64,000 nucleotides of DNA from assembly GCA_963780985.1 (NCBI GenBank), contig CAWAEF010000017.1, positions 120,105 through 184,104 on the forward strand, written 5' to 3'. The position numbers and the translations under genes are program-made. Position 1 is the first letter of the stretch, and each line of letters begins with the position of its first letter. Below are positions 1 through 64,000 of the stretch, piece after piece. The notes beneath the pieces are model-generated. The model was not told where the DNA came from and made no database searches. It worked only from the letters and a program-made list of their open reading frames with translations. The stretch is from an uncultured Alphaproteobacteria bacterium (GTDB lineage Bacteria; Pseudomonadota; Alphaproteobacteria; JAGOMX01).

Positions 1-10948: not shown

Positions 10949-12997
10949 CTATTTCTTAGATGGGCCCTTGCATATCATCCTTGGATACACTTTGGTTAAC
11001 GGGGTATAGAAAATGGAAAAGTCCACTCTGCCTGGTCTTCTTGATTTAACTGCCTGGGTAAAATCATCTTCGATTTGCTCTAAGGCTCGGAGTTCTAGTT
11101 GGGACATCTGTGATAATGCGTGGTAAAAAGAGTCTGGGGTCACTGTTCCTAACTCACAGCCAAACTCGATGTATTGACCAAAAAGGCGTGCCACAATCTC
11201 GCGATTCTTGTGGGGCATATGTCCAAGCACTTGCACCATGTTCTGATCCAGAATTTGTCCGTAAATTCTGGCTGACCCCTGAAGTAGTAAGTACAGCACA
11301 TCTGCTTGCCATAGGTCAGCGCAGGATTTAAACGCAGAAACCAACTGATCTATATGCCTCCCAGAACCCTCGTAATTCCTTAATCCTGAGGCTTCGTCTT
11401 CTATAAACTGGATGGTCTTGTCGGTAACGATGTCAATTAATGGACCCTTCAAGCCAGCTAAGCAGCCCAAGAAATATGGGGGCTTAGAATACGGCTGCAT
11501 CCAAGATCGCTTCTCAGCCTGAGCAAGCCTCAAACCTGCATCAAGCAGAGCCGGAATGTCGGCAGCATCCGTTTGGTCATAGACAAATCTAAAATCCACT
11601 TTCCACAAGTTTTTAAAAGAGGGGTAAGTTTTGAATGCATCATCGGTTTTCAGAACGTTCAACTTGTCTCGGTAGGCGTCCATTGTCATAAACCCTCTCA
11701 GCATGGCCAACATAGAATATTGCTTGGCGGGGCTTAATGCTGTAGCGAGCTTTACCCATAAGTAATACTTTGAGAATCCCGAAAACTCAGGTGATTCTAG
11801 ACACTGGGCGAGTTCAGGCACCAGATTTCTGGCCATTCCACGGCGTAACAGCGCTCGGGCTGGCAGTGGATCGCTTGCCGTTAACTCAGGAATGAGAGCT
11901 GGGTCCCTCTTCCAGAGTTGGACGATGGATTTGATGACTCTCCAGCAGTCACCTGCGTTGGATCCTGGATGCATGACTAAAGCGGTCGCGACTAGCACAT
12001 CCGCCCAGATGTCTGGATTGTAAAGCTTGGCTAGCCTCTTGATTGCCCCATATATCAATCGGTGTGGAGATTCATCGACGATGTTATTTTGACTTCCACG
12101 ATTGGTCCTCTTACGCAACAAAAGTACGGTTTGGTCGAACAGACTGTCATCAGCCGCCTCTTTGGCATAAGCCAAAGCTAGCGCATTGTGCTTTTTTGTG
12201 CGAATGAGGGCATAATAGAGTTTAAGACCATCTCGCCCCGCAAATGGTTCGTACAAGCGATCCAGGAGCATTCTCGGATTCGCTCGTATCCTTGCTCCAA
12301 TGGTTGCTGCGTCTTCATTAAACACCCATTGAAGGTGATCTTCACCAATCAGCGCATACTTCATGAACTCGCTAGTCTTAAGGTGCTTTGGTGTCAGCCT
12401 GAAATAAACGTGAACAGGGAGTTCCCAATCAGCTTCTTCTATTTCTCCTATTAAACTCGTGCAACTTGTGAGGAATATAAGGTTGCCCGTGCGCACAAAG
12501 TACCTTGATAAGAACGCCTTTATGGCTGGGATAGGGTGGATGCGCCCAGTCTCAGAACCGAGGCTATTTTCAAAAAGAACACCACCCTTATAGTGCTGCA
12601 AATCTTGTGATAGCAGTTCTTTATCCAGAGAACACTGAAGTTGCATGTCCTGTTGACCTTCCGAAAATTCCGGCCAAAGATGTTGGAAGGCTAGGAACAA
12701 GACCTGACAACGGATTTGGCGAACTGTCTTTGAGAACCGAAATAGACCTGGATCTTGCTTTTTATTCCTGTTCCTTATAAGTGCATTGTCCGTAGAAGCG
12801 ATAATCAGATCATTGGGGCCAAACTGTGCATAGTCTATATCGTCAAGTTTGATGTATTTATGCAAGGTAACTGGCTGCCTAGCCACCAGCTTGTCATAAG
12901 AATCATCATCCGAAGAAACATCATTTGAGCTCGCCATGCAGGGGTGCTGCATGCTCAATGCGATAAGGGCTGCGATGAGTTTGTAGGTTTGAGCCAT
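10949..12997 (-). CDS. Secreted hypothetical protein with a degenerate HAD/DUF2608-like N-domain; paralog of 17083-19221
   Basis: Signal peptide ending CMASS; collinear motif matches with the 17083 ORF. Confidence 0.65.
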   Translation of the reverse strand: MAQTYKLIAALIALSMQHPCMASSNDVSSDDDSYDKLVARQPVTLHKYIKLDDIDYAQFGPNDLIIASTDNALIRNRNKKQDPGLFRFSKTVRQIRCQVLFLAFQHLWPEFSEGQQDMQLQCSLDKELLSQDLQHYKGGVLFENSLGSETGRIHPIPAIKAFLSRYFVRTGNLIFLTSCTSLIGEIEEADWELPVHVYFRLTPKHLKTSEFMKYALIGEDHLQWVFNEDAATIGARIRANPRMLLDRLYEPFAGRDGLKLYYALIRTKKHNALALAYAKEAADDSLFDQTVLLLRKRTNRGSQNNIVDESPHRLIYGAIKRLAKLYNPDIWADVLVATALVMHPGSNAGDCWRVIKSIVQLWKRDPALIPELTASDPLPARALLRRGMARNLVPELAQCLESPEFSGFSKYYLWVKLATALSPAKQYSMLAMLRGFMTMDAYRDKLNVLKTDDAFKTYPSFKNLWKVDFRFVYDQTDAADIPALLDAGLRLAQAEKRSWMQPYSKPPYFLGCLAGLKGPLIDIVTDKTIQFIEDEASGLRNYEGSGRHIDQLVSAFKSCADLWQADVLYLLLQGSARIYGQILDQNMVQVLGHMPHKNREIVARLFGQYIEFGCELGTVTPDSFYHALSQMSQLELRALEQIEDDFTQAVKSRRPGRVDFSIFYTPLTKVYPRMICKGPSKK

Positions 12998-13076
12998 ACG
13001 GGTTCCAGCCTTCCTTTAGATAGATTTTCTGTGGGCCATTGGTCCTATTTTAGTCATCGTGAAGCCTCCTGTTTTT

Positions 13077-15372
13077 TTATTTTTTTGCTGCCTCGGGATA
13101 CAATTCCAGTACCTTAGGCATACCCAGATCGTATAGCTTTTGGACGAATTCATTGTTCAGGTTTGTATATCTTACCGAGCTGCCCTCGCCTTTTTTGCCA
13201 AGAACCGTATTTATACGATCCATGAGAGATAGAGGTCTAGATTCTGCAAGTTCATTAATTGGACGTTCATTGACTAATTCTACTAGCCCGATAAGGCATG
13301 CAGCCAGCCCTTCTGTTTCGTTTGGAGCGTTTTTATATAGAAAGGTATTTTCCATTTTCAGATTAAATACTTGCTCCCGATTATGACAGTTGTACACTTC
13401 ATCTTCCCACATCATAGCGTTTTCAAGTTTTTCCCCAGGGAGGAGCGTGTCATTGAGATCTTTGCGATCAAAATGATCGATTATCTTTAACATGCTGCCT
13501 AGACCAAACTTGAAACTGGCCTTGTTGTTTAAGTTCTTCATATACGTCGGCACCAAAAAACAGTTTATGAGTATCTTCAATAAACGGTTTATTTCTGTCT
13601 TCTGGTCCACTGCTAAAATAGGCAACCCGCCAGCCTTTACGGATCATGGCTTCGAGAGCCGCCGGAAAATATGGCATCACTCTATGGAGCGCAATTTTGT
13701 TTTGCCTATATTTGCAGGTCCAAGTGACCGTATGGGGATGTTCCTTCATGTATGATTGGAATTCCTTGCGGGCCTCTTGAACGTTATCAATGGCTTGAGA
13801 TCCTTTTTGCATGCAGGAATCTATGTCAAAGACCACAATAGGTCGTTGCTCGGGGGGCAGCATGGATGACTTTACCACAATTTGCCTAGGATTCCATGAA
13901 GCTGGATGTATGCCCAAAGGGCACTCTTCAAGCATTTCCTCGAGTACCGAGGCGTTATTGAGTTGTGTCAAAATACTGGACAGTATTTTCCTGCCTTCAT
14001 AAGATTCCATCTCGATCCACCCAGGGAAGTCGGGATGGTTAGGGAGCCTCTGGACAAGGTTGGATTGTTTAGCGTTATCGAAATTGTGGAGATATTCAAG
14101 TAATACCCAGGCATGAGTATCGGATAGCTTTTTTCCATGGTCGCGGATGGCCGCTATAGCAGATATTGTGCTGAGTCGGTATCCGGGTTGTGATAGACTT
14201 CTAATAGAATCCATAATTACTTTCGAGCCGTCATCATCGTGCCTATCCGCAAAGCTATCACGAAGCAGCTGAAAGTCAGCTGTGGAAATGGGGTACCATC
14301 CTAGCCACCGCATAGTGTCTAAATATGCGCCAAGCCCCCATTTTTTACCATGACCTAGCTCCTTAGCCTGTAGGAATTTGGGCAGACTGGATGGACCCAG
14401 CTCTTTTAGTAATAATTCTAGATGCTCCACCTCACAGTTAGGATTGACCAAGGGGGCAATTTCTCTCCATATGTTGTCTGGCGTTTCACCTAGTCTGACT
14501 AACAGTTCAGGTACGCTTTTTACCCCTTGCCACGTTAATTGCACCTTTAGCGTTTGGAGGCGCAGCAATCCCGGTCTCAGGGGATTGAATAAAGCTGACG
14601 CTTCCGCGTTATTATTACTACATCTCTCTGTACAAAAATGATCGTTGAAGTGATCAATGAAGTTAGTTGCGAGCAGCAAATTTTGGTCATATTCGGCTAA
14701 TTGCGCCAGCATGTCGCACCTTGAGCTGAGGGCGCGGCCAGAATAATACTTAGCTGACTCCCTCGCACCAAGGGCGGTAGCTTCCTCGAGAATGATACGA
14801 TCCGATAGTTTTGGTAAGGTAGAATAAAACTTGATAAGGTCCATATTCTTAAAAGTTTCCTGCTTATTGGGTGCCAATGACAGGAGCAGGGTTAGTTTTC
14901 GCCCTAAACCGGGGCATGGATTCAAGAGTGCCTTTGCATTACTCCAGCGGTGAAGTTTCCATATAAATTCACTCTTCGGGTAGGCACTCTTGACGAAATC
15001 GAGGTGAGCTATCTCTTTTAAGAACTCAGGATTAACCTGTGACAAATAACCACTTTCGCTTTCAATTTCGCCCGCATCTACATACCGGATATAGCCAGCA
15101 TTCTTAAGTGTGTGCATATTGTCGAGGACACGAAGTTGTTCGTCGGGACTATATTTTTTGAGCTTGTCTGCCCAAGCAATGGGATCGTTAGGCCTAAATA
15201 GACTCTGTAGCTTATCCAAAACAGCCTTTGGCGCAACGTATGGCGTTTCAGAGACCGCTGATTTGGTGACAGCCGCCGGTGTTTTCAAGTCATCAGGAAG
15301 ACTCGCCCATGCGCCAGTGCCGCTCGCTAGCATGATCGCCAGGCTGGCTGTAGATAAATTATATCTCTTCAT
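13077..15372 (-). CDS. Secreted protein with a C-terminal HAD-fold (FCP1/NIF-like) phosphatase domain; frameshift near 13480
   Basis: Signal peptide (…GAWAS); IVVFDIDS, VAYFSSG, then RKDLNDTL...LENAMMWEDE in the adjacent frame. Confidence 0.65.
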
Positions 15373-15444
15373 TCTGCACTCCTATATACTCTCAACCATT
15401 TGCTCTTCTACGTCCTTTTAAACGATAGATAAACATGCCCGGTG

Positions 15445-15489
15445 AGCATACGTATTTGGTTTCTGGATGTAAATCCGTAAAAAATACCT
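15445..15489 (-). promoter_or_regulatory. Sigma70-type promoter with an upstream CCGTA-N5-TAC box
   Basis: TTTACA-N17-TATGCT with GTATTTTTTACGG next to the -35; same arrangement at 52049-52093. Confidence 0.5.
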
Positions 15490-15543
15490 AGTGCTCCAAA
15501 GCATTAATTCTAGGCTAATCGGCAGAACCAAAGACTTAAAGCC

Positions 15544-16320
15544 CTAGTAACTCACCTTCCCATACATATCCAACTCACAGATTTTTTCGAAGCTGAGTCT
15601 GGAATAAAGCCGGGTTGAGGTATCCATACACTGGGCAACCAGGTATTTGTAGCCTGCGTCTTTAGCCATTTGCATGCGTTTGACAACCATGGCGGAGTTG
15701 ATGCCTTGCTTTCTATATTCTGGCAACACCCAGGCCCAGTAGTTGCCGGCTGTGTCGCCTTCTGGTGTGTAAATCATGGAGCACCCTACGGGTTTATCTT
15801 CGATATAGGAAACCAGCAGTGTTAATGGCGCGTTTTTAAGATTCTCAAACTTCGAAAAGAACTTCGGGCCTATAGACTCATCCTGGCCGCTTGCCAAGGA
15901 TGTGACTTGACCAAAGTCTTTGTATTGTGCTTCCGTTTCAACGACTCCTATTTTCAGGTCAGGATGTTCTTCCAACTTGGGGATACCCTTGTCCAGATCA
16001 TACAGCATTCCATCAATCAAGCCGATGAAATCGGCGCCAGAATTCCTCAGCTGTTCTGATGTGCGCTTGCCCTCGTGCCATACACCGTTGCTGAAATAAA
16101 AGGGGGATTGGGACTTCTGAAAAGACTCAATGCAAGCCTTTAGATCTGCGGGGTTATCGTTAGCTACGTTACAGCCAAAATTGTACATGGGGTGCGGAAG
16201 GTTCGTATTGTACCAAAGTAAGCTGGCATCACCCTGAAGATGACAGTTGTTTAAGGATGCCATACATGTTGCCCACTGGGTCAAGTTTTGATTGATACTG
16301 TTCGCTTGGCTATTGCCCAT
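15544..16320 (-). CDS. GNAT family N-acetyltransferase
   Basis: C-terminal WVLPEYRKQGINSAM and LYSRLSFE acetyl-CoA-binding motifs. Confidence 0.85.
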   Translation of the reverse strand: MGNSQANSINQNLTQWATCMASLNNCHLQGDASLLWYNTNLPHPMYNFGCNVANDNPADLKACIESFQKSQSPFYFSNGVWHEGKRTSEQLRNSGADFIGLIDGMLYDLDKGIPKLEEHPDLKIGVVETEAQYKDFGQVTSLASGQDESIGPKFFSKFENLKNAPLTLLVSYIEDKPVGCSMIYTPEGDTAGNYWAWVLPEYRKQGINSAMVVKRMQMAKDAGYKYLVAQCMDTSTRLYSRLSFEKICELDMYGKVSY

Positions 16321-16342
16321 TATGTGATGCTCCTAAAGATTG

Positions 16343-16942
16343 TTAGATCATTCTTATATCTAAAGCAGGTAGGTCCTCCGCTTTAAACATAGCATACGCC
16401 TTCAAATGCGCCAGCTCGCCATCGGGTCTGGGCCAGCCGCCCCTTTGTGTGTATTCCAGTTGAAAGTTAAGCCTCATAGGAATTACTGTGCTGGCCACAT
16501 TTTCTTCATCGCAAACAATCTCAACTTTTTTAGCCTTCAGAATTTTGAAAGCCAACAGTGCCATTGCGTGAGCAGCTTCTGTGCCATAGCCTTTGCCGCG
16601 CTGGCTTTTTCGGATGAAATAAGAAATGCTGAATTGCGGGATGGCCCAATTGGATGCAAATGGCGGAAAACCACAGCGTCCGAGGACATCGCCTGACGCC
16701 TTATCGATAATAAGATACCGTATCCAATCTCGCAGGATAAACTCCGCATGATGCTTGCGGCAGTCTTCTTCTACGGCCTCGACCGTTGGGGCCGTTGCAG
16801 GCCAGGTTAACCATCGGATATAATCATCATAGCCATCCACAATGGCGGCATGTACTTTCTCGCCAAACCCAGCCGTGGGCATTTGTAGCTTAAGCCGAGG
16901 TGTCTCTATAACCTCGGGTACTTCTATTAATATCTGACTCAT
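16343..16942 (-). CDS. RimJ/RimL-type GNAT acetyltransferase
   Basis: IETPRLKL, ISYFIRKSQRGKGYGTEA, CDEENVAS. Confidence 0.88.
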   Translation of the reverse strand: MSQILIEVPEVIETPRLKLQMPTAGFGEKVHAAIVDGYDDYIRWLTWPATAPTVEAVEEDCRKHHAEFILRDWIRYLIIDKASGDVLGRCGFPPFASNWAIPQFSISYFIRKSQRGKGYGTEAAHAMALLAFKILKAKKVEIVCDEENVASTVIPMRLNFQLEYTQRGGWPRPDGELAHLKAYAMFKAEDLPALDIRMI

Positions 16943-17082
16943 CCGCTCCCTCTCTCTAAGCCTGTGTGCACGTAACTTACCAGCGCTTTCATAATTTTTC
17001 AATACACACAAAATACGTATTGAACGGCAAATGGATTTAATTCATGTTAGAATGGAATTTACGAGTAGCAGCGGACCATGCG

Positions 17083-19221
17083 ATGAACATAATCACGAGA
17101 TTTCTCATTATCAGCACGCTGATCATCACCGCCTATCATGATGCGGTTTGCACGTCTTCTGACCCTTTGGGATTGGCTCACATAAGCGGGCAAACTTTTT
17201 TAAATACAACAACATTCGTCAAGTTTGAGAACATTAAAGAAATCGATCCAAACCAGTTTAACGAGGATGATCTAGTTTTACTGGGCTCGGAAGACATGTT
17301 CTTCACTAACAGGTACAATGACAAAGGTTATGAATTGAGTCAGCCCGAAATGGAGGGCTTTTTTCTGGGGCTGCAGAAGGCTCGACCTATGTGTTTGTTT
17401 TTGCTCTACGATCCCAAGTTATTTGGGAATGGAATCGCTTATGATAATAGAAGGTTAGTGGCCAGCCTTCTCGCTCATGGAGTTGAACTTAATGGGCTCG
17501 GCACGAAAGACCGTAAAATATCATTGGAAGACACAACTCAATTATTGCATTTTGATGGCGTCGTTTACTCCGATCGGAAGGATCTTTCTGAGAAAGAGTC
17601 AACAAAAAGGATAGACCTGGATATTAAAGCAATACAACTCGTGGTCTCCAGATTATGTCACGCGCCTAAGAGAATTTTCTTCTTTGAAAATAACCTTAGG
17701 TTACTGCAGATATTTGATAGAGTCACATGGACTGTCCCAACGCAAGTTCTCTACAAAGCTGATCCCCTCGCATGGAATTGCAAAAACAAAAGATGCGTCA
17801 GATTTACGCTTATGAGTGAACCAAGTTTAGAGTGGCTACTTGAGCCAGATGAAATCGTAGTCGGCAGGTTAGCGGATAACCTCCGACTGTTGGAAGGTGA
17901 GATTCACAAACCTTATGCGGATAAAGAGGGACTAACCTTATTTGGTGCGCTTGAAACTCTTGGTAAAGAGAATTTAATAGAATCAGCATGTTATGATCCT
18001 GCGTACGCAGGACATCCTTTCCATAAAACCCTACATCTTATATGGGTAAAAATCAGATATCGCCCCCCCGCTTCTGCTTGTAGTCTCTTGGTCAAGAAAT
18101 TATTTCCCGTATATATCGCCACAGTCGACGCCACATTTCGGTCCCCCGTCGAAGAGACCTCACTTTGGCCGATCGTTCTGAATGCGGCTGATCAAATTAT
18201 CCAAGAGCGGACGAATATACATGAATGCGCAACAATAATTAAGGCTCTCGCTCTTGTTGGTATTCGGAACCGAGCCTTCCTGACAGCAATAAGTGAACTA
18301 CCGCCGGCGGGTGCACGCAAGGCTCTGATGGATGAGATGACCAAAACTCTTCCTGCCGATCTTGCCGAGAATTGCAAGAGGATCGTTCTCAGCGATCAGA
18401 GCCACGGACGTGATTTTTTGTTCTCCTTTACGAAGGTAATTTGCAAACTACCCCCAGTGAAACATGCAGTTGCCGTTGCTGCACTCTTGGAAATGGATAA
18501 GCATAACAAACTTGTCCCTTCCTGGATTTTCAAGAGTTTGGTCACTTCCACTGAAGCTGGGGATATACCCGCATTATTTGAAGCCGCTGAACAGCTTGCG
18601 GAGGCATATAGAAGGGTTAACCATTGCATGGATGACGGGTTAAAATATAAGTACCTGGAGAAGCTTTTTGGAATGAACCGAGCAGCTTTGTTCTCTACAG
18701 CATCTGGTATTGTGAAAATAATTGAAAGCAATCAGTTCAACTCTGGAGGTTTCTGTGAGTATATATATGAATGCATTAGCGCCTTTAAAGGCTGCGCCGA
18801 TGATGATCAAAGACAGGTACTCACAAGCTTGATCCTGAATGTTTTTAACGGGTATACAGACAAAAATGATAATAATCTTTTATTAAGCAATATCCTAACA
18901 ATTCCAAGTCAAAGAAGACCTGCATTAGACTCACTATGGTCGGTCGCTGTTGAGTTGGTAGAAAAGCCTTTCTGGCCAGTATCTATAAAGACCTTTGTGT
19001 GCATGCTCTCGGATTTATTAGGATGTAAGCCTGATGAGATTAAAGCCATAGAAGATCAACTAAAGCGAGATGCTGAGGGAAAAAAGCTGAGGTTTAGCGA
19101 ATTCGCGGAGATCATTAAGTCATACAGACTGCAACAGTATGTCAGAGCTGAGACTCCTGATGAAACGGATTTGAGTTTTATCGGGGCGATAGAACCGGTA
19201 TCATCTAGAGAATTCCTGTAA
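17083..19221 (+). CDS. Secreted hypothetical protein with a degenerate HAD/DUF2608-like N-domain; paralog of 10949-12997
   Basis: Signal-like N-terminus; EDDLVLLGSED, FDGVVYS, PKRIFFFEN. Confidence 0.65.
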   Translation: MNIITRFLIISTLIITAYHDAVCTSSDPLGLAHISGQTFLNTTTFVKFENIKEIDPNQFNEDDLVLLGSEDMFFTNRYNDKGYELSQPEMEGFFLGLQKARPMCLFLLYDPKLFGNGIAYDNRRLVASLLAHGVELNGLGTKDRKISLEDTTQLLHFDGVVYSDRKDLSEKESTKRIDLDIKAIQLVVSRLCHAPKRIFFFENNLRLLQIFDRVTWTVPTQVLYKADPLAWNCKNKRCVRFTLMSEPSLEWLLEPDEIVVGRLADNLRLLEGEIHKPYADKEGLTLFGALETLGKENLIESACYDPAYAGHPFHKTLHLIWVKIRYRPPASACSLLVKKLFPVYIATVDATFRSPVEETSLWPIVLNAADQIIQERTNIHECATIIKALALVGIRNRAFLTAISELPPAGARKALMDEMTKTLPADLAENCKRIVLSDQSHGRDFLFSFTKVICKLPPVKHAVAVAALLEMDKHNKLVPSWIFKSLVTSTEAGDIPALFEAAEQLAEAYRRVNHCMDDGLKYKYLEKLFGMNRAALFSTASGIVKIIESNQFNSGGFCEYIYECISAFKGCADDDQRQVLTSLILNVFNGYTDKNDNNLLLSNILTIPSQRRPALDSLWSVAVELVEKPFWPVSIKTFVCMLSDLLGCKPDEIKAIEDQLKRDAEGKKLRFSEFAEIIKSYRLQQYVRAETPDETDLSFIGAIEPVSSREFL

Positions 19222-19276
19222 TACACTGTAGACAAATTTTTAAATCAGAGAACATCAACAAATATAGGTAACAGCC

Positions 19277-19771
19277 ATGCAAAAAAATACGAATATAAAG
19301 CTTCCAGAAATCAAACTGGTTGGACTGACGGTCAGAACCACGAACAAAGCCGAGAGCGATTTTGCAGCGGGGAGAATGTTCCCGTGTATCCAAAGGTATT
19401 TTCATGAAAACATCGCCAGCCTTATCCCCAATCGGAAAAAACCTGGGACGACTTTTTGTGTCTACACGGATTATGAAAGTGATCACACGGGTGAATATAC
19501 CTATTTGATCGGCGAGGAAGTTGATTCGTTTGGTGAACTCCCCCACGATTTAAAACCTCACGTGATTGCACCCCAAACCTATACGAAATTTGTAAACGGG
19601 CCGGGTCGTATGCCGGATGTCGTCAGGGAGCCCTGGTATAAAATCTGGCAAATGACGCCAGATGAGCTAGGCGGTACTAGGCGATATTTGGCTGATTTTG
19701 AAATTTATGATGAACGTGCTCAGGATCATGAGAAGCTGGTTTTGGACATCTATATCGGGGTTAAGGATTGA
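19277..19771 (+). CDS. GyrI-like (AraC effector-binding) domain protein
   Basis: LVGLTVRTTN, CVYTDYESDHTGEYTYLIG, RRYLADFEIYD, DIYIGV. Confidence 0.88.
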   Translation: MQKNTNIKLPEIKLVGLTVRTTNKAESDFAAGRMFPCIQRYFHENIASLIPNRKKPGTTFCVYTDYESDHTGEYTYLIGEEVDSFGELPHDLKPHVIAPQTYTKFVNGPGRMPDVVREPWYKIWQMTPDELGGTRRYLADFEIYDERAQDHEKLVLDIYIGVKD

Positions 19772-19844
19772 GTTCTGTACTCGTGTTCATATAAATAATG
19801 GCAGTTCTTAACTACTGCCCAAAAGTTACAGGGCTATCAAAAGC

Positions 19845-19970
19845 CCCCAGCCCGTCCTTGCGAGGAGCGAAGCTCCGCGGCAATCCAGTACGGTAGCCTT
19901 GACTAGTATGCGCTGGGGGAGCGCAACTGGATTGCCACGGAGCTTCGCTCCTCGCAATGACGGGCTGGGG
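19845..19970. repeat. CGTC-type palindromic (REP-like) element with ~45-bp arms
   Basis: ccccagcccgtccttgcgaggagcgaagctccgcggcaatccagt ... actggattgccacggagcttcgctcctcgcaatgacgggctgggg, between convergent genes. Confidence 0.9.
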
Positions 19971-19978
19971 CGTATAAC

Positions 19979-20653
19979 TCATTCCTTCTGCTGAGTTTGT
20001 TCTGCTGATTTCCTCAGAACTCCCTCAGCTAGTAAAGCATTAGTTCTTGCGGCTTTTTCAGGATCGACCTTTTTTAAGCTCAATATTTTGGCCGTTGTCG
20101 CCTGAAATCTTTTCTTTCTTTCTTCATGAGGTGTAGGAGGCTTGGCTTCCATGGTTTGAGAAGCCACTTCTGTAGTTTGTGACTCAGCTTCCTTAGATCT
20201 TCTCACTTCTTCCAACAATCTTTTAGTCGGCATCTCTGGTGCACCTGCAGAGGCTCTCGACCGTAAGGGTACTGGCGGAGGCGCTATGCGGAGATATTGT
20301 GCAACTTTGATCTGGGCACTGTCTTTCATCGTGTTACAGCTGCTATCAGAAAGCGCTGGATTCATGCATTTTGCCTTGTTTGCGATCATAAAGTCTAAAG
20401 CAGCGATTGCCGTTTGGTATTTATCTTGCAGATCCGCTGTCGTATTTACTTTTCCCGCCCGGTTTTGCATAAACTTTTCTTTGAAAAGCTCAACGGTTTC
20501 AAACTGCAATAAAGTTTGTTGGCTAACGTTGCTTATACTATCTAAGCTATCAAGTTCTTTCGTCTTGCGATCGATTTCTGCTTGGCTGCTGGCATTGGCT
20601 TGTCCGGCTAGAAGCAATGCAGCTAATGTGATCGCGAAGTAGAATTTCATCAT
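19979..20653 (-). CDS. Hypothetical secreted protein
   Basis: Signal peptide MMKFYFAITLAALLLAGQANASS; helical/low-complexity body with a PPPVP motif. Confidence 0.65.
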   Translation of the reverse strand: MMKFYFAITLAALLLAGQANASSQAEIDRKTKELDSLDSISNVSQQTLLQFETVELFKEKFMQNRAGKVNTTADLQDKYQTAIAALDFMIANKAKCMNPALSDSSCNTMKDSAQIKVAQYLRIAPPPVPLRSRASAGAPEMPTKRLLEEVRRSKEAESQTTEVASQTMEAKPPTPHEERKKRFQATTAKILSLKKVDPEKAARTNALLAEGVLRKSAEQTQQKE

Positions 20654-20819
20654 TTCTATATTCCTGAACTTCAATAAGGTGCATCAAAAGACTTGGATCT
20701 TGACCTTATCATCAGAATATCCTGTAACCGTTAAATTACGGTAAACAAGGTGTCAGCAATAGCTTAAGACATAAAGAAGCGACGGTTAATTATTCAAGCG
20801 CGCGTCATAAACGAGGCGT

Positions 20820-22136
20820 CTACATTTTACCCATGATACATTTTGCGACCGATCGACCCTCTCGTATGGCATAGTTCGTTCCACGGTCTTCTGGATAAAT
20901 GTGGGCCATAGATGAGATCGTACCGTTGTCAAACGGTGTTTCCTGCCCGGGGACATAGGATGAGTAATTACGCTCGGTTACCGGTTGTGCGTATTCAGCT
21001 CTCCAGACTTTATAGTCTTTAATCCAAGAACTATTCATATCTGGGAACATCCTTTTAAGATGGCCAAGAGCAAAGTCTAGATATTTATTGTCAGCATAAC
21101 TCCAGACTGGGTCTTCTGTGGCTAGGTATCTGGAGAGAAATACGATGTGCGTGCCATCATAGTTCTTTGGACTGTCAAAATTGGTATGTTCAATAACACC
21201 GACAAAAGGGAAGCCGGGATCATTTACGTTCAGCCAATAGGTATCCGATAGGCTTCTGTCGAGCTGAAGAACAAGGCACACATTACCCAAATAGTTTACC
21301 CGCCTCAGGGATTCAGTCCACTGTTTATCTGCAACCTTATCGAAAATATCTGCAATTATAGAAAACGAGGGGGTGAATAAGAATTGGTGGCCGCTAACTT
21401 CCGTATCCGATAATTGCAAGCCTTCAATTTTATTATCACGGCTGTTCACCCCTTTAACATGAGTGTTGTACCGTATTTCACCGCCGTTTTTGATGATCTC
21501 ATCGGCCATGGCCTGCGCTAGTCTTCCAAAGCCGCCTCTGAAATAGGCAAGCTGTTCGCCACCTTTCTTATCTCGCGTGCTGCCCCTTAGAACGAGCTTT
21601 TTCCACATCCAGACGGCGTTTACGCTCTCTGCATATACGGAGAATTTCGCCAGGATCAGGGGTTCCCAGACTAATTTGAATACGGTAGCTCCGCATAAAG
21701 GCTCCAGCCAATCACGGATGGAAAGGTGCTCGATTGTCTTCCAATCTTTGATTTTTCGGACCTTAAACACAAGGAGCCCAAGGCGTATGCGATCTATAAA
21801 TGAAAGGGGGGAAAATCGTAGCAGGTCTAGGGGTGTAGATAGCTTCCAGAACTGTCCATTGAAGTACATGCCCGTGCGAGATGGCATGGTTACGATTTGA
21901 TCTTTAAGCCCAAGTTCTTCAACCAATTCAGGAACGTGTACGTCGTTGTTAAACCAGTGATGGTAAAATTTCTCAATGGTGACACCATCCTTGAATTCAA
22001 ATGTGCCTGCCAAGCCACCAGGAGCAGAATCTGATTCTAGAATCAGTACGGATTTGCCCGCCTTTGTTAGCTCCAAGCCCGCTGTTAATCCTGTAAAGCC
22101 AGCTCCAACAATTACAACATCATATTTCTTACTCAT
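20820..22136 (-). CDS. FAD-dependent oxidoreductase (HemY/COG1232-like; possible NDP-sugar pyranose mutase)
   Basis: VVIVGAGFTGL, GGLAG, IEKFYHHWF, YPEDRGTNYA; last gene of the sugar cluster. Confidence 0.8.
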   Translation of the reverse strand: MSKKYDVVIVGAGFTGLTAGLELTKAGKSVLILESDSAPGGLAGTFEFKDGVTIEKFYHHWFNNDVHVPELVEELGLKDQIVTMPSRTGMYFNGQFWKLSTPLDLLRFSPLSFIDRIRLGLLVFKVRKIKDWKTIEHLSIRDWLEPLCGATVFKLVWEPLILAKFSVYAESVNAVWMWKKLVLRGSTRDKKGGEQLAYFRGGFGRLAQAMADEIIKNGGEIRYNTHVKGVNSRDNKIEGLQLSDTEVSGHQFLFTPSFSIIADIFDKVADKQWTESLRRVNYLGNVCLVLQLDRSLSDTYWLNVNDPGFPFVGVIEHTNFDSPKNYDGTHIVFLSRYLATEDPVWSYADNKYLDFALGHLKRMFPDMNSSWIKDYKVWRAEYAQPVTERNYSSYVPGQETPFDNGTISSMAHIYPEDRGTNYAIREGRSVAKCIMGKM

Positions 22137-22151
22137 CTTCAGCACTCCTCA

Positions 22152-23207
22152 TTATGTACTAATATTCTGAACTTGGGCAGACTCAGCTCTGCCATTAAAT
22201 AGTTTTGGATGGGATAGCATGGCCAGACTTCCTGCTAAGGTCGTGGGTAGCCAAACTCCCAGGTGAGCAATAAATGCGAAACTAGTTGCCTCAGCTTGGT
22301 CAGCTCCAAGCATCAGGAGTGTGGACGATGCGGCTAAATGAAAGGGGCCTACATACCCTGGTGACGATGGAACCAGCGTAGAAAGAGTTGCGATGGCCAT
22401 GACAGTCAGAGCTATAAATGGTCCTGTAAATTCAATTTTTAGGCTCATCAAAATAAAATAGTATAAGCCCGATTCACCAGCCCATACGATGGCAGAAAGG
22501 AGAAGTAAAGAAGACATCTTACTAAAACCGGACATCGCCTTTAGGCTGCGAAGGATGCCATTTATGACGTCTAGTAAGTTGGCTATGCGAACAAAACCCT
22601 TGGTCTGGAAATAACTTTGGATTTTCTCGGCCAGAGCACATACAAACAGATCCAGGGTCATCAGGCACAAAAGCAATGCAATCCCAAGCATGGTTAAAAC
22701 AGTGGCCATGTCCGTCAACCAGGATGGCATGTTCAATGAGGGACTGAATAACAAACCAAGCCCCAAGCACATCAGGAGTGTTAACAAATCAATTAACCGT
22801 TCAAGAAAAATGCTTGCAACAGCATCGGTTTTATTCACGCCTATGGCAGCTGGAAATACGAATGCCCGCACCACGTCTCCTGCGCGTAAGGGCAGTACAT
22901 TGTTGAGTGTAATTGAGCCCAAGAATGGCGCCGCACATTTGGAGAAACTGATGTTTGAGCCCGCTGAATTCAGCATAAGCTTCCATCGTTGAATCCTGGC
23001 TGCATACCCAATAGCAAGGGAACAAATACCCAACAGGACAAAAGACCATTGCAGATGACGTAAGGCTTCGTAAACGTCTGAAACATTTACATTTCTTACG
23101 GTAAGCCATATGCAAACTAGGGAAATTATGATCCCCAAGGCTTGCCTATACCATGATTTACGAGACGAACTCGTGTCTATCGCTGATGCGTGCTGTCCTT
23201 GTGGCAT
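22152..23207 (-). CDS. Lysylphosphatidylglycerol-synthase-TM / flippase-like membrane protein (UPF0104)
   Basis: RIQRW, NNVLPLRAGDVVR, ERLID, VPSSPGYVGPFH; multiple TM segments. Confidence 0.85.
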   Translation of the reverse strand: MPQGQHASAIDTSSSRKSWYRQALGIIISLVCIWLTVRNVNVSDVYEALRHLQWSFVLLGICSLAIGYAARIQRWKLMLNSAGSNISFSKCAAPFLGSITLNNVLPLRAGDVVRAFVFPAAIGVNKTDAVASIFLERLIDLLTLLMCLGLGLLFSPSLNMPSWLTDMATVLTMLGIALLLCLMTLDLFVCALAEKIQSYFQTKGFVRIANLLDVINGILRSLKAMSGFSKMSSLLLLSAIVWAGESGLYYFILMSLKIEFTGPFIALTVMAIATLSTLVPSSPGYVGPFHLAASSTLLMLGADQAEATSFAFIAHLGVWLPTTLAGSLAMLSHPKLFNGRAESAQVQNIST

Positions 23208-23208
23208 G

Positions 23209-23981
23209 CTATTTCCAAACCGCCCATGGGGCCTTCTTGGAATCCCATAACTTTTCTAATTCTCTTTTATCACGTAGCGTATCGCAAGGTTGCCAGAAGC
23301 CATGATGAATGTAGGACATCAAATGCCCCTCTTGGCCAGATTCTTCAGCGGTTCGTTTTCCCAGGAAGTTGAATCGCCATCAATATAATCAATGGCTTTT
23401 TTATCCAGGATAAAGAACCCGCCGTTAATCCAGCCTATTTCGTCCTTAGGCTTTTCTTCAAAGCTGCTGACCAAAGCATCTTCATTCACATTTAGCACAC
23501 CGAACCTGCCGGGAGGCTGGACAGCGGCGACTGTCGCCATCTTGCCATGGGCCTTATGAAATTCAATTTCTTTAGTTATATCAATATCCGCAAGGCCATC
23601 ACCATAGGTAAGGCAGAATGGTTTATCGTCTAAATATTGTGCAACACGCTTCAATCGGCCCCCGGTCATGGTGTCTTGACCCGTGTCAATCAATGTAACT
23701 GTCCAGTCTTCAGACTGAGAATCTAAAACTTTGTAATCCCCAGAGCCTAAGTCAATTTGCAGGTCTGAAGTGTGATGGTAATAGTTGAAGAAATATTCTT
23801 TCACCATATAGCTTTTGTAACCAAGACATATAATAAAATCCTTTACGCCATGATGGCTATAGGTTTTCATGATGTGCCATAACAATGGCTTTCCGCCGAT
23901 TTCGATCATCGGCTTTGGCCTGCTATCGGATTCTTCGGAGATTCTCGTTCCTAATCCACCGGCTAAAATTACTGCTTGCAT
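23209..23981 (-). CDS. rfbF: Glucose-1-phosphate cytidylyltransferase; frameshift near 23330
   Basis: MQAVILAGGLGTRISEE, PKPMIEIGG, TMTGGRLKR, TYGDG; C-terminus HHGFWQPCDTLRDK...APWAVWK in a shifted frame. Confidence 0.93.
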
Positions 23982-23995
23982 ACGACTCACCCTTT

Positions 23996-24985
23996 TTAAA
24001 ACTGTACTTCTTCTGGAGCAAAATTTAAGCTTTGCTCCACTATGGCCACCGGTTCTTTCCTCAGAATGATATATATTCTGAGGAGATATTCGCCCAATAT
24101 ACCCAACAACAAAGACTGGAACCCAATGCCAAAGAGAACCAGTATATGCATACTCGCCAGACCCGTAGGTAGATGGGGATACCAAAGTTTTAGGCATATG
24201 TAATAAAAAGCACCAAGAATACTTAAAAGTAAGAGCAATACCCCAGCCATGGTGGCTAGTCTTAGGGGCACGACAGAATGGTTGAAAATTCCCGAAAGGC
24301 CCAGATTTGTCAATTGACGAAAGCTAAACTTGCTTTCGCCCGCAACCCTGGCCGAGCGTTCGTAAGCAACGCCCTTTTGTTTAAAGCCCATGCTCGCGAT
24401 CATGCCTCTTAGATAAGGTTTGGCAGATCTATACTGTTTGAGTGCTTCGATAACCTTGCGGTCTATCAATCGGAAATCGCCGGCATCGCGAGGAATGGGA
24501 TGCTCGCTTAACTTATCAATGACCCAATAACCCAAGTTTCTGATTTTACTCATCAGCCAGCCTTCAGGCCTTTTTGCGCGGATACCGTAGACGACTTGAT
24601 AGCCTTGCTTCCACAAATCAAAGAATTCATCTAGCAATTCCGGCGGATCCTGAAGATCAGCATCAATTTGCAGAACGGCATCGCCCGAGGCATGCATATA
24701 ATTGGCTAGAATAGATCTTTGAAAGCCAAAGTTCTTGGAAAATCTTAAGGCACGCACGCGGTTATCAGCTTTTGCGAGCTCTTCTAACTTACGCCAGGTA
24801 TCGTCCGTAGAGTGATTGTCTGTAAATACAAATTCCAAATCACACTTGTTTTTCATCTTTACAGAAAGCTCATTTAATCTGTCATACAGACGATCAAGAT
24901 TGTCGGCTTCATTGAGAACAGGCACGCAAATTGATATTAACGGTCGATGTTCATGAATTTCTAAATTTAGATTATCTTTAAGCAC
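23996..24985 (-). CDS. GT2 polyprenyl-phosphate glycosyltransferase (GtrB/ArnC-like)
   Basis: ISICVPVLNE, DNHSTD, FSKNFGFQ, IDADLQDPPE, GDFRLIDR, two C-terminal TMs with GILGEY. Confidence 0.9.
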   Translation of the reverse strand: MLKDNLNLEIHEHRPLISICVPVLNEADNLDRLYDRLNELSVKMKNKCDLEFVFTDNHSTDDTWRKLEELAKADNRVRALRFSKNFGFQRSILANYMHASGDAVLQIDADLQDPPELLDEFFDLWKQGYQVVYGIRAKRPEGWLMSKIRNLGYWVIDKLSEHPIPRDAGDFRLIDRKVIEALKQYRSAKPYLRGMIASMGFKQKGVAYERSARVAGESKFSFRQLTNLGLSGIFNHSVVPLRLATMAGVLLLLLSILGAFYYICLKLWYPHLPTGLASMHILVLFGIGFQSLLLGILGEYLLRIYIILRKEPVAIVEQSLNFAPEEVQF

Positions 24986-25922
24986 TTTCAACAATATCCC
25001 CAAATTTTGGTTGCATCCCATAAAGTTCTAGGGATCTTAGTATACCCATCTCACAGGTAAAATCTGGCTTCCAACCGGTGTGGCTTTTGAATAGGGTTGG
25101 ATCTCCCACGACGATATCATTGTCATCGGGACGAAAAGGTAAGGCCCCAAAATCCAATAAGGATTCATCTGCCCCCATTAAACGAGCCGTCGTTCGGCAA
25201 AATTCGGCGACGCTGGTTCCTATACCTGTGGATATATTGTATACACCAGGACCTAACTTTCCGTCTAGTAAAGAATTTAGAGCAGAGACTATGCCAGAAC
25301 AAACGTCCTCCACATAAATAAAGTCCCTTATTTGTGAACCACTTGAAAGACTTACTTGTTTTTGTTCTTTCAAACCATTGAACAAGCAAGGCAGTAACCG
25401 ATGGGGAGCTTCCCCAGGACCGAAAACGTTAAACAATCTCGTGACTGCGACAGGTAGGCCTAGATTTTTACCCGTAGCAAGCGCCATTATCCCGCCCGCA
25501 GCCTTTGAAGTGCCGTATAGCCTGTCCGTTTCTAAAGGCGTGCTTTCGGCTATGCTGTCCGTAGGGTGCACAACTTTATATTCCGCACCACTGCCAATGG
25601 TGATAAGACCTTTCGCGCCCTTTTGAGCGGCAATCATTGCTAAATATGATGGCAGCATGGCATTAACTTGCAGCAATTGACTGACATCTCTATCCCCAGG
25701 GTTAACCCCAGCGGCTGCTAGATTAATAACCGCATCAAATTGATAGGGAGACAGTGAACCCTCAAGATCTTGAAGGGTAAAACCTGGGGTCACTATTGAT
25801 TCTAGATCTTTGATTTTTAGAGCATGCCGTCCTATAGCCAAGACCTCATGTCCCAAAGACATCAGGTAAGTTACAAGGTTTTTTCCTATGAACCCGCTGG
25901 ATCCGGTTAGTAATATTTTCAC
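24978..25922 (-). CDS. NAD-dependent epimerase/4-reductase (CDP-abequose/paratose-synthase-like extended SDR)
   Basis: LTGSSGFIG, YGTSK, RLFNVFGPGE, RDFIYVED; follows rfbG. Confidence 0.8.
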   Translation of the reverse strand: MKILLTGSSGFIGKNLVTYLMSLGHEVLAIGRHALKIKDLESIVTPGFTLQDLEGSLSPYQFDAVINLAAAGVNPGDRDVSQLLQVNAMLPSYLAMIAAQKGAKGLITIGSGAEYKVVHPTDSIAESTPLETDRLYGTSKAAGGIMALATGKNLGLPVAVTRLFNVFGPGEAPHRLLPCLFNGLKEQKQVSLSSGSQIRDFIYVEDVCSGIVSALNSLLDGKLGPGVYNISTGIGTSVAEFCRTTARLMGADESLLDFGALPFRPDDNDIVVGDPTLFKSHTGWKPDFTCEMGILRSLELYGMQPKFGDIVESA

Positions 25923-27031
25923 AGCGAATCCTCATTTGTCTGATTAAGTAGAGCTTGCCGCCAGTCTTGGATTTGTGCGCGCGTGTAGTTCTGAATTTCT
26001 TCTGGTTCCTGATAGAATTTCTTGTACCAGTTTGCTGTTTCACAAATCACCCGGCGAGTGTCCCATGCGGGCACCCAGTTAATCAAGTTGCGGGCTAAGG
26101 AACTGTCTAAAGCCAAGGCAGAAGCCTCAGATAGAGGGGCTTCCATATATTCCAAGTCAGGACGCGTCCATTCCTTGGATAAAATTTCCAGTACATCCTT
26201 AACCGAAAACTCCTTCGTTTCTTGTGGGCCAAGATTCCATGCCCGTGCAAATTTTTGGGGCTGCTCTAGCAGTCCTGCTAGTAACATCAGGTATCCTTGG
26301 GTCAATGCCAAGACATGTTGCCAGGGTCTGGTTGCATTTGGATAGCGCAAAGTTAGTTTTGAATTTGTGACAGCTGCCCTTACAAAGTCCGGGATCAATC
26401 TATCCTCTGACCAATCCCCTCCTCCGATGATGTTTCCACCGCGAGCTGCGGCGATAGCCAGGCCGCTGCCGTCTAATTTTCCGTATGCATATTGATAGCT
26501 CTCTATGACCATCTCCGCCGCAGATTTAGAGGCACTATAAGGGTCTTTGCCGCCGAGTGGATCATTTTCTCTATAGGGCCATGGCCATTCGTTATTCTTG
26601 TACACTTTGTCGGTTGTTACGCATACCACACCTTTAACAGACTTCGTGAGCCTGGCAGCTTCAAGCACATGGGCCGTACCAATCACGTTGGTGGTGAATG
26701 TAGATACTGGCTCAGCGCAAGATTTTCGGACTAACGGTTGAGCCGCTAAATGTAGAATCAACTCAGGTTGGAATCGCTCAACCGCAGACCTAAGCTTCTC
26801 GTAATCACAGATATCATTAAATTCGCCCGATACGATGTTCTGGATGTCCAATGTGTTATAAAGGGATGGCTCCGTGTTAGGAGATAGAGAATATCCGTAT
26901 ACCTCGGCCCCAATATGGTTTAGCCATAGGCACACCCAGCCCCCAGTAAACCCGGAGTGGCCGGTTACAAATACACGCTTGCCGCGTAAGGTTTGTTCGA
27001 ACTGTAGTAAATCTTGTTTTGTGCTTTTCAT
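25919..27031 (-). CDS. rfbG: CDP-glucose 4,6-dehydratase
   Basis: VFVTGHSGFTGGW, HLAAQPLVR, TTDKVY, DPYSASK, GNIIGGGDWSEDRLIPD, RPWQHVL. Confidence 0.95.
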   Translation of the reverse strand: MKSTKQDLLQFEQTLRGKRVFVTGHSGFTGGWVCLWLNHIGAEVYGYSLSPNTEPSLYNTLDIQNIVSGEFNDICDYEKLRSAVERFQPELILHLAAQPLVRKSCAEPVSTFTTNVIGTAHVLEAARLTKSVKGVVCVTTDKVYKNNEWPWPYRENDPLGGKDPYSASKSAAEMVIESYQYAYGKLDGSGLAIAAARGGNIIGGGDWSEDRLIPDFVRAAVTNSKLTLRYPNATRPWQHVLALTQGYLMLLAGLLEQPQKFARAWNLGPQETKEFSVKDVLEILSKEWTRPDLEYMEAPLSEASALALDSSLARNLINWVPAWDTRRVICETANWYKKFYQEPEEIQNYTRAQIQDWRQALLNQTNEDSL

Positions 27032-27045
27032 TTCAACCTAATACT

Positions 27046-28734
27046 TTAATTGTTCGTCTTAGCATGCGCATCGCCATGAATCAAACCGTCTGTCGTAGAA
27101 TCATCGTTTGCACTGCTCGCTTTTGAGCCGCTCAAATGTCGGCCAACGCACTCGCCATTGACAATAACTAATGAACCTGATGGCTTGGATACCCGGCATG
27201 CTTTTATATCATAAGGCAGCGCGTTCTCAGAGGTTATAATATTTTCTATTCTGGAAAAGTCCCCAGGCATTTTTCCTACCAGGATATCGTAAAGAGGCCT
27301 ATTGCTTCCGCTACCGTCGAGATGAGCCCTAGGCGTATTTAGATTCGCTATAGTGAACATATAATTTATTGCGGAGGGAACGCCTTCTATGTTAATTGCA
27401 AAATCATATTTACCATCTTCATGCTGCAACTCCGTAAAACGAGTGACGTCAAGCTGCTTATTCAGCTCTATTACTCGCGATACATTTACCGCTTTTGACT
27501 TAGGAGTTATTGATAGAACCGATATAATTATAAATAAAGGGGTTGCTACATAACAGAATGCAGGAAGATAACTTTGAACACTACCGCTAGGTTTGCTCGA
27601 TTTTTCCTTGCTCAACATGCTCACAACCAGCATAACAATATTCATTAAAAGCGCTGTATTTAATGCAAAGCCATACTTCTTAATGGCGTATTCTGACCCA
27701 TGCCCAAAGTATAATGCTAGGCATTGTAATATGCAGAGACCAGATACCACAAGACCATAAAGACTGGTATATTTAAAGAGTGTATATCTGGTTCTTTCAT
27801 CCTCGGAGCTAAGATTGAACCACTTAAATAGTAATGCCGCAGATGTGCAAATGACAAATATGCATAAGAATACAAAGCTGCTCAAAGTTGGGGTATACAG
27901 AAAACTCACTGAACCATTGTTGCGGCTTATCTCACTCATGGCTGCCAGAGAGGGGTGGAAAACGATTGATGCTGAAGCAACAAGCATAATAAGGCAGGCC
28001 ACAAAGAACTTCTTTTTACGGTCTTCTGCAGTTGCCTGAATTAAATCTATAGCCATCAGAAAGAACAATAAGCCAAAAAGCTCGAGAGCGGGCATTAAAT
28101 GCGTCCATTGCAAGATAGGTAGAAATAGTAAAAGAACGAGGTATCTAAAAATCGGATTCTCTTCACTTTGTTCATTGCGAATCATGAAGGCTAGCAAACC
28201 AAACAACATGGCTTGTCCAACTAATTGGGCATAGAAAAAGCTTGATACCACCTCGTATCCGTGTATCTCAACATGCATATATCGCCGATTTAAGACCAAG
28301 GCGGCGGATAACAATAAGAAGCACGAGAATGCTCTTCTGACGGGCAAGGAATTTACCATGCTCGCAATACTCGCCCACAAGAGTATGATTGAGGCCAAGG
28401 TTACAACTTGCAGACCTAAGAAACTCGAGCCAAGAACTTTGCCAGTTATTGCTGCCAAAATATGTGATAAGGGAGGATATAGATTCATCTCATCCAAGGT
28501 GGGATCATTTACAGGAAGGGACAAAAGGTCACTGATTCGGTAAACTAACGCATAATGATGAGCCAGATCAACACCACCGGACCATATGTATTTAATTTTA
28601 TAAATAATTAGGCCTACAATTACGCTTATGACTATGAACAGCGAAAACAGCCTCAGGTGAATCGGGTTTTCTTTTAACAATTCTGTCGCCGTCAGCCCGA
28701 GGGAGATTCGCTGAGAATTACCGGATTCGTTCAT
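27046..28734 (-). CDS. Polytopic membrane protein, putative GT-C glycosyltransferase
   Basis: Roughly 11-13 hydrophobic segments, first loop with DLAHH...YPPLSH, soluble C-terminal tail; inside the glycosylation cluster. Confidence 0.6.
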   Translation of the reverse strand: MNESGNSQRISLGLTATELLKENPIHLRLFSLFIVISVIVGLIIYKIKYIWSGGVDLAHHYALVYRISDLLSLPVNDPTLDEMNLYPPLSHILAAITGKVLGSSFLGLQVVTLASIILLWASIASMVNSLPVRRAFSCFLLLSAALVLNRRYMHVEIHGYEVVSSFFYAQLVGQAMLFGLLAFMIRNEQSEENPIFRYLVLLLFLPILQWTHLMPALELFGLLFFLMAIDLIQATAEDRKKKFFVACLIMLVASASIVFHPSLAAMSEISRNNGSVSFLYTPTLSSFVFLCIFVICTSAALLFKWFNLSSEDERTRYTLFKYTSLYGLVVSGLCILQCLALYFGHGSEYAIKKYGFALNTALLMNIVMLVVSMLSKEKSSKPSGSVQSYLPAFCYVATPLFIIISVLSITPKSKAVNVSRVIELNKQLDVTRFTELQHEDGKYDFAINIEGVPSAINYMFTIANLNTPRAHLDGSGSNRPLYDILVGKMPGDFSRIENIITSENALPYDIKACRVSKPSGSLVIVNGECVGRHLSGSKASSANDDSTTDGLIHGDAHAKTNN

Positions 28735-28805
28735 TTAGTGTTTGCCCTATTTACAGATACATAAAGACCGCTTCACAACGGCGCTTCTACATAAGTTATA
28801 ACTGA

Positions 28806-30799
28806 CTATAAGAGTTTTATCGTTTTAATGGAAACTCCAAGATCACGGGGGTCATTACTCAAGCCTAAATCCTTTGGAGAGATCGCATCCGGTAACTCAA
28901 ACTTTATACGAATCAGATTTGAGGAATCCTCCGGCACCAATAGTTCTATATCTTGATCTGGTTTTTCCGCAACATAAAAATATTCCACCGGCTGAGAATT
29001 GTTGATGGAGACTATCATTCTTTGTTTATGCCCCTTTGCAACAAAGCCAGTTGTTGAGAATAATACCCTCTTAGGACGGCTATTAGCGACCGCTGTAATT
29101 TCAAATTGTATTGATGACTTATTGCTTATAGTCCATCGCCCAATATTTTCTGGACCTCCAAATCCTTGTATATCGCAACCGATTAAATCATAATCCTCAT
29201 CTGCGGATAAATTTATCGAATCGCCTGTAGCATAGGATTTTTGAATATTTTTGATCTCGGCATCAGTCAGTCTATAATAAAAGGGCTGCCCTGGCATGCC
29301 ATCAGGGATTTTAGATGTTATTAATTGGGTCAATAGTATCGGATCATAGCTACAGATTCTGTTACCCTGGATAAACGTGCCTTGCCCCCTCAAAATCAAT
29401 ATCTTTCTACAATCCGGACCTATGACCGCAAAATTATCATTCTCGGCAATTCTTCTTAAATCTGAATATCTACCCACGAAGATATCAGCTGGCGGATCAT
29501 ATGCCCAGGGCATTTTGCTCTGTATAAAGTAAGACAACTTAGTTGGTGTATGAAAATTTTCAGGCAAACTTGGGTTATAGTTTTGGTAGGAATAGTATGA
29601 ACATAAAATAACGCCAATCGCTATAATACCGCGGTTGTATTTTGTGGCCAGCACCCAATTTAACGACATCAACATATACGGGAAAAAGAGTGGTATATAC
29701 CACGTGGCGTATCTGGCTATACTAATCGTGCCTCCACTATTCAGACCATATGTGGAAGATTGCGCGAACAAACTGATGACAAGATATGCGAGAAGAAAAT
29801 AATACCAAGATTTATCTTTAGCGTACTCACTAACGGACTTAGAAAACAATAAAGGTACCAAAATCAAGAGCCCTAAACACCAATTTCCGATTAATCCAAT
29901 ATCAGGTTCAAAAAACCACACCCAGAAATACTTTAAATTATAACCCACACCAGCGCCGCCAGCCAAAAGTTGGGGGGTGATAACACCGTAACGGGAGTAA
30001 TAATACAAGGGGTGAAGACAAACAATGACACAGGTCAATGACAGTAGAATCAGTTGTGACCTGCTCAACTTTTCTGATCGGTCAGCAAATAATGAATATA
30101 GAACAATTAAGCCGGATATGGCTGCAAATGATATATTTTGAGTTGAGGCTAGGGCTAAGAAGAATGCCGCTAGAATATATTCCTTTTTAAGGATAACAAT
30201 GACAGCACTGAGTGCCAGACAGTATGTAAAAAACTCGGTATGTACCTTGTCTGTAAACCACAACATAGGTGAGAATACCGTTAAAAGGATCACTGCACTG
30301 AGGCCTTGCCAGCCAAAGCGGCGAAATGAGAGAATCAGAGGAACAGAAAATAGCAAGGCATGGGTGTATATGAAGGACTTATGTGCAGGCAGGTTGATAC
30401 CAAATACCATTACCAACTTGCTTAACAAAGCAGCTAGAAGACTATAGAAAGAAAAATGATTAAAATCCGCCGTGTCACCAAGGCGTAGCTCTGGAAATTG
30501 ATTCTGGTAGTGCTCAAGGGCCGGTATATCCTGTATCTTATCTGATGCAATCAGCTGTCCAAAATCTGACCAACTTTGGGCCGTCATGAAAGGCAGAAAC
30601 GTGTTCTCCAAGCAAAAAACATAGCGTAATATTCACCGCCATCCCCAACCCTTAGGGCATGATTGTTCAGCAAGATAGAAAAGATGCCAAGAGTTATAAG
30701 ACAAACCGCTAAATAAGGCGTCTTATGTGTAATTCCGAAAATAGTTGGCTTCACTTTTACGTTCTTAGCGGCTTCGTGATTTATGCTCGAGTGCGACAC
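28806..30799 (-). CDS. Polytopic membrane protein, putative GT-C glycosyltransferase with a C-terminal periplasmic domain; frameshift near 30600
   Basis: First TM followed by GDGGEYY, HFSFYS, HTEFF; C-terminal GRWT...DPRDLGV motif. Confidence 0.6.
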
Positions 30800-30897
30800 A
30801 CATACATTTCCTATTTCAATTCAACACCAGTCAGAAAGTGTGGACACTGAAACAGTTTTTCCGTTTTTTTGCAAGATAAAACACAACCCCCTCAGGA

Positions 30898-31939
30898 CTA
30901 CTTTTCGCCCGGCCGAGATAATTCCGCTAAGCGTTCAAGCCCGTCCATATCTACCCCTAGAGCTGCTATAGCTCTATTGGCTACTAGCCTATTATTCGCA
31001 GCTATTCCTTGCGCGAACATGTTGACAGCTCTATGCATAACCTGTTTGTGCACAATTGGATTCATTTGCTCTAGATGCCTTACCGTAGTACAGACCACAT
31101 CTATCGTTCCGGAATTGGCGGGGCCAAACCCTCTTCGAAAAATTGGCATGACTCTCCGGTGGCCACTTTCATAACCAGTACGCGAGGATATTCAGCCATA
31201 ACGGGATAGAGGCCCGCGCGCTTTTCTATTTCACTGGAGATCTGAGCATTGGAGCTCCCTCGCAGTCTTTCTGCGTCCTCTGTCGTCAGCCCAAAGCGCT
31301 CATAAGAATAATACTTAACCCCTGAAGAGGATCGCTCCTTACAGTATAAAAACAGGGGTGTTACATCTACAGAATCCACTGCAAAACCAAAATGACGTAG
31401 CCGGTTGTATACATCTCTCAACAGAATACTGCAATAACCTGACACCAAATTCACTTTGGCTTTAGAACGCATATCTTTCGGGAAATGGTTGAGAAATTCC
31501 AATAACAAATTGCGATCCACACTCTCGAACCCCACATGCATGACACCGGCTTTAACGCCAGGCAAATAAATACCTAAGCCCACATTTTCGTACAAATGGG
31601 GGCCACAAGATAGGGCATTTGGGAAAAGTTCTTGGCTTCTGTGATTACGTATGTGTTACCTACAGCGGGATAGAACTTCTGATCCACACCTGACGCTGGA
31701 AACTGAAACATGCACATGGGATCTATGATCAGGTTCTTTGTTTTTGGCAGTTTAAGTAGCTGCTGCAAACCCTCAGGCATTTTCCTTTGGCAATCGCTCT
31801 CACTCATGAATACCAAAGTTTGTTTGATCGTAGAGGATTCGTCCAACACATCTGTCAACTGGAAACTAGGGTCAGACGCTTGCACCCCGGCACACAGAAC
31901 TGCACTTAGCAAAATTAATGCTTGAAACATATTATTCAT
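30898..31939 (-). CDS. Hypothetical secreted protein split across three ORFs
   Basis: Signal peptide MNNMFQALILLSAVLCAGVQAS; overlapping ORFs 31574-31939, 31101-31595 and 30898-31149. Confidence 0.5.
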
Positions 31940-32196
31940 AAATCACCTCATATCATGGACATACTGCTGTCTATAACATTTGAGACTTTTCGTCAATTTT
32001 CATGTGGTGAACTAATACAGTTTTTTCCCCGCCTGCATATATATTACCTAAGGATGGATATAGCTATTTGAATGCATGCTTTTTTTTCGTGAATAAGAGT
32101 TTGAAAATGTGCTAAAGTTGACGAGTTGAAATAGGACTTGGTCACATGTTATGGGTCCAAGCATTGCACGATAATTTATGGGAAAGTGGATTTATC

Positions 32197-33807
32197 ATGA
32201 ATAAGGTTACGATTCTAAATGTTTCTATAGTTTTAGGCTTAACTCTAGCGTCGACGGGTACGCAGGCATCTAATGAAGATCAGGTGAAAGAGAAACCTGC
32301 GAAAAATGCCCCTGCACAACACGTGGACCTTTTGAAAGAGGCGCTTGCATCATCTTATACGACGAATAGCGCGTTAAGGGCCAAGTTACACGAGCTGTAT
32401 GCTATTGACGAGGATGTTAACTTAGCCTTTTCAGAGTTTCGGCCATCACTCAGCGTGATGGCGATATAGGACAAAATTCAGCTCACCATAAAGCGACGCG
32501 GAAGGTTACAGATGTATCTATACCCAATCGAGATGGCGATCCTGATTACGTAAGTGGTCGGATAAATAAGCAAACCAAAAGCAAAAATAACCTAACAAAA
32601 GGCACAGCTACGCTGCAGTACAGCAATCACTCTATAAAGGTGGCAGTACCCTTGCTAATCTGCGGGCTCAGGAGAACGCCGCGTTTGCCGGACAGTATGG
32701 CCTTCTTTTTGTTGAGCAGGACACACTACAGAAGGCGATTACCGCTTACATGGATGTTATTTTTCAAACGAGCTCTGTAAAATCCAGGGAGACAAACGTT
32801 AAATTTCTGACCGAGCAACTCGACGTAGTAAAATCTCAGGTTAAATTTGGTGAGAAGGCGGAAACAGATACGGCAGTAGCTGAATCAGCGTTGGCAAAAG
32901 CTGAAGCCGAGCTGTTGACCAACATGAATGAATTGGACGACGCCAAGGCCAATTATCTCAATATAATTGGTGAAAAGCCGGGGCTTCTGGAATACCCCCC
33001 TCTCTGCCAAAATTACCTAAAACTCTAAATGAAGTTATTGATGTCGCATTGAAATCCAATCCTAAAATATTGGAAGCTATTTATAAAGCCAAGAAGGAAG
33101 ACCTTCTGATTGACGCCAGATCTGGAGCTCTGCTGCCCAGTTTGGATCTTACGGCTAGTGCGTCGAGGAATCTGAATCAGGATCAGAGTGAACAGCAGTC
33201 TAACGAGCAGAACTATAATCGCGCATTTGCAAACCAGTTTAATAGCGGAAAAAGGTGTTAACAAAGGCCGGAATAATGATGCTGCCGTTGACCTTAAACT
33301 TACCGTTCCCTTGTATGGGCGCGGTGGTGCTGATTATGCACTAACCCGCAGGCAGGCAGAAAGCGCGGCTGCGGCACGTTACGAACTAGAGCAAGCTCGG
33401 AAAAACGCCCTAGAAAACGCCACCAAGGCTTGGGACACATTGAAGACAGCCCGGGCAAATGTAATAGGTTACAAAAAACAATTAGACGCAGCCGAAAAAG
33501 CTCGTAAGGTGCCCTGGTCGAAGTTAAAGCTGGTGCACGTCTGATTTTCTGGATCTAGTGGAATTGCAAGTACAACTTATTAACGCGGGAATTAGCTTAC
33601 AAAGAGCAAGACGTGATGAAGCAGTTGCGCAATATACGCTTTTTAGCTGTTATGGGTAAACTAACTGCCCGCGACCTTGGATTGCCAGTGACTATTTACG
33701 ATGTTGACGGGCATCTTGACAAGGTGCGCTATAAAATGATTGGTTTCGGGGATGCTCCTAAAATATTGGAAGATAAAGAGGATTCAGGCTCAATCATAAA
33801 AAATTGA
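32197..33807 (+). CDS. tolC: TolC-family outer-membrane channel, fragmented by several frameshifts
   Basis: LKEALASSYTTN, AFSEFRPSLS, AYMDV, TDTAVAESALAKAEA, NPKILEA, GALLPSLDL, LTVPLYGRG, LAVMGKLTARDLGLPVTIYD. Confidence 0.85.
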
Positions 33808-33825
33808 TCCCGCTATTTTATTTTT

Positions 33826-34006
33826 GGCTCTTATGCAAAACGGGTGGGTTGGATGTAATCTTCTGCCCCTGGCAGACGTCATCCTGAACGGACGACCGCG
33901 TAGCGGGCGGAGGAAGGATGACGGGGGACGGGAGTATTTGCTTTTCTAACTATCCTCACTTGAGTTCAACTAGCATACCGATTACCCACCTATTTACATA
34001 AGAGCC
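33826..34006. mobile_element. Putative MITE (181 bp) containing a nested CGTC repeat
   Basis: Imperfect TIRs ggctcttatgcaaaacgggtgggt / acccacctatttacataagagcc; flanks ttattttt and gtattttt (7/8 match, possible target duplication); internal cgtcatcctgaac...ggatgacg at 33877-33923. Confidence 0.6.
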
Positions 34007-34307
34007 GTATTTTTTGCAGATCTCAATCTGAATTACTTTCTTCATTTGATATGGAGTAGTGGTTCAACGCCAGTATAGTCCGGATAGTATCCGTCAATCA
34101 GATTCATATAATCATGCTTGAGTATCTCAACGATCTTCATTGTCGGGATGGTTCCCTATGCCCATGGCGATCAAATCAAGAGAATAATCATTGATGCGGT
34201 AATCTAATACACCGTATATGAATATGACAAATAGCTTAGTGAAAAGAAGATCGCTAAAGATAAGCCAAGCATAATAATACTTGTTTTCTTGCAATACCTG
34301 ACATTTG

Positions 34308-34323
34308 TTAACTATTTGTTAAC
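34308..34323. promoter_or_regulatory. CtrA-binding box
   Basis: Perfect TTAA-N7-TTAAC (TTAACTATTTGTTAAC), ~95 bp upstream of the giant-protein ATG. Confidence 0.65.
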
Positions 34324-34418
34324 TATTACTAGATACAATGAAAGTATAGCTATTAAGTCTTTGCTTGCCTTTCTTTAATGCATTAAGCTTGGTTTTATAA
34401 GCAGTGGGGGTGCTAAAT

Positions 34419-37400
34419 ATGTCAATTATCACAATCACAAAGAATAGTCAAGTCACGGGCGGCCTAGTTAAGGGTACGGCTTCGTCTGATCTTATCACAG
34501 TCTTTTCTGCCGTTAGCGTTAATCTCACCATCGATGGCCTTGGCGGCGGGGATGCTATTTACGCCGGTGGTAGCGGTGTGGACTCGGTTGTCTATTATGC
34601 CAGCGATCTGCTTTATGTAGGTGATATTGGTGGTAGTGGTACGGACATTCTGGATATTAAAGGCTCGGGTCAGACGGTTAATTTATCGGGTAGTACCAAA
34701 CATTCTGGACCTGTGGTCACGGGTTTTGATGAATTGGATTTGACTAACGGCGGCACGGATGTGTCGACGGCGGCGTCTCATAATACTCTTATTATCGATG
34801 GCCAGGGCGTTGATAATTTCACGGAAAAAACCAACAGCATTACGCATACGGCGGATACCATGATTGTTAATTTGGGCGAGTATGATGTGGTCCAAATGGG
34901 TTCAGGCTGGGTGGAGGGCGCTTCTAAAGTCATCGGCGCCATTCATTATGATGTATATACGGATGTAATCAGCGAGGGAAAATCTACTGAAACCGTGACT
35001 CTTTACGTGGAGTTCCGTAATCCTATTGCTCAAACTGACACGCTCTCGACGACTATAGATAATCCATCATACTCAGTAAACCTGCTCACACAAGATCCAA
35101 CTTTGTTATTTGATCCTAATGGAGATCCATTGCACTTCTCTATGGTGAATGGCGCGGCCATTGCCGCTTCGGGCGCCACTGCCTTTACGACGGCGCTTGG
35201 TTTCCATGGTACTATTACTGCCGCAGGCCTAGTGACGCTCAATACCACTGGGCCTAATCTTAATGCTTATGACGCTGTGGTTGGGTCGACTTTACATGAT
35301 TCGTTCACGTACCAGGTAGCTGACGGGTTTGGTGGTGTTTCTAATACGGCCACCATCACCGTAAACGAGACAGTCATCGACGAGCCATTTGCGGTTACTA
35401 CTGCAAGCGGAGTCGTCCTGACTAGCACTGCCCCATCGGCCGTGGTTGCCAGTTCCACGGCACCTAACGATGCGCCTGCTGGCTCGCTTCCTATTTTAGA
35501 TGTTGTTCTAGCTCCTGCCGATGGCGCCTTGAGCATAAATGCACAGGGCCAGGTGGTTTATACAGCCAACTATAGCAATCCAGCCATAAGTGCCTTGAAT
35601 GTGGGACAAACTGCACATGATACCTTCACTTTTGAACTGCTCACGCCTGGTGAAAAGCTAGGGGGGACCGCAGAGGCTACTCATACTGAGACGGTGACTA
35701 TCAATGGCGCGGCCACGGGCGTGCCTATGGCATCTACATCGGCGCTAGCTCCCTTCGGAACGGTTACAGTCGGAAATCCTAAGACAGAGACAGAAACCAT
35801 TACCAATACGGGCACTGGAACTTTGAATGTCTCCAGCGTAGCGGTTCCTGCTGGCTTTAGTGATACCTTTACAGCCATAAGCCTTACCCATGGGCAAAGC
35901 GAGACGTTTAATGTGACTTTTGCACCAACCGCAAATGGATTAGATTCAGGAAATTTGGTCTTTACTGATAATTCCGGGAACGGCGTAAATGTAACTCAAT
36001 CGGTTGCATTGAGTGGCACCGGGTATGCGCCAGTGGCAACAGCCGCTACGGAGAATATCAACTTAGACAGTGCGGCTCAGACGTTTAACATCGCATCGTT
36101 GGTGGCGGATCCCAATAGTGATCCTCTTACATTTACTACGGCAACCGGCGCTTCATTTGTTACCGCCCAAGGCTTTAGTGGCACGATTTCGGCCGCAGGG
36201 GCGGTCAGTATTAACACCCTGGGGCCTAATGCGGCTGAATACAATGCGGCACCTGGTTCTACTATATCCGATTCGTTTGCTTATAAGGTGACAGATCCTT
36301 ATGGCAACGTCAGTACAAACACAATTACAATCAATGAGAAGGTGATTGACGAGCCATTTGCGGTTACGCCTGCAACTGGGATCGTGCTGACGAGCGGCGC
36401 CCCATCGGCCGTGGCTGCTACTTTCGTTGCGCCCAACGATGCGCCTGCTGGATCGCTTCCTATTTTGGATATTGTGAGCGGTCCTGCCTTTGGCAGCCTG
36501 AGCGAAAATGCGATGGGTCAGCCGGTTTATACGGCCAACTATAGCAATGCAACTATAGCTGCCTTGAATGCAGGCCAGACTGTAACAGATTCTTTCACTT
36601 TTGAATTGCTCACCCCTGGTGAAGTTGCAGGCGCAACGGCAGAGACTTCTTATCATGAGACGGTAACTATAGATGGCACCGGCGCGCCTGTGGCATCTGC
36701 ATCGGCTATCACTCCATTTGGAACGGTAACAGTCGGAAATTCAATGACAGAGACGGAAACCATTACCAATACGGGCAGCGGAATCCTGAATGTGACCAGC
36801 GTAGCGGTTCCTGCTGGCTATAGCGATAGCTTTACCGCTGCAAGCCTTGCCCATGGACAAAGCGAGACGTTTAATGTAACTTTTGCACCAACCGCAGCTG
36901 GGCTGGATTCGGGGAATTTGGTGTTTACGGACAATGCTGGCAACGTCGTAGGCGCAACTCAACTGGAAGCTTTAAGTGGAACGGGCTTTATTCCTGTGGC
37001 AACAGCGGCTACGGAAAATATCAACTTAGACAGTGCAGCTCAAACATTTAACATCGCATCTTTGGTGGCGGATCCCAATAGTGATCCTCTCACATTTACA
37101 ACGCCAAGCGGCGCTTCATTTGTTACCGCTCAAGGCTTTAGCGGCACTATTTCGGCTGCAGGGGCGGTCAGTATTGATACCCTGGGGGCAAACGCGGCTG
37201 AATACAGTGCGGCACCTGGTTCTACTATATCCGATTCGTTTGCTTATAAGGTGACAGATCCTTATGGCAACGTCAGTACAAACACAATTACAATCAATGA
37301 GAAGGTGATTGACGAGCCATTTGCGGTTACGCCTGCAAGTGGGGTCGTGCTGACGAGCGGCGCTCCTTCGGCCGTGGCTGCTACTTTCGTTGCGCCCAAC

Positions 37401-40400
37401 GATGCGCCTGCTGGATCGCTTCCTATTTTGGATATTGTGAGCGCCCCTGCCTATGGCAGCCTGAGCGAAAATGCGTTGGGTCAGCCGGTTTATACGGCCA
37501 ACTATAGCAATGCAACTATAGCTGCCTTGAATGCAGGGCAGACTGTAACAGATTCTTTCACTTTTGAACTGCTCACGCCTGGTGAAGTTGCAGGCGCAAC
37601 GGCAGAGACTTCTTATCATGAGACGGTGACCATAGATGGCGCCGGCGCGTCAGTGGCATCTGCATCGGCTATCACTCCATTTGGAACGGTAACAGTCGGA
37701 AATCCACAGACAGAGACAGAAACCATTACCAATACGGGCAGCGGAATCCTGAATGTGACCAGCGTAGCGGTACCTGCTGGCTATAGCGATAACTTTACCG
37801 CTGTAAGTCTTGCCCATGGGCAAAGCGAGACGTTTAATGTGACCTTTGCACCAACCGCAGCTGGGCTGGATTCGGGGAATTTGGTGTTTACGGACAATTC
37901 CGGCAACGTCGTGGGTGCAACTCAACTGGAGGCCTTAAGTGGAACGGGCTTTATTCCTGTGGCAACAGCGGCTACGGAAAATATCAACTTAGACAGTGCG
38001 GCTCAAACATTTAACATCGCATCTTTGGTGGCGGATCCCAATAGTGATCCCCTTACATTTACTACGGCAACCGGCGCCTCATTTGTTACCGCCCAAGGCT
38101 TTAGTGGCACCATTTCGGCTGCAGGGGTTGTAAGTATTGACACTCTGGGGCCAAATGCGGCTGAATACGATGCGGCACCTGGTTCTACTATACCTGATTC
38201 GTTTGCTTATAAGGTGACAGATCCTTATGGCAACGTTTCTAACACAGCTACCATCACCTTAAACGAGACGGTCATCGACGAGCCATTTGCGGTTACACCT
38301 GCAAGTGGGATCGTGCTGACGAGCGGCGCCCCATCGGCCGTGGCTGCTACTTTCGTTGCGCCCAACGATGCGCCTGCTGGATCGCTTCCTATTTTGGATA
38401 TTGTGAGCGGCCCTGCCTATGGCAGCCTGAGCGAAAATGCGTTGGGTCAGCCGGTTTATACGGCCAACTATACCAATGCAGCCATAGCTGCCTTGAATGC
38501 AGGCCAGACTATAACAGATTCTTTCACTATTGAACTGCTCACGCCTGGTGAAGTCGCAGGGGCAACGGCAGAGACTTCTTATCATGAGACGGTAACTATC
38601 GATGGCGCCGGCGCACCTGTGGCATCTGCATCGGCGATAGCTCCATTCGGTACAGTCACGGTCGGAAATCCACAGACAGAGACGGAAACCATTACCAACA
38701 CTGGAACTGGAATGCTGAATGTGACCAGCGTAGCGGTTCCTGCTGGTTTTAGCGATAGCTTTACCGCTGTAAGCCTTGCCCATGGGCAAAGCGAGACGTT
38801 TAATGTAACCTTTGCACCAACCGCAGCTGGGCTGGATTCGGGGAACTTGGTGTTTACGGACAATTCCGGCAACGTCGTAGGCGCAACTCAAATGGAAGCC
38901 TTAAGTGGAACGGGCTTTATCCCAGTGGCAACAGCGGCTACGGAAAATATCAACTTAGACAGTGCAGCTCAAACATTTAACATCGCATCTTTGGTGGCGG
39001 ATCCCAATAGTGATCCTCTTACATTTACAACGCCAAGCGGCGCCTCATTTGTTACCGCTCAAGGCTTTAGTGGAACCATTTCGGCTGCAGGGGTTGTAAG
39101 TATTGACACTTTGGGACCTAATGCGGCTGAATACGATGCGGCACCTGGTTCTACTATACCTGATTCGTTTGCTTATAAGGTGACAGATCCTTATGGCAAC
39201 ATTTCCAACACAGCTACCATCACCTTAAACGAGACAGTCATCGACGAGCCATTTGCGGTTACACCTGCAAGTGGGATCGTGTTGACGAGCGGTGCACCAT
39301 CGGCCGTGGCTGCGACTTTTGTTGCACCCAACGATGCGCCTGCGGGATCGCTTCCTTCTTTAGATATTATTAGCGGTCCTGCCTTTGGCAGCCTGACCGA
39401 AAATGCGTTGGGTCAGCCAGTTTATACGGCCAACTATAGCAATGCAACTATAGCTGCCTTGAATGTGGGACAGACTCAAACAGACAGCTTTACTTTTGAA
39501 CTGCTCACCCCTGGTGAAATCGCAGGCGCAACTGCAGAGACTTCATATCATGAGACGGTGACTATAGATGGCGCTGGCGTGCCTGTGGCATCGGTGGCGA
39601 TATCTCAGCCAAGCTTTGGCCCCATAGTTGATGGCCAATCGGAAACCATTGCGGAGACCTTCACTATAACTAATATCAGCGCCACAGGCACTCTCGACGT
39701 TACAGGCGTAAGCAGTCTGCCTGCAGGATATTCCATAAGCAATCTTGCTTCGTTTGTGCCATTGGAGCTTGCCCCTGGCCAAATGGGGACTGAGACCTTA
39801 GATGTGGTATTTAATCCTACGGCCGTTCAAAGTTATAACGGCAACATTGTCCTTACGGACAACGACACCAATGCAGCAGACAGCTCTGTAGCCATAACCG
39901 GCAGCGGTACTTCATCCACTGCAAATCAGGATGGACGCCTTGGTGATTTGTTTGCCATCGATGGTACAGAGCCAGGGGTAACACCCAGTGTCGTATCCAG
40001 GAGTTACGACTCGATAGACGGTATAAACAATGATTTATACGGAATCATCGTCCACACCCAATATACCAATCCAAACCCTGGCACCTTGGATGTAGCGGCT
40101 GAGACAGAATTGGAAGGCTACGTCGCAGGACATCAAAGCAATGTATACATAGAATTGTCTTATGGACCCATACAAGCACTCGAGAATTTGAGTCTCGGTA
40201 TATCTTATGGCGGAGATACAATTTTAAATACTGGAACTGCCCATGATGGACAAGTTCAGTTCGCGTATATTCAGGATACGACCTCAAATAATAATGTTGG
40301 AGCGATTGAGCTCAACGGAAGCACGCAAGATATGGTATCCGTTAATGACTATAATATTGCAACAGACACCCAGCAACATGAAGTGCTCATTCGCGCAGAC

Positions 40401-43400
40401 CAACTGACGGCAGCCGGGATTGCCTTACTGGATAATCACTTAAACGCTATAGAACACATCTTCGTTACCATAGCGCCCATAGCATCTTTAAGTGTTCCTT
40501 CCTTAAACTTTGGTGACGAAGCTTTAGGGCAATCAAAGACTATGCAAGTGACTGTCTCCAATAACGGCACAGGCAACCTGGACATTACAGGTGTTACTGC
40601 GCCCGCCGGGTATACGGTGGTGCCTGATGGGTCTGCCGGCTTTGGTAGCGGTGTAAATATAGCGGCTGGTGCAAGCCAGTTGTTTGATGTCACTTTTGCA
40701 CCTGGTGCAACTGGGTCGTACAACGGCAATTTGGTGTTCACTGACGACGATACTACACTAGCCGACAGCACACTTGCATTAACCGGCGCCAGTGACTTTG
40801 TAACTGTGGTCGGTGCAGGTATTCCTGCTCAGACTATTGCTGAAAATGCACCCTTAGACATTCTGGCAGCACAATACTTTAATGAGCCGGTTGCTGGGGA
40901 TAGCTTGACATTTTCTCTTGAGGGACAGCCCAGCTGGATGCATATCAATTCGGCAACTGGAGAAATTACAGGCACCCCCCGGAGCACTTGATGTGGGCGT
41001 GCCTGAGTCAGCAACGGTGATCGCAACAAATGCGGCCGGTGACATGGTACAAAGTACCTTTAATGTAACGATTCAGCCTCCTGTGCTCAATCGTCTGGGT
41101 GACGTGTTCACCATAGATGGTACAGTGTCAGGGGTTAGCCCCGCTCTTGCATCCGAGAGTTATGACGCAATCGTAGGAAATACCACAAACGACCTAGCTG
41201 GAATAATGGTTCAGACCCTCTCTACAAACACATCAGGCGTAGCGCCCACAGGTGCCGCTTTGAGTGCGTTGGATAGTGAAATTTCAAGTGGAAACAGCAA
41301 TCTATATTTCGAATTGAACTTCGGGCCTGTAGGAAGTGGTGTAGATAAATTCCTCAACTTGCAATATGGAAATGTAACGGCTGGTGGAGCGGATATTACC
41401 GCCGGCACCCCAACAGCTGGAGCGGTATACGCCGCACAAATCCTTGGGGAGGTTGAAAAAAGCTTCTCGACTACTAATTTAACTACTGCAAGCGAGCTAA
41501 CTGGCGCGACAGCAAGCAATTTATTGGTCCAAGATTACAATAATACGGTCAACTTCCCCAGTTTCACTTACGATGATGTATTTCTGATTAGGGCAGATCG
41601 ACTCACAGCAGCAGGGATTACTCTCCTGGAGGCTAACACTGGCGTAATAGAGCATGTTTTCAACGTGGTAGATCCAGCCGCATCTTCTAGTGTTCCCTCA
41701 TTAAGCTTTGGCAACGAAGCTGTTGGGGTGCCAGAGACCTTGCATGTGACCATCACCAATAACGGCACAGCCAATCTGGACATTACAGGTTTTAGTGCAC
41801 CCGCCGGGTATACGGTGGTGCCTGATGGATCTTCCGGCTTTGGCAGTGGTGTAAATATAGCGGTTGGTGGGCACCAGTTGTTTGATGTCACCTTTACGCC
41901 CGGCGCGACTGGGACGGACAACGGTAACTTGGTGTTTACAGACAACGACCCCATTTTAGCAGACAGCACGATAGCCCTAACCGGTGAAAGCGACGTGGTC
42001 ACATTGGTCGGCGCAGGTATTCCCACTCAGAATGCTACCTTGGGACAGCCCGTGGACATTAAGACAGCTCAATACTTTAGTGAGCCGGTAGCCGGGGATA
42101 ACCTTACTTATTCTTTCCAGGGACAGCATAGTGGGCTTCAAATCAATCCCTCAACTGGAGAAATCACAGGAACTGGCAATTTTCTGACTTCTGAATCGAT
42201 AACGGTGAACGCAACGAACCAGTTTGGCTCACAGGTTCAGAGTACTTTTGAGCTGAATGTCCAAGGTGTTGATATGAGACTGGGTGACGCATTCAGCGCC
42301 GATGGTACAGTATCAGGAGTTGTTCCAGCTATCGCACCTGAGACTTATGATGCAGCCGTAGGAAATACAACCAACAGCTTAGGGGGCATCATTGTTCAGA
42401 CTGTCTACTCAAACACAACAGGAGCGACTCCAGCTGCCAGTGACGTGGCGATCTTGGATAGCGAGCTGACAAGCGGAAGTAGCAACATATACTTCGAATT
42501 AGGTTACGGGGCTGTAAAGGCTGGTGCAACTGATGGTTTTGGCTCAGGCTTATCCATAGAATATGGCACAGATACATACATAAACTCAGGCGCAGCTGAA
42601 TCAGTGTACGTAGCGATACTGCAGGCTTCTGATGTCGTCCAATCGGGCTCACCTTCCATTTCGTATTTAGCAGAACAGATAAGCGGAACGGAAGGGATCT
42701 CGATTGGGGTAGGGAATCTTAACAACTCACCCACTCAATCTGCCGAGCAGGTAACCCTGATTAGAGCAGATCAGCTTATAAATACAGCTCCAGATAATCT
42801 TATCTCTACATTGGAGGCTCAACCTAATCTTATAGAAAAGGTCTTCTTTGTACAACCAGAGCCAAAGACATCTTTTAGTGTTCCTAATTTAAGCTTTGGT
42901 GACGTGGCTGCAGGGCATCCAGAAACAATGCAAGTGACTATCACCAATAATGGCAATGCTGTAATGGATGTTACAGGCTATAATGCGCCAGCCGGTTATT
43001 CTGTGCTACCCGATGGATCTAGCACTTTTGGCAATGTAACAATTGCAGTAGGTGCACAGCAGATATTTGATGTAACCTTTGACCCCACCGTGAGTGGCAT
43101 AGACAACGGTCCCTTAGTATTTACAACCAATGACCCGGTAGCAGCAGACAATGCTATGACCGTAACTGGAGAAAGCGACTTTGTAACAACCGTTGGCGCA
43201 GGTATTCCGGCTCAAACAGTTACTGAAGGTCAGTCCTTAGTCATTATGGCCTCACAATACTTTAATGAGCCGCTGGTTGGGGATAACTTAACATATTCTC
43301 TCCAGGGACCCAGCTGGATGCATATCAATCCAACAACGGGAGAAGTCATAAGCTATCCCAGTATCGGCTCCAGTGGGAGTGCCCGATTCTGCAACGGTGA

Positions 43401-46400
43401 TAGCAACAAATCAGCTTGGTGAGAGCGCTCAAACTACTTTCAATGTAACTGTTCAGGGCGTAGCCGCACAAAACATACAAAGGTTGGGCGATGTATTCAG
43501 CGCCGATGGTACAGCGGCAGGGGTTACCCCCGCTATCGCACCGGAGAGTTATGACACAGCCGTAGGAAATATAACCAACAACTTAGCGGGCATAATGGTC
43601 CAGACCGTGTACTCAAACACATCGGGAGCAACCCCTGTTGGCGCTGCCGCCGCGGTCTTGGATGCTGAGCTGACAAGCGGAAGCAGTCTAGTATATTTCG
43701 AATTAGGTTACGGGGCTGTAAAGGCTGGTGCAACTGAAGGTTTTGGTTCAGGCTTATCCATAGAATATGGCACTGACACGTTAAACAACTCTGGCGCAGC
43801 TGGATCAGTGTACGTAGCGATAATGCAGGCTTCTGATGTAGTCCAATCGGGCTCACCTTCCATTTCGTATTTAGCAGAACAGATAAGCGGAACGGAAGGG
43901 ATCTCGATTGGGGTAGGGAATCTTAACAACTCACCCACTCAATCTGCCGAGCAGGTAACCCTGATTAGAGCGGATCAGCTTGTAAATACGGCTCCAGATA
44001 ATCTTATCTCTACATTGGAGGCTCAACCTGGTCTCATAGAAAAGGTCTTCGTGGAAGTGGTGCCAGTGGCGTCTTTAAGTGTTTCCTCATTGAACTTTGG
44101 TAACGAAGCTATAGGGCAACCAGAAACCATGCATGTGACCGTCACCAATAACGGCACAGCTGCCATGGATATAACAGGCTTTAGTGCTCCAGCCGGTTAT
44201 ACGGTGGTACCTGATGGGGCTGGCACCTTTGGTAACGTAGATATTGCGGCAGGTGGAAGCCAGCTGTTTGATGTAACCTTTACCCCCGGTGCAGGTGGGC
44301 TCTATAATGGCAACTTGGTGTTTACAGACAATGACTCTACGGCATCGGACAGTACGCTTGCCTTAACCGGCGAAAGCGACTTTGTAACAGTGGTCGGCGC
44401 CGGCATCCCTGCTCAGGCAGCTAATGTGGGGGAGCCCTTTATCATCTTGGCATCGCAATACTTCAATGAGCCGATTGCTGGGGATAACTTAACATATTCT
44501 CTCCAGGGACAACCTAGTTGGATGCAAATCAATTCGGTGACTGGAGCAATCACAGGTGTTCCTTCATACATAGATCAGGGAGTGAGCGAATCAGCCACTG
44601 TGATAGCAACAAATCAGTATGGTGTGACCGCTCAAAGCACCTTCAGTTTGACTATTCAGCCCCCTTCTCTAAATATTCTGGGCGATGTGTTCTACCTGGA
44701 TGGTACGGGTCCTGGGACAACGCCATCGTTCGGCGGAATCAGCTATGATAATGCGTTATCATCGGCTGACCTGAGTAATATATACGTTGCAACTGAATAT
44801 ACTAATACGAGCCCCGGTACAATTACATCTGCTCAGCAGTCAGCTATCCAGACTATTATTGGTACGAACAATCCGTCTAATGTATATTTAGAACTCAGCT
44901 ACGGACTTCTATTACCAAATCAATCTAACGAGTTAATCTTGAATCCCAACGATTTCGTAAGCGCGCTGGTACCTGGCCCAACTTTGTCATACATTTATGG
45001 GGCTAACGCCTCTCCTTATATAGGAGTTACTGAATCAACACCTCCAGCAACTGGTCTTGAAGTTGCTGATGGAAACGGTAACAACCCTCTATTCGGGCAA
45101 ACTTCGGCGGAGGAAGTAGTCTTGGTTCGTTACGATGCTTTATCCGCGGCTGGACAGGCTTTAATACTTCAACAAAATCCTGGCGTGATCGAACACATCT
45201 TCGTGGTGGCAGTACCAGAGGCTTCTGTGAGCGTATCTGCACTGAACTTTAACAACCTAGCCATAGGACAGACTGAAACTATCTCGGTAACCGTTACCAA
45301 TAACGGCGCTTCTCCTCTTGATATTACAGGGATTAGCAGCTTACCCGCAGGGTATTCTGTAGTAACTCATGGATCGACTTCTTTTCTTCCAGAGAATCTG
45401 GCAGCGCTAGGAGGAGCCGAGACATTCGATGTTACCTTTACACCTACCACATCCGGAGCGAACAATGGCAACATTGTGTTTGCGGACAACGATACCAATT
45501 TAGCCGACAGCACAGTCGCCATAACTGGAGAGAGTGACTTAGTAACAGTGATTGGTGCAGGCATCCTAGCTCAGACGGCAGCTGTAGGCGTACCCATAGA
45601 TATCTTGGCAGCAAAGGTCTTTGATGAGCCGGTTTCTGGGGATGCGTTACATTATGCTCTCCAGGGACAGCCCAGTTGGATGAATATCAATTCCACAACT
45701 GGGGAAATCACTGGCACCCCAGGAACTATTGATGTAGGGGCACATGAGTCAGCAACGGTGATTGCAACAAATCAGTATGGTGTGATCGCTCAAAGCACCT
45801 TCAATCTGAACGTCGAGAATTCGGCGGCGCTGGTTCCTGAGGCTGCTGTTGCTTCGACGTTAAATTTTGGTGATGTGGCCAGCGGAAATACAGAAACGCT
45901 AAGCGTAACCATCACCAACGAAGGTACAGGCAATCTTGACATTACTGGGATTAGCAACTTGCCAGCTGGGTATTCTGTTGTTACTCATGGAGACGCAACT
46001 ATTGTTCCAGAAAGTCTTGCACTAGGTCTAAGTGAGACATTCGATGTCACCTTCACCCCTACAGCAACTGGAACTTATGCGGACAACCTAGTGTTTGCAG
46101 ACAACGACCCCATTGCAGCAGATAGCACTGTGGCCTTAAGTGGCGTTAATGACTTTCCTGTAGCCACAGCGATCCCACAGGAACTGGCAACAGTGAACAC
46201 ACCAATAGTAGATATTAATGCAGCAAACTATATCACAGATCCGATTGCAGGCGATGTATTAACATATTCCCTAGCCGCCGGAGCACCATCATGGATGACG
46301 ATAACCGACGGGATAATTGGCGGCACTCCTCTAGCTGCAGATCAAGGAATGCTCGAATCCGCAACAATCATAGCTACAAACCAAGCTGGTGGCACAGTGC

Positions 46401-47035
46401 AAGACCAGTTCAATGTGGATGTTCTGGGGCCAAGTGAAAGCTTGGGTGCAGCGTTTACAGTAGATGCTACTCTCATAGCCCCTGAGTTAAGTTACGACGG
46501 TTTAGGTGGAACAGGTCTGGATGGGGTAACGGTACGTGAAAGTTATTCAAACACGAGCGCCACACCATACGACTTAAGTTACCTCTCAGGCATCCTAACT
46601 GACCCTAACCAATCGACAGATACGCAGACATACCTAGAGTTGGGATTAGGAGGACAAGCAGCACTCGGTAACCCATCAAGTTTTAATCTAATTTATGGGA
46701 CGGATGTAGTTTTCAACGCCCAAAACCCAAGCTCGGGCCAAGTCGAGTTGGCTAGTTTAGTAAGAGTGGAAGAGGATATGGTTACTTTTACGAGCACCTC
46801 CGATATATACACACTCTATTCATCCAACACGACACAGCTAAGTGGAAGCAATCTCGCCGCTGGAGCGATTCTGCCAATAAATGCAGGCGAAGCTTTGTAC
46901 ACCCCAAACAACGTTTATTACTTGTCGACCGAATCAAACGTTCTGATTCGTGTAGATCAGTTGACAGCTACTGGGGTTACTAAGATCTTAGCTGATCTGG
47001 GTATTATAGAACACGTTTTCGTAGTTCATGCTTAA
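34419..47035 (+). CDS. Giant (~4,200 aa) repetitive surface protein/adhesin with VCBS/cadherin-like, ASH/choice-of-anchor-D-like Ig and He_PIG-like repeats; frameshifts near 40980 and 43370
   Basis: Three overlapping ORFs (2195, 834 and 1220 aa) share repeat motifs DSFTYQVAD, TITNTGTG.LNV, FDVTF.P, PSWM.IN..TGEITG; very T/S/G/A-rich and acidic. Confidence 0.88.
36030..39590 (+). repeat. Intragenic tandem repeat of ~3.7 near-identical units (963/963/966 bp)
   Basis: atatcaacttagacagtgc recurs at 36055, 37018, 37981 and 38947. Confidence 0.95.
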
Positions 47036-47131
47036 AGTCAAGGCGCGTAGCGCCCCGTCAACCAAACCCGTTTCTGGCGTACATGCCATATCCTATAATA
47101 TTGGGGCACCTTTATGTCACTATTTCATATG

Positions 47132-47326
47132 TAATCGTTTTTCAGGAAGATCTATGACTAAGAGCTGTTTTTCAGGAGTTATAACTATATTTCCGAAAAT
47201 GGCTCGATGCTAATCATTTTTTAGGAGCTGCAATCGGATTACATGCAATAGCCGATTTTTAACCGTTATTCAGGATATGTAATCGTTTCTGCAGGAGAAC
47301 ACATCCATATTAATCGTTCTTCATAG
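47132..47326 (+). repeat. Six degenerate ~16-bp direct repeats (consensus TAATCGTTTTTCAGGA)
   Basis: Copies at 47132, 47162, 47211, 47260, 47280 and 47311. Confidence 0.6.
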
Positions 47327-47426
47327 ATAACCTGCATATGATATGTTGCATTACATACAGTTAAGAAAAAAATAGGCAAGAGAGATTTTCTGGCTACGAG
47401 CTAGTCATATATTTTCTGATCGCAGG

Positions 47427-47795
47427 TTGCCAGCTACGGATGGCTGGTTATCGGGGTATTCAGCACTCATGTTTGAGCATCGACTGATGGTTCCTTTACC
47501 AGAAACAGCCTCCTTTATAAGTGAGAAATATGATCAACATGACTGTGTACGTCAGACTATTGAGAAGGTGCTACCAGAGGAAATTAGATATCTGGAAAAC
47601 TACGACCGCATGAAGATGGCTAAGGCAGATTTAGTTGACATGCCTGATTATCAAAACTCGCTCATGATTCAATTCCTCGAGCAGAATAGAGGAAAATTTT
47701 CGAAACGATCTCGAACCAAGGAATTTAATTTCCGCAGTGATGAGGAGTGCACTCGGATAGAAGAGCTGTACGCGGACATATTCTCAGCGCCTTAG
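47427..47795 (+). pseudogene. Internally deleted Fic-family gene (N- and C-termini fused, catalytic core missing)
   Basis: N-terminal GYSAL....L.VPLP joined to C-terminal VDMPD....LMIQFLEQNRGKFSKR.R.KEF...SDEE; no HPFxDGNGR motif. Confidence 0.6.
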
Positions 47796-47926
47796 CTTAG
47801 GCCTTCCCCACACTATGGGTCCACCGTAAGCTCGGCCTTATAGTTTCAGTATCACATGAATTTGGAACATACCACCCCAAAAGTGTGGCCATATAGTTTT
47901 CAACCAGTAGAATTTACTTGCGATGT

Positions 47927-49288
47927 CTACAATTTCACAGCTCGAATCATCCACACATTCTTTCGCCCATTGTATGGATTTTCTTCCCTTGCGACGGATA
48001 CATTGCCAAATCCATTGGACTCCATATACTTTTTAACATAAGGGGCATTCATTTCAGCCGCTATGTCATCAATTAAGAAGTTAAAAAGTGTCATGGTCTG
48101 AAAGGCTTGTTGATCATAGAGAATTCCTGAGATGTCATTACCATCGTCTTGCTTTATCACAATCCTGCCTCTTATTTGCTTGCGCGGAAAATTCCCATAG
48201 GTCGCGTAAGGGGCCAACTCAATAAGTTTGTCAGTGCTATCAGTGGGCGGGTAGTAGTCCAGAAGTACCATAGATTTCATGCCGTGCATTTTATGTAAAA
48301 CTCGTACTTCCCAATACAGTCTAGCTTTCACTTTATCAATAGGTTCGGCTGGATATTGCGTGTGATAGAATTTTATATGGTCATCCACCTTTTTGACCAT
48401 TTCCAGAACAGCTGGGCGTGCATTTTCAGGAAAAAGTTCAATGTTCTTATTATCTCCTCCGTAAATAAATATACTCTGGAAGACTAAATTGAGGTGTAGG
48501 AAACCATGAAACGGGTTCTTTTCAATCATGGGCTCTGGCTGCATATTTTGTGGTAAAAGGCTTACATACGGATGCCATTCAATATGTATTGGCGCTCCGG
48601 GCTTCATTGCTTTTGCAATATTCTGGATACAAGCGCCTTGATAATTTCTTGTTAAGTTAGCTTCAGTGTTTCTTTCAGGAGATGATACGTCTTCCGCGTA
48701 GACGGTTGGCATCCTCTCTAAGAATGCGGCTTTAATGTTATACTTGCTGAAGTCAAGTGTTCTAACATCACCCACAATATGCTTCGCATCCTTTATCTTA
48801 GAAGGCTTCGAATGCATTGTCACGGCTCGGCCATCAAAAGTTTTGCGATGGGTCATATCAACTTTATCGTTTCCCCAAATTGCATCGAAAATGGCGCCGC
48901 CACTCTCGGGCGCCCTCCTGTTAGAACCAGCCACAAGATAAAGATCTTCCTTTATCTTGCCTTCCTCACGCATGGTAGTAAGATTCTTTTTAGATGCCTC
49001 AAGACTAGACTTCTGGAAAAACACGCCGGCAAGCTCATAATTGCCTTTCTTGTACTGTATAACGGCATAATTATGTGCTGCCTTTTCGTTCCCTTGATTC
49101 GCAAGTTCTAAGAATATGGACTCGGCCTGAGCTCCTGCATCATCTTTTGAATAGCCATCTATTTTTCCATCTCTGAATGCTAAGGCTCTGTTATATAAGT
49201 CGGGACCATTTTCTGGCTGCTGGCTGCTATAGGCCGATTGCGAAAATAAAATCAATAAAGCAAGCTTTAGAACAGATTGATAAGTCAT
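47927..49288 (-). CDS. Secreted protein with Sel1/TPR-like repeats and a possible SAM-methyltransferase-like domain
   Basis: Signal peptide; LANQGNEKAAHNYA; HIVGDVRTLDF and IAKAMKPGAPIHIEW. Confidence 0.6.
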   Translation of the reverse strand: MTYQSVLKLALLILFSQSAYSSQQPENGPDLYNRALAFRDGKIDGYSKDDAGAQAESIFLELANQGNEKAAHNYAVIQYKKGNYELAGVFFQKSSLEASKKNLTTMREEGKIKEDLYLVAGSNRRAPESGGAIFDAIWGNDKVDMTHRKTFDGRAVTMHSKPSKIKDAKHIVGDVRTLDFSKYNIKAAFLERMPTVYAEDVSSPERNTEANLTRNYQGACIQNIAKAMKPGAPIHIEWHPYVSLLPQNMQPEPMIEKNPFHGFLHLNLVFQSIFIYGGDNKNIELFPENARPAVLEMVKKVDDHIKFYHTQYPAEPIDKVKARLYWEVRVLHKMHGMKSMVLLDYYPPTDSTDKLIELAPYATYGNFPRKQIRGRIVIKQDDGNDISGILYDQQAFQTMTLFNFLIDDIAAEMNAPYVKKYMESNGFGNVSVAREENPYNGRKNVWMIRAVKL

Positions 49289-49663
49289 GTTTCTTTCCTC
49301 AATATTATATAATAGAGCACTGTCGACTAATTACCATTTTCTCGATCTATAGGCAACAAAACTGTTGCAGAAAACTTTCTTGAAGCAAGCTTTAGCTCTG
49401 ATGCTTCCGACCCGTCAATTTGAGCCCCTAAGAGAGATGACTCAATCTCTGGTCTAAATTCAGGTAAAACAGAACGACGTTATGAAAGAGGCAGAAAAAG
49501 ATCCTTTTTTCAAAAACACGAAAAATTGACCCAGGACAACCCCAGCTACCTAAAAGACATGAATAAGAAACTAAAGTAGGGCTAAAAAATGTCTTGCACA
49601 AATCGTTTTGAGGTCTCATCTTAGAAATTAGAAATGCATGAAGCTCGTTGCGAGTAAACTATT

Positions 49664-50413
49664 TTGAGACAACCATTGGATAAGATAAAAATATATTTGA
49701 TAGGAATATCCCTTATGTTACAAGCCTGTTCAGAACAATCCATAACCCTCATTAATGATCCATCAGTTTCGGCGTTGCCCATTAATGAGAGCCATGAGCC
49801 ACTCGTTGACCTAAGGGGACAAACTATAATATCACTTGGACCATCTCCAGAAATTCCAAATAATCAAGATTACACAAAAGTACGCAAAAGCGTATATGAA
49901 AAGCTTTTAGAAGCTCAGAAACTATTACCTGTTGGGTTGAGGTTTTGCTTGTATGAAGGCTACAGAAGTCTCACGCTGCAAGACCGGCTTTTTAAAGCAC
50001 GATACGCGGAGGTACAAAGAGCGCATTCAGCTTGGTCCCATGAAGAAATATTTATGGAAACCACCAAGCTGGTCTCTCCGTTGACTAATTTAGATGGTAC
50101 GCAAAATGTTCCACCACACTCAACGGGCGCTGCCGTGGATGTCTATCTCATAGATGAAAATGGGAATCCTGTGGATATGGGCATGCTCATTAAAGATTGG
50201 ATTCAAGATGTTGACGGGTCGCTTTCACTGATGCATTCAACCAGAATCTCGCAGCAAGCGAAGAACTATAGAAACATCATGAGCGAAGTGTTAAGCCAGG
50301 TTGGCCTCGTCAACTACCCAACTGAATACTGGCATTGGTCCTATGGAGACCGCTACTGGGCTTTTCACAAGGGAGTAGGCCATGCGATGTATGGGAGTGT
50401 GAGAAACAAATGA
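49664..50413 (+). CDS. D-Ala-D-Ala dipeptidase (peptidase M15D, VanX/DdpX family), lipoprotein-like
   Basis: YEGYRS, PPHSTGAAVDV, EYWHWSYGDRYWA; LQAC lipobox-like motif. Confidence 0.9.
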   Translation: MRQPLDKIKIYLIGISLMLQACSEQSITLINDPSVSALPINESHEPLVDLRGQTIISLGPSPEIPNNQDYTKVRKSVYEKLLEAQKLLPVGLRFCLYEGYRSLTLQDRLFKARYAEVQRAHSAWSHEEIFMETTKLVSPLTNLDGTQNVPPHSTGAAVDVYLIDENGNPVDMGMLIKDWIQDVDGSLSLMHSTRISQQAKNYRNIMSEVLSQVGLVNYPTEYWHWSYGDRYWAFHKGVGHAMYGSVRNK

Positions 50414-50832
50414 ACAGCATCGCTTATACCTCCTCCAGCCGCCATGAGCTAACGAACAAAATTACGGAGGGGCTTCAAAAACGACTGGCAGCTCTGACGA
50501 ACATCGATGCAAACAATATAGAACCCCAAGTGATTTATGCCTTTCATAATGATATGTTCCTGGGCGGTGTCATGTATCAGCTGCACAGAGACATCTTGTG
50601 GATAGACTCGCTCTGGGTTGAAGAAAAGCATAGATACAAAGGCGTCGGCGAACAACTGGTGAAAAAAATCATGCTTATAGCTGGGCAACAAGGGACTCAC
50701 CAAATTCAGCTCAACACATTCTTCCCGGAAGCCCATGAGTTCTTCCTGAAATGCGGCTTCGAAGACGTAACCGTGGCGCCCGACTGGAAATACGGGCTGC
50801 AGTGTTATTTGATGAGGAAAGTACTATTATGA
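50410..50832 (+). CDS. GNAT family N-acetyltransferase
   Basis: LWIDSLWVEEKHRYKGVG, AHEFFLKCGF; ATGA overlap with the upstream gene. Confidence 0.88.
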   Translation: MNSIAYTSSSRHELTNKITEGLQKRLAALTNIDANNIEPQVIYAFHNDMFLGGVMYQLHRDILWIDSLWVEEKHRYKGVGEQLVKKIMLIAGQQGTHQIQLNTFFPEAHEFFLKCGFEDVTVAPDWKYGLQCYLMRKVLL

Positions 50833-50943
50833 ATGGAGTCCCTTATGCTCATGATATAGGGATGTTGGGGATAGAGGAATCAATTTCCAAGTAGATTGGG
50901 TAAGGGATTTACCCCCTCCCTCATGCCTAGCCCTGTCGATACG

Positions 50944-51019
50944 TTAGAACAACGTGAGACAGTTCGCACCTATCAATATGATTAGAACAACGTGAGACAG
51001 TTCGCACCTATCAATATGA
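50944..51019 (+). repeat. Perfect 38-bp tandem duplication
   Basis: ttagaacaacgtgagacagttcgcacctatcaatatga occurs twice. Confidence 0.95.
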
Positions 51020-51125
51020 ATGGAACCAACTTCATATGGCGCTTGTTTCAATCTGTCCTTACATTCCAGTAGAATACTGAAAGTATGGCCCGGCAGATTC
51101 ACCGGACCTGTCAAAGCACAAAAAT

Positions 51126-52013
51126 CTAGAAAGGGTTAAGTGACGCGACCCTTTGCTTCTTCGCGCGTTCTACTTCACTCTTAATTTGAGCTTCAAGTTT
51201 ATAACGGGCATATCGTGAAATCAGACCCATTTTTTCAATTGTTGTTAAAGCGTCTGCTCCATGAGGAGTAGTGGAATGGAGGCCCTTATAATATATCGCA
51301 TCTTTCCCACCAGAAAAACACTCTATAACAGCCCTATCTTTTTCATCAGCTTTTACGTATTGGCTATTAAGCTCATCTATATATAAATCAATCAAAATAG
51401 TCGGATCCACCTTAAACCAAATCTCTACTTCATTAATAGCGTCCTCTTTCAAGCGGCCAATAACAATTATGCTCTGCAAGGCATGGTAACTACCAAAGAA
51501 ACCGCCAAGCGTATCAACAGCGAAGGGCCTAAAATTCGGATTACCAGGCAAAGGCTCATCTTTCATTGAAGCTATACCGCTCACCAACCAAAACCTGCCT
51601 GTATCCCATTGATGCCATTGATTAATAAAAGTCCTGTTAGTCTCTCTTAGGAACCTATTTTTGGGTATTTCGCAAGAAAAATAATAATCTATTCCAACTG
51701 CCGCGGAGATACTGGCTAAAGTCACATAGGCAAATCTTTTTAAAACCGATCCATTATAACTCCTTAAAGGCACGGAAGAGTGCAATGTTCGCACGGGCAT
51801 ACGCATACAAGACCGTGCCATATTTCTGCTGGACAAGGAACTCAAAGCCCCTACGCGTCTTATGACATTTTCACCAAAATATTCGGACGCATCGGCGTCA
51901 GGCATTAATGCAGCACTAGTTACAACCACAAGTCCTGCCAGCATCATATTTCTGACTTTTCTGTTAGTTAGATTACATGTACCCATTAAGGTTTTCATTT
52001 TATTTTTGTACAT
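51126..52013 (-). CDS. Hypothetical secreted protein with a presequence-like segment and one TM
   Basis: Hydrophobic signal ending PDADAS, Arg/Ser-rich stretch, TM FAYVTLASISAAVGI. Confidence 0.65.
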   Translation of the reverse strand: MYKNKMKTLMGTCNLTNRKVRNMMLAGLVVVTSAALMPDADASEYFGENVIRRVGALSSLSSRNMARSCMRMPVRTLHSSVPLRSYNGSVLKRFAYVTLASISAAVGIDYYFSCEIPKNRFLRETNRTFINQWHQWDTGRFWLVSGIASMKDEPLPGNPNFRPFAVDTLGGFFGSYHALQSIIVIGRLKEDAINEVEIWFKVDPTILIDLYIDELNSQYVKADEKDRAVIECFSGGKDAIYYKGLHSTTPHGADALTTIEKMGLISRYARYKLEAQIKSEVERAKKQRVASLNPF

Positions 52014-52048
52014 AAGGGACTCCCAAGCTGTTTGGGTTAAAGATGAGC

Positions 52049-52093
52049 TAGCTTAACCAAGGGTATTCTGCCTGTCATCCGTAAAAAATACGG
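52049..52093 (-). promoter_or_regulatory. Sigma70-type promoter with the palindrome CCGTA-AAAAA-TACGG
   Basis: ATGACA-N17-TAAGCT immediately preceded by CCGTATTTTTTACGG. Confidence 0.5.
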
Positions 52094-52354
52094 AAAACTA
52101 TTATTTAATGACCTCAGATACATCGGACTTCATCTCATCTCCTTGCTTAAGAGACGATTGCGGACCACATTGCTTGACTAAACTTTTTCCCTACCGTCTT
52201 GATTTAATGACCAAAATGACATGTTTGAGGAACATTCTAAGAAGACCGCATCAAAACTTATCAGAAAGGATTAAATACTTGACTTAACTCATCCACGACC
52301 TTATACAAACTATAATGAACGTTAGGTATGGTTTAAATATAGAGAATATTAAAG

Positions 52355-53245
52355 ATGTTTGGTTACACAAAGAAGATTATAGCTGCAGTTAGCCTGCTGG
52401 CTTTATACCCAGTGCAACATGAGGCTCATTGTTCGGATGTAGACTTCGATGCAGGATTCAAGAACGTGAAAGGTCTTGCTATACACCATAAGTCTTTTGA
52501 GGAATCAAAAGAGCCCAAGATAGTAACGATGGGGGCTAATGGTAGAGATATTAAAACAAGATTACTAATCGAGGCCAGCAAGAAAACCCGTCCCAGCATC
52601 TTACGACTAGTCTGCAAGGACTTCAGAGATATCATAGATACGGGAACTCCAGATAATATAGGATTAAGGTATTCCACCATTGGTTCTGTATGGAAGCAGT
52701 GTATCCACGCGTGGTATGGCGTATTAGGCCATGAAGGCACTTGGCAAACAATCTTGAACGGCGAGTTGGTTTACAAGCCTAATCCAGATAGTGATGATGG
52801 GATAAAACGTTTGAAGATATCTGACCTTCCCAACCCTTTTGCAGGATCTTTTGACCTATCCGATTGTGGTGATGCTGGTAAGTACGTAAGCATCTCCATG
52901 GGTTTGCGAAAAGGAAAAAAAGACAGCAACAAAGACAAGAGCGAAATCTGGTTGATACCAAGGTTTTTAGCCATGCAGAAACTTGAAGGTAACGCGTCTT
53001 ATCTTAAAGAAACCATGGGCCAGTGGAGTGGCGAAACCCTTGTGGCGGTTATCTTTAACTGGTGGAGCAACCCAAATGACGCGTATGCTTATTGCTATTG
53101 GGCAGATTATGCGACGTTGCGGAAAACTAATCTGGGTGTGATTTATATGGACGAAAAAACGTCCCCGTGCGTCGGCGCGTGGGGCGGTGCGTGTGGACCT
53201 TCGGTGGCCAATGCAATTTCATGTTTCGTTTTTAAACTCGCCTAA
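52355..53245 (+). CDS. Secreted hypothetical protein with an F-box-like motif and a compositionally anomalous 3' end; candidate RT target
   Basis: Signal peptide (…EAHCS), SILRLVCKDFRDII; ends 3 bp from the RT stop. Confidence 0.75.
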   Translation: MFGYTKKIIAAVSLLALYPVQHEAHCSDVDFDAGFKNVKGLAIHHKSFEESKEPKIVTMGANGRDIKTRLLIEASKKTRPSILRLVCKDFRDIIDTGTPDNIGLRYSTIGSVWKQCIHAWYGVLGHEGTWQTILNGELVYKPNPDSDDGIKRLKISDLPNPFAGSFDLSDCGDAGKYVSISMGLRKGKKDSNKDKSEIWLIPRFLAMQKLEGNASYLKETMGQWSGETLVAVIFNWWSNPNDAYAYCYWADYATLRKTNLGVIYMDEKTSPCVGAWGGACGPSVANAISCFVFKLA

Positions 53246-53248
53246 GAA

Positions 53249-54421
53249 CTATTGACAATGACCCATGGCTTCTGCCATGGCGCCGGACCTCAAACATGAA
53301 AAGAGGCTAGGCAGAAGGGTTTGAACATATTTCTCAAACTCCTTTATTGTCGACATTCCTAAGGCAAGCCAGGACGCCCATTTTCGAACATATTGCCGCA
53401 AAGTCACAAGTGTACCAGGCTTTTGAGCAGCTGAAACCAACAATTGGGTCAAGATGCTCTGAACATCTACCTCTGTTGGAGCTGGCTCATTAACCATGTA
53501 CTCCGAAATGTCGCGCCCATGAGGATTGCTCTTGTGTTGGCGGGATACATTTCTTTTACCTTGCGACGGCTCATAAAGCGCGGCACCACGTTCGTGAAAA
53601 CGCCTGAGTGTTTCTTTAGAGGGTAAAATCTTTTGATCGTCCATATAATAACCAAGGAAATTAAAGCCATGGGCAATCTTACCAATATAGGTTTTAGAAG
53701 GATGTAGTTGCAGCTGTAAACCAGCCACAACCTTATGGGTGATCTTTACGACTTTTCGCAAAGCTGTTTTGCTTTTAGTGAGAATCACCCAATCATCCAT
53801 GTAGCGTGCATAAAAAACGCCTTTGATCTGCCCAATAGCCTTATCCAACGGAACTAAGGCGATAGCCCCAAGAATTGGAGAAAGAGGTGATCCCTTAGGT
53901 ATCCCTTTGTCATCGTAATCATAGAAGTTTCCTCCACGAGTCTCTGTGCGCTGCAATGCCTTACGCAATAGGGTTAATAAAACAAGATGATGAAGATGGG
54001 GCTCGATAATACCCATAAGGACATCAAATCGAATGGACTGGTAGTAGCTCTTAATATCGCTCCGCATTACATAATGATGTTCAGATAAGGCATCATGAGT
54101 ATGATTCACTGCCTTATTAAGGCCTCCACGATCTTTGATATGGTAACAAGATTGGGGTATATGATCATCCATTCTAGCGGCCAAAGCTTGAGCTATAAGC
54201 TTCAAGGCAATCATATCCTGAGACGACCAAAGGGAGATAGTTGCGTCATCAAACTCATAGCGCTCCAGCATGTCAAAGGTGTAGGACCCATCATTAAGCT
54301 GCTTTAGCAGACCATCTTTGATGCTATTCCACCGTATCCGAAGACGCCAAATGTCGGAGTTAGCAGAGTATTCTTTAAGCAGGCCGCAAACCCATTTAAA
54401 TGCTTGCTCAAGGGTATCCAT
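53249..54421 (-). CDS. Reverse transcriptase (RNA-directed DNA polymerase), unclassified group-II-like; start may lie up to 54484
   Basis: RSDIKSYYQSI, GIPKGSPLSPILG, YARYMDDWVIL, LHPSKTYIG, GFNFLGY; no HNH/endonuclease domain. Confidence 0.93.
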   Translation of the reverse strand: MDTLEQAFKWVCGLLKEYSANSDIWRLRIRWNSIKDGLLKQLNDGSYTFDMLERYEFDDATISLWSSQDMIALKLIAQALAARMDDHIPQSCYHIKDRGGLNKAVNHTHDALSEHHYVMRSDIKSYYQSIRFDVLMGIIEPHLHHLVLLTLLRKALQRTETRGGNFYDYDDKGIPKGSPLSPILGAIALVPLDKAIGQIKGVFYARYMDDWVILTKSKTALRKVVKITHKVVAGLQLQLHPSKTYIGKIAHGFNFLGYYMDDQKILPSKETLRRFHERGAALYEPSQGKRNVSRQHKSNPHGRDISEYMVNEPAPTEVDVQSILTQLLVSAAQKPGTLVTLRQYVRKWASWLALGMSTIKEFEKYVQTLLPSLFSCLRSGAMAEAMGHCQ

Positions 54422-54453
54422 TGAAAATAATAGGGGGGTCAATATCGTGGTTT

Positions 54454-54808
54454 TATACCCATTCAAGGGCTGTTTTCCCTGCATTACGTTTGATGCCTAA
54501 CAGGTGAATTTGTTCTTATCGTATCATGAATTGTTGTGATGGGCATTGGTATTTTTCAACAGTGCCTAAAACAGGTGGTTCTAGAACAACCAAAATCGGT
54601 GACATCAAGACCACAGTGGGGTTTGAGGATTGGCCTGTAACAAACGTCCCAGAACTAGTCCCAATTGAGTTTGTTCCTAAACGCATCGTCTTTTGGGTTT
54701 TTGGGATGCTACTTAGACAAAAAGACAGCAGGCTTAACATTTTTCCTACGAAACAGACGGTTGTTTAAATCTTTTTTACAGAAAACAGCCGACTGTTTCA
54801 AGGGTATA
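54454..54808 (-). ncRNA. Putative structured RT-associated non-coding RNA
   Basis: Long-range pairing TATACCC/GGGTATA and GGCTGTTTTC/GAAAACAGCC brackets the region; internal hairpins and a direct repeat; no convincing ORF. Confidence 0.5.
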
Positions 54809-54848
54809 GGGCTGCGATAGCTGTGCGTTCGAAACGAAGATTCAGGCC

Positions 54849-56324
54849 CTAGCCCTTATCCAACATTTCCTTCAGCACATCATTCAGCAGCTTCGGATTC
54901 GCTTTGCCTTGCATGGCTTTCATGGCTTGGCCTACGAAGAATCCGAATAGTTTATCTTTGCCGCTGCGGTATTCTGCTACCTTATCGGCGTTATCCTTGA
55001 GGATCTGTTCGATGCAGGCGCGGATGGATGAATCGTCGCTGACTTGTTCGAGGCCTTTTTCTTTGACGATGTCGGCGGCTACTTTGCCGGACTCCCACAT
55101 TTCCAGGAACACATCCTTGGCTATACGTCCAGAAATAGTGCCATCGACGATCAGGTCCACCATTTCGGCCATGTGTTCAGGGGTCACTTTGGACTCTGTG
55201 ATGGTCAGGCTGTCTCGGTTCATGGCGCCAAACAGCTCGCTGGTAATCCAGTTGGCTAGCAGCTTTGGACTCTTATCATCCTTTTGTTTGGTCGCCGCAA
55301 GGGCAGACTCGTAATAGTCCGCAAAGTCACCATCAGATACAAGAACGGCCGCATCGTAAGGGCTTAGGCCCAGAGTCTCGATAAACCGACGCTTTTTAGC
55401 ATCGGGAAGCTCCGGCAGGCTCTGGCGAACGCGCTCCACGAGTTCCTCGGTCAATACCAGTGGTGGCAGATCGGGATCGGGGAAATAGCGATAGTCATGA
55501 GCCTCTTCTTTCGACCGCATACTGCGGGTTTCGCCGCGTACAGGATCAAACAAACGTGTCTCCTGGTCGACGGTTCCACCGTCCTCTAGGATCTCCATCT
55601 GGCGTTGAACTTCGTAGTCAACGGCCTGACCCATAAAGCGGATTGAGTTCACATTCTTGATCTCCGCACGGGTACCCAATTCAGCCCCAGGACGGCGCAA
55701 GGATACGTTCACATCGGCGCGCATACTCCCCTGCTCCATGTTGCCGTCGCAAGTGCCTAAGTAACGCACCAGCGAACGCAAGCTTTTGACAAATGCCATG
55801 GCCTCTTCTCGGCTGGACATGTCAGGCATGGTGACGATCTCCATCAACGCCACACCTGAACGGTTCAGGTCGATAAAGGTCTTGTTGGGATGCTGGTCAT
55901 GTATACTCTTACCGGCGTCCTGTTCCAGGTGGATACGCTCAATGCGGATGGTCTTACTGGTGCCATCAGCCAAGTCAATGTCCAAATGCCCCTCGCCAAC
56001 GATGGGGTGCTTATACTGGGAAATCTGGTATCCCGCGGGCAGATCCGGATAGAAATAGTTCTTCCGATCAAAAACCGAATGCTTGTTAATCTTGGCATGT
56101 AGCCCCAAACCTGTCTTGATGGCTTGACTCACGCAGTAGTCATTTATCACCGGCAACGTGCCTGGAAAACCCGCATCTACCAAGGATACTTGGCTATTGG
56201 GGTCTGCACCGAATTCAGTGGATGCGCCGGAAAATAACTTGGAATTAGAAGTAACCTGAGCATGGACTTCAAGACCGATAACTACTTCCCAAGGGCCTGT
56301 GCGGCCTTCTACATATGACGTCAT
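54849..56324 (-). CDS. gatB: Asp-tRNA(Asn)/Glu-tRNA(Gln) amidotransferase subunit B
   Basis: [47 protein letters not shown]. Confidence 0.98.
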
Positions 56325-57802
56325 GATGCTTTCCTCAATTCCGATACCTGGCTCTGAAAGTTTGCGGCTTCTTCAATGACACGAGCCGCCTTAAAGAGAG
56401 TGACCTCGTCAAAAGACTTACCCACCAGCTGCAGCCCCAAAGGCAAACCATCCCGCGTAAGCCCACCAGGCAGAGACATCGCTGGCAGCCCCGCCAAATT
56501 CGCAGGCACTGCGAGCACGTCATTCATGTACATCTCAACCGGGTCCGTTGGTGGATTGTCCAAGGAAAACGCTGCCGTAGGGGTGGTTGGGGTCAGAATG
56601 CAGTCCACCTTCGTGAACGCCTGTTCAAAGTCTTGGGTGATTAGCCTGCGAACCTTTTGCGCCTTTAAGAAGTAAGCATCATAGTAACCAGCCGACAGCA
56701 CATAGGTGCCGATCATAATACGACGCTGAACCTCGTTACCAAAGCCCTCGCCTCGGGTCAGTTCATAAAGATCCGTCAGGTCCTTGCCTTCAACCCGCTG
56801 GCCATAACGGACCCCGTCATAGCGAGCCAAGTTCGATGACGCCTCCGCAGGCGCAATAATATAATAGGTCGGCAGAGCATATTTCGTGTGAGGCAAGCTG
56901 ATATCAACGATCTCAGCGCCCGCTTCCTTAAGCCACTGCACACCCTGATGCCACAATTCTGTGATTTCTGAGCGCATACCCTCTACTTGGTATTCCTTGG
57001 GGATACCAACGCGCAGACCCTTAACGTTGCCCGTCAGCAGGGATTCAAAGTTAGGAACAGCGATATCATAGGACGTGGCGTCCTTGGCATCAAAGCCAGC
57101 CATCGCCTCAAGCATGATGGCAGCATCTTTTACCGTTCTGGTAATCGGCCCAGCCTGATCGAGGGATGAAGCGAAAGCCACAACACCCCAACGAGAACAA
57201 CGGCCATAGGTAGGCTTGACACCAACCAAACCACAAAAAGCAGCCGGCTGGCGAATAGACCCGCCCGTATCTGTTGCCGTCGCGGCCAAGCAAGCATGGG
57301 CCGCTACGGCCGCAGCAGAGCCTCCAGAAGAGCCTCCGGGAACTAATTTGGTATTATCACCCTTGCGCTTCCAAGGGTTTTCTACGGGCCCGTAATGGGT
57401 GTTCAAGTTAGCCGAGCCCATGGCGAACTCGTCCATGTTAATTTTGCCCAAAGAAACAGCGCCAGCGTCTTTTAAGTTCTGGCTGACCGTTGACTCATAG
57501 GTGGGCACAAAGTTGCTTAAAAGCTTGGAAGCGGCCGTAGTCAATGTACCTTTGGTACAAAACAGGTCCTTCATGCCAATGGGCAGACCTTCCATGATCC
57601 CGGCTTTGTCAGCCGCAAGCTTTTGATCACTAGCCTTTGCTTGCTCCAGAGCGAGTTCAGGCGTCTCCGTAATAAAGGCGTTCAGAGACCGCGTAGCCTC
57701 CATTTGTTTAATGTGGGCTTGGGTCAGCTCAACGCTGGAAAACTGTTTACTGCGCAGACCTTCACGGGCTTCACTGAGGGTTAGTTTTATGAGTTCATTC
57801 AT
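56321..57802 (-). CDS. gatA: Amidotransferase subunit A
   Basis: [40 protein letters not shown]. Confidence 0.98.
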
Positions 57803-57807
57803 GAGGC

Positions 57808-58098
57808 TTACTCCACCACTTTCGGCACAACGAACATGTCGAATTGCGCGCCACCCGGCGCGTTTGCAACGATATCCTTGGCGATACCACCATCGGTTAC
57901 CACATCTTCTCGACGGCGCATCTGTTCTTGGTTGACCGCAAACATGGGCTCGACGTTCTTGACGTCCAGCTCATTCAGTTGGTCGATCCAGTCCAGTATG
58001 TGGCTCAAGCTTTGTCGCATAGCCTCGATGCTGTCCGCAGACATACGCAGACGGGCAAGGTGGGCTACCTTTTCGACGTTTTCTCGAGTAAGTTCCAT
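57808..58098 (-). CDS. gatC: Amidotransferase subunit C
   Basis: [17 protein letters not shown]...REDVV...NAP...FVVPKVVE. Confidence 0.95.
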
Positions 58099-58120
58099 AA
58101 GTAAACTCCTGATAAAAAAG

Positions 58121-58396
58121 TTAGGACATAGAAGCAGCCGGCGCGCCGGGCAAATCATTGCGAGCACGCCATAGCTCTTCCAGCGTACACGGGGCCGAGT
58201 CACAAAAATCCATGATGATCTCATCGGTGGACAAGATAAAGTCCAAGATTCCCGCCCAAGCTTCAGGCTGATCAGCGACCTCATAAAGCTCCGCAAGGCT
58301 TACGCCACTAGCGTCCACGAACAGGTCGAGAATATCCTCTCGCTCCGCTAAGAACGTTAGGGCTTTTATTGAAAGTAATTCTGTTGCATCATTCAT
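58121..58396 (-). CDS. DUF3572 family protein
   Basis: ALTFLA...LFVDASG...GILDFILSTD...ARNDLPG. Confidence 0.75.
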   Translation of the reverse strand: MNDATELLSIKALTFLAEREDILDLFVDASGVSLAELYEVADQPEAWAGILDFILSTDEIIMDFCDSAPCTLEELWRARNDLPGAPAASMS

Positions 58397-58427
58397 AATA
58401 GGGACAATAACCAATTAAGCGAAAAAA

Positions 58428-59051
58428 ATGAACCATAAAAATGGCTCCGTCACAAATATTTTTCTAGCGGTCGAATTTGATGACGATACAAAACAGCTGC
58501 TAGCGCGCAAGCTATTCCTTCTGGATTACAAGGATTACCTTCGTACTGAGCCGAAACGGAACTTCCACATTACCCTAGGATACATCAGAGACGTTCATGA
58601 AACTCAACGACGAGAGATCATAAACGCCTTCAAACCCTTAAAGGAACATCACCCCTTTACCGCCCACGTGGAAGCGCCCATCATCTTCGGCGCCCATCAC
58701 CAAATGTTGTGCGTCCGCCACAGCCCCTTTGAGATGTTTGATGAGCTTCACACAACAGCCAAAGCCTTGCTGAGCGAGCATACCCAGTTCAAATTTGATG
58801 AAAAGCACCCGACATTCATACCCCATACTAAAATCCAAACAGTCCGTCGCAGTACCAGTCACGAAATGCGTGACGAGATCATTTTCGAGTTTAACAGACT
58901 GAATATGAGAAAACTGGATTTTAAGGTCAAGTCACTGGCGTTGATGCACAGGATTGATAAGGACTATATCACCTTGTATCGCTATGAGCTGAAAAAACCT
59001 GGAAGTCCCAGCAGTGGGCATGAGGAAAAGACTCATGAGAATTCGGGGTGA
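58428..59051 (+). CDS. thpR: RNA 2',3'-cyclic phosphodiesterase (2H phosphoesterase, 2'-5' RNA ligase family)
   Basis: IFLAV, two 2H motifs FHITL and PHTK. Confidence 0.8.
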   Translation: MNHKNGSVTNIFLAVEFDDDTKQLLARKLFLLDYKDYLRTEPKRNFHITLGYIRDVHETQRREIINAFKPLKEHHPFTAHVEAPIIFGAHHQMLCVRHSPFEMFDELHTTAKALLSEHTQFKFDEKHPTFIPHTKIQTVRRSTSHEMRDEIIFEFNRLNMRKLDFKVKSLALMHRIDKDYITLYRYELKKPGSPSSGHEEKTHENSG

Positions 59052-59142
59052 GAAGACTAGGCTCATACGCAAATCGTGTGAAGAATCATTATGCTAAGCC
59101 GAACACGAGTATGGATAATAGCAAAGAGTATATTCCCGGCGC

Positions 59143-59356
59143 CCGTCATCCTGAACGAACGACCGCGAAGCGGGCGGGAGAGAAGGATCCAGTCAGACAT
59201 GCGTCGCGAAGCGACTCTGCTTATAAATATATCAATCAAACTAGATGGCGTCAGAAAAACGAATGGGGGCCATATACAGAAGAGTCGCTGCGCGACACAT
59301 GTCTGACTGGATCCTTCTCTCCCGCCCGCTTCGCGGTCGTCCGTTCAGGATGACGG
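59143..59356. repeat. Long CGTC-type palindrome (~76-bp arms, ~62-bp loop)
   Basis: ccgtcatcctgaacgaacgaccgcgaagcgggcgggagagaaggatccagtcagacatg... and its reverse complement ending ...ggatgacgg. Confidence 0.93.
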
Positions 59357-59445
59357 TTGCGGGGGGTAGAATTAATTATTCGGGGTGCTAGGCACCCTAC
59401 TCCCTAAACGAAAGTGGCAACGACTCTCGCCGTCACCTCGTAGAA

Positions 59446-60138
59446 TCACTGATAATCGTCATCGTCCTTAGGATAACCATAGGCATCATAAGCGGAAGCG
59501 TAGTTTTCTTTAGGAACGTTGGGATCAAAGGGGGCATAGGCTGGTGTGTTGGGTACGTCAAAATTAGCATTGGGAAAGGAATTAAAATCGACGTTCTTCA
59601 GGATAGTAACCGACCAAGCTTGGGGTCCCTGATCCGTGAAGGCTACCTGCATGCGGACCTGATCGCCGGGTTCCAGTTTTTCCATTCCATGACGGCGCAG
59701 GACGCTGGAGTGAACGAAGATCTCTCGATCTATCCCCTTGGGCATAATAAAACCAAACCCTCGGATGGCGTTAAACCATTTGACGATGCCGTACATTTCA
59801 TGAAGTGAACGATTGGGAACCGTGCTGGGGCCGCGGCATTCGAAGCCTTCAACCTTATTACGAACTTCCATGATTTCACGAACCTGGCGCCCTGCTTGAC
59901 CATCGCAGATCCTACAAAGCAACTCCGTTCCGGCACCAAGGTGCTGATAGCCCGCTGCGTCAACAACAGAGAAGTGCAAGAAAATGTCTTCTGAGCTGAC
60001 TTTTGGAATAACGAAACCAAACCCTTTAACAGGGTTAAACCATTTCACGATACACTCAATGACCTCACAGTTGAGATCGAGATCCTCGGTCTTGCCTTCA
60101 CAGCTTTCATTATAGACGACGTCACCCGCGTAACTCAT
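59446..60138 (-). CDS. Tandem cold-shock-domain protein
   Basis: Two CSDs: VKWFNPVKGFGFV...DIFLHFS and VKWFNAIRGFGFI...EIFVHSS. Confidence 0.92.
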   Translation of the reverse strand: MSYAGDVVYNESCEGKTEDLDLNCEVIECIVKWFNPVKGFGFVIPKVSSEDIFLHFSVVDAAGYQHLGAGTELLCRICDGQAGRQVREIMEVRNKVEGFECRGPSTVPNRSLHEMYGIVKWFNAIRGFGFIMPKGIDREIFVHSSVLRRHGMEKLEPGDQVRMQVAFTDQGPQAWSVTILKNVDFNSFPNANFDVPNTPAYAPFDPNVPKENYASAYDAYGYPKDDDDYQ

Positions 60139-60398
60139 CCCTCGTGTCCTCCACTAAACGTAAAATTCTTCACCTGCATTTTATTTAAACTCCACTTAAC
60201 AAAAAAACAACGTTACCATTCGTTAACCGTACCATAAAGCCAGAAACGACTTCGTAACTTCAATACGATGAACTTCTTATTTAATACTACACTTCATCAC
60301 AGTGATATTGCATAGTTCCAATATAGTTGTCAAACAATATTCAACTATCTGGCATGCTATTTGTGCATAGCAAATCTAGTTTGATAGATCTGATTTTG

Positions 60399-61760
60399 CT
60401 ATTTATCCAGTACCTTAGCCCTTGCTGTCCATGTCAAGGCAAAGGTTAGCATGCCTAAAATTGCGCTGCCAATAAAGAATGTAAATCCACCGGCCCAGCC
60501 CCAATTATCAGCTACATAACCTATGCCTACGCCGCTGATCGCGACGCCAAGATACCCAAAAGTACCTGTCAGGCCTGTGGCCATACCAGCCGCCTTTTTC
60601 GAGGCGAAATCCGCCGCGGCGACGCCCACGAGGACTTGGGGACCATAGATCAAAAACCCAACAGCTATCATAGCCATAGAATCTAACCATACGGAGCCAG
60701 GACTGTGCCAGAAAGCAAACAGAACCAACGCCAAGAGCCCCATAAAAATACAACCAACTGGACCACGGCGACCGTTGAAAAGGCGATCGGAGGCATAGCC
60801 CGCGGCCAGACCGCCCAGGATACCGGCAATTTCAAGACCAAAGGTCTGCCATGAAGATGTAACCAGAGAACTGCCCTTCATCTCCTGAAGGAACGTGGGT
60901 GCCCAGGTAAAGATACTTGAGCGTATGATATAGAGGAACATGTTAGCGACGCATACCAACCAAACAACACGGCTTGTAAAGACCAGTCGCAACAGCTCGC
61001 GCGAGCTGGCATGCACTTCTTCCTTAACGTCATCCTTATGAACCAGATTCTTATAGACTTCCACAGGTGGCAAACCCAACGACTGGGGCGTATCCCGCAG
61101 CAGCGCAAACAATATAACTGCAGCCACCAAAGCGATCACAGCAGGCACATAGAAGGCCGATTGCCAACCAAAATCAGCTACCAGATAAGCAGCCAACACA
61201 TAAGTAATAGCTCCGCCCAAGGGCTGGGAGGAATTCCAGATTGCCCATTTGGTGCCAATTTCTTTTGGACCATACCAATGAGTCAATAAGCGCGCCACGG
61301 GCGGCCATCCCATAGACTGGAACCACCCACTGATGCCCCAACAGATAGAGAAAAAGAGAAGACTTTCACCAAAACCAACAAACAGGTTTACGATAGCCGA
61401 CCCTACTAACCCCGCTGTCATAAAATAACGGGCATTCGAGCGGTCGCTTAGAAAGCCATTGAGAAATTTTCCTGCCCCATAAACAATAGCAAAGGTTGTC
61501 ACAACCATGCCCAGCTCGGCTTTCGAGTAGCCGTATTGGGCCTGCAGCGTTGGAATAACCACTGAAAAGTTCAAGCGCACGAGATAGAAAACCGCATAAC
61601 CAAAAATAGTGGCAAAGAGAATACGAACACGCCAATGGCGATACATCGACACTTGGTCGTTACTCAATCCACCATTGGTGAAAGTCGTCAAATCAAAAGG
61701 CTCGGTAGCAGCGATCACAGGACTAATTGCGGCATCTTGTACTTTAGCGAGATGGGGCAA
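60399..61760 (-). CDS. MFS organophosphate:Pi antiporter (GlpT/UhpC/UhpT family)
   Basis: GYAVFYLVRLNF, LSDRSNARYF, QSMGWPP, LRDTPQSLGLP, YGPQ, AAGMATGLTGTFGY. Confidence 0.92.
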   Translation of the reverse strand: MPHLAKVQDAAISPVIAATEPFDLTTFTNGGLSNDQVSMYRHWRVRILFATIFGYAVFYLVRLNFSVVIPTLQAQYGYSKAELGMVVTTFAIVYGAGKFLNGFLSDRSNARYFMTAGLVGSAIVNLFVGFGESLLFFSICWGISGWFQSMGWPPVARLLTHWYGPKEIGTKWAIWNSSQPLGGAITYVLAAYLVADFGWQSAFYVPAVIALVAAVILFALLRDTPQSLGLPPVEVYKNLVHKDDVKEEVHASSRELLRLVFTSRVVWLVCVANMFLYIIRSSIFTWAPTFLQEMKGSSLVTSSWQTFGLEIAGILGGLAAGYASDRLFNGRRGPVGCIFMGLLALVLFAFWHSPGSVWLDSMAMIAVGFLIYGPQVLVGVAAADFASKKAAGMATGLTGTFGYLGVAISGVGIGYVADNWGWAGGFTFFIGSAILGMLTFALTWTARAKVLDK

Positions 61761-61917
61761 TGTGTATCTCCTTAATCTAAAAATTTAAAGACGGTGTAGG
61801 TTATCAAAAATATCACCCCCGTCAAACGAATTTTACAACACCCGGTTTACTCGGCTGATTGGTTGTGGTATCACAAACTTGAATTGATGACGAGAAAAAA
61901 ATTACCTCGGAGCTATA

Positions 61918-62940
61918 ATGATCTCAGCCAGGCCAAATTTTATTACACAAGGACAGTATCCATCCACCCGGATGCGCCGTAACCGCAAGGCGGATTGGAA
62001 CAGAAGGCTTGTGGCTGAGACGAGACTCTCGGTTGATGACTTGATCTTGCCGATGTTTGTGCGCGATGCCACCTGTGAGCGGGAAATACCGTCTATGCCA
62101 GGTGTCTATCGCCATACGGTTGAGGAAATCATTGATATTGTGGGCCAAGCCCACGATGCGCATATTCCGGCAATTTGCTTGTTCCCCTATCACGCCCGTG
62201 AAAAACGCCTGGATAACGTTGAGCATATGCTCACACCAGAAAACATATTCTGCCAGGCGATCCGTGAAATAAAAAAAGCTTTTCCAGATATTGGCATTAT
62301 AACAGATGTCGCCTTGGACTGTTATGCAGCCCACGGCCAAGATGGCGTGATCAGGGATGGGCTGGTCCTAAATGATGAGACCAATCGGGTGCTTTCCGAA
62401 TATACCGTTACGCTTGCTGAGGCTGGTGCGGATGTAGTTGCCCCCTCAGATATGATGGATGGACGGATTGGTGTCATACGAGACCGTCTTGACGCGGCAG
62501 GCTTTCAAGAAACAAGCATCATGTCCTATGCGGCCAAGTATGCTTCAAACTTTTATGGCCCTTTCCGCGATGCGGTAGGTTCAAAAAAATGTTTAGCAGA
62601 AGCGGATAAAAAAACCTACCAGCTGGATTTTCATAATGCTCAAGAAGCGATGCGAGAGACCGCTCTGGATATCCAAGAAGGCGCCGATATGGTAATCGTC
62701 AAGCCCGGAATGCCTTATCTAGACATCGTACGGGGAGTGAAAGATACCTTTGGCATGCCGACATTTGTGTATCATGTCAGTGGCGAGTACTCTATGCTAA
62801 AAGCAGCTGCCATGAATGGCTGGCTAGATTATGATGCTTGTTTATACGAGACATTAACAGCCTGTAAACGAGCAGGTGCAGATGGTATACTGACCTATGC
62901 AGCGCTGGAAGCAGCGGATATAATAAAAAAAGGTATATAA
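61918..62940 (+). CDS. hemB: Porphobilinogen synthase (ALA dehydratase)
   Basis: RMRRNR, TDVALDCY..HGQDG, APSDMMDGR, YGPFRDAV, VKPGMPYLD, YHVSGEY. Confidence 0.97.
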   Translation: MISARPNFITQGQYPSTRMRRNRKADWNRRLVAETRLSVDDLILPMFVRDATCEREIPSMPGVYRHTVEEIIDIVGQAHDAHIPAICLFPYHAREKRLDNVEHMLTPENIFCQAIREIKKAFPDIGIITDVALDCYAAHGQDGVIRDGLVLNDETNRVLSEYTVTLAEAGADVVAPSDMMDGRIGVIRDRLDAAGFQETSIMSYAAKYASNFYGPFRDAVGSKKCLAEADKKTYQLDFHNAQEAMRETALDIQEGADMVIVKPGMPYLDIVRGVKDTFGMPTFVYHVSGEYSMLKAAAMNGWLDYDACLYETLTACKRAGADGILTYAALEAADIIKKGI

Positions 62941-62941
62941 C

Positions 62942-63208
62942 ATGACGTATACAATTTCTCTCCTGACTCTGGCGCTCTGCCTGACTGGATGCTCTGTCGG
63001 CACCCAAGTGGTGGGACGAGATGTTGATATAGAAAAACCCTTTCCGGATCTCCACACCGTTCCTGATCGTCCGCAGCCCAAAGATTTTAGTAACATCGAT
63101 GTAGAACGCGAAGATTTCGAGAACGACCATGAAACGAAGATGGAACGAAACCAGGAAATCCGGCATACATACAAGGCCCCGGAACGGGAAGTCGTGAAGA
63201 AAGATTAA
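62942..63208 (+). CDS. Small lipoprotein
   Basis: Lipobox LTGC; PFPDLHTVPDRP. Confidence 0.7.
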   Translation: MTYTISLLTLALCLTGCSVGTQVVGRDVDIEKPFPDLHTVPDRPQPKDFSNIDVEREDFENDHETKMERNQEIRHTYKAPEREVVKKD

Positions 63209-63248
63209 GACACCTGGACGAGTTGTTACCATACTCCCTAGCCCACTG

Positions 63249-63297
63249 CCGTCATTCAGAACGCAGCTCCGCGCAGCGGAGTTAGCGTGGGATCCAG
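63249..63297 (+). repeat. Single arm of a CGTC-type repeat
   Basis: ccgtcattcagaacgcagctccgcgcagcggagttagcgtgggatccag resembles the left arms at 59143 and 33877. Confidence 0.5.
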
Positions 63298-63342
63298 CAT
63301 GTACGCGTGGGGACAGAATTAACAATTCGGGATACCAGAACT

Positions 63343-63380
63343 AGGCAAAATCTGCCGGCTACAACCGGCAAATTTTGCCG
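63343..63380. promoter_or_regulatory. Two ftr-like (FlbD-type) enhancer palindromes
   Basis: AGGCAAAATCTGCCG and CGGCAAATTTTGCCG, ~90-120 bp upstream of the sigma54 site. Confidence 0.7.
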
Positions 63381-63465
63381 CAAGACCAATAAACAGTCAT
63401 CAAAACTCATTCAAATCTCACCATAAAATCCCGATAACTCACCACCGACCGCTCATACCTCAGCT

Positions 63466-63481
63466 TGGCATGGGTCTTGCA
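63466..63481 (+). promoter_or_regulatory. Sigma-54 -24/-12 promoter of the flagellin gene
   Basis: TGGCATGGGTCTTGCA with correct GG-N10-GC spacing. Confidence 0.85.
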
Positions 63482-63544
63482 TCGTATCTATTGCGTCCCA
63501 TGAAGGGGCGTAATTTTAACGCACGAAGCGAAAGGAACTATAAC

Positions 63545-64000
63545 ATGCCTATTACAGGTCTAACAAATACGACAGCAAACAGTATCACAAACATTTGGGG
63601 AAAGAAATCCGGTGAAGCTGGTGACAGCGCTCAGGTTATTTCAGGCGGTAGTCGTCTGATCAGAGCTTCGGTCGACGCTTCTTCGCTCGCAATTTCTGAG
63701 AAGCTACGTACGAACATCGAAGTGTTAACCCAAGCAAACCGTAACGCAGCCCAGGGTGCGTCAGTGGTTCAGCTAGCCGTGGGTGCACAGCAGAACATCT
63801 TGAGTATTTTGACATCTTTGAAAAGTCTGACCACAAAGGCGAACGATGGTTCACAGGACGCTTCAGCGCGCGCGTTGATCGACAGCGAATTCCAGAAAAT
63901 GTTGTCTCAGGTTGACAACATCGCTAACCAGGTTCGTTGGAACGGTTCTTCTTTGCTAACAGGTGCAGCTGGTGCTGTGACTGTTGCCGCAGCTAATGCT
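63545..64000 (+). CDS. fliC: Flagellin, 5' part (runs off the window end; not in the ORF track)
   Basis: Hand translation MPITGLTNTTA...ISGGSRLIRASVDASSLAISEKLRTNIEVLTQANRNAAQGASVVQLA...ARALIDSEFQKMLSQVDNIANQVRWNGSSLLTG. Confidence 0.92.
   Translation, partial: MPITGLTNTTANSITNIWGKKSGEAGDSAQVISGGSRLIRASVDASSLAISEKLRTNIEVLTQANRNAAQGASVVQLAVGAQQNILSILTSLKSLTTKANDGSQDASARALIDSEFQKMLSQVDNIANQVRWNGSSLLTGAAGAVTVAAANA

Follow-up and report, generated by a model that had tools for sequence, protein, structure and literature searches.

A UG4-class reverse transcriptase with a structured RNA at its 3' end and a hypervariable junction to F-box-like genes in an uncultured alphaproteobacterium

The UG4-class reverse transcriptase (RT) module described here is coupled, both physically and in its evolution, to the 3' ends of a family of F-box-like genes. 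From comparative folding, the final ~130 nt of the RT transcript are shown to be a conserved RNA with five predicted helices that runs across the RT stop codon. Between this RNA and the convergent gene lies a patch whose turnover, as judged from alignments, outpaces that of four-fold degenerate sites several-fold and involves indels. That the RT itself rewrites the 3' ends of its target genes is plausible from these comparisons, but falls short of being probable. The locus was found in a window of 64,000 nt, by which we mean the whole stretch of DNA analysed. Its host appears to be a protist-endosymbiont-like alphaproteobacterium, and the target family appears to be restricted to one genus, with F-box-like proteins of ~300 aa.

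The reverse transcriptase and the gene it faces

The following features make up the locus outside of the junction:

53249 to 54484, minus strand: UG4-class RT with YMDD at residue 228 (ORF of 411 aa; profile matches)
54433 to 54438, minus strand: C6 tract at RT codons 16-18 (length differs among relatives)
54485 to 54848, minus strand: gap 5' of the RT, its proximal ~96 nt (54485-54580) being a candidate promoter or 5' UTR (alignment, fold test)
52355 to 53245, plus strand: target gene of 296 aa with a signal-like N-terminus, a weak F-box-like segment, LRLVCKDFRDII, and a C-terminal domain (ORF)
52233 to 52343, plus strand: conserved 5' flank of the target, candidate promoter or 5' UTR (paralog alignment)

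As a first-pass annotation made from the DNA letters had claimed, the RT ORF is intact (Pfam RVT_1, E 1.2e-20), it carries the GIPKGSPLSP motif at residue 194 in addition to YMDD, and exactly 3 nt lie between its stop codon and that of the convergent gene. Its best profile is PADLOC RT_UG4 (E 4.4e-87, 290 bits, profile positions 3-301 of 307), followed by the generic RT profile with 127 bits, UG17 with 124 and UG18 with 123, and by this near end-to-end match the RT is assigned to the UG4 class (UG/Abi class 2). A Pfam scan of the RT gave RVT_1 as the sole domain and no endonuclease, maturase or other added domain. At E<=1e-20 we found 157 homologs, the top one being 96% identical and likewise 411 aa long. 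Two sister genomes each hold a full-length RT match with one in-frame stop near codon 13; in L011 and L013 this stop sits just 5' of the C tract, which at RT codons 16-18 reads C6 in the window, C11 in L011, C7 in L034 and C5AC2 in L013.

According to excerpts of the UG4 reports (Simon & Zimmerly 2008; Toro & Nisa-Martinez 2014; Sharifi & Ye 2021; Mestre et al. 2022), RTs of this group measure 278-347 aa in the 2008 set (PMC2602772), adjoin fimbrial genes in 66% of the instances in complete genomes (PMC8934634), have a fimbrial neighbourhood (PMC9226505) and are not enriched in defence islands. The RT of the window resembles them in its nearly full-length profile match, its single domain, its proteobacterial origin and its position beside a gene for an exported-type protein. 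It differs from them in its length, as some 55 residues inserted internally towards the C-terminus (roughly 305-362) take it beyond the 2008 range, in its F-box-like rather than fimbrial partner and in the tail-to-tail arrangement with abutting stop codons. A fimbrial neighbourhood is absent at the window locus and fimbrial operons are present at plasmid UG4 loci; the window shows no defence context either.

The annotation had also placed ~350 nt of structured non-coding DNA, and with it the RNA partner, upstream of the RT, and our results do not support this. The gap from the RT start to the gatB stop measures 364 nt and folds with an MFE of -82.5 kcal/mol compared to -78.4 +/- 4.95 for shuffles (z -0.83), 22 of 100 shuffles folding equally well, and an Rfam scan of 51000-56000 at E<=1 gave zero matches. 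Only the RT-proximal ~96 nt align, in three of the four relatives compared, while the distal part does not align with relatives and the whole gap in L012 is 128 nt long.

It is hardly credible that the RT belongs to a group II intron or a retron. Its similarity to both is weak and sub-threshold, with 113 bits to TIGR04416 (cutoff 300) and 47.6 bits to the retron St85 profile (cutoff 235), as against 290 bits to UG4. We rejected the group II intron, in agreement with the annotation, on this score together with the lack of a ribozyme match (51000-56000) and of a maturase domain, and the retron on its score, the lack of an Rfam retron RNA in the same interval and an upstream fold no better than shuffles.

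The oppositely oriented gene, described before as encoding a secreted protein, is indeed present as an ORF whose N-terminus is hydrophobic and, judged by eye, signal-like. The window target itself has no Pfam, NCBIfam or PADLOC match, fimbrial Pfam families included. Among 10 aligned family members, F-box matches at E<=1 were obtained for PF00646 in five and for PF12937 in four, with a best value of 1.7e-5, and one target homolog carries a precomputed PF12937 match. The AF2 model of the target reaches a mean pLDDT of 65, with residues 110-296 mostly at 70-93, and a Foldseek search of it against the PDB gave nothing at E<=0.001. Homologs of the target fall into 8 clusters in a set of 5.8 billion proteins. 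Its 5' flank is 79% identical over 113 nt to the flank of a paralog (G000:C31:160889-161000), whereas the first halves of the two coding regions were not alignable by blastn.

A conserved RNA across the RT stop codon and its copies

53238 to 53367, minus strand: structured RNA at the 3' end of the RT transcript, spanning the RT stop codon at 53249-53251 (RNAalifold, covariation)

In the predicted fold, 53362-53367 pairs with 53238-53243 as the closing helix and 53347-53351 with 53254-53258 as the inner one; these two enclose three hairpins at 53320-53338, 53287-53307 and 53263-53280. RNAalifold gave 31 pairs, 19 of which show changes on both sides; 90.5% of the cells are paired, compared to 25-50% when the partner is slid, and the covariation score was matched by none of 500 shuffles. 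As G-U wobble cells number 50 on the RT strand and 6 on the other, the RNA lies on the RT strand. Thus a conserved structured RNA does exist, at the 3' end of the RT instead of upstream of it.

The model built from this RNA (R1) scores 190 bits at the window site and has 19 matches in the three genomes of the genus, with 6 in G000, 4 in G002 and 9 in G003, and no copy was found by the same search in the family's three other genera. RT, RNA and target gene family share one distribution, being present in 3/3 genomes of the genus and in 0/3 of the other genera. The linkage of RT and target was found conserved at all eight RT-bearing loci of the clade (window, L011, L012, L013, L014, L015, L029 and L034), where the stop of the convergent ORF falls 22-42 nt into the RNA element and that of the RT at 36. 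The paralogs suspected elsewhere in the genome do exist and bear the same RT-derived 3' element: the RNA copies mostly accompany 5'-truncated RT remnants and face paralogous F-box-like genes tail-to-tail, and 17 of the 23 copies examined have either a convergent ORF of 120 aa or more or one that is open at its 5' end. RT-less copies retain 24-31 of the 31 pairs.

Structured RNAs are also known beside other RTs of this class. Excerpts of Mestre 2022 describe essential, group-specific structured ncRNAs next to the RT genes of DRT2/UG2, DRT9/UG28 and UG27, located on the upstream side of the RT or between it and a partner gene, in systems that are antiviral or viral. The window locus shares with these an RT that is small, has a single domain and belongs to the same class, together with a structured RNA. 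In contrast to them, its RNA overlaps the last 40 codons of the RT, is multi-copy and is tied to secreted-type genes.

The truncated remnants bring to mind a site-specific, LINE-like bacterial retroelement. Its RT mRNA would be known by the 3' RNA and A-rich tail and copied from the 3' end, with priming on a DNA 3'-OH at the ends of family genes; RT-less copies would then be 5'-truncated retrocopies, the G-rich patch described below untemplated junction sequence and any effect on the protein tail a by-product. LINE/R2-type non-LTR elements leave 5'-truncated copies with a structured, A-rich 3' end and extra nucleotides at the 3' junction, and the copies seen here are alike in all of these points. 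The remnants beside paralogs begin between RT residues 308 and 370 and extend towards the C-terminus as far as about 384-411, the sole exception being one 5' RT fragment at a contig end, and at the paralog G000:C3:61628-62476 only the patch and the tail word remain. The position of the patch coincides exactly with the 3' junction, its G-richness is on the strand that would be extended by such priming, and many RT homologs are found on short contigs, as is usual for repeats. In an excerpt of Simon and Zimmerly 2008, retromobility is hinted at, among RT groups outside introns, for UG4 alone (PMC2602772). We nevertheless consider such an element unlikely. Pfam shows no endonuclease domain, only the ends of one gene superfamily are occupied, so that every insertion would have needed the same codon region, and the host is bacterial. 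Near-identical recent copies are missing too: among the RT-less copies the closest has 93% identity to the element of the resident RT and 89% in its adjoining gene half, an equal divergence that fits co-duplication rather than fresh insertion. Finally, about five remnants break near the same point, at RT residues 321-333, which suggests one truncated ancestor.

An ancestral unit of gene and RT may instead have been duplicated along with the family, most RTs being lost from the 5' side and the 3' RNA being kept. Although we see this history as somewhat doubtful, several observations agree with it. The RT-less copies C15, C31b and C6 of G000 are only 58-73% identical to the element of the resident RT and resemble lineages from other genomes, from which it follows that the element has not been overwritten from the resident RT. 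Several full-RT lineages are present in the genus, and an intact RT can adjoin a different paralog in a related organism, since L029 combines a C31a-type gene with a 95%-identical RT and L028 a C17-type gene with a remnant; this fits differential loss or recombination. On the other side, since the structure is that of the RT strand, a separate promoter would still be required at each RT-less copy. What this history implies for the junction is weighed in the next section.

The patch between gene and RNA

53162 to 53212, plus strand: hypervariable, G-rich and A-poor patch encoding ...SPCVGAWGGACGPSVAN (composition, alignments)
53217 to 53237, plus strand: conserved T-rich word TTTCATGTTTCGTTTTTAAAC (A-rich tail of the RT-sense RNA)

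The anomalous composition that the annotation had seen at the 3' end of the target is that of the patch, with a GC of 0.73 (G22 C15 T11 A3 of 51) vs 0.45 and 0.44 in its flanks. Among copies the patch between gene body and RNA is 37-69 nt long, G-rich and A-poor, and the composition over 19 copies is A 0.13, C 0.22, G 0.45 and T 0.20, compared to an A of 0.27-0.29 in the flank. Its GC stays at 0.65-0.86 in a genome with 47% GC. As a control, family members without the element show no G-rich, A-poor 3' end, their richest 45-nt window reaching a G of 0.24-0.44 vs 0.42-0.64 in members with it. L012 has an intact RT in the same 3-nt tail-to-tail arrangement, yet its patch is ordinary (GC 0.49, A 10 of 43).

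Far from being invariant among paralogs, the patch is replaced where its surroundings are kept. In six pairwise comparisons of four close copies the flanks are 85-95% identical with 0-2 gaps, and the patches only 33-43% identical with 0-15 gap columns; the window patch has 38-43% identity to those of C31a, L028 and L029, whose flanks reach 87-95%. Four-fold sites in the gene bodies of two orthologous pairs differ by only 9.4% (8/85) and 12% (10/83). A third gene pair shows 86% identity in the left flank, 51% in the patch and 95% in the element. In a variant contig compared with the window, all nine of the indels listed fall within 53168-53209. Window-identical pieces that include part of the patch were seen in runs X1 and X4, which indicates that over very short periods the patch stays unaltered in these.

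Behind the patch follows the T-rich word, which is unique in the window (0 chance matches expected) and conserved across copies. It is read in three frames, with stops in all frames thereafter, and yields the peptides SCFVFKL (window), FMFRF* (C31a, L028 and L029) and FHVSFLN (L014). Owing to the patch indels, the ORF enters the word in any frame and stops.

A target with a variable 3' end next to an RT recalls the diversity-generating retroelements (DGR), in which the VR is followed by the IMH and a hairpin. The locus is similar to these in that the target is adjacent, convergent and of the secreted type, in the conserved sequence and structure after the variable end and in the presence of further targets elsewhere in the genome. 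All the same, a canonical or near-canonical DGR with adenine-specific mutagenic homing from a template repeat (TR) is highly improbable. As the annotation had said, there is no clean TR: only short, chance-like repeat families were found in 51000-55500, with nothing TR-like and no long repeats in 51000-55000. In the 2.0-Mb assembly (74% complete) and the fetched loci the window patch matches only itself, as do all 19 patches save for one 16-nt match of chance level for one of them. Likewise in line with the annotation, the five neighbouring ORFs scanned gave no Avd-like Pfam match. The RT is of another class, its best profile being UG4 with no DGR model among the NCBIfam matches listed, and it has GSPLSP rather than the ...SQ motif. 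The patches differ through indels, frame changes and wholesale replacement and not through substitutions at A positions, the differences in the flanks of the variant contig are mostly transitions and not adenine-specific, and the variable part spans only ~50 nt outside of the folded domain. On these grounds we rejected both a DGR and a near-DGR.

If the family arose by duplication of a gene and RT unit, the patch would be constrained in composition and free in sequence, and would evolve fast through slippage and relaxed constraint. Possible constraints are a C-rich site for Rho loading on the RT strand, a protein tail rich in Arg, Gly and Ala, or both; the retained RNA might act as terminator or insulator, antisense regulator or RNA-stability element for the neighbour or the convergent pair, and the RT would have another job, for instance in defence or regulation as in other class 2 UG/Abi systems. 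A Rho-loading site is expected to be C-rich and G-poor, and in RT sense the patch has a C of 0.45 and a G of 0.22. G runs and (GGC)n occur in some patches, and in L012 the RT is present and the G-rich patch absent, both of which agree with this history. However, patches are nearly unrelated (33-43%) where four-fold sites differ by only 9-12%, and relaxed constraint alone is insufficient as it cannot exceed the neutral rate. The window patch contains no tandem repeat or SSR, and an unconstrained stretch in a 47% GC genome should not remain at its high GC. On the RT strand the patches fold no better than shuffles (z -1.6 to +2.2), which speaks against intrinsic terminator hairpins, and no terminator-like site was found in 52000-55000.

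A possible RT-driven renewal of protein tails

Rewriting of the junction by the RT, which we prefer, could proceed as follows. The RT would bind the structured RNA both within its own mRNA (in cis) and at copies that lack an RT (in trans), and DNA synthesis would begin at the junction of gene and RNA. The patch would be replaced either by untemplated, G-biased addition or by very error-prone copying and subsequent recombination with the resident copy, and as an outcome the C-terminal tail of putatively secreted proteins would be renewed without a template repeat. A comparable arrangement occurs on a Salmonella plasmid, where a distant UG4 RT overlaps 99 nt of the 3' end of a convergent inverse-autotransporter gene and a second, 5'-truncated RT copy likewise overlaps a second such gene. 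Most plasmid UG4 loci count against it, as their RT is co-directional, lies behind fimbrial genes and is not convergent.

Further observations count against rewriting by the RT. The enzyme has no extra domain, sister RTs carry in-frame stops and the L012 patch is ordinary. To these are added the window-identical patch pieces of runs X1 and X4, the divergent RT-less elements of G000 and the C-rich, G-poor composition of the patch in RT sense, which is that of a Rho-loading site. The G runs and (GGC)n may also evolve fast via slippage alone.

By analogy only, the junction can be compared to V(D)J joining, in which terminal transferase adds N nucleotides: both show short, GC-rich, template-free and length-variable inserts which, at a defined junction, alter frame and protein. 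Enzyme family and organisms are unrelated, and no recombinase or signal sequences are known here. A wider proposal, which we regard as speculative and rather unlikely, is that UG4 RTs are junctional diversifiers that use no template repeat, are guided by the RNA of their own 3' end, of which RT-less copies stand behind other genes, and add untemplated, G-biased DNA where gene and RNA meet. If this were true, they would be a bacterial counterpart of N-region addition in which length, sequence and frame of the C-terminal tails of secreted or surface proteins are continually redrawn, and the same logic would account for the association of UG4 with fimbrial and adhesin genes that has long been remarked upon.

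As a named RT group UG4 dates from 2008, and it has no known function; our literature search found no paper on what these RTs do, and excerpts of the UG4 literature hold no mention of an RNA at the RT 3' end, of RT-less RNA copies or of a hypervariable junction patch. The locus gives the first concrete handles that we found, namely a covarying RNA in the 3' end of the RT, extra copies of it behind genes of host-interaction type and a faster-than-neutral patch without a TR. If the RT does not make the patch, the RNA would still be a new and well-supported structured element in an uncultured endosymbiont lineage. If it does, this would be a new route to variation of exported proteins, unlike DGRs, phase-variable repeats and cassette conversion, and might also yield a polymerase whose junctional addition can be programmed.

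The UG4-class reverse transcriptase and its surroundings

The reverse transcriptase (RT) and an oppositely oriented ORF lie tail to tail with 3 bases between their stop codons, exactly the spacing claimed in the first-pass annotation. The locus is composed of the following features:

52355-53245, plus strand: target gene, a 296-aa ORF convergent with the RT
53162-53212: patch, a G-rich, A-poor stretch between the gene body and the element
53217-53237: T-rich tail word TTTCATGTTTCGTTTTTAAAC, following the patch
53238-53367, minus strand: structured RNA (the element), comprising the last 40 RT codons, the RT stop codon and the final codons of the convergent gene
53249-54484, minus strand: RT ORF, intact, 411 aa
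Past the RT in the window direction, with 364 nt from gatB to the RT: gatB and gatA

The intact YMDD enzyme proposed earlier was borne out, with RVT_1 as the sole Pfam domain (E 1.2e-20), YMDD at residue 228 and GIPKGSPLSP at residue 194. PADLOC assigns it to UG4 with E 4.4e-87 and 290 bits over profile positions 3-301 of 307, the runner-up profile reaching 127 bits. A group II intron RT and a retron RT were both rejected, as the intron equivalog (cutoff 300 bits) gave 113 bits and the retron model (cutoff 235 bits) 47.6 bits. No Rfam match was obtained for 51000-56000 at E≤1, and neither the repeats of 51000-55500 nor the patch searches revealed a template repeat or donor cassettes, in agreement with the earlier statement that a clean template repeat is absent. 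Tested on its defining features, each of the readings as a DGR, an intron or a retron fails. The RT locus has its closest named relatives in alphaproteobacterial MAGs, of which one is labelled Candidatus Finniella, and judged solely by these labels the host is probably a protist-endosymbiont-like alphaproteobacterium. RTs of this subclade are common in environmental metagenomes, with 157 clusters at E≤1e-20 that are mostly 380-420 aa long. Their contigs mostly measure just 1-5 kb, which would be expected of repeated loci that interrupt assembly.

A poly-C tract at RT codons 16-18 (54433-54438, minus strand) varies in length among relatives, with C6 in the window, C11 in locus L011 (about 1792-1802), C7 in L034 (about 1503-1509) and C5AC2 in L013. 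One in-frame stop interrupts each of the full-length RT matches in the two sister genomes; in L011 and L013 it is located shortly before the tract. L011 also has an ATG immediately ahead of the tract, which the loss of one C would bring into the RT frame. RT expression may be phase-variable, or the interrupted RTs may be pseudogenes. Divergent from the target gene is a 295-aa ORF (51126-52013, minus strand) with a hydrophobic N-terminal segment and no match in Pfam, NCBIfam or PADLOC. A peptidase M15/VanY-like ORF is located at 49664-50832 on the plus strand (E 2e-13), and the next ORF, which overlaps it, matches GNAT acetyltransferases (E 7e-10).

The first-pass annotation had placed a structured RNA upstream of the RT, and this assignment fell. 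The 364-nt stretch from gatB to the RT (54485-54848) contains no credible ORFs and folds no better than shuffles (MFE -82.5 kcal/mol, shuffle mean -78.4, z -0.83, 22 of 100 shuffles as good), has no Rfam match and is conserved only in the RT-proximal ~96 nt, in three of four aligned relatives. In locus L012 the whole gap is only 128 nt long. We read the proximal ~96 nt as a candidate promoter and 5' UTR.

A structured RNA at the 3' end of the RT transcript and its copies

Using nhmmer and 53100-53500 as query we found 19 distinct junctions from the window's own assembly (G000), two sister genomes of the genus (G002 and G003) and other assemblies, and 17 copies were aligned on the RT strand. 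In the element two helices enclose three hairpins, and compensatory changes are evident. RNAalifold places 31 pairs in it, for which 90.5% of the cells are paired compared to 25-50% with the partners slid by 1-3 columns; both sides have changed in 19 pairs, and none of 500 shuffles reached the covariation score. Read on the RT strand, 50 of the non-Watson-Crick cells are G-U, against 6 on the target strand, and the structure therefore belongs to the RT-sense transcript.

The covariance model of this RNA, R1, identifies 6 copies in G000, 4 in G002 and 9 in G003, some of them outside the training set, and none in the family's three other genera. The partner genes show the same distribution as the RT and the RNA, present in 3/3 genomes of the genus and in 0/3 other genera, a small sample of related genomes; all genomes compared are MAGs, the window's assembly being 74% complete. 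When R1 was applied to more distant UG4 loci (L016-L027, L030, L033, L036, L038, L040, L045) only the window matched, so the RNA as modelled is either confined to the clade or too diverged there for detection.

Searching the window's assembly with the RT protein returned the full gene and short C-terminal fragments at four further places, and the target protein returned three paralogs, two of which (on contigs C31 and C15) directly adjoin RT fragments in convergent orientation; the weak paralog match G000:C8:61093-61413 is left out of the counts that follow. The fragments start at residues 308-370 and run to about 384-411, several of them with stop codons. Pairing is kept at 24-31 of the 31 pairs in RT-less copies and at 27-31 in RT-linked ones, and the paralog G000:C3:61628-62476 keeps only the patch and the tail word. 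The RT segment YVRKWASW (residue 365) falls within the UG4 profile match, whose last residue is 373, and resembles YVRAWRRW of a distant Salmonella plasmid UG4 RT; this part is therefore ancestral RT sequence and not a captured flank. A LINE-like retroelement would explain both the common 3' end of the copies and the position of the patch at the junction, but it has no endonuclease and no recent copies, and we consider it unlikely.

The window gene and its paralog C31a in the same assembly are 87% identical over 52724-53488, covering the 3' half of the gene and the 3' end of the RT, and no alignment is possible between their 5' halves. A related organism from a metagenome has an intact, 95%-identical RT beside a C31a-type gene (L029), and its window-type gene stands in the genomic surroundings of C31 next to no more than a remnant, a 5'-truncated copy, of the RT (L028). 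Compared to the arrangement in G000 (contigs C17 and C31), the gene bodies and the RT have thus been shuffled among the loci, which could result from recombination in the common 3' region or from differential RT loss.

Partner genes and the patch at the junction

The linkage of RT and target gene, which the first-pass annotation had proposed for checking, is conserved, as all 8 loci with RT sequence beyond a remnant show the convergent arrangement. In 17 of 23 copies of the element the partner ORF, convergent and either at least 120 aa long or open at the contig edge, has its end at 22-42 nt of the element, where the RT stop is at 36. Most partners are ~290-320 aa long with the common start M-F-x-x-T-K-K-hydrophobic and, near the end, an N-L-Y-x-N-W-K/Q-K or I-Y-M-D-E-K-T motif. 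The target protein itself has a hydrophobic, signal-like N-terminus (judged by eye) and no match of its own in Pfam, NCBIfam or PADLOC; among 10 aligned relatives an F-box model matches 5 and an F-box-like model 4 at E≤1 (best 1.7e-5). Its AF2 model is of moderate quality and gave no Foldseek match in the PDB at E≤0.001, and a scan of metagenomes with the target alignment gave 3 loci. Two copies have as partners small Cys-rich proteins of 97 and 131 aa with signal-like N-termini, unrelated to the main family, so the element is not strictly tied to one protein fold. The elements behind these partners are:

G000:C6:28142-28312
G003:C72:1109-1298

Amino-acid divergence is 10% between the window gene (52355-53245) and L028 and 21% between C31a (G000:C31:161023-161829) and L029, and equals or exceeds the divergence at four-fold sites of the gene bodies, which is 9.4% (8/85) and 12% (10/83) in these orthologous pairs. 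The partner proteins thus evolve very fast, and host-interaction proteins often do so.

Between the C-terminal motif and the element lies the patch, 37-69 nt long with a GC content of 0.45-0.86, while both flanks are at about 0.44; the compositionally odd 3' end ascribed to the target gene is therefore real. Summed over 19 copies on the gene strand the composition is A 0.13, C 0.22, G 0.45 and T 0.20, and several RT-linked copies have 0-1 A in the patch. With so few A a stop codon is hardly possible in any frame of it. The tail word is translated as SCFVFKL, FMFRF* or FHVSFLN among the copies and is followed by stops in all frames. Family members without the element lack the G-rich, A-poor 3' end, their richest 45-nt window having a G content of 0.24-0.44 compared to 0.42-0.64 in members with it; the two sets were sorted by R1 matches, as a strict motif regex under-calls the tail word. 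The window patch is no simple tandem repeat. A terminator hairpin was also rejected, since the patches fold no better than shuffles on the RT strand (z -1.6 to +2.2), and a consensus scan of 52000-55000 gave no terminator-like sites.

The paralogs had been expected to vary at their 3' ends, and at the DNA level this holds for the patch and not for what surrounds it. In the six pairs among the window, C31a, L028 and L029 the patch is hypervariable, with 33-43% identity and 0-15 gap columns, whereas the flanks are 85-95% identical with 0-2 gaps. Given the few differences at four-fold sites, the patch was either replaced or mutated several-fold faster than neutral sequence. The pair G002_C60 and G003_C12 shows 86% identity in the left flank, 51% in the patch and 95% in the element. 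Among the contigs assembled from four public sequencing runs (X1-X4) there are pieces that match the window exactly, and one contig is divergent, with all 9 of its listed indels within 53168-53209; the contig cover from X1 has holes at 53200-53271. No second copy of any patch was found in the assembly or the compared loci.

We tentatively propose that the patch is a product of the RT and that the enzyme uses the RNA. Alternatively, decayed duplicates together with a regulatory RNA and slippage would explain the old, lineage-sorted RT-less copies and account for L012, in which an RT occurs without a G-rich patch. This leaves both the turnover above the neutral rate and the sustained G-richness unexplained, and we regard it as the less likely reading.

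UG4 reverse transcriptases in other genomes

In available accounts UG4 appears as a small proteobacterial RT group, frequent on plasmids and described as not enriched in defence islands. The parts dealing with it in PMC8934634 and PMC9226505 place it often beside fimbrial genes, and those in PMC2602772 give a hint of mobility. Our literature search found no paper on UG4 function. On public plasmids we observed UG4 RTs co-directional with fimbrial operons and at their end. A Salmonella plasmid (L066, NZ_CP019190.1 80000-128000) carries two convergent inverse-autotransporter genes (in the regions 18633-25370 and 28529-34771), each ending inside a UG4 RT gene. The intact RT overlaps the 3' end of its convergent adhesin gene by 99 nt, and the second, IS-truncated copy, which lacks residues 1-171 and adjoins an IS110 element, has the same position at the second adhesin gene. 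On the RT side the two loci are 96% identical, while blastn aligns nothing over the final ~690 nt of the adhesin genes. A Legionella longbeachae plasmid (L070, NZ_CP020895.2 3353-12090) has a UG4-like RT in convergent orientation to an annotated SidC gene, with a gap of 354 nt between them and annotated IS elements on either side. Among L016-L027 no convincing convergent abutting ORF was seen, L015, L018 and L023 being left out as no RT ORF was found in them. The tail-to-tail geometry is not general among UG4 loci, and it may be the adjacency of the RT to the 3' end of a gene for an exported protein that is general.

Follow-up and report, generated by a model that had tools for sequence, protein, structure and literature searches.

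The RT-linked hypervariable locus described here resembles several known systems. In DGRs of the Bordetella phage BPP-1 type, as here, a reverse transcriptase (RT) is linked to a secreted- or surface-protein gene whose 3' end carries a hypervariable stretch with sharp borders; the variable stretch is A-poor and is followed by conserved sequence and hairpins, and one RT apparently serves several targets. Terminal transferase (TdT) adds untemplated random nucleotides during N-region addition in V(D)J joining, and AbiK and Abi-P2 are also capable of untemplated synthesis, the AbiK products being protein-primed and, to our knowledge, not integrated. TdT and AbiK share with our locus random, composition-biased insertions at a defined coding junction, with variation in length and frame. 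Non-LTR retrotransposons leave copies with a shared 3' end, varied 5' truncation and a structured 3' RNA, together with extra untemplated-looking nucleotides at one boundary, and each of these features has a counterpart here. DRT2, DRT9 and DRT10 (UG17) are Class 2 UG/Abi RT-ncRNA systems whose products are extrachromosomal cDNAs in phage defence, with the ncRNA upstream; the RT class is the same as at our locus, as is the presence of an RT-associated structured RNA. Characterized Class 2 UG RTs are described in PMC12632851 as producing repetitive or low-complexity cDNA from the associated ncRNA. The UG4 class, to which our RT belongs, is placed in Class 2 UG/Abi by PMC9226505. Among bacterial RTs it counts as an original 'unknown group', with no function assigned to it in PMC9226505 and PMC2602772. 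Simon & Zimmerly (2008, PMC2602772) single it out: apart from the group II introns, no other group was a possible case of retromobility. The literature searched contains no description of a UG4-linked cassette.

In the window, by which we mean the whole 64,000-nt stretch of DNA analysed here, a 50-nt tract at 53160-53209, CGTCCCCGTGCGTCGGCGCGTGGGGCGGTGCGTGTGGACCTTCGGTGGCC, consists of 39 G/C, 10 T and a single A, and is bordered by GAAAAAA on its 5' side and by AATGCAATTTCATGTTTCG on its 3' side. A sequence-only reading had drawn attention to this tract, its borders and its position near the end of a gene that adjoins an RT, and all of these points are confirmed by the window sequence and by the classification of the RT. 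The gene, hereafter TG, has a translation that ends ..KTSPCVGAWGGACGPSVANAISCFVFKLA, with the tract finishing 36 nt upstream of the stop codon, and TG and the RT gene are convergent, tail to tail (Table 1). In a scan of the whole 1,997,884-bp assembly (GC 47%, A 26.6%), two 50-nt tracts reached 39 G/C or more while containing no more than one A (or T), the second being a repetitive, GGCTGGGG-type sequence on contig C3; when the thresholds were relaxed to at most two A or T and at least 35 G/C the number rose to 36.

Table 1. Coordinates of the features of the locus within the window.
Feature	Coordinates	Strand	Basis and remarks
Target gene TG, 296 aa	52355..53245	+	ORF and translation; signal-peptide-like N-terminus
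Conserved upstream flank GACGAAAAAACG	53150..53161	+	A-run ends directly 5' of cassette
Hypervariable G-rich, A-poor cassette	53162-53216	+	55 nt in window; limits from comparison with other copies
Conserved anchor TTTCATGTTTCGTTTTTAAACTCGCCTAAGAA	53217..53248	.	Alignment conservation; gives last residues of TG and stop in any frame
Reverse transcriptase, 411 aa, UG4 class (Class 2 UG/Abi)	53249..54484	-	Pfam, PADLOC, YMDD
Three-hairpin RNA element, 4-bp closing stem (three-way junction)	53254..53351	-	RT sense; covariation

The RT is a clear member of its class. Its best PADLOC match is RT_UG4 (PDLC03779), at 290 bits and an E value of 4.4e-87, extending over positions 3-301 of the 307-position profile; a generic RT (2e-37) and UG17 (1.6e-36) follow. 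The catalytic YxDD motif is intact (ARYMDDWVIL in translation), and 157 proteins in a metagenome protein collection are related to the enzyme at E<=1e-20. Its sole Pfam match is RVT_1 (1.2e-20, residues 93-280), with no endonuclease domain, and none of the eight neighbouring ORFs scanned gave an Avd-like Pfam match. TG matches no family in Pfam, NCBIfam or PADLOC, and its AlphaFold model (mean pLDDT 62) has no match in the PDB at E<=0.001 by Foldseek. No fimbrial domain was found in TG, unlike the frequent UG4 neighbourhood, in which fimbrial genes occur in 66% of cases (PMC8934634, Table 4), a common association rather than a strict criterion. TG has seven homologs, and its family is multi-copy: the three genomes of the genus contain 8, 6 and 7 matches, as against none in three genomes from other genera of the family. 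A contig search with the TG alignment recovered no relative, a pattern scan returned only a congener already in the set, and the additions from an order-level search all came from genomes within the same genus. Among the genomes searched, the TG family is confined to this genus.

The tract is the core of the longer cassette, near the 3' end of TG, that emerges when related copies are compared. In the 12 copies compiled the flanks are conserved while the cassettes range from 41 to 99 nt and are unalignable, also between copies with an overall flank identity of 87-92%. Conserved flanks around unrelated cassettes are seen across nine loci, and also at L041, L057 and L026. The copies on C17 and C31 of the same genome, for example, are 87% identical over 770 nt, with 21 identical nucleotides 5' of the cassette and 29 of 30 identical on its 3' side, and have unrelated cassettes. 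Pairwise cassette identity is 0.55-0.62, compared with 0.49-0.56 for shuffled partners (sd 0.03-0.05), although the four-fold sites in the flanking half of TG differ at only 1/43 to 7/37 positions (2-19%); in the RT 17 of 156 four-fold sites differ. Because the cassettes approach shuffle-level identity while the adjacent four-fold sites have changed so little, the site is hypervariable and the differences do not reflect drift. The starts of the L014 and L013 cassettes look similar by eye. No repeat unit or short repeated template was detected in the 12 cassettes, as shared k-mers did not clearly exceed those in mononucleotide shuffles (158/500 at k=5, 24/500 at k=6 and 414/500 at k=7). The sequence-only reading had held that conserved flanks around A-poor, unalignable or length-variable interiors would favour its interpretation, and an ordinarily conserved tract would have counted against it; the flanks are indeed conserved and the interiors are A-poor, length-variable and unalignable across copies. 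Adenine depletion itself stands only in part. In the pool of nine related cassettes (481 nt) A is reduced to 8%, but G reaches 49%, with C and T at 21% each, and the sequence is thus G-enriched rather than simply A-depleted.

Both borders of the cassette are maintained. The window shares its upstream flank without any difference with the C31 paralog and with L032, whereas L031 carries one change and L012 a variant form; a run of A5-A7 immediately 5' of the cassette also occurs in L017, L013, L026 and L057. A 17-nt match between the upstream flank (53143-53159) and the RT YYMDDQK codons (53632-53648) is probably due to chance and is absent from L041; by our own estimate several 17-nt matches are expected in 11 kb. 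On the other side the anchor, which in the RT sense is the segment downstream of the RT stop, is read in three frames, yielding ISCFVFKLA in the window, NFM[FL]RF in L002, L031 and L032, and FHVSFLNPPRDY in L012, each followed by a stop codon. Cassette lengths divided by three leave remainders of 0, 1 and 2, and the variation is therefore blind to frame.

Overlapping the last ~34 codons of the RT is an RNA element whose structure is conserved. RNAalifold, applied to 13 copies, returned 25 pairs with compensatory changes at 12 of them; 90.4% of cells were paired, compared with 28-54% when the partners were slid, and on four of five measures none of 500 shuffles reached the observed value. The presence of 32 G-U cells against 8 A-C cells favours the RT-sense strand. 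The structure is retained in RT-less, 5'-truncated remnants beside paralogous TG genes, and an nhmmer search of the genome located seven copies at E<1e-3, six of which are preceded by a G-rich stretch. The locus thus has the feature expected of a Class 2 UG RT with its ncRNA, a conserved structured RNA beside the RT, here at the 3' end of the RT gene. Comparison with Rfam identified no family, the only match being to a snoRNA at chance level (E 0.9), and covariance model R1 detected no copies in the Legionella, Salmonella, Burkholderia, Serratia, Escherichia and Aeromonas plasmid loci, or in L039 and L043-L045. No motif that could act as a template for the cassette was found.

The association with the RT is constant. 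Nine of the 12 TG loci queried by tblastn contain an RT or a C-terminal RT remnant that is convergent with, and abuts, TG, and every cassette examined adjoins either an RT or an RT 3' remnant with the conserved RNA structure, which is consistent with the link to the RT that had been proposed from the tract. The remnants at paralogs are 5'-truncated at differing points, corresponding to window coordinates 53352, 53384, 53424 and 53488. Cassettes at intact or contig-cut RTs contain 4.9% A and 53% G, and those at remnants 12% A and 45% G, a trend that comes from only five and six related loci, respectively. On contig C6 an RT remnant lies behind an unrelated small Cys-rich gene and is not accompanied by G-rich filler.

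A comparable arrangement occurs on a complete Legionella longbeachae plasmid encoding a UG4 RT. At the matching site of the convergent gene, which is annotated as SidC, there is an extreme G-rich tract, GGAGCGGGGGGGGGGCGGCGGGGGCGGGGTGTGGGGGCGCCGCGGGCGG, that shifts the frame of the gene's tail. Two RT-less sister plasmids share the same flanks, one with a normal and the other with a partly G-enriched version, and the cassette is located ~100 nt inside the sequence shared with the RT-less plasmids rather than at the junction. In the pair NSW150/B41211 the region can be aligned and displays 19 substitutions in two patches around an unchanged core; 10 of the 19 are away from A, 11 are towards G and five are T>G. 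The same region of a Legionella lytica homolog is a variable linker of ordinary composition. In four fimbrial operons with UG4 the RT is co-directional and the pattern is not followed, and in a Salmonella plasmid and genome G138 the UG4 genes are convergent with overlapping surface-protein genes that contain no G-rich tract.

The finding of an A-poor hypervariable cassette beside an RT suggests a new bacterial way to rewrite the tail of a protein. The explanation that we favour, tentatively and at just short of an even chance, is that the cassette is the current state of a hypervariable site in a retroelement-like module, and is rewritten by the RT with G-biased DNA. The module would have three parts: the UG4-class RT, the structured RNA that the RT transcript forms at its 3' end, and a defined site in the 3'-terminal part of the convergent TG. 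Guided by the RNA element, the RT would repeatedly rewrite the 40-60 nt that separate the A-run flank (GACGAAAAAACG) from the anchor (TTTCATGTTTCG...). The new DNA would be G-rich, A-poor and otherwise essentially random, made either without a template or by slippage copying. Most plausibly, the A-run flank would prime synthesis on the TG-sense strand, with resolution within the conserved anchor and RNA-element region. A single RT may act in cis and also in trans, on paralogous TG genes that retain only the RNA-element part. As the new DNA would be almost without A it would create no stop codons, and since the anchor supplies a stop in all three frames, the protein should stay intact after every rewrite, gaining a new C-terminal linker and a tail of one of three kinds. 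The comparisons establish the hypervariation, its composition and indifference to frame, the conservation of the RNA structure and the regular presence of the RT or its remnant; the RT as maker of the DNA, the place of priming and any cellular benefit are inferred. Several observations fit less comfortably with RT-dependent rewriting. The RT has RVT_1 but no endonuclease domain; the RNA element has the polarity of the RT, and searches recovered no cassette template; other UG4 loci depart from the pattern (the four co-directional fimbrial operons, the Salmonella plasmid and G138); the partly G-enriched Legionella allele is on a plasmid that lacks the RT; and the trend between intact RTs and remnants derives from five versus six related loci; and the covariance model detected no copy of the RNA element in the distant UG4 loci.

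The sequence-only reading had explained the tract by iterative A-to-N mutagenesis, each product templating the next round, or by RT-mediated insertion of variable sequence. Hypervariation and the link to the RT support its interpretation in part; adenine-specific mutagenesis of the DGR type is not supported, and the insertion of variable sequence accounts better for the data. Unlike DGRs, the locus has no template repeat and no Avd gene, and its RT is UG4; the cassettes change in length and frame, by amounts that are not multiples of three, and are random-like with G as the sink rather than products of A-only substitution; the RT is convergent with its target, to which the conserved RNA is antisense. 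A classical DGR is rejected, as neither blastn, a repeat search nor an A-tolerant scan of the 74%-complete assembly revealed a template repeat; blastn returned only paralogous loci, and the best non-self placement in the A-tolerant scan had 19 non-A mismatches in 90 nt. The main idea of the sequence-only reading would do without a separate template: a cassette-containing RNA would itself be copied by the RT, which makes base-selective errors, and the resulting cDNA would take the place of the old cassette, so that round after round the composition moves away from A and towards G until the copies become unalignable. Such self-templated mutagenic retrohoming, which we consider unlikely, would explain why the cassettes are poor in A and rich in G, the resemblance between the starts of L014 and L013, and the alignable NSW150/B41211 alleles, in which changes are mainly from A and towards G. 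The order of variable region, conserved anchor and hairpins, which is that of DGR targets, is also similar here. Cassette lengths, however, differ by classes of 1-2 nt and by up to tens of nucleotides, and substitution alone is thus insufficient to account for the differences between cassettes. In addition, cassettes are already unrelated at a four-fold difference of 2.3%, T>G changes (5/19) are not adenine mutagenesis, the structured RNA is antisense to TG, and the RT lies outside the DGR clade. An iterative mutagenic component may nevertheless contribute, in view of the direction of the NSW150/B41211 substitutions.

A further possibility, which we again judge improbable, is that the UG4 RT and its 3' RNA form a LINE-like element that inserts at TG-type 3' ends by target-primed reverse transcription, and that the cassette is untemplated junction filler with no diversifying function. 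The differing 5' truncation points of the RT copies at paralogs would be expected of such an element, as would two units whose four-fold sites are only 2.3% apart but whose downstream contexts differ, the remnant behind the Cys-rich gene on C6 and the altered frame of the Legionella gene's tail; the singling out of UG4 in PMC2602772 as possibly retromobile points the same way. In contrast with non-LTR retrotransposons, the RT lacks an endonuclease domain, inspection of some remnant ends revealed no target-site duplications, truncated copies keep their RNA structure under selection and the copies are associated with the 3' ends of one gene family. The compensatory changes in the remnants argue that these are functional and not dead copies. 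The Legionella cassette, moreover, is off the junction, within sequence shared with RT-less plasmids, and the C6 remnant has no G-rich filler. If retrotransposition did prove to be correct, a bacterial LINE-like element with 5'-truncated copies would itself be new.

It is similarly doubtful that the cassette arose independently of the RT, as an unconstrained, slippage-prone G-rich linker or as a C-rich part of the RT transcript serving in Rho utilisation or termination, between two constrained blocks, with gene conversion keeping the flanks alike and the position of the RT being incidental. Rho-utilisation sites are C-rich, G-poor and unstructured, as is the cassette in the RT sense; conversion could exchange flanks among paralogs of the same genome, and the linker in the L. 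lytica homolog varies without unusual composition. On the minus strand, the cassette of the window has the potential for a hairpin with a T6 run after it. Against this, a scan of 52000-55000 yielded no terminator-like sites, and 11 cassettes folded no better than their shuffled versions, with a mean z of -0.12 for one strand and -0.07 for the other, leading us to reject an intrinsic terminator or other stable hairpin. There is no repeat unit on which slippage could act, cassettes are randomized where four-fold sites are 2-19% apart, also between contigs of different samples, the anchor is conserved despite being read in three frames, and the extreme G-rich Legionella allele coincides with the RT. 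The chance that the cassette is an assembly chimera or sequencing artefact is negligible: the assembly is fragmented (31 contigs, 74% completeness), but the architecture recurs in the genus (three genomes), among independent metagenome contigs and on the complete Legionella plasmid, and a contig from another run matches 53049-53199 exactly. Part of the stretch was recovered, as Logan contigs, from 20 of the 21 sequencing runs listed, none of them an RNA run, with at most 0.44 of its words present; over the cassette, where runs X1-X4 provide short contigs only, X1 is identical and X3 represents a 9%-diverged relative, with no others.

The locus also differs from DRT2, DRT9 and DRT10, in that the RT transcript itself provides the RNA, with its 3' end, low-complexity DNA resides inside chromosomal coding sequence and no repeat unit is detectable; UG4, according to PMC9226505, shows no defence-island enrichment. 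TdT belongs to another enzyme family, and untemplated synthesis at our locus is putative. With somewhat less assurance than for the locus itself, we consider it possible that UG4 RTs are template-repeat-free diversity generators, which, directed by a structured RNA in the 3'-terminal part of their own transcripts, would write random, G-rich, stop-free DNA into the 3' ends of secreted- or surface-protein genes. Each lineage would in this way acquire its own C-terminal linker, together with one of the three tails. On such a reading the RT would resemble a bacterial terminal transferase or telomerase acting on a gene, and one RT would serve several paralogous targets, each marked by the RNA element it has retained. 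If this is true, it would constitute a second form of RT-driven protein diversification beside DGRs, and one that is mechanistically different, as it would need no template repeat, would vary length and frame, and would avoid stop codons by avoiding adenine. Such an enzyme might serve as a compact tool for targeted random-sequence insertion. The activities of Class 2 UG RTs would be extended from extrachromosomal defence cDNAs to the rewriting of the genome in place, and the occurrence of UG4 genes beside those for fimbriae, adhesins and secreted effectors would be explained.

The G-rich tract that the sequence-only reading had picked out as adenine-depleted has the composition then given (39 G/C, 10 T and 1 A in 50 nt), and the gene around it, the target gene (TG), reads ..KTSPCVGAWGGACGPSVANAISCFVFKLA from the tract to the stop codon. 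A scan of the whole assembly (1,997,884 bp; 47% GC, 26.6% A) returned two tracts within strict limits (no more than 1 A or T, and 39 or more G/C, per 50 nt), this one and a GGCTGGGG-type repeat, and 36 under looser limits. Comparison between paralogs and orthologs, which the same reading had proposed, had the outcome it had named as support: flanks were conserved and interiors were unalignable and length-variable in both seven homologous proteins and nine aligned loci (from the own genome, two congeners and two metagenome contigs). The proteins align well as far as ..IYMDEKT, continue into an interior rich in G, R, A, V, W, C and S, and end in ISCFVFKL[AT] or NFM[FL]RF. In the DNA, a conserved GGACGAAAAAACG or other A-run leads into the variable cassette, which is followed by conserved TTTCATGTTTCGTTTTTAAAC and the stop codon of a convergent reverse transcriptase (RT). 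The layout recurs in further copies (loci L041, L057, L026 and L030, and contigs C4 and C3 of the own genome); the cassette of locus L034 is weakly G-rich. The copy on contig C31 is 87% identical to the window over 770 nt, sharing all 21 nt upstream of the cassette and 29/30 nt downstream, and the 51-53 nt in between are unrelated.

Features in and around the target gene and the reverse transcriptase (window coordinates)
Feature	Position	Strand	Remarks
Tandem duplication	50944-51019		perfect; 38-nt unit (TTAGAACAACGTGAGACAGTTCGCACCTATCAATATGA x2), between a GNAT gene and the 295-aa ORF
295-aa ORF	51126-52013	-	
TG	52355-53245	+	296 aa; signal-peptide-like start
TG N-terminal part	52355-52750		~125 residues
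TG identity jump	52724-52757		C17-type vs C31-type genes
17-nt inverted match	53143-53159 and 53632-53648		15/17
G-rich tract core	53160-53209		inside TG ORF; ends 36 nt before stop
Cassette	53162-53216		hypervariable
Anchor	53217-53248		conserved DNA after cassette
RT	53249-54484	-	411 aa; RVT_1 at 1.2e-20; YMDD present
RNA element	53254-53351	-	three hairpins
Hairpin in RNA element	53254-53290		CCATGGCAGAAGCCATGG; encodes RT C-terminal ..GAMAEAMGHCQ and stop

The cassette is sharply bounded, frame-blind, G-biased, random-like and hypervariable. Its length ranges from 41 to 99 nt, with remainders of 0, 1 and 2 after division by 3, and the anchor is translated in all three frames, as ISCFVFKLA, NFMFRF or FHVSFLNPPRDY, each before a stop; thus the conservation of the anchor is not for protein. 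Read off its sequence, the anchor stops translation whichever frame arrives. All three stop codons contain A, and a nearly A-free insert therefore cannot break the frame. Pooled cassettes (481 nt) contain 49.3% G, 21.2% C, 21.2% T and 8.3% A, with GCG and GTG the most frequent triplets and a mild excess of G-pyrimidine alternation. K-mers common to 12 cassettes were not clearly above mononucleotide shuffles, so that neither a set repeat unit nor a shared template is visible, and on neither strand do cassettes fold more stably than their shuffles (mean z -0.12 and -0.07); a terminator scan of window 52000-55000 found no site. Over the 387 nt of TG that precede the cassette, four-fold sites differ by between 1/43 (L002 vs L031) and 7/37, and those of the RT by 17/156 (L011 vs L032), while global identity between cassettes is 0.55-0.62 against 0.49-0.56 for a shuffled partner (sd 0.03-0.05), the compared copies being kin whose counts are not independent. 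The cassette was thus randomised while neutral sites changed by 2-19%, which rules out a simple lack of constraint.

The RT is best classed as RT_UG4 (4.4e-87 over nearly the whole profile; next classes near 1e-37), its NCBIfam matches all falling under their cut-offs, and its stop codon lies 3 nt from that of TG. By tblastn the RT, or merely its last 28-72 residues, is convergent with and abuts TG in 9/12 loci; L033, L015 and L019 gave no tblastn match, and L019 has weak matches at the nucleotide level. The own genome holds one full RT and fragments on contigs C31, C15 and C6; on C31, two loci account for three matches that overlap or lie close together. On the TG strand, a GGGGG..CCCCC hairpin with a T-run follows each truncated RT remnant (L002 ~2680-2710, L031 ~4130-4160, own-genome C31:155510-155540) and looks like a terminator of the TG transcript. 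The 17-nt inverted match pairs the upstream flank of the cassette (codons IYMDEK) with RT codons YYMDDQK on the opposite strand; it was not seen in L041 and is probably due to chance.

Adjoining the cassette is a conserved RNA structure in the RT sense. When the 150 nt after the cassette were aligned in 13 copies, the consensus comprised three hairpins and a 4-bp closing stem, with compensatory changes in 12/25 pairs and 90.4% paired cells vs 28-54% with slid partners. Shuffles reached the observed value in 0/500 cases on four of five measures and 8/500 on the fifth, a test whose significance is overstated by the relatedness of the copies, so that the comparison with slid partners is the fairer one. 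The counts of 32 G-U vs 8 A-C cells speak for the RT-sense strand. The element overlaps the final ~34 codons of the RT and also persists in RT-less remnants, where no coding function can account for it; at the hairpin listed in the table RNA structure seems to dictate the C-terminal RT protein sequence. At C6:27860-28310 an RT 3' remnant lies behind an unrelated gene for a small Cys-rich secreted protein; no G-rich cassette is present there, and both hairpins are kept through compensatory changes. No Rfam family matched the element; nhmmer found seven copies in the own genome at E<1e-3, and a covariance model added two further strong copies, both from related loci, with none among distant UG4 loci.

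A role of the RT in making the cassette is suggested by circumstantial evidence. The RNA element would recruit the RT, which would synthesise new cassette DNA, most simply as an extension of the A-run flank on the TG-sense strand; further synthesis would carry the cDNA into the anchor, RNA element and RT region, which would account for where the cassette lies and for RT copies being 5'-truncated to varying extents, their homology ending at window 53352, 53384, 53424 or 53488. The RT may act in trans on targets that still carry the RNA element. According to PMC12632851, characterised Class 2 UG RTs use their own ncRNAs to make cDNA of repetitive or homopolymeric sequence. It could be argued instead that the cassette is filler left at the junction by a mobile LINE-like element, and PMC2602772 names UG4 as the only possible candidate for retromobility other than group II introns. 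Iterative self-templated mutagenesis, which the sequence-only reading had entertained, is a further rival; the assembly (74% complete) holds no template repeat for the cassette. An RT-independent origin is the third rival. The cassette is constantly associated with a UG4 RT or the 3' remnant of one, and there is a weak trend towards purer cassettes next to intact or contig-cut RTs (A 4.9%, G 53%; 5 loci) than next to remnants (A 12%, G 45%; 6 loci).

TG itself matched no family in Pfam, NCBIfam or PADLOC. Its AlphaFold model (mean pLDDT 62) is confident chiefly at residues ~130-270 and low at 272-279, within the cassette-encoded part (~270-287), and resembled no PDB fold at E<=0.001. The family is multi-copy in each of the three genomes from the genus (8, 6 and 7 matches) and was not found in three genomes from other genera of the same family. 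The N-terminal part of TG is common to further genes with different C-terminal parts (own-genome contigs C3, C8 and C31), and between C17-type (window contig) and C31-type genes identity jumps from ~30% to ~90%. In one homolog, P0009, an F-box-like Pfam domain is precomputed, a hint that the family comprises host-interacting effectors and the bacterium is of an intracellular type.

Currently UG4 is placed, in PMC9226505, among the Class 2 UG/Abi RTs, as mostly plasmid-borne, associated with fimbrial protein clusters and without defence enrichment; Table 4 of PMC8934634 gives fimbrial-domain co-occurrence as 66%. Full-text searches of the literature yielded no description of a UG4-linked hypervariable cassette. 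UG4 matches occur in 7/401 sampled genomes of the class, and UG4-like RTs of about 30% identity in 58 plasmid records; in genome G194, from another family, the RT accompanies a TG homolog. In L. longbeachae, the RT of plasmid NZ_CP020895.2 converges on a gene annotated as SidC, whose 3' end holds an extreme G-rich, A-poor tract. Two sister Legionella plasmids lack the RT, and between the same flanks NSW150 has ordinary sequence and B41211 is partly G-enriched; over about 83 nt, B41211 shows 19 substitutions relative to NSW150 (six A>G, five T>G and three A>C among them) and an insertion of 3 nt; the L. lytica homolog is of ordinary composition there, and the correlation of RT with tract spans three plasmids. 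The Salmonella enterica plasmid NZ_CP019190.1 (1180-1785, 4944-6062) carries two UG4 RT copies, one 5'-truncated, each in tail-to-tail overlap with the end of a gene for an intimin-like inverse autotransporter; starting at the adhesin stop codon, the RT parts share ~98% identity, the adhesin C-terminal domains are unalignable, and a G-rich tract is absent from both overlaps. It is likewise absent from locus L039 (G138:C8, in another genome), where a PEP-CTERM protein gene and a UG4 RT overlap at the 3' end of the former and a tandem second copy, part N-masked, joins a PEP-CTERM gene end to an RT C-terminal remnant. The RT is co-directional in four fimbrial operons; no fimbrial gene is annotated near the E. 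marmotae UG4 locus. The G-rich cassette is thus established for this alphaproteobacterial genus and one Legionella plasmid, not for UG4 as a whole, and the recurring UG4 theme is an RT that abuts the 3' end of a secreted- or surface-protein gene.
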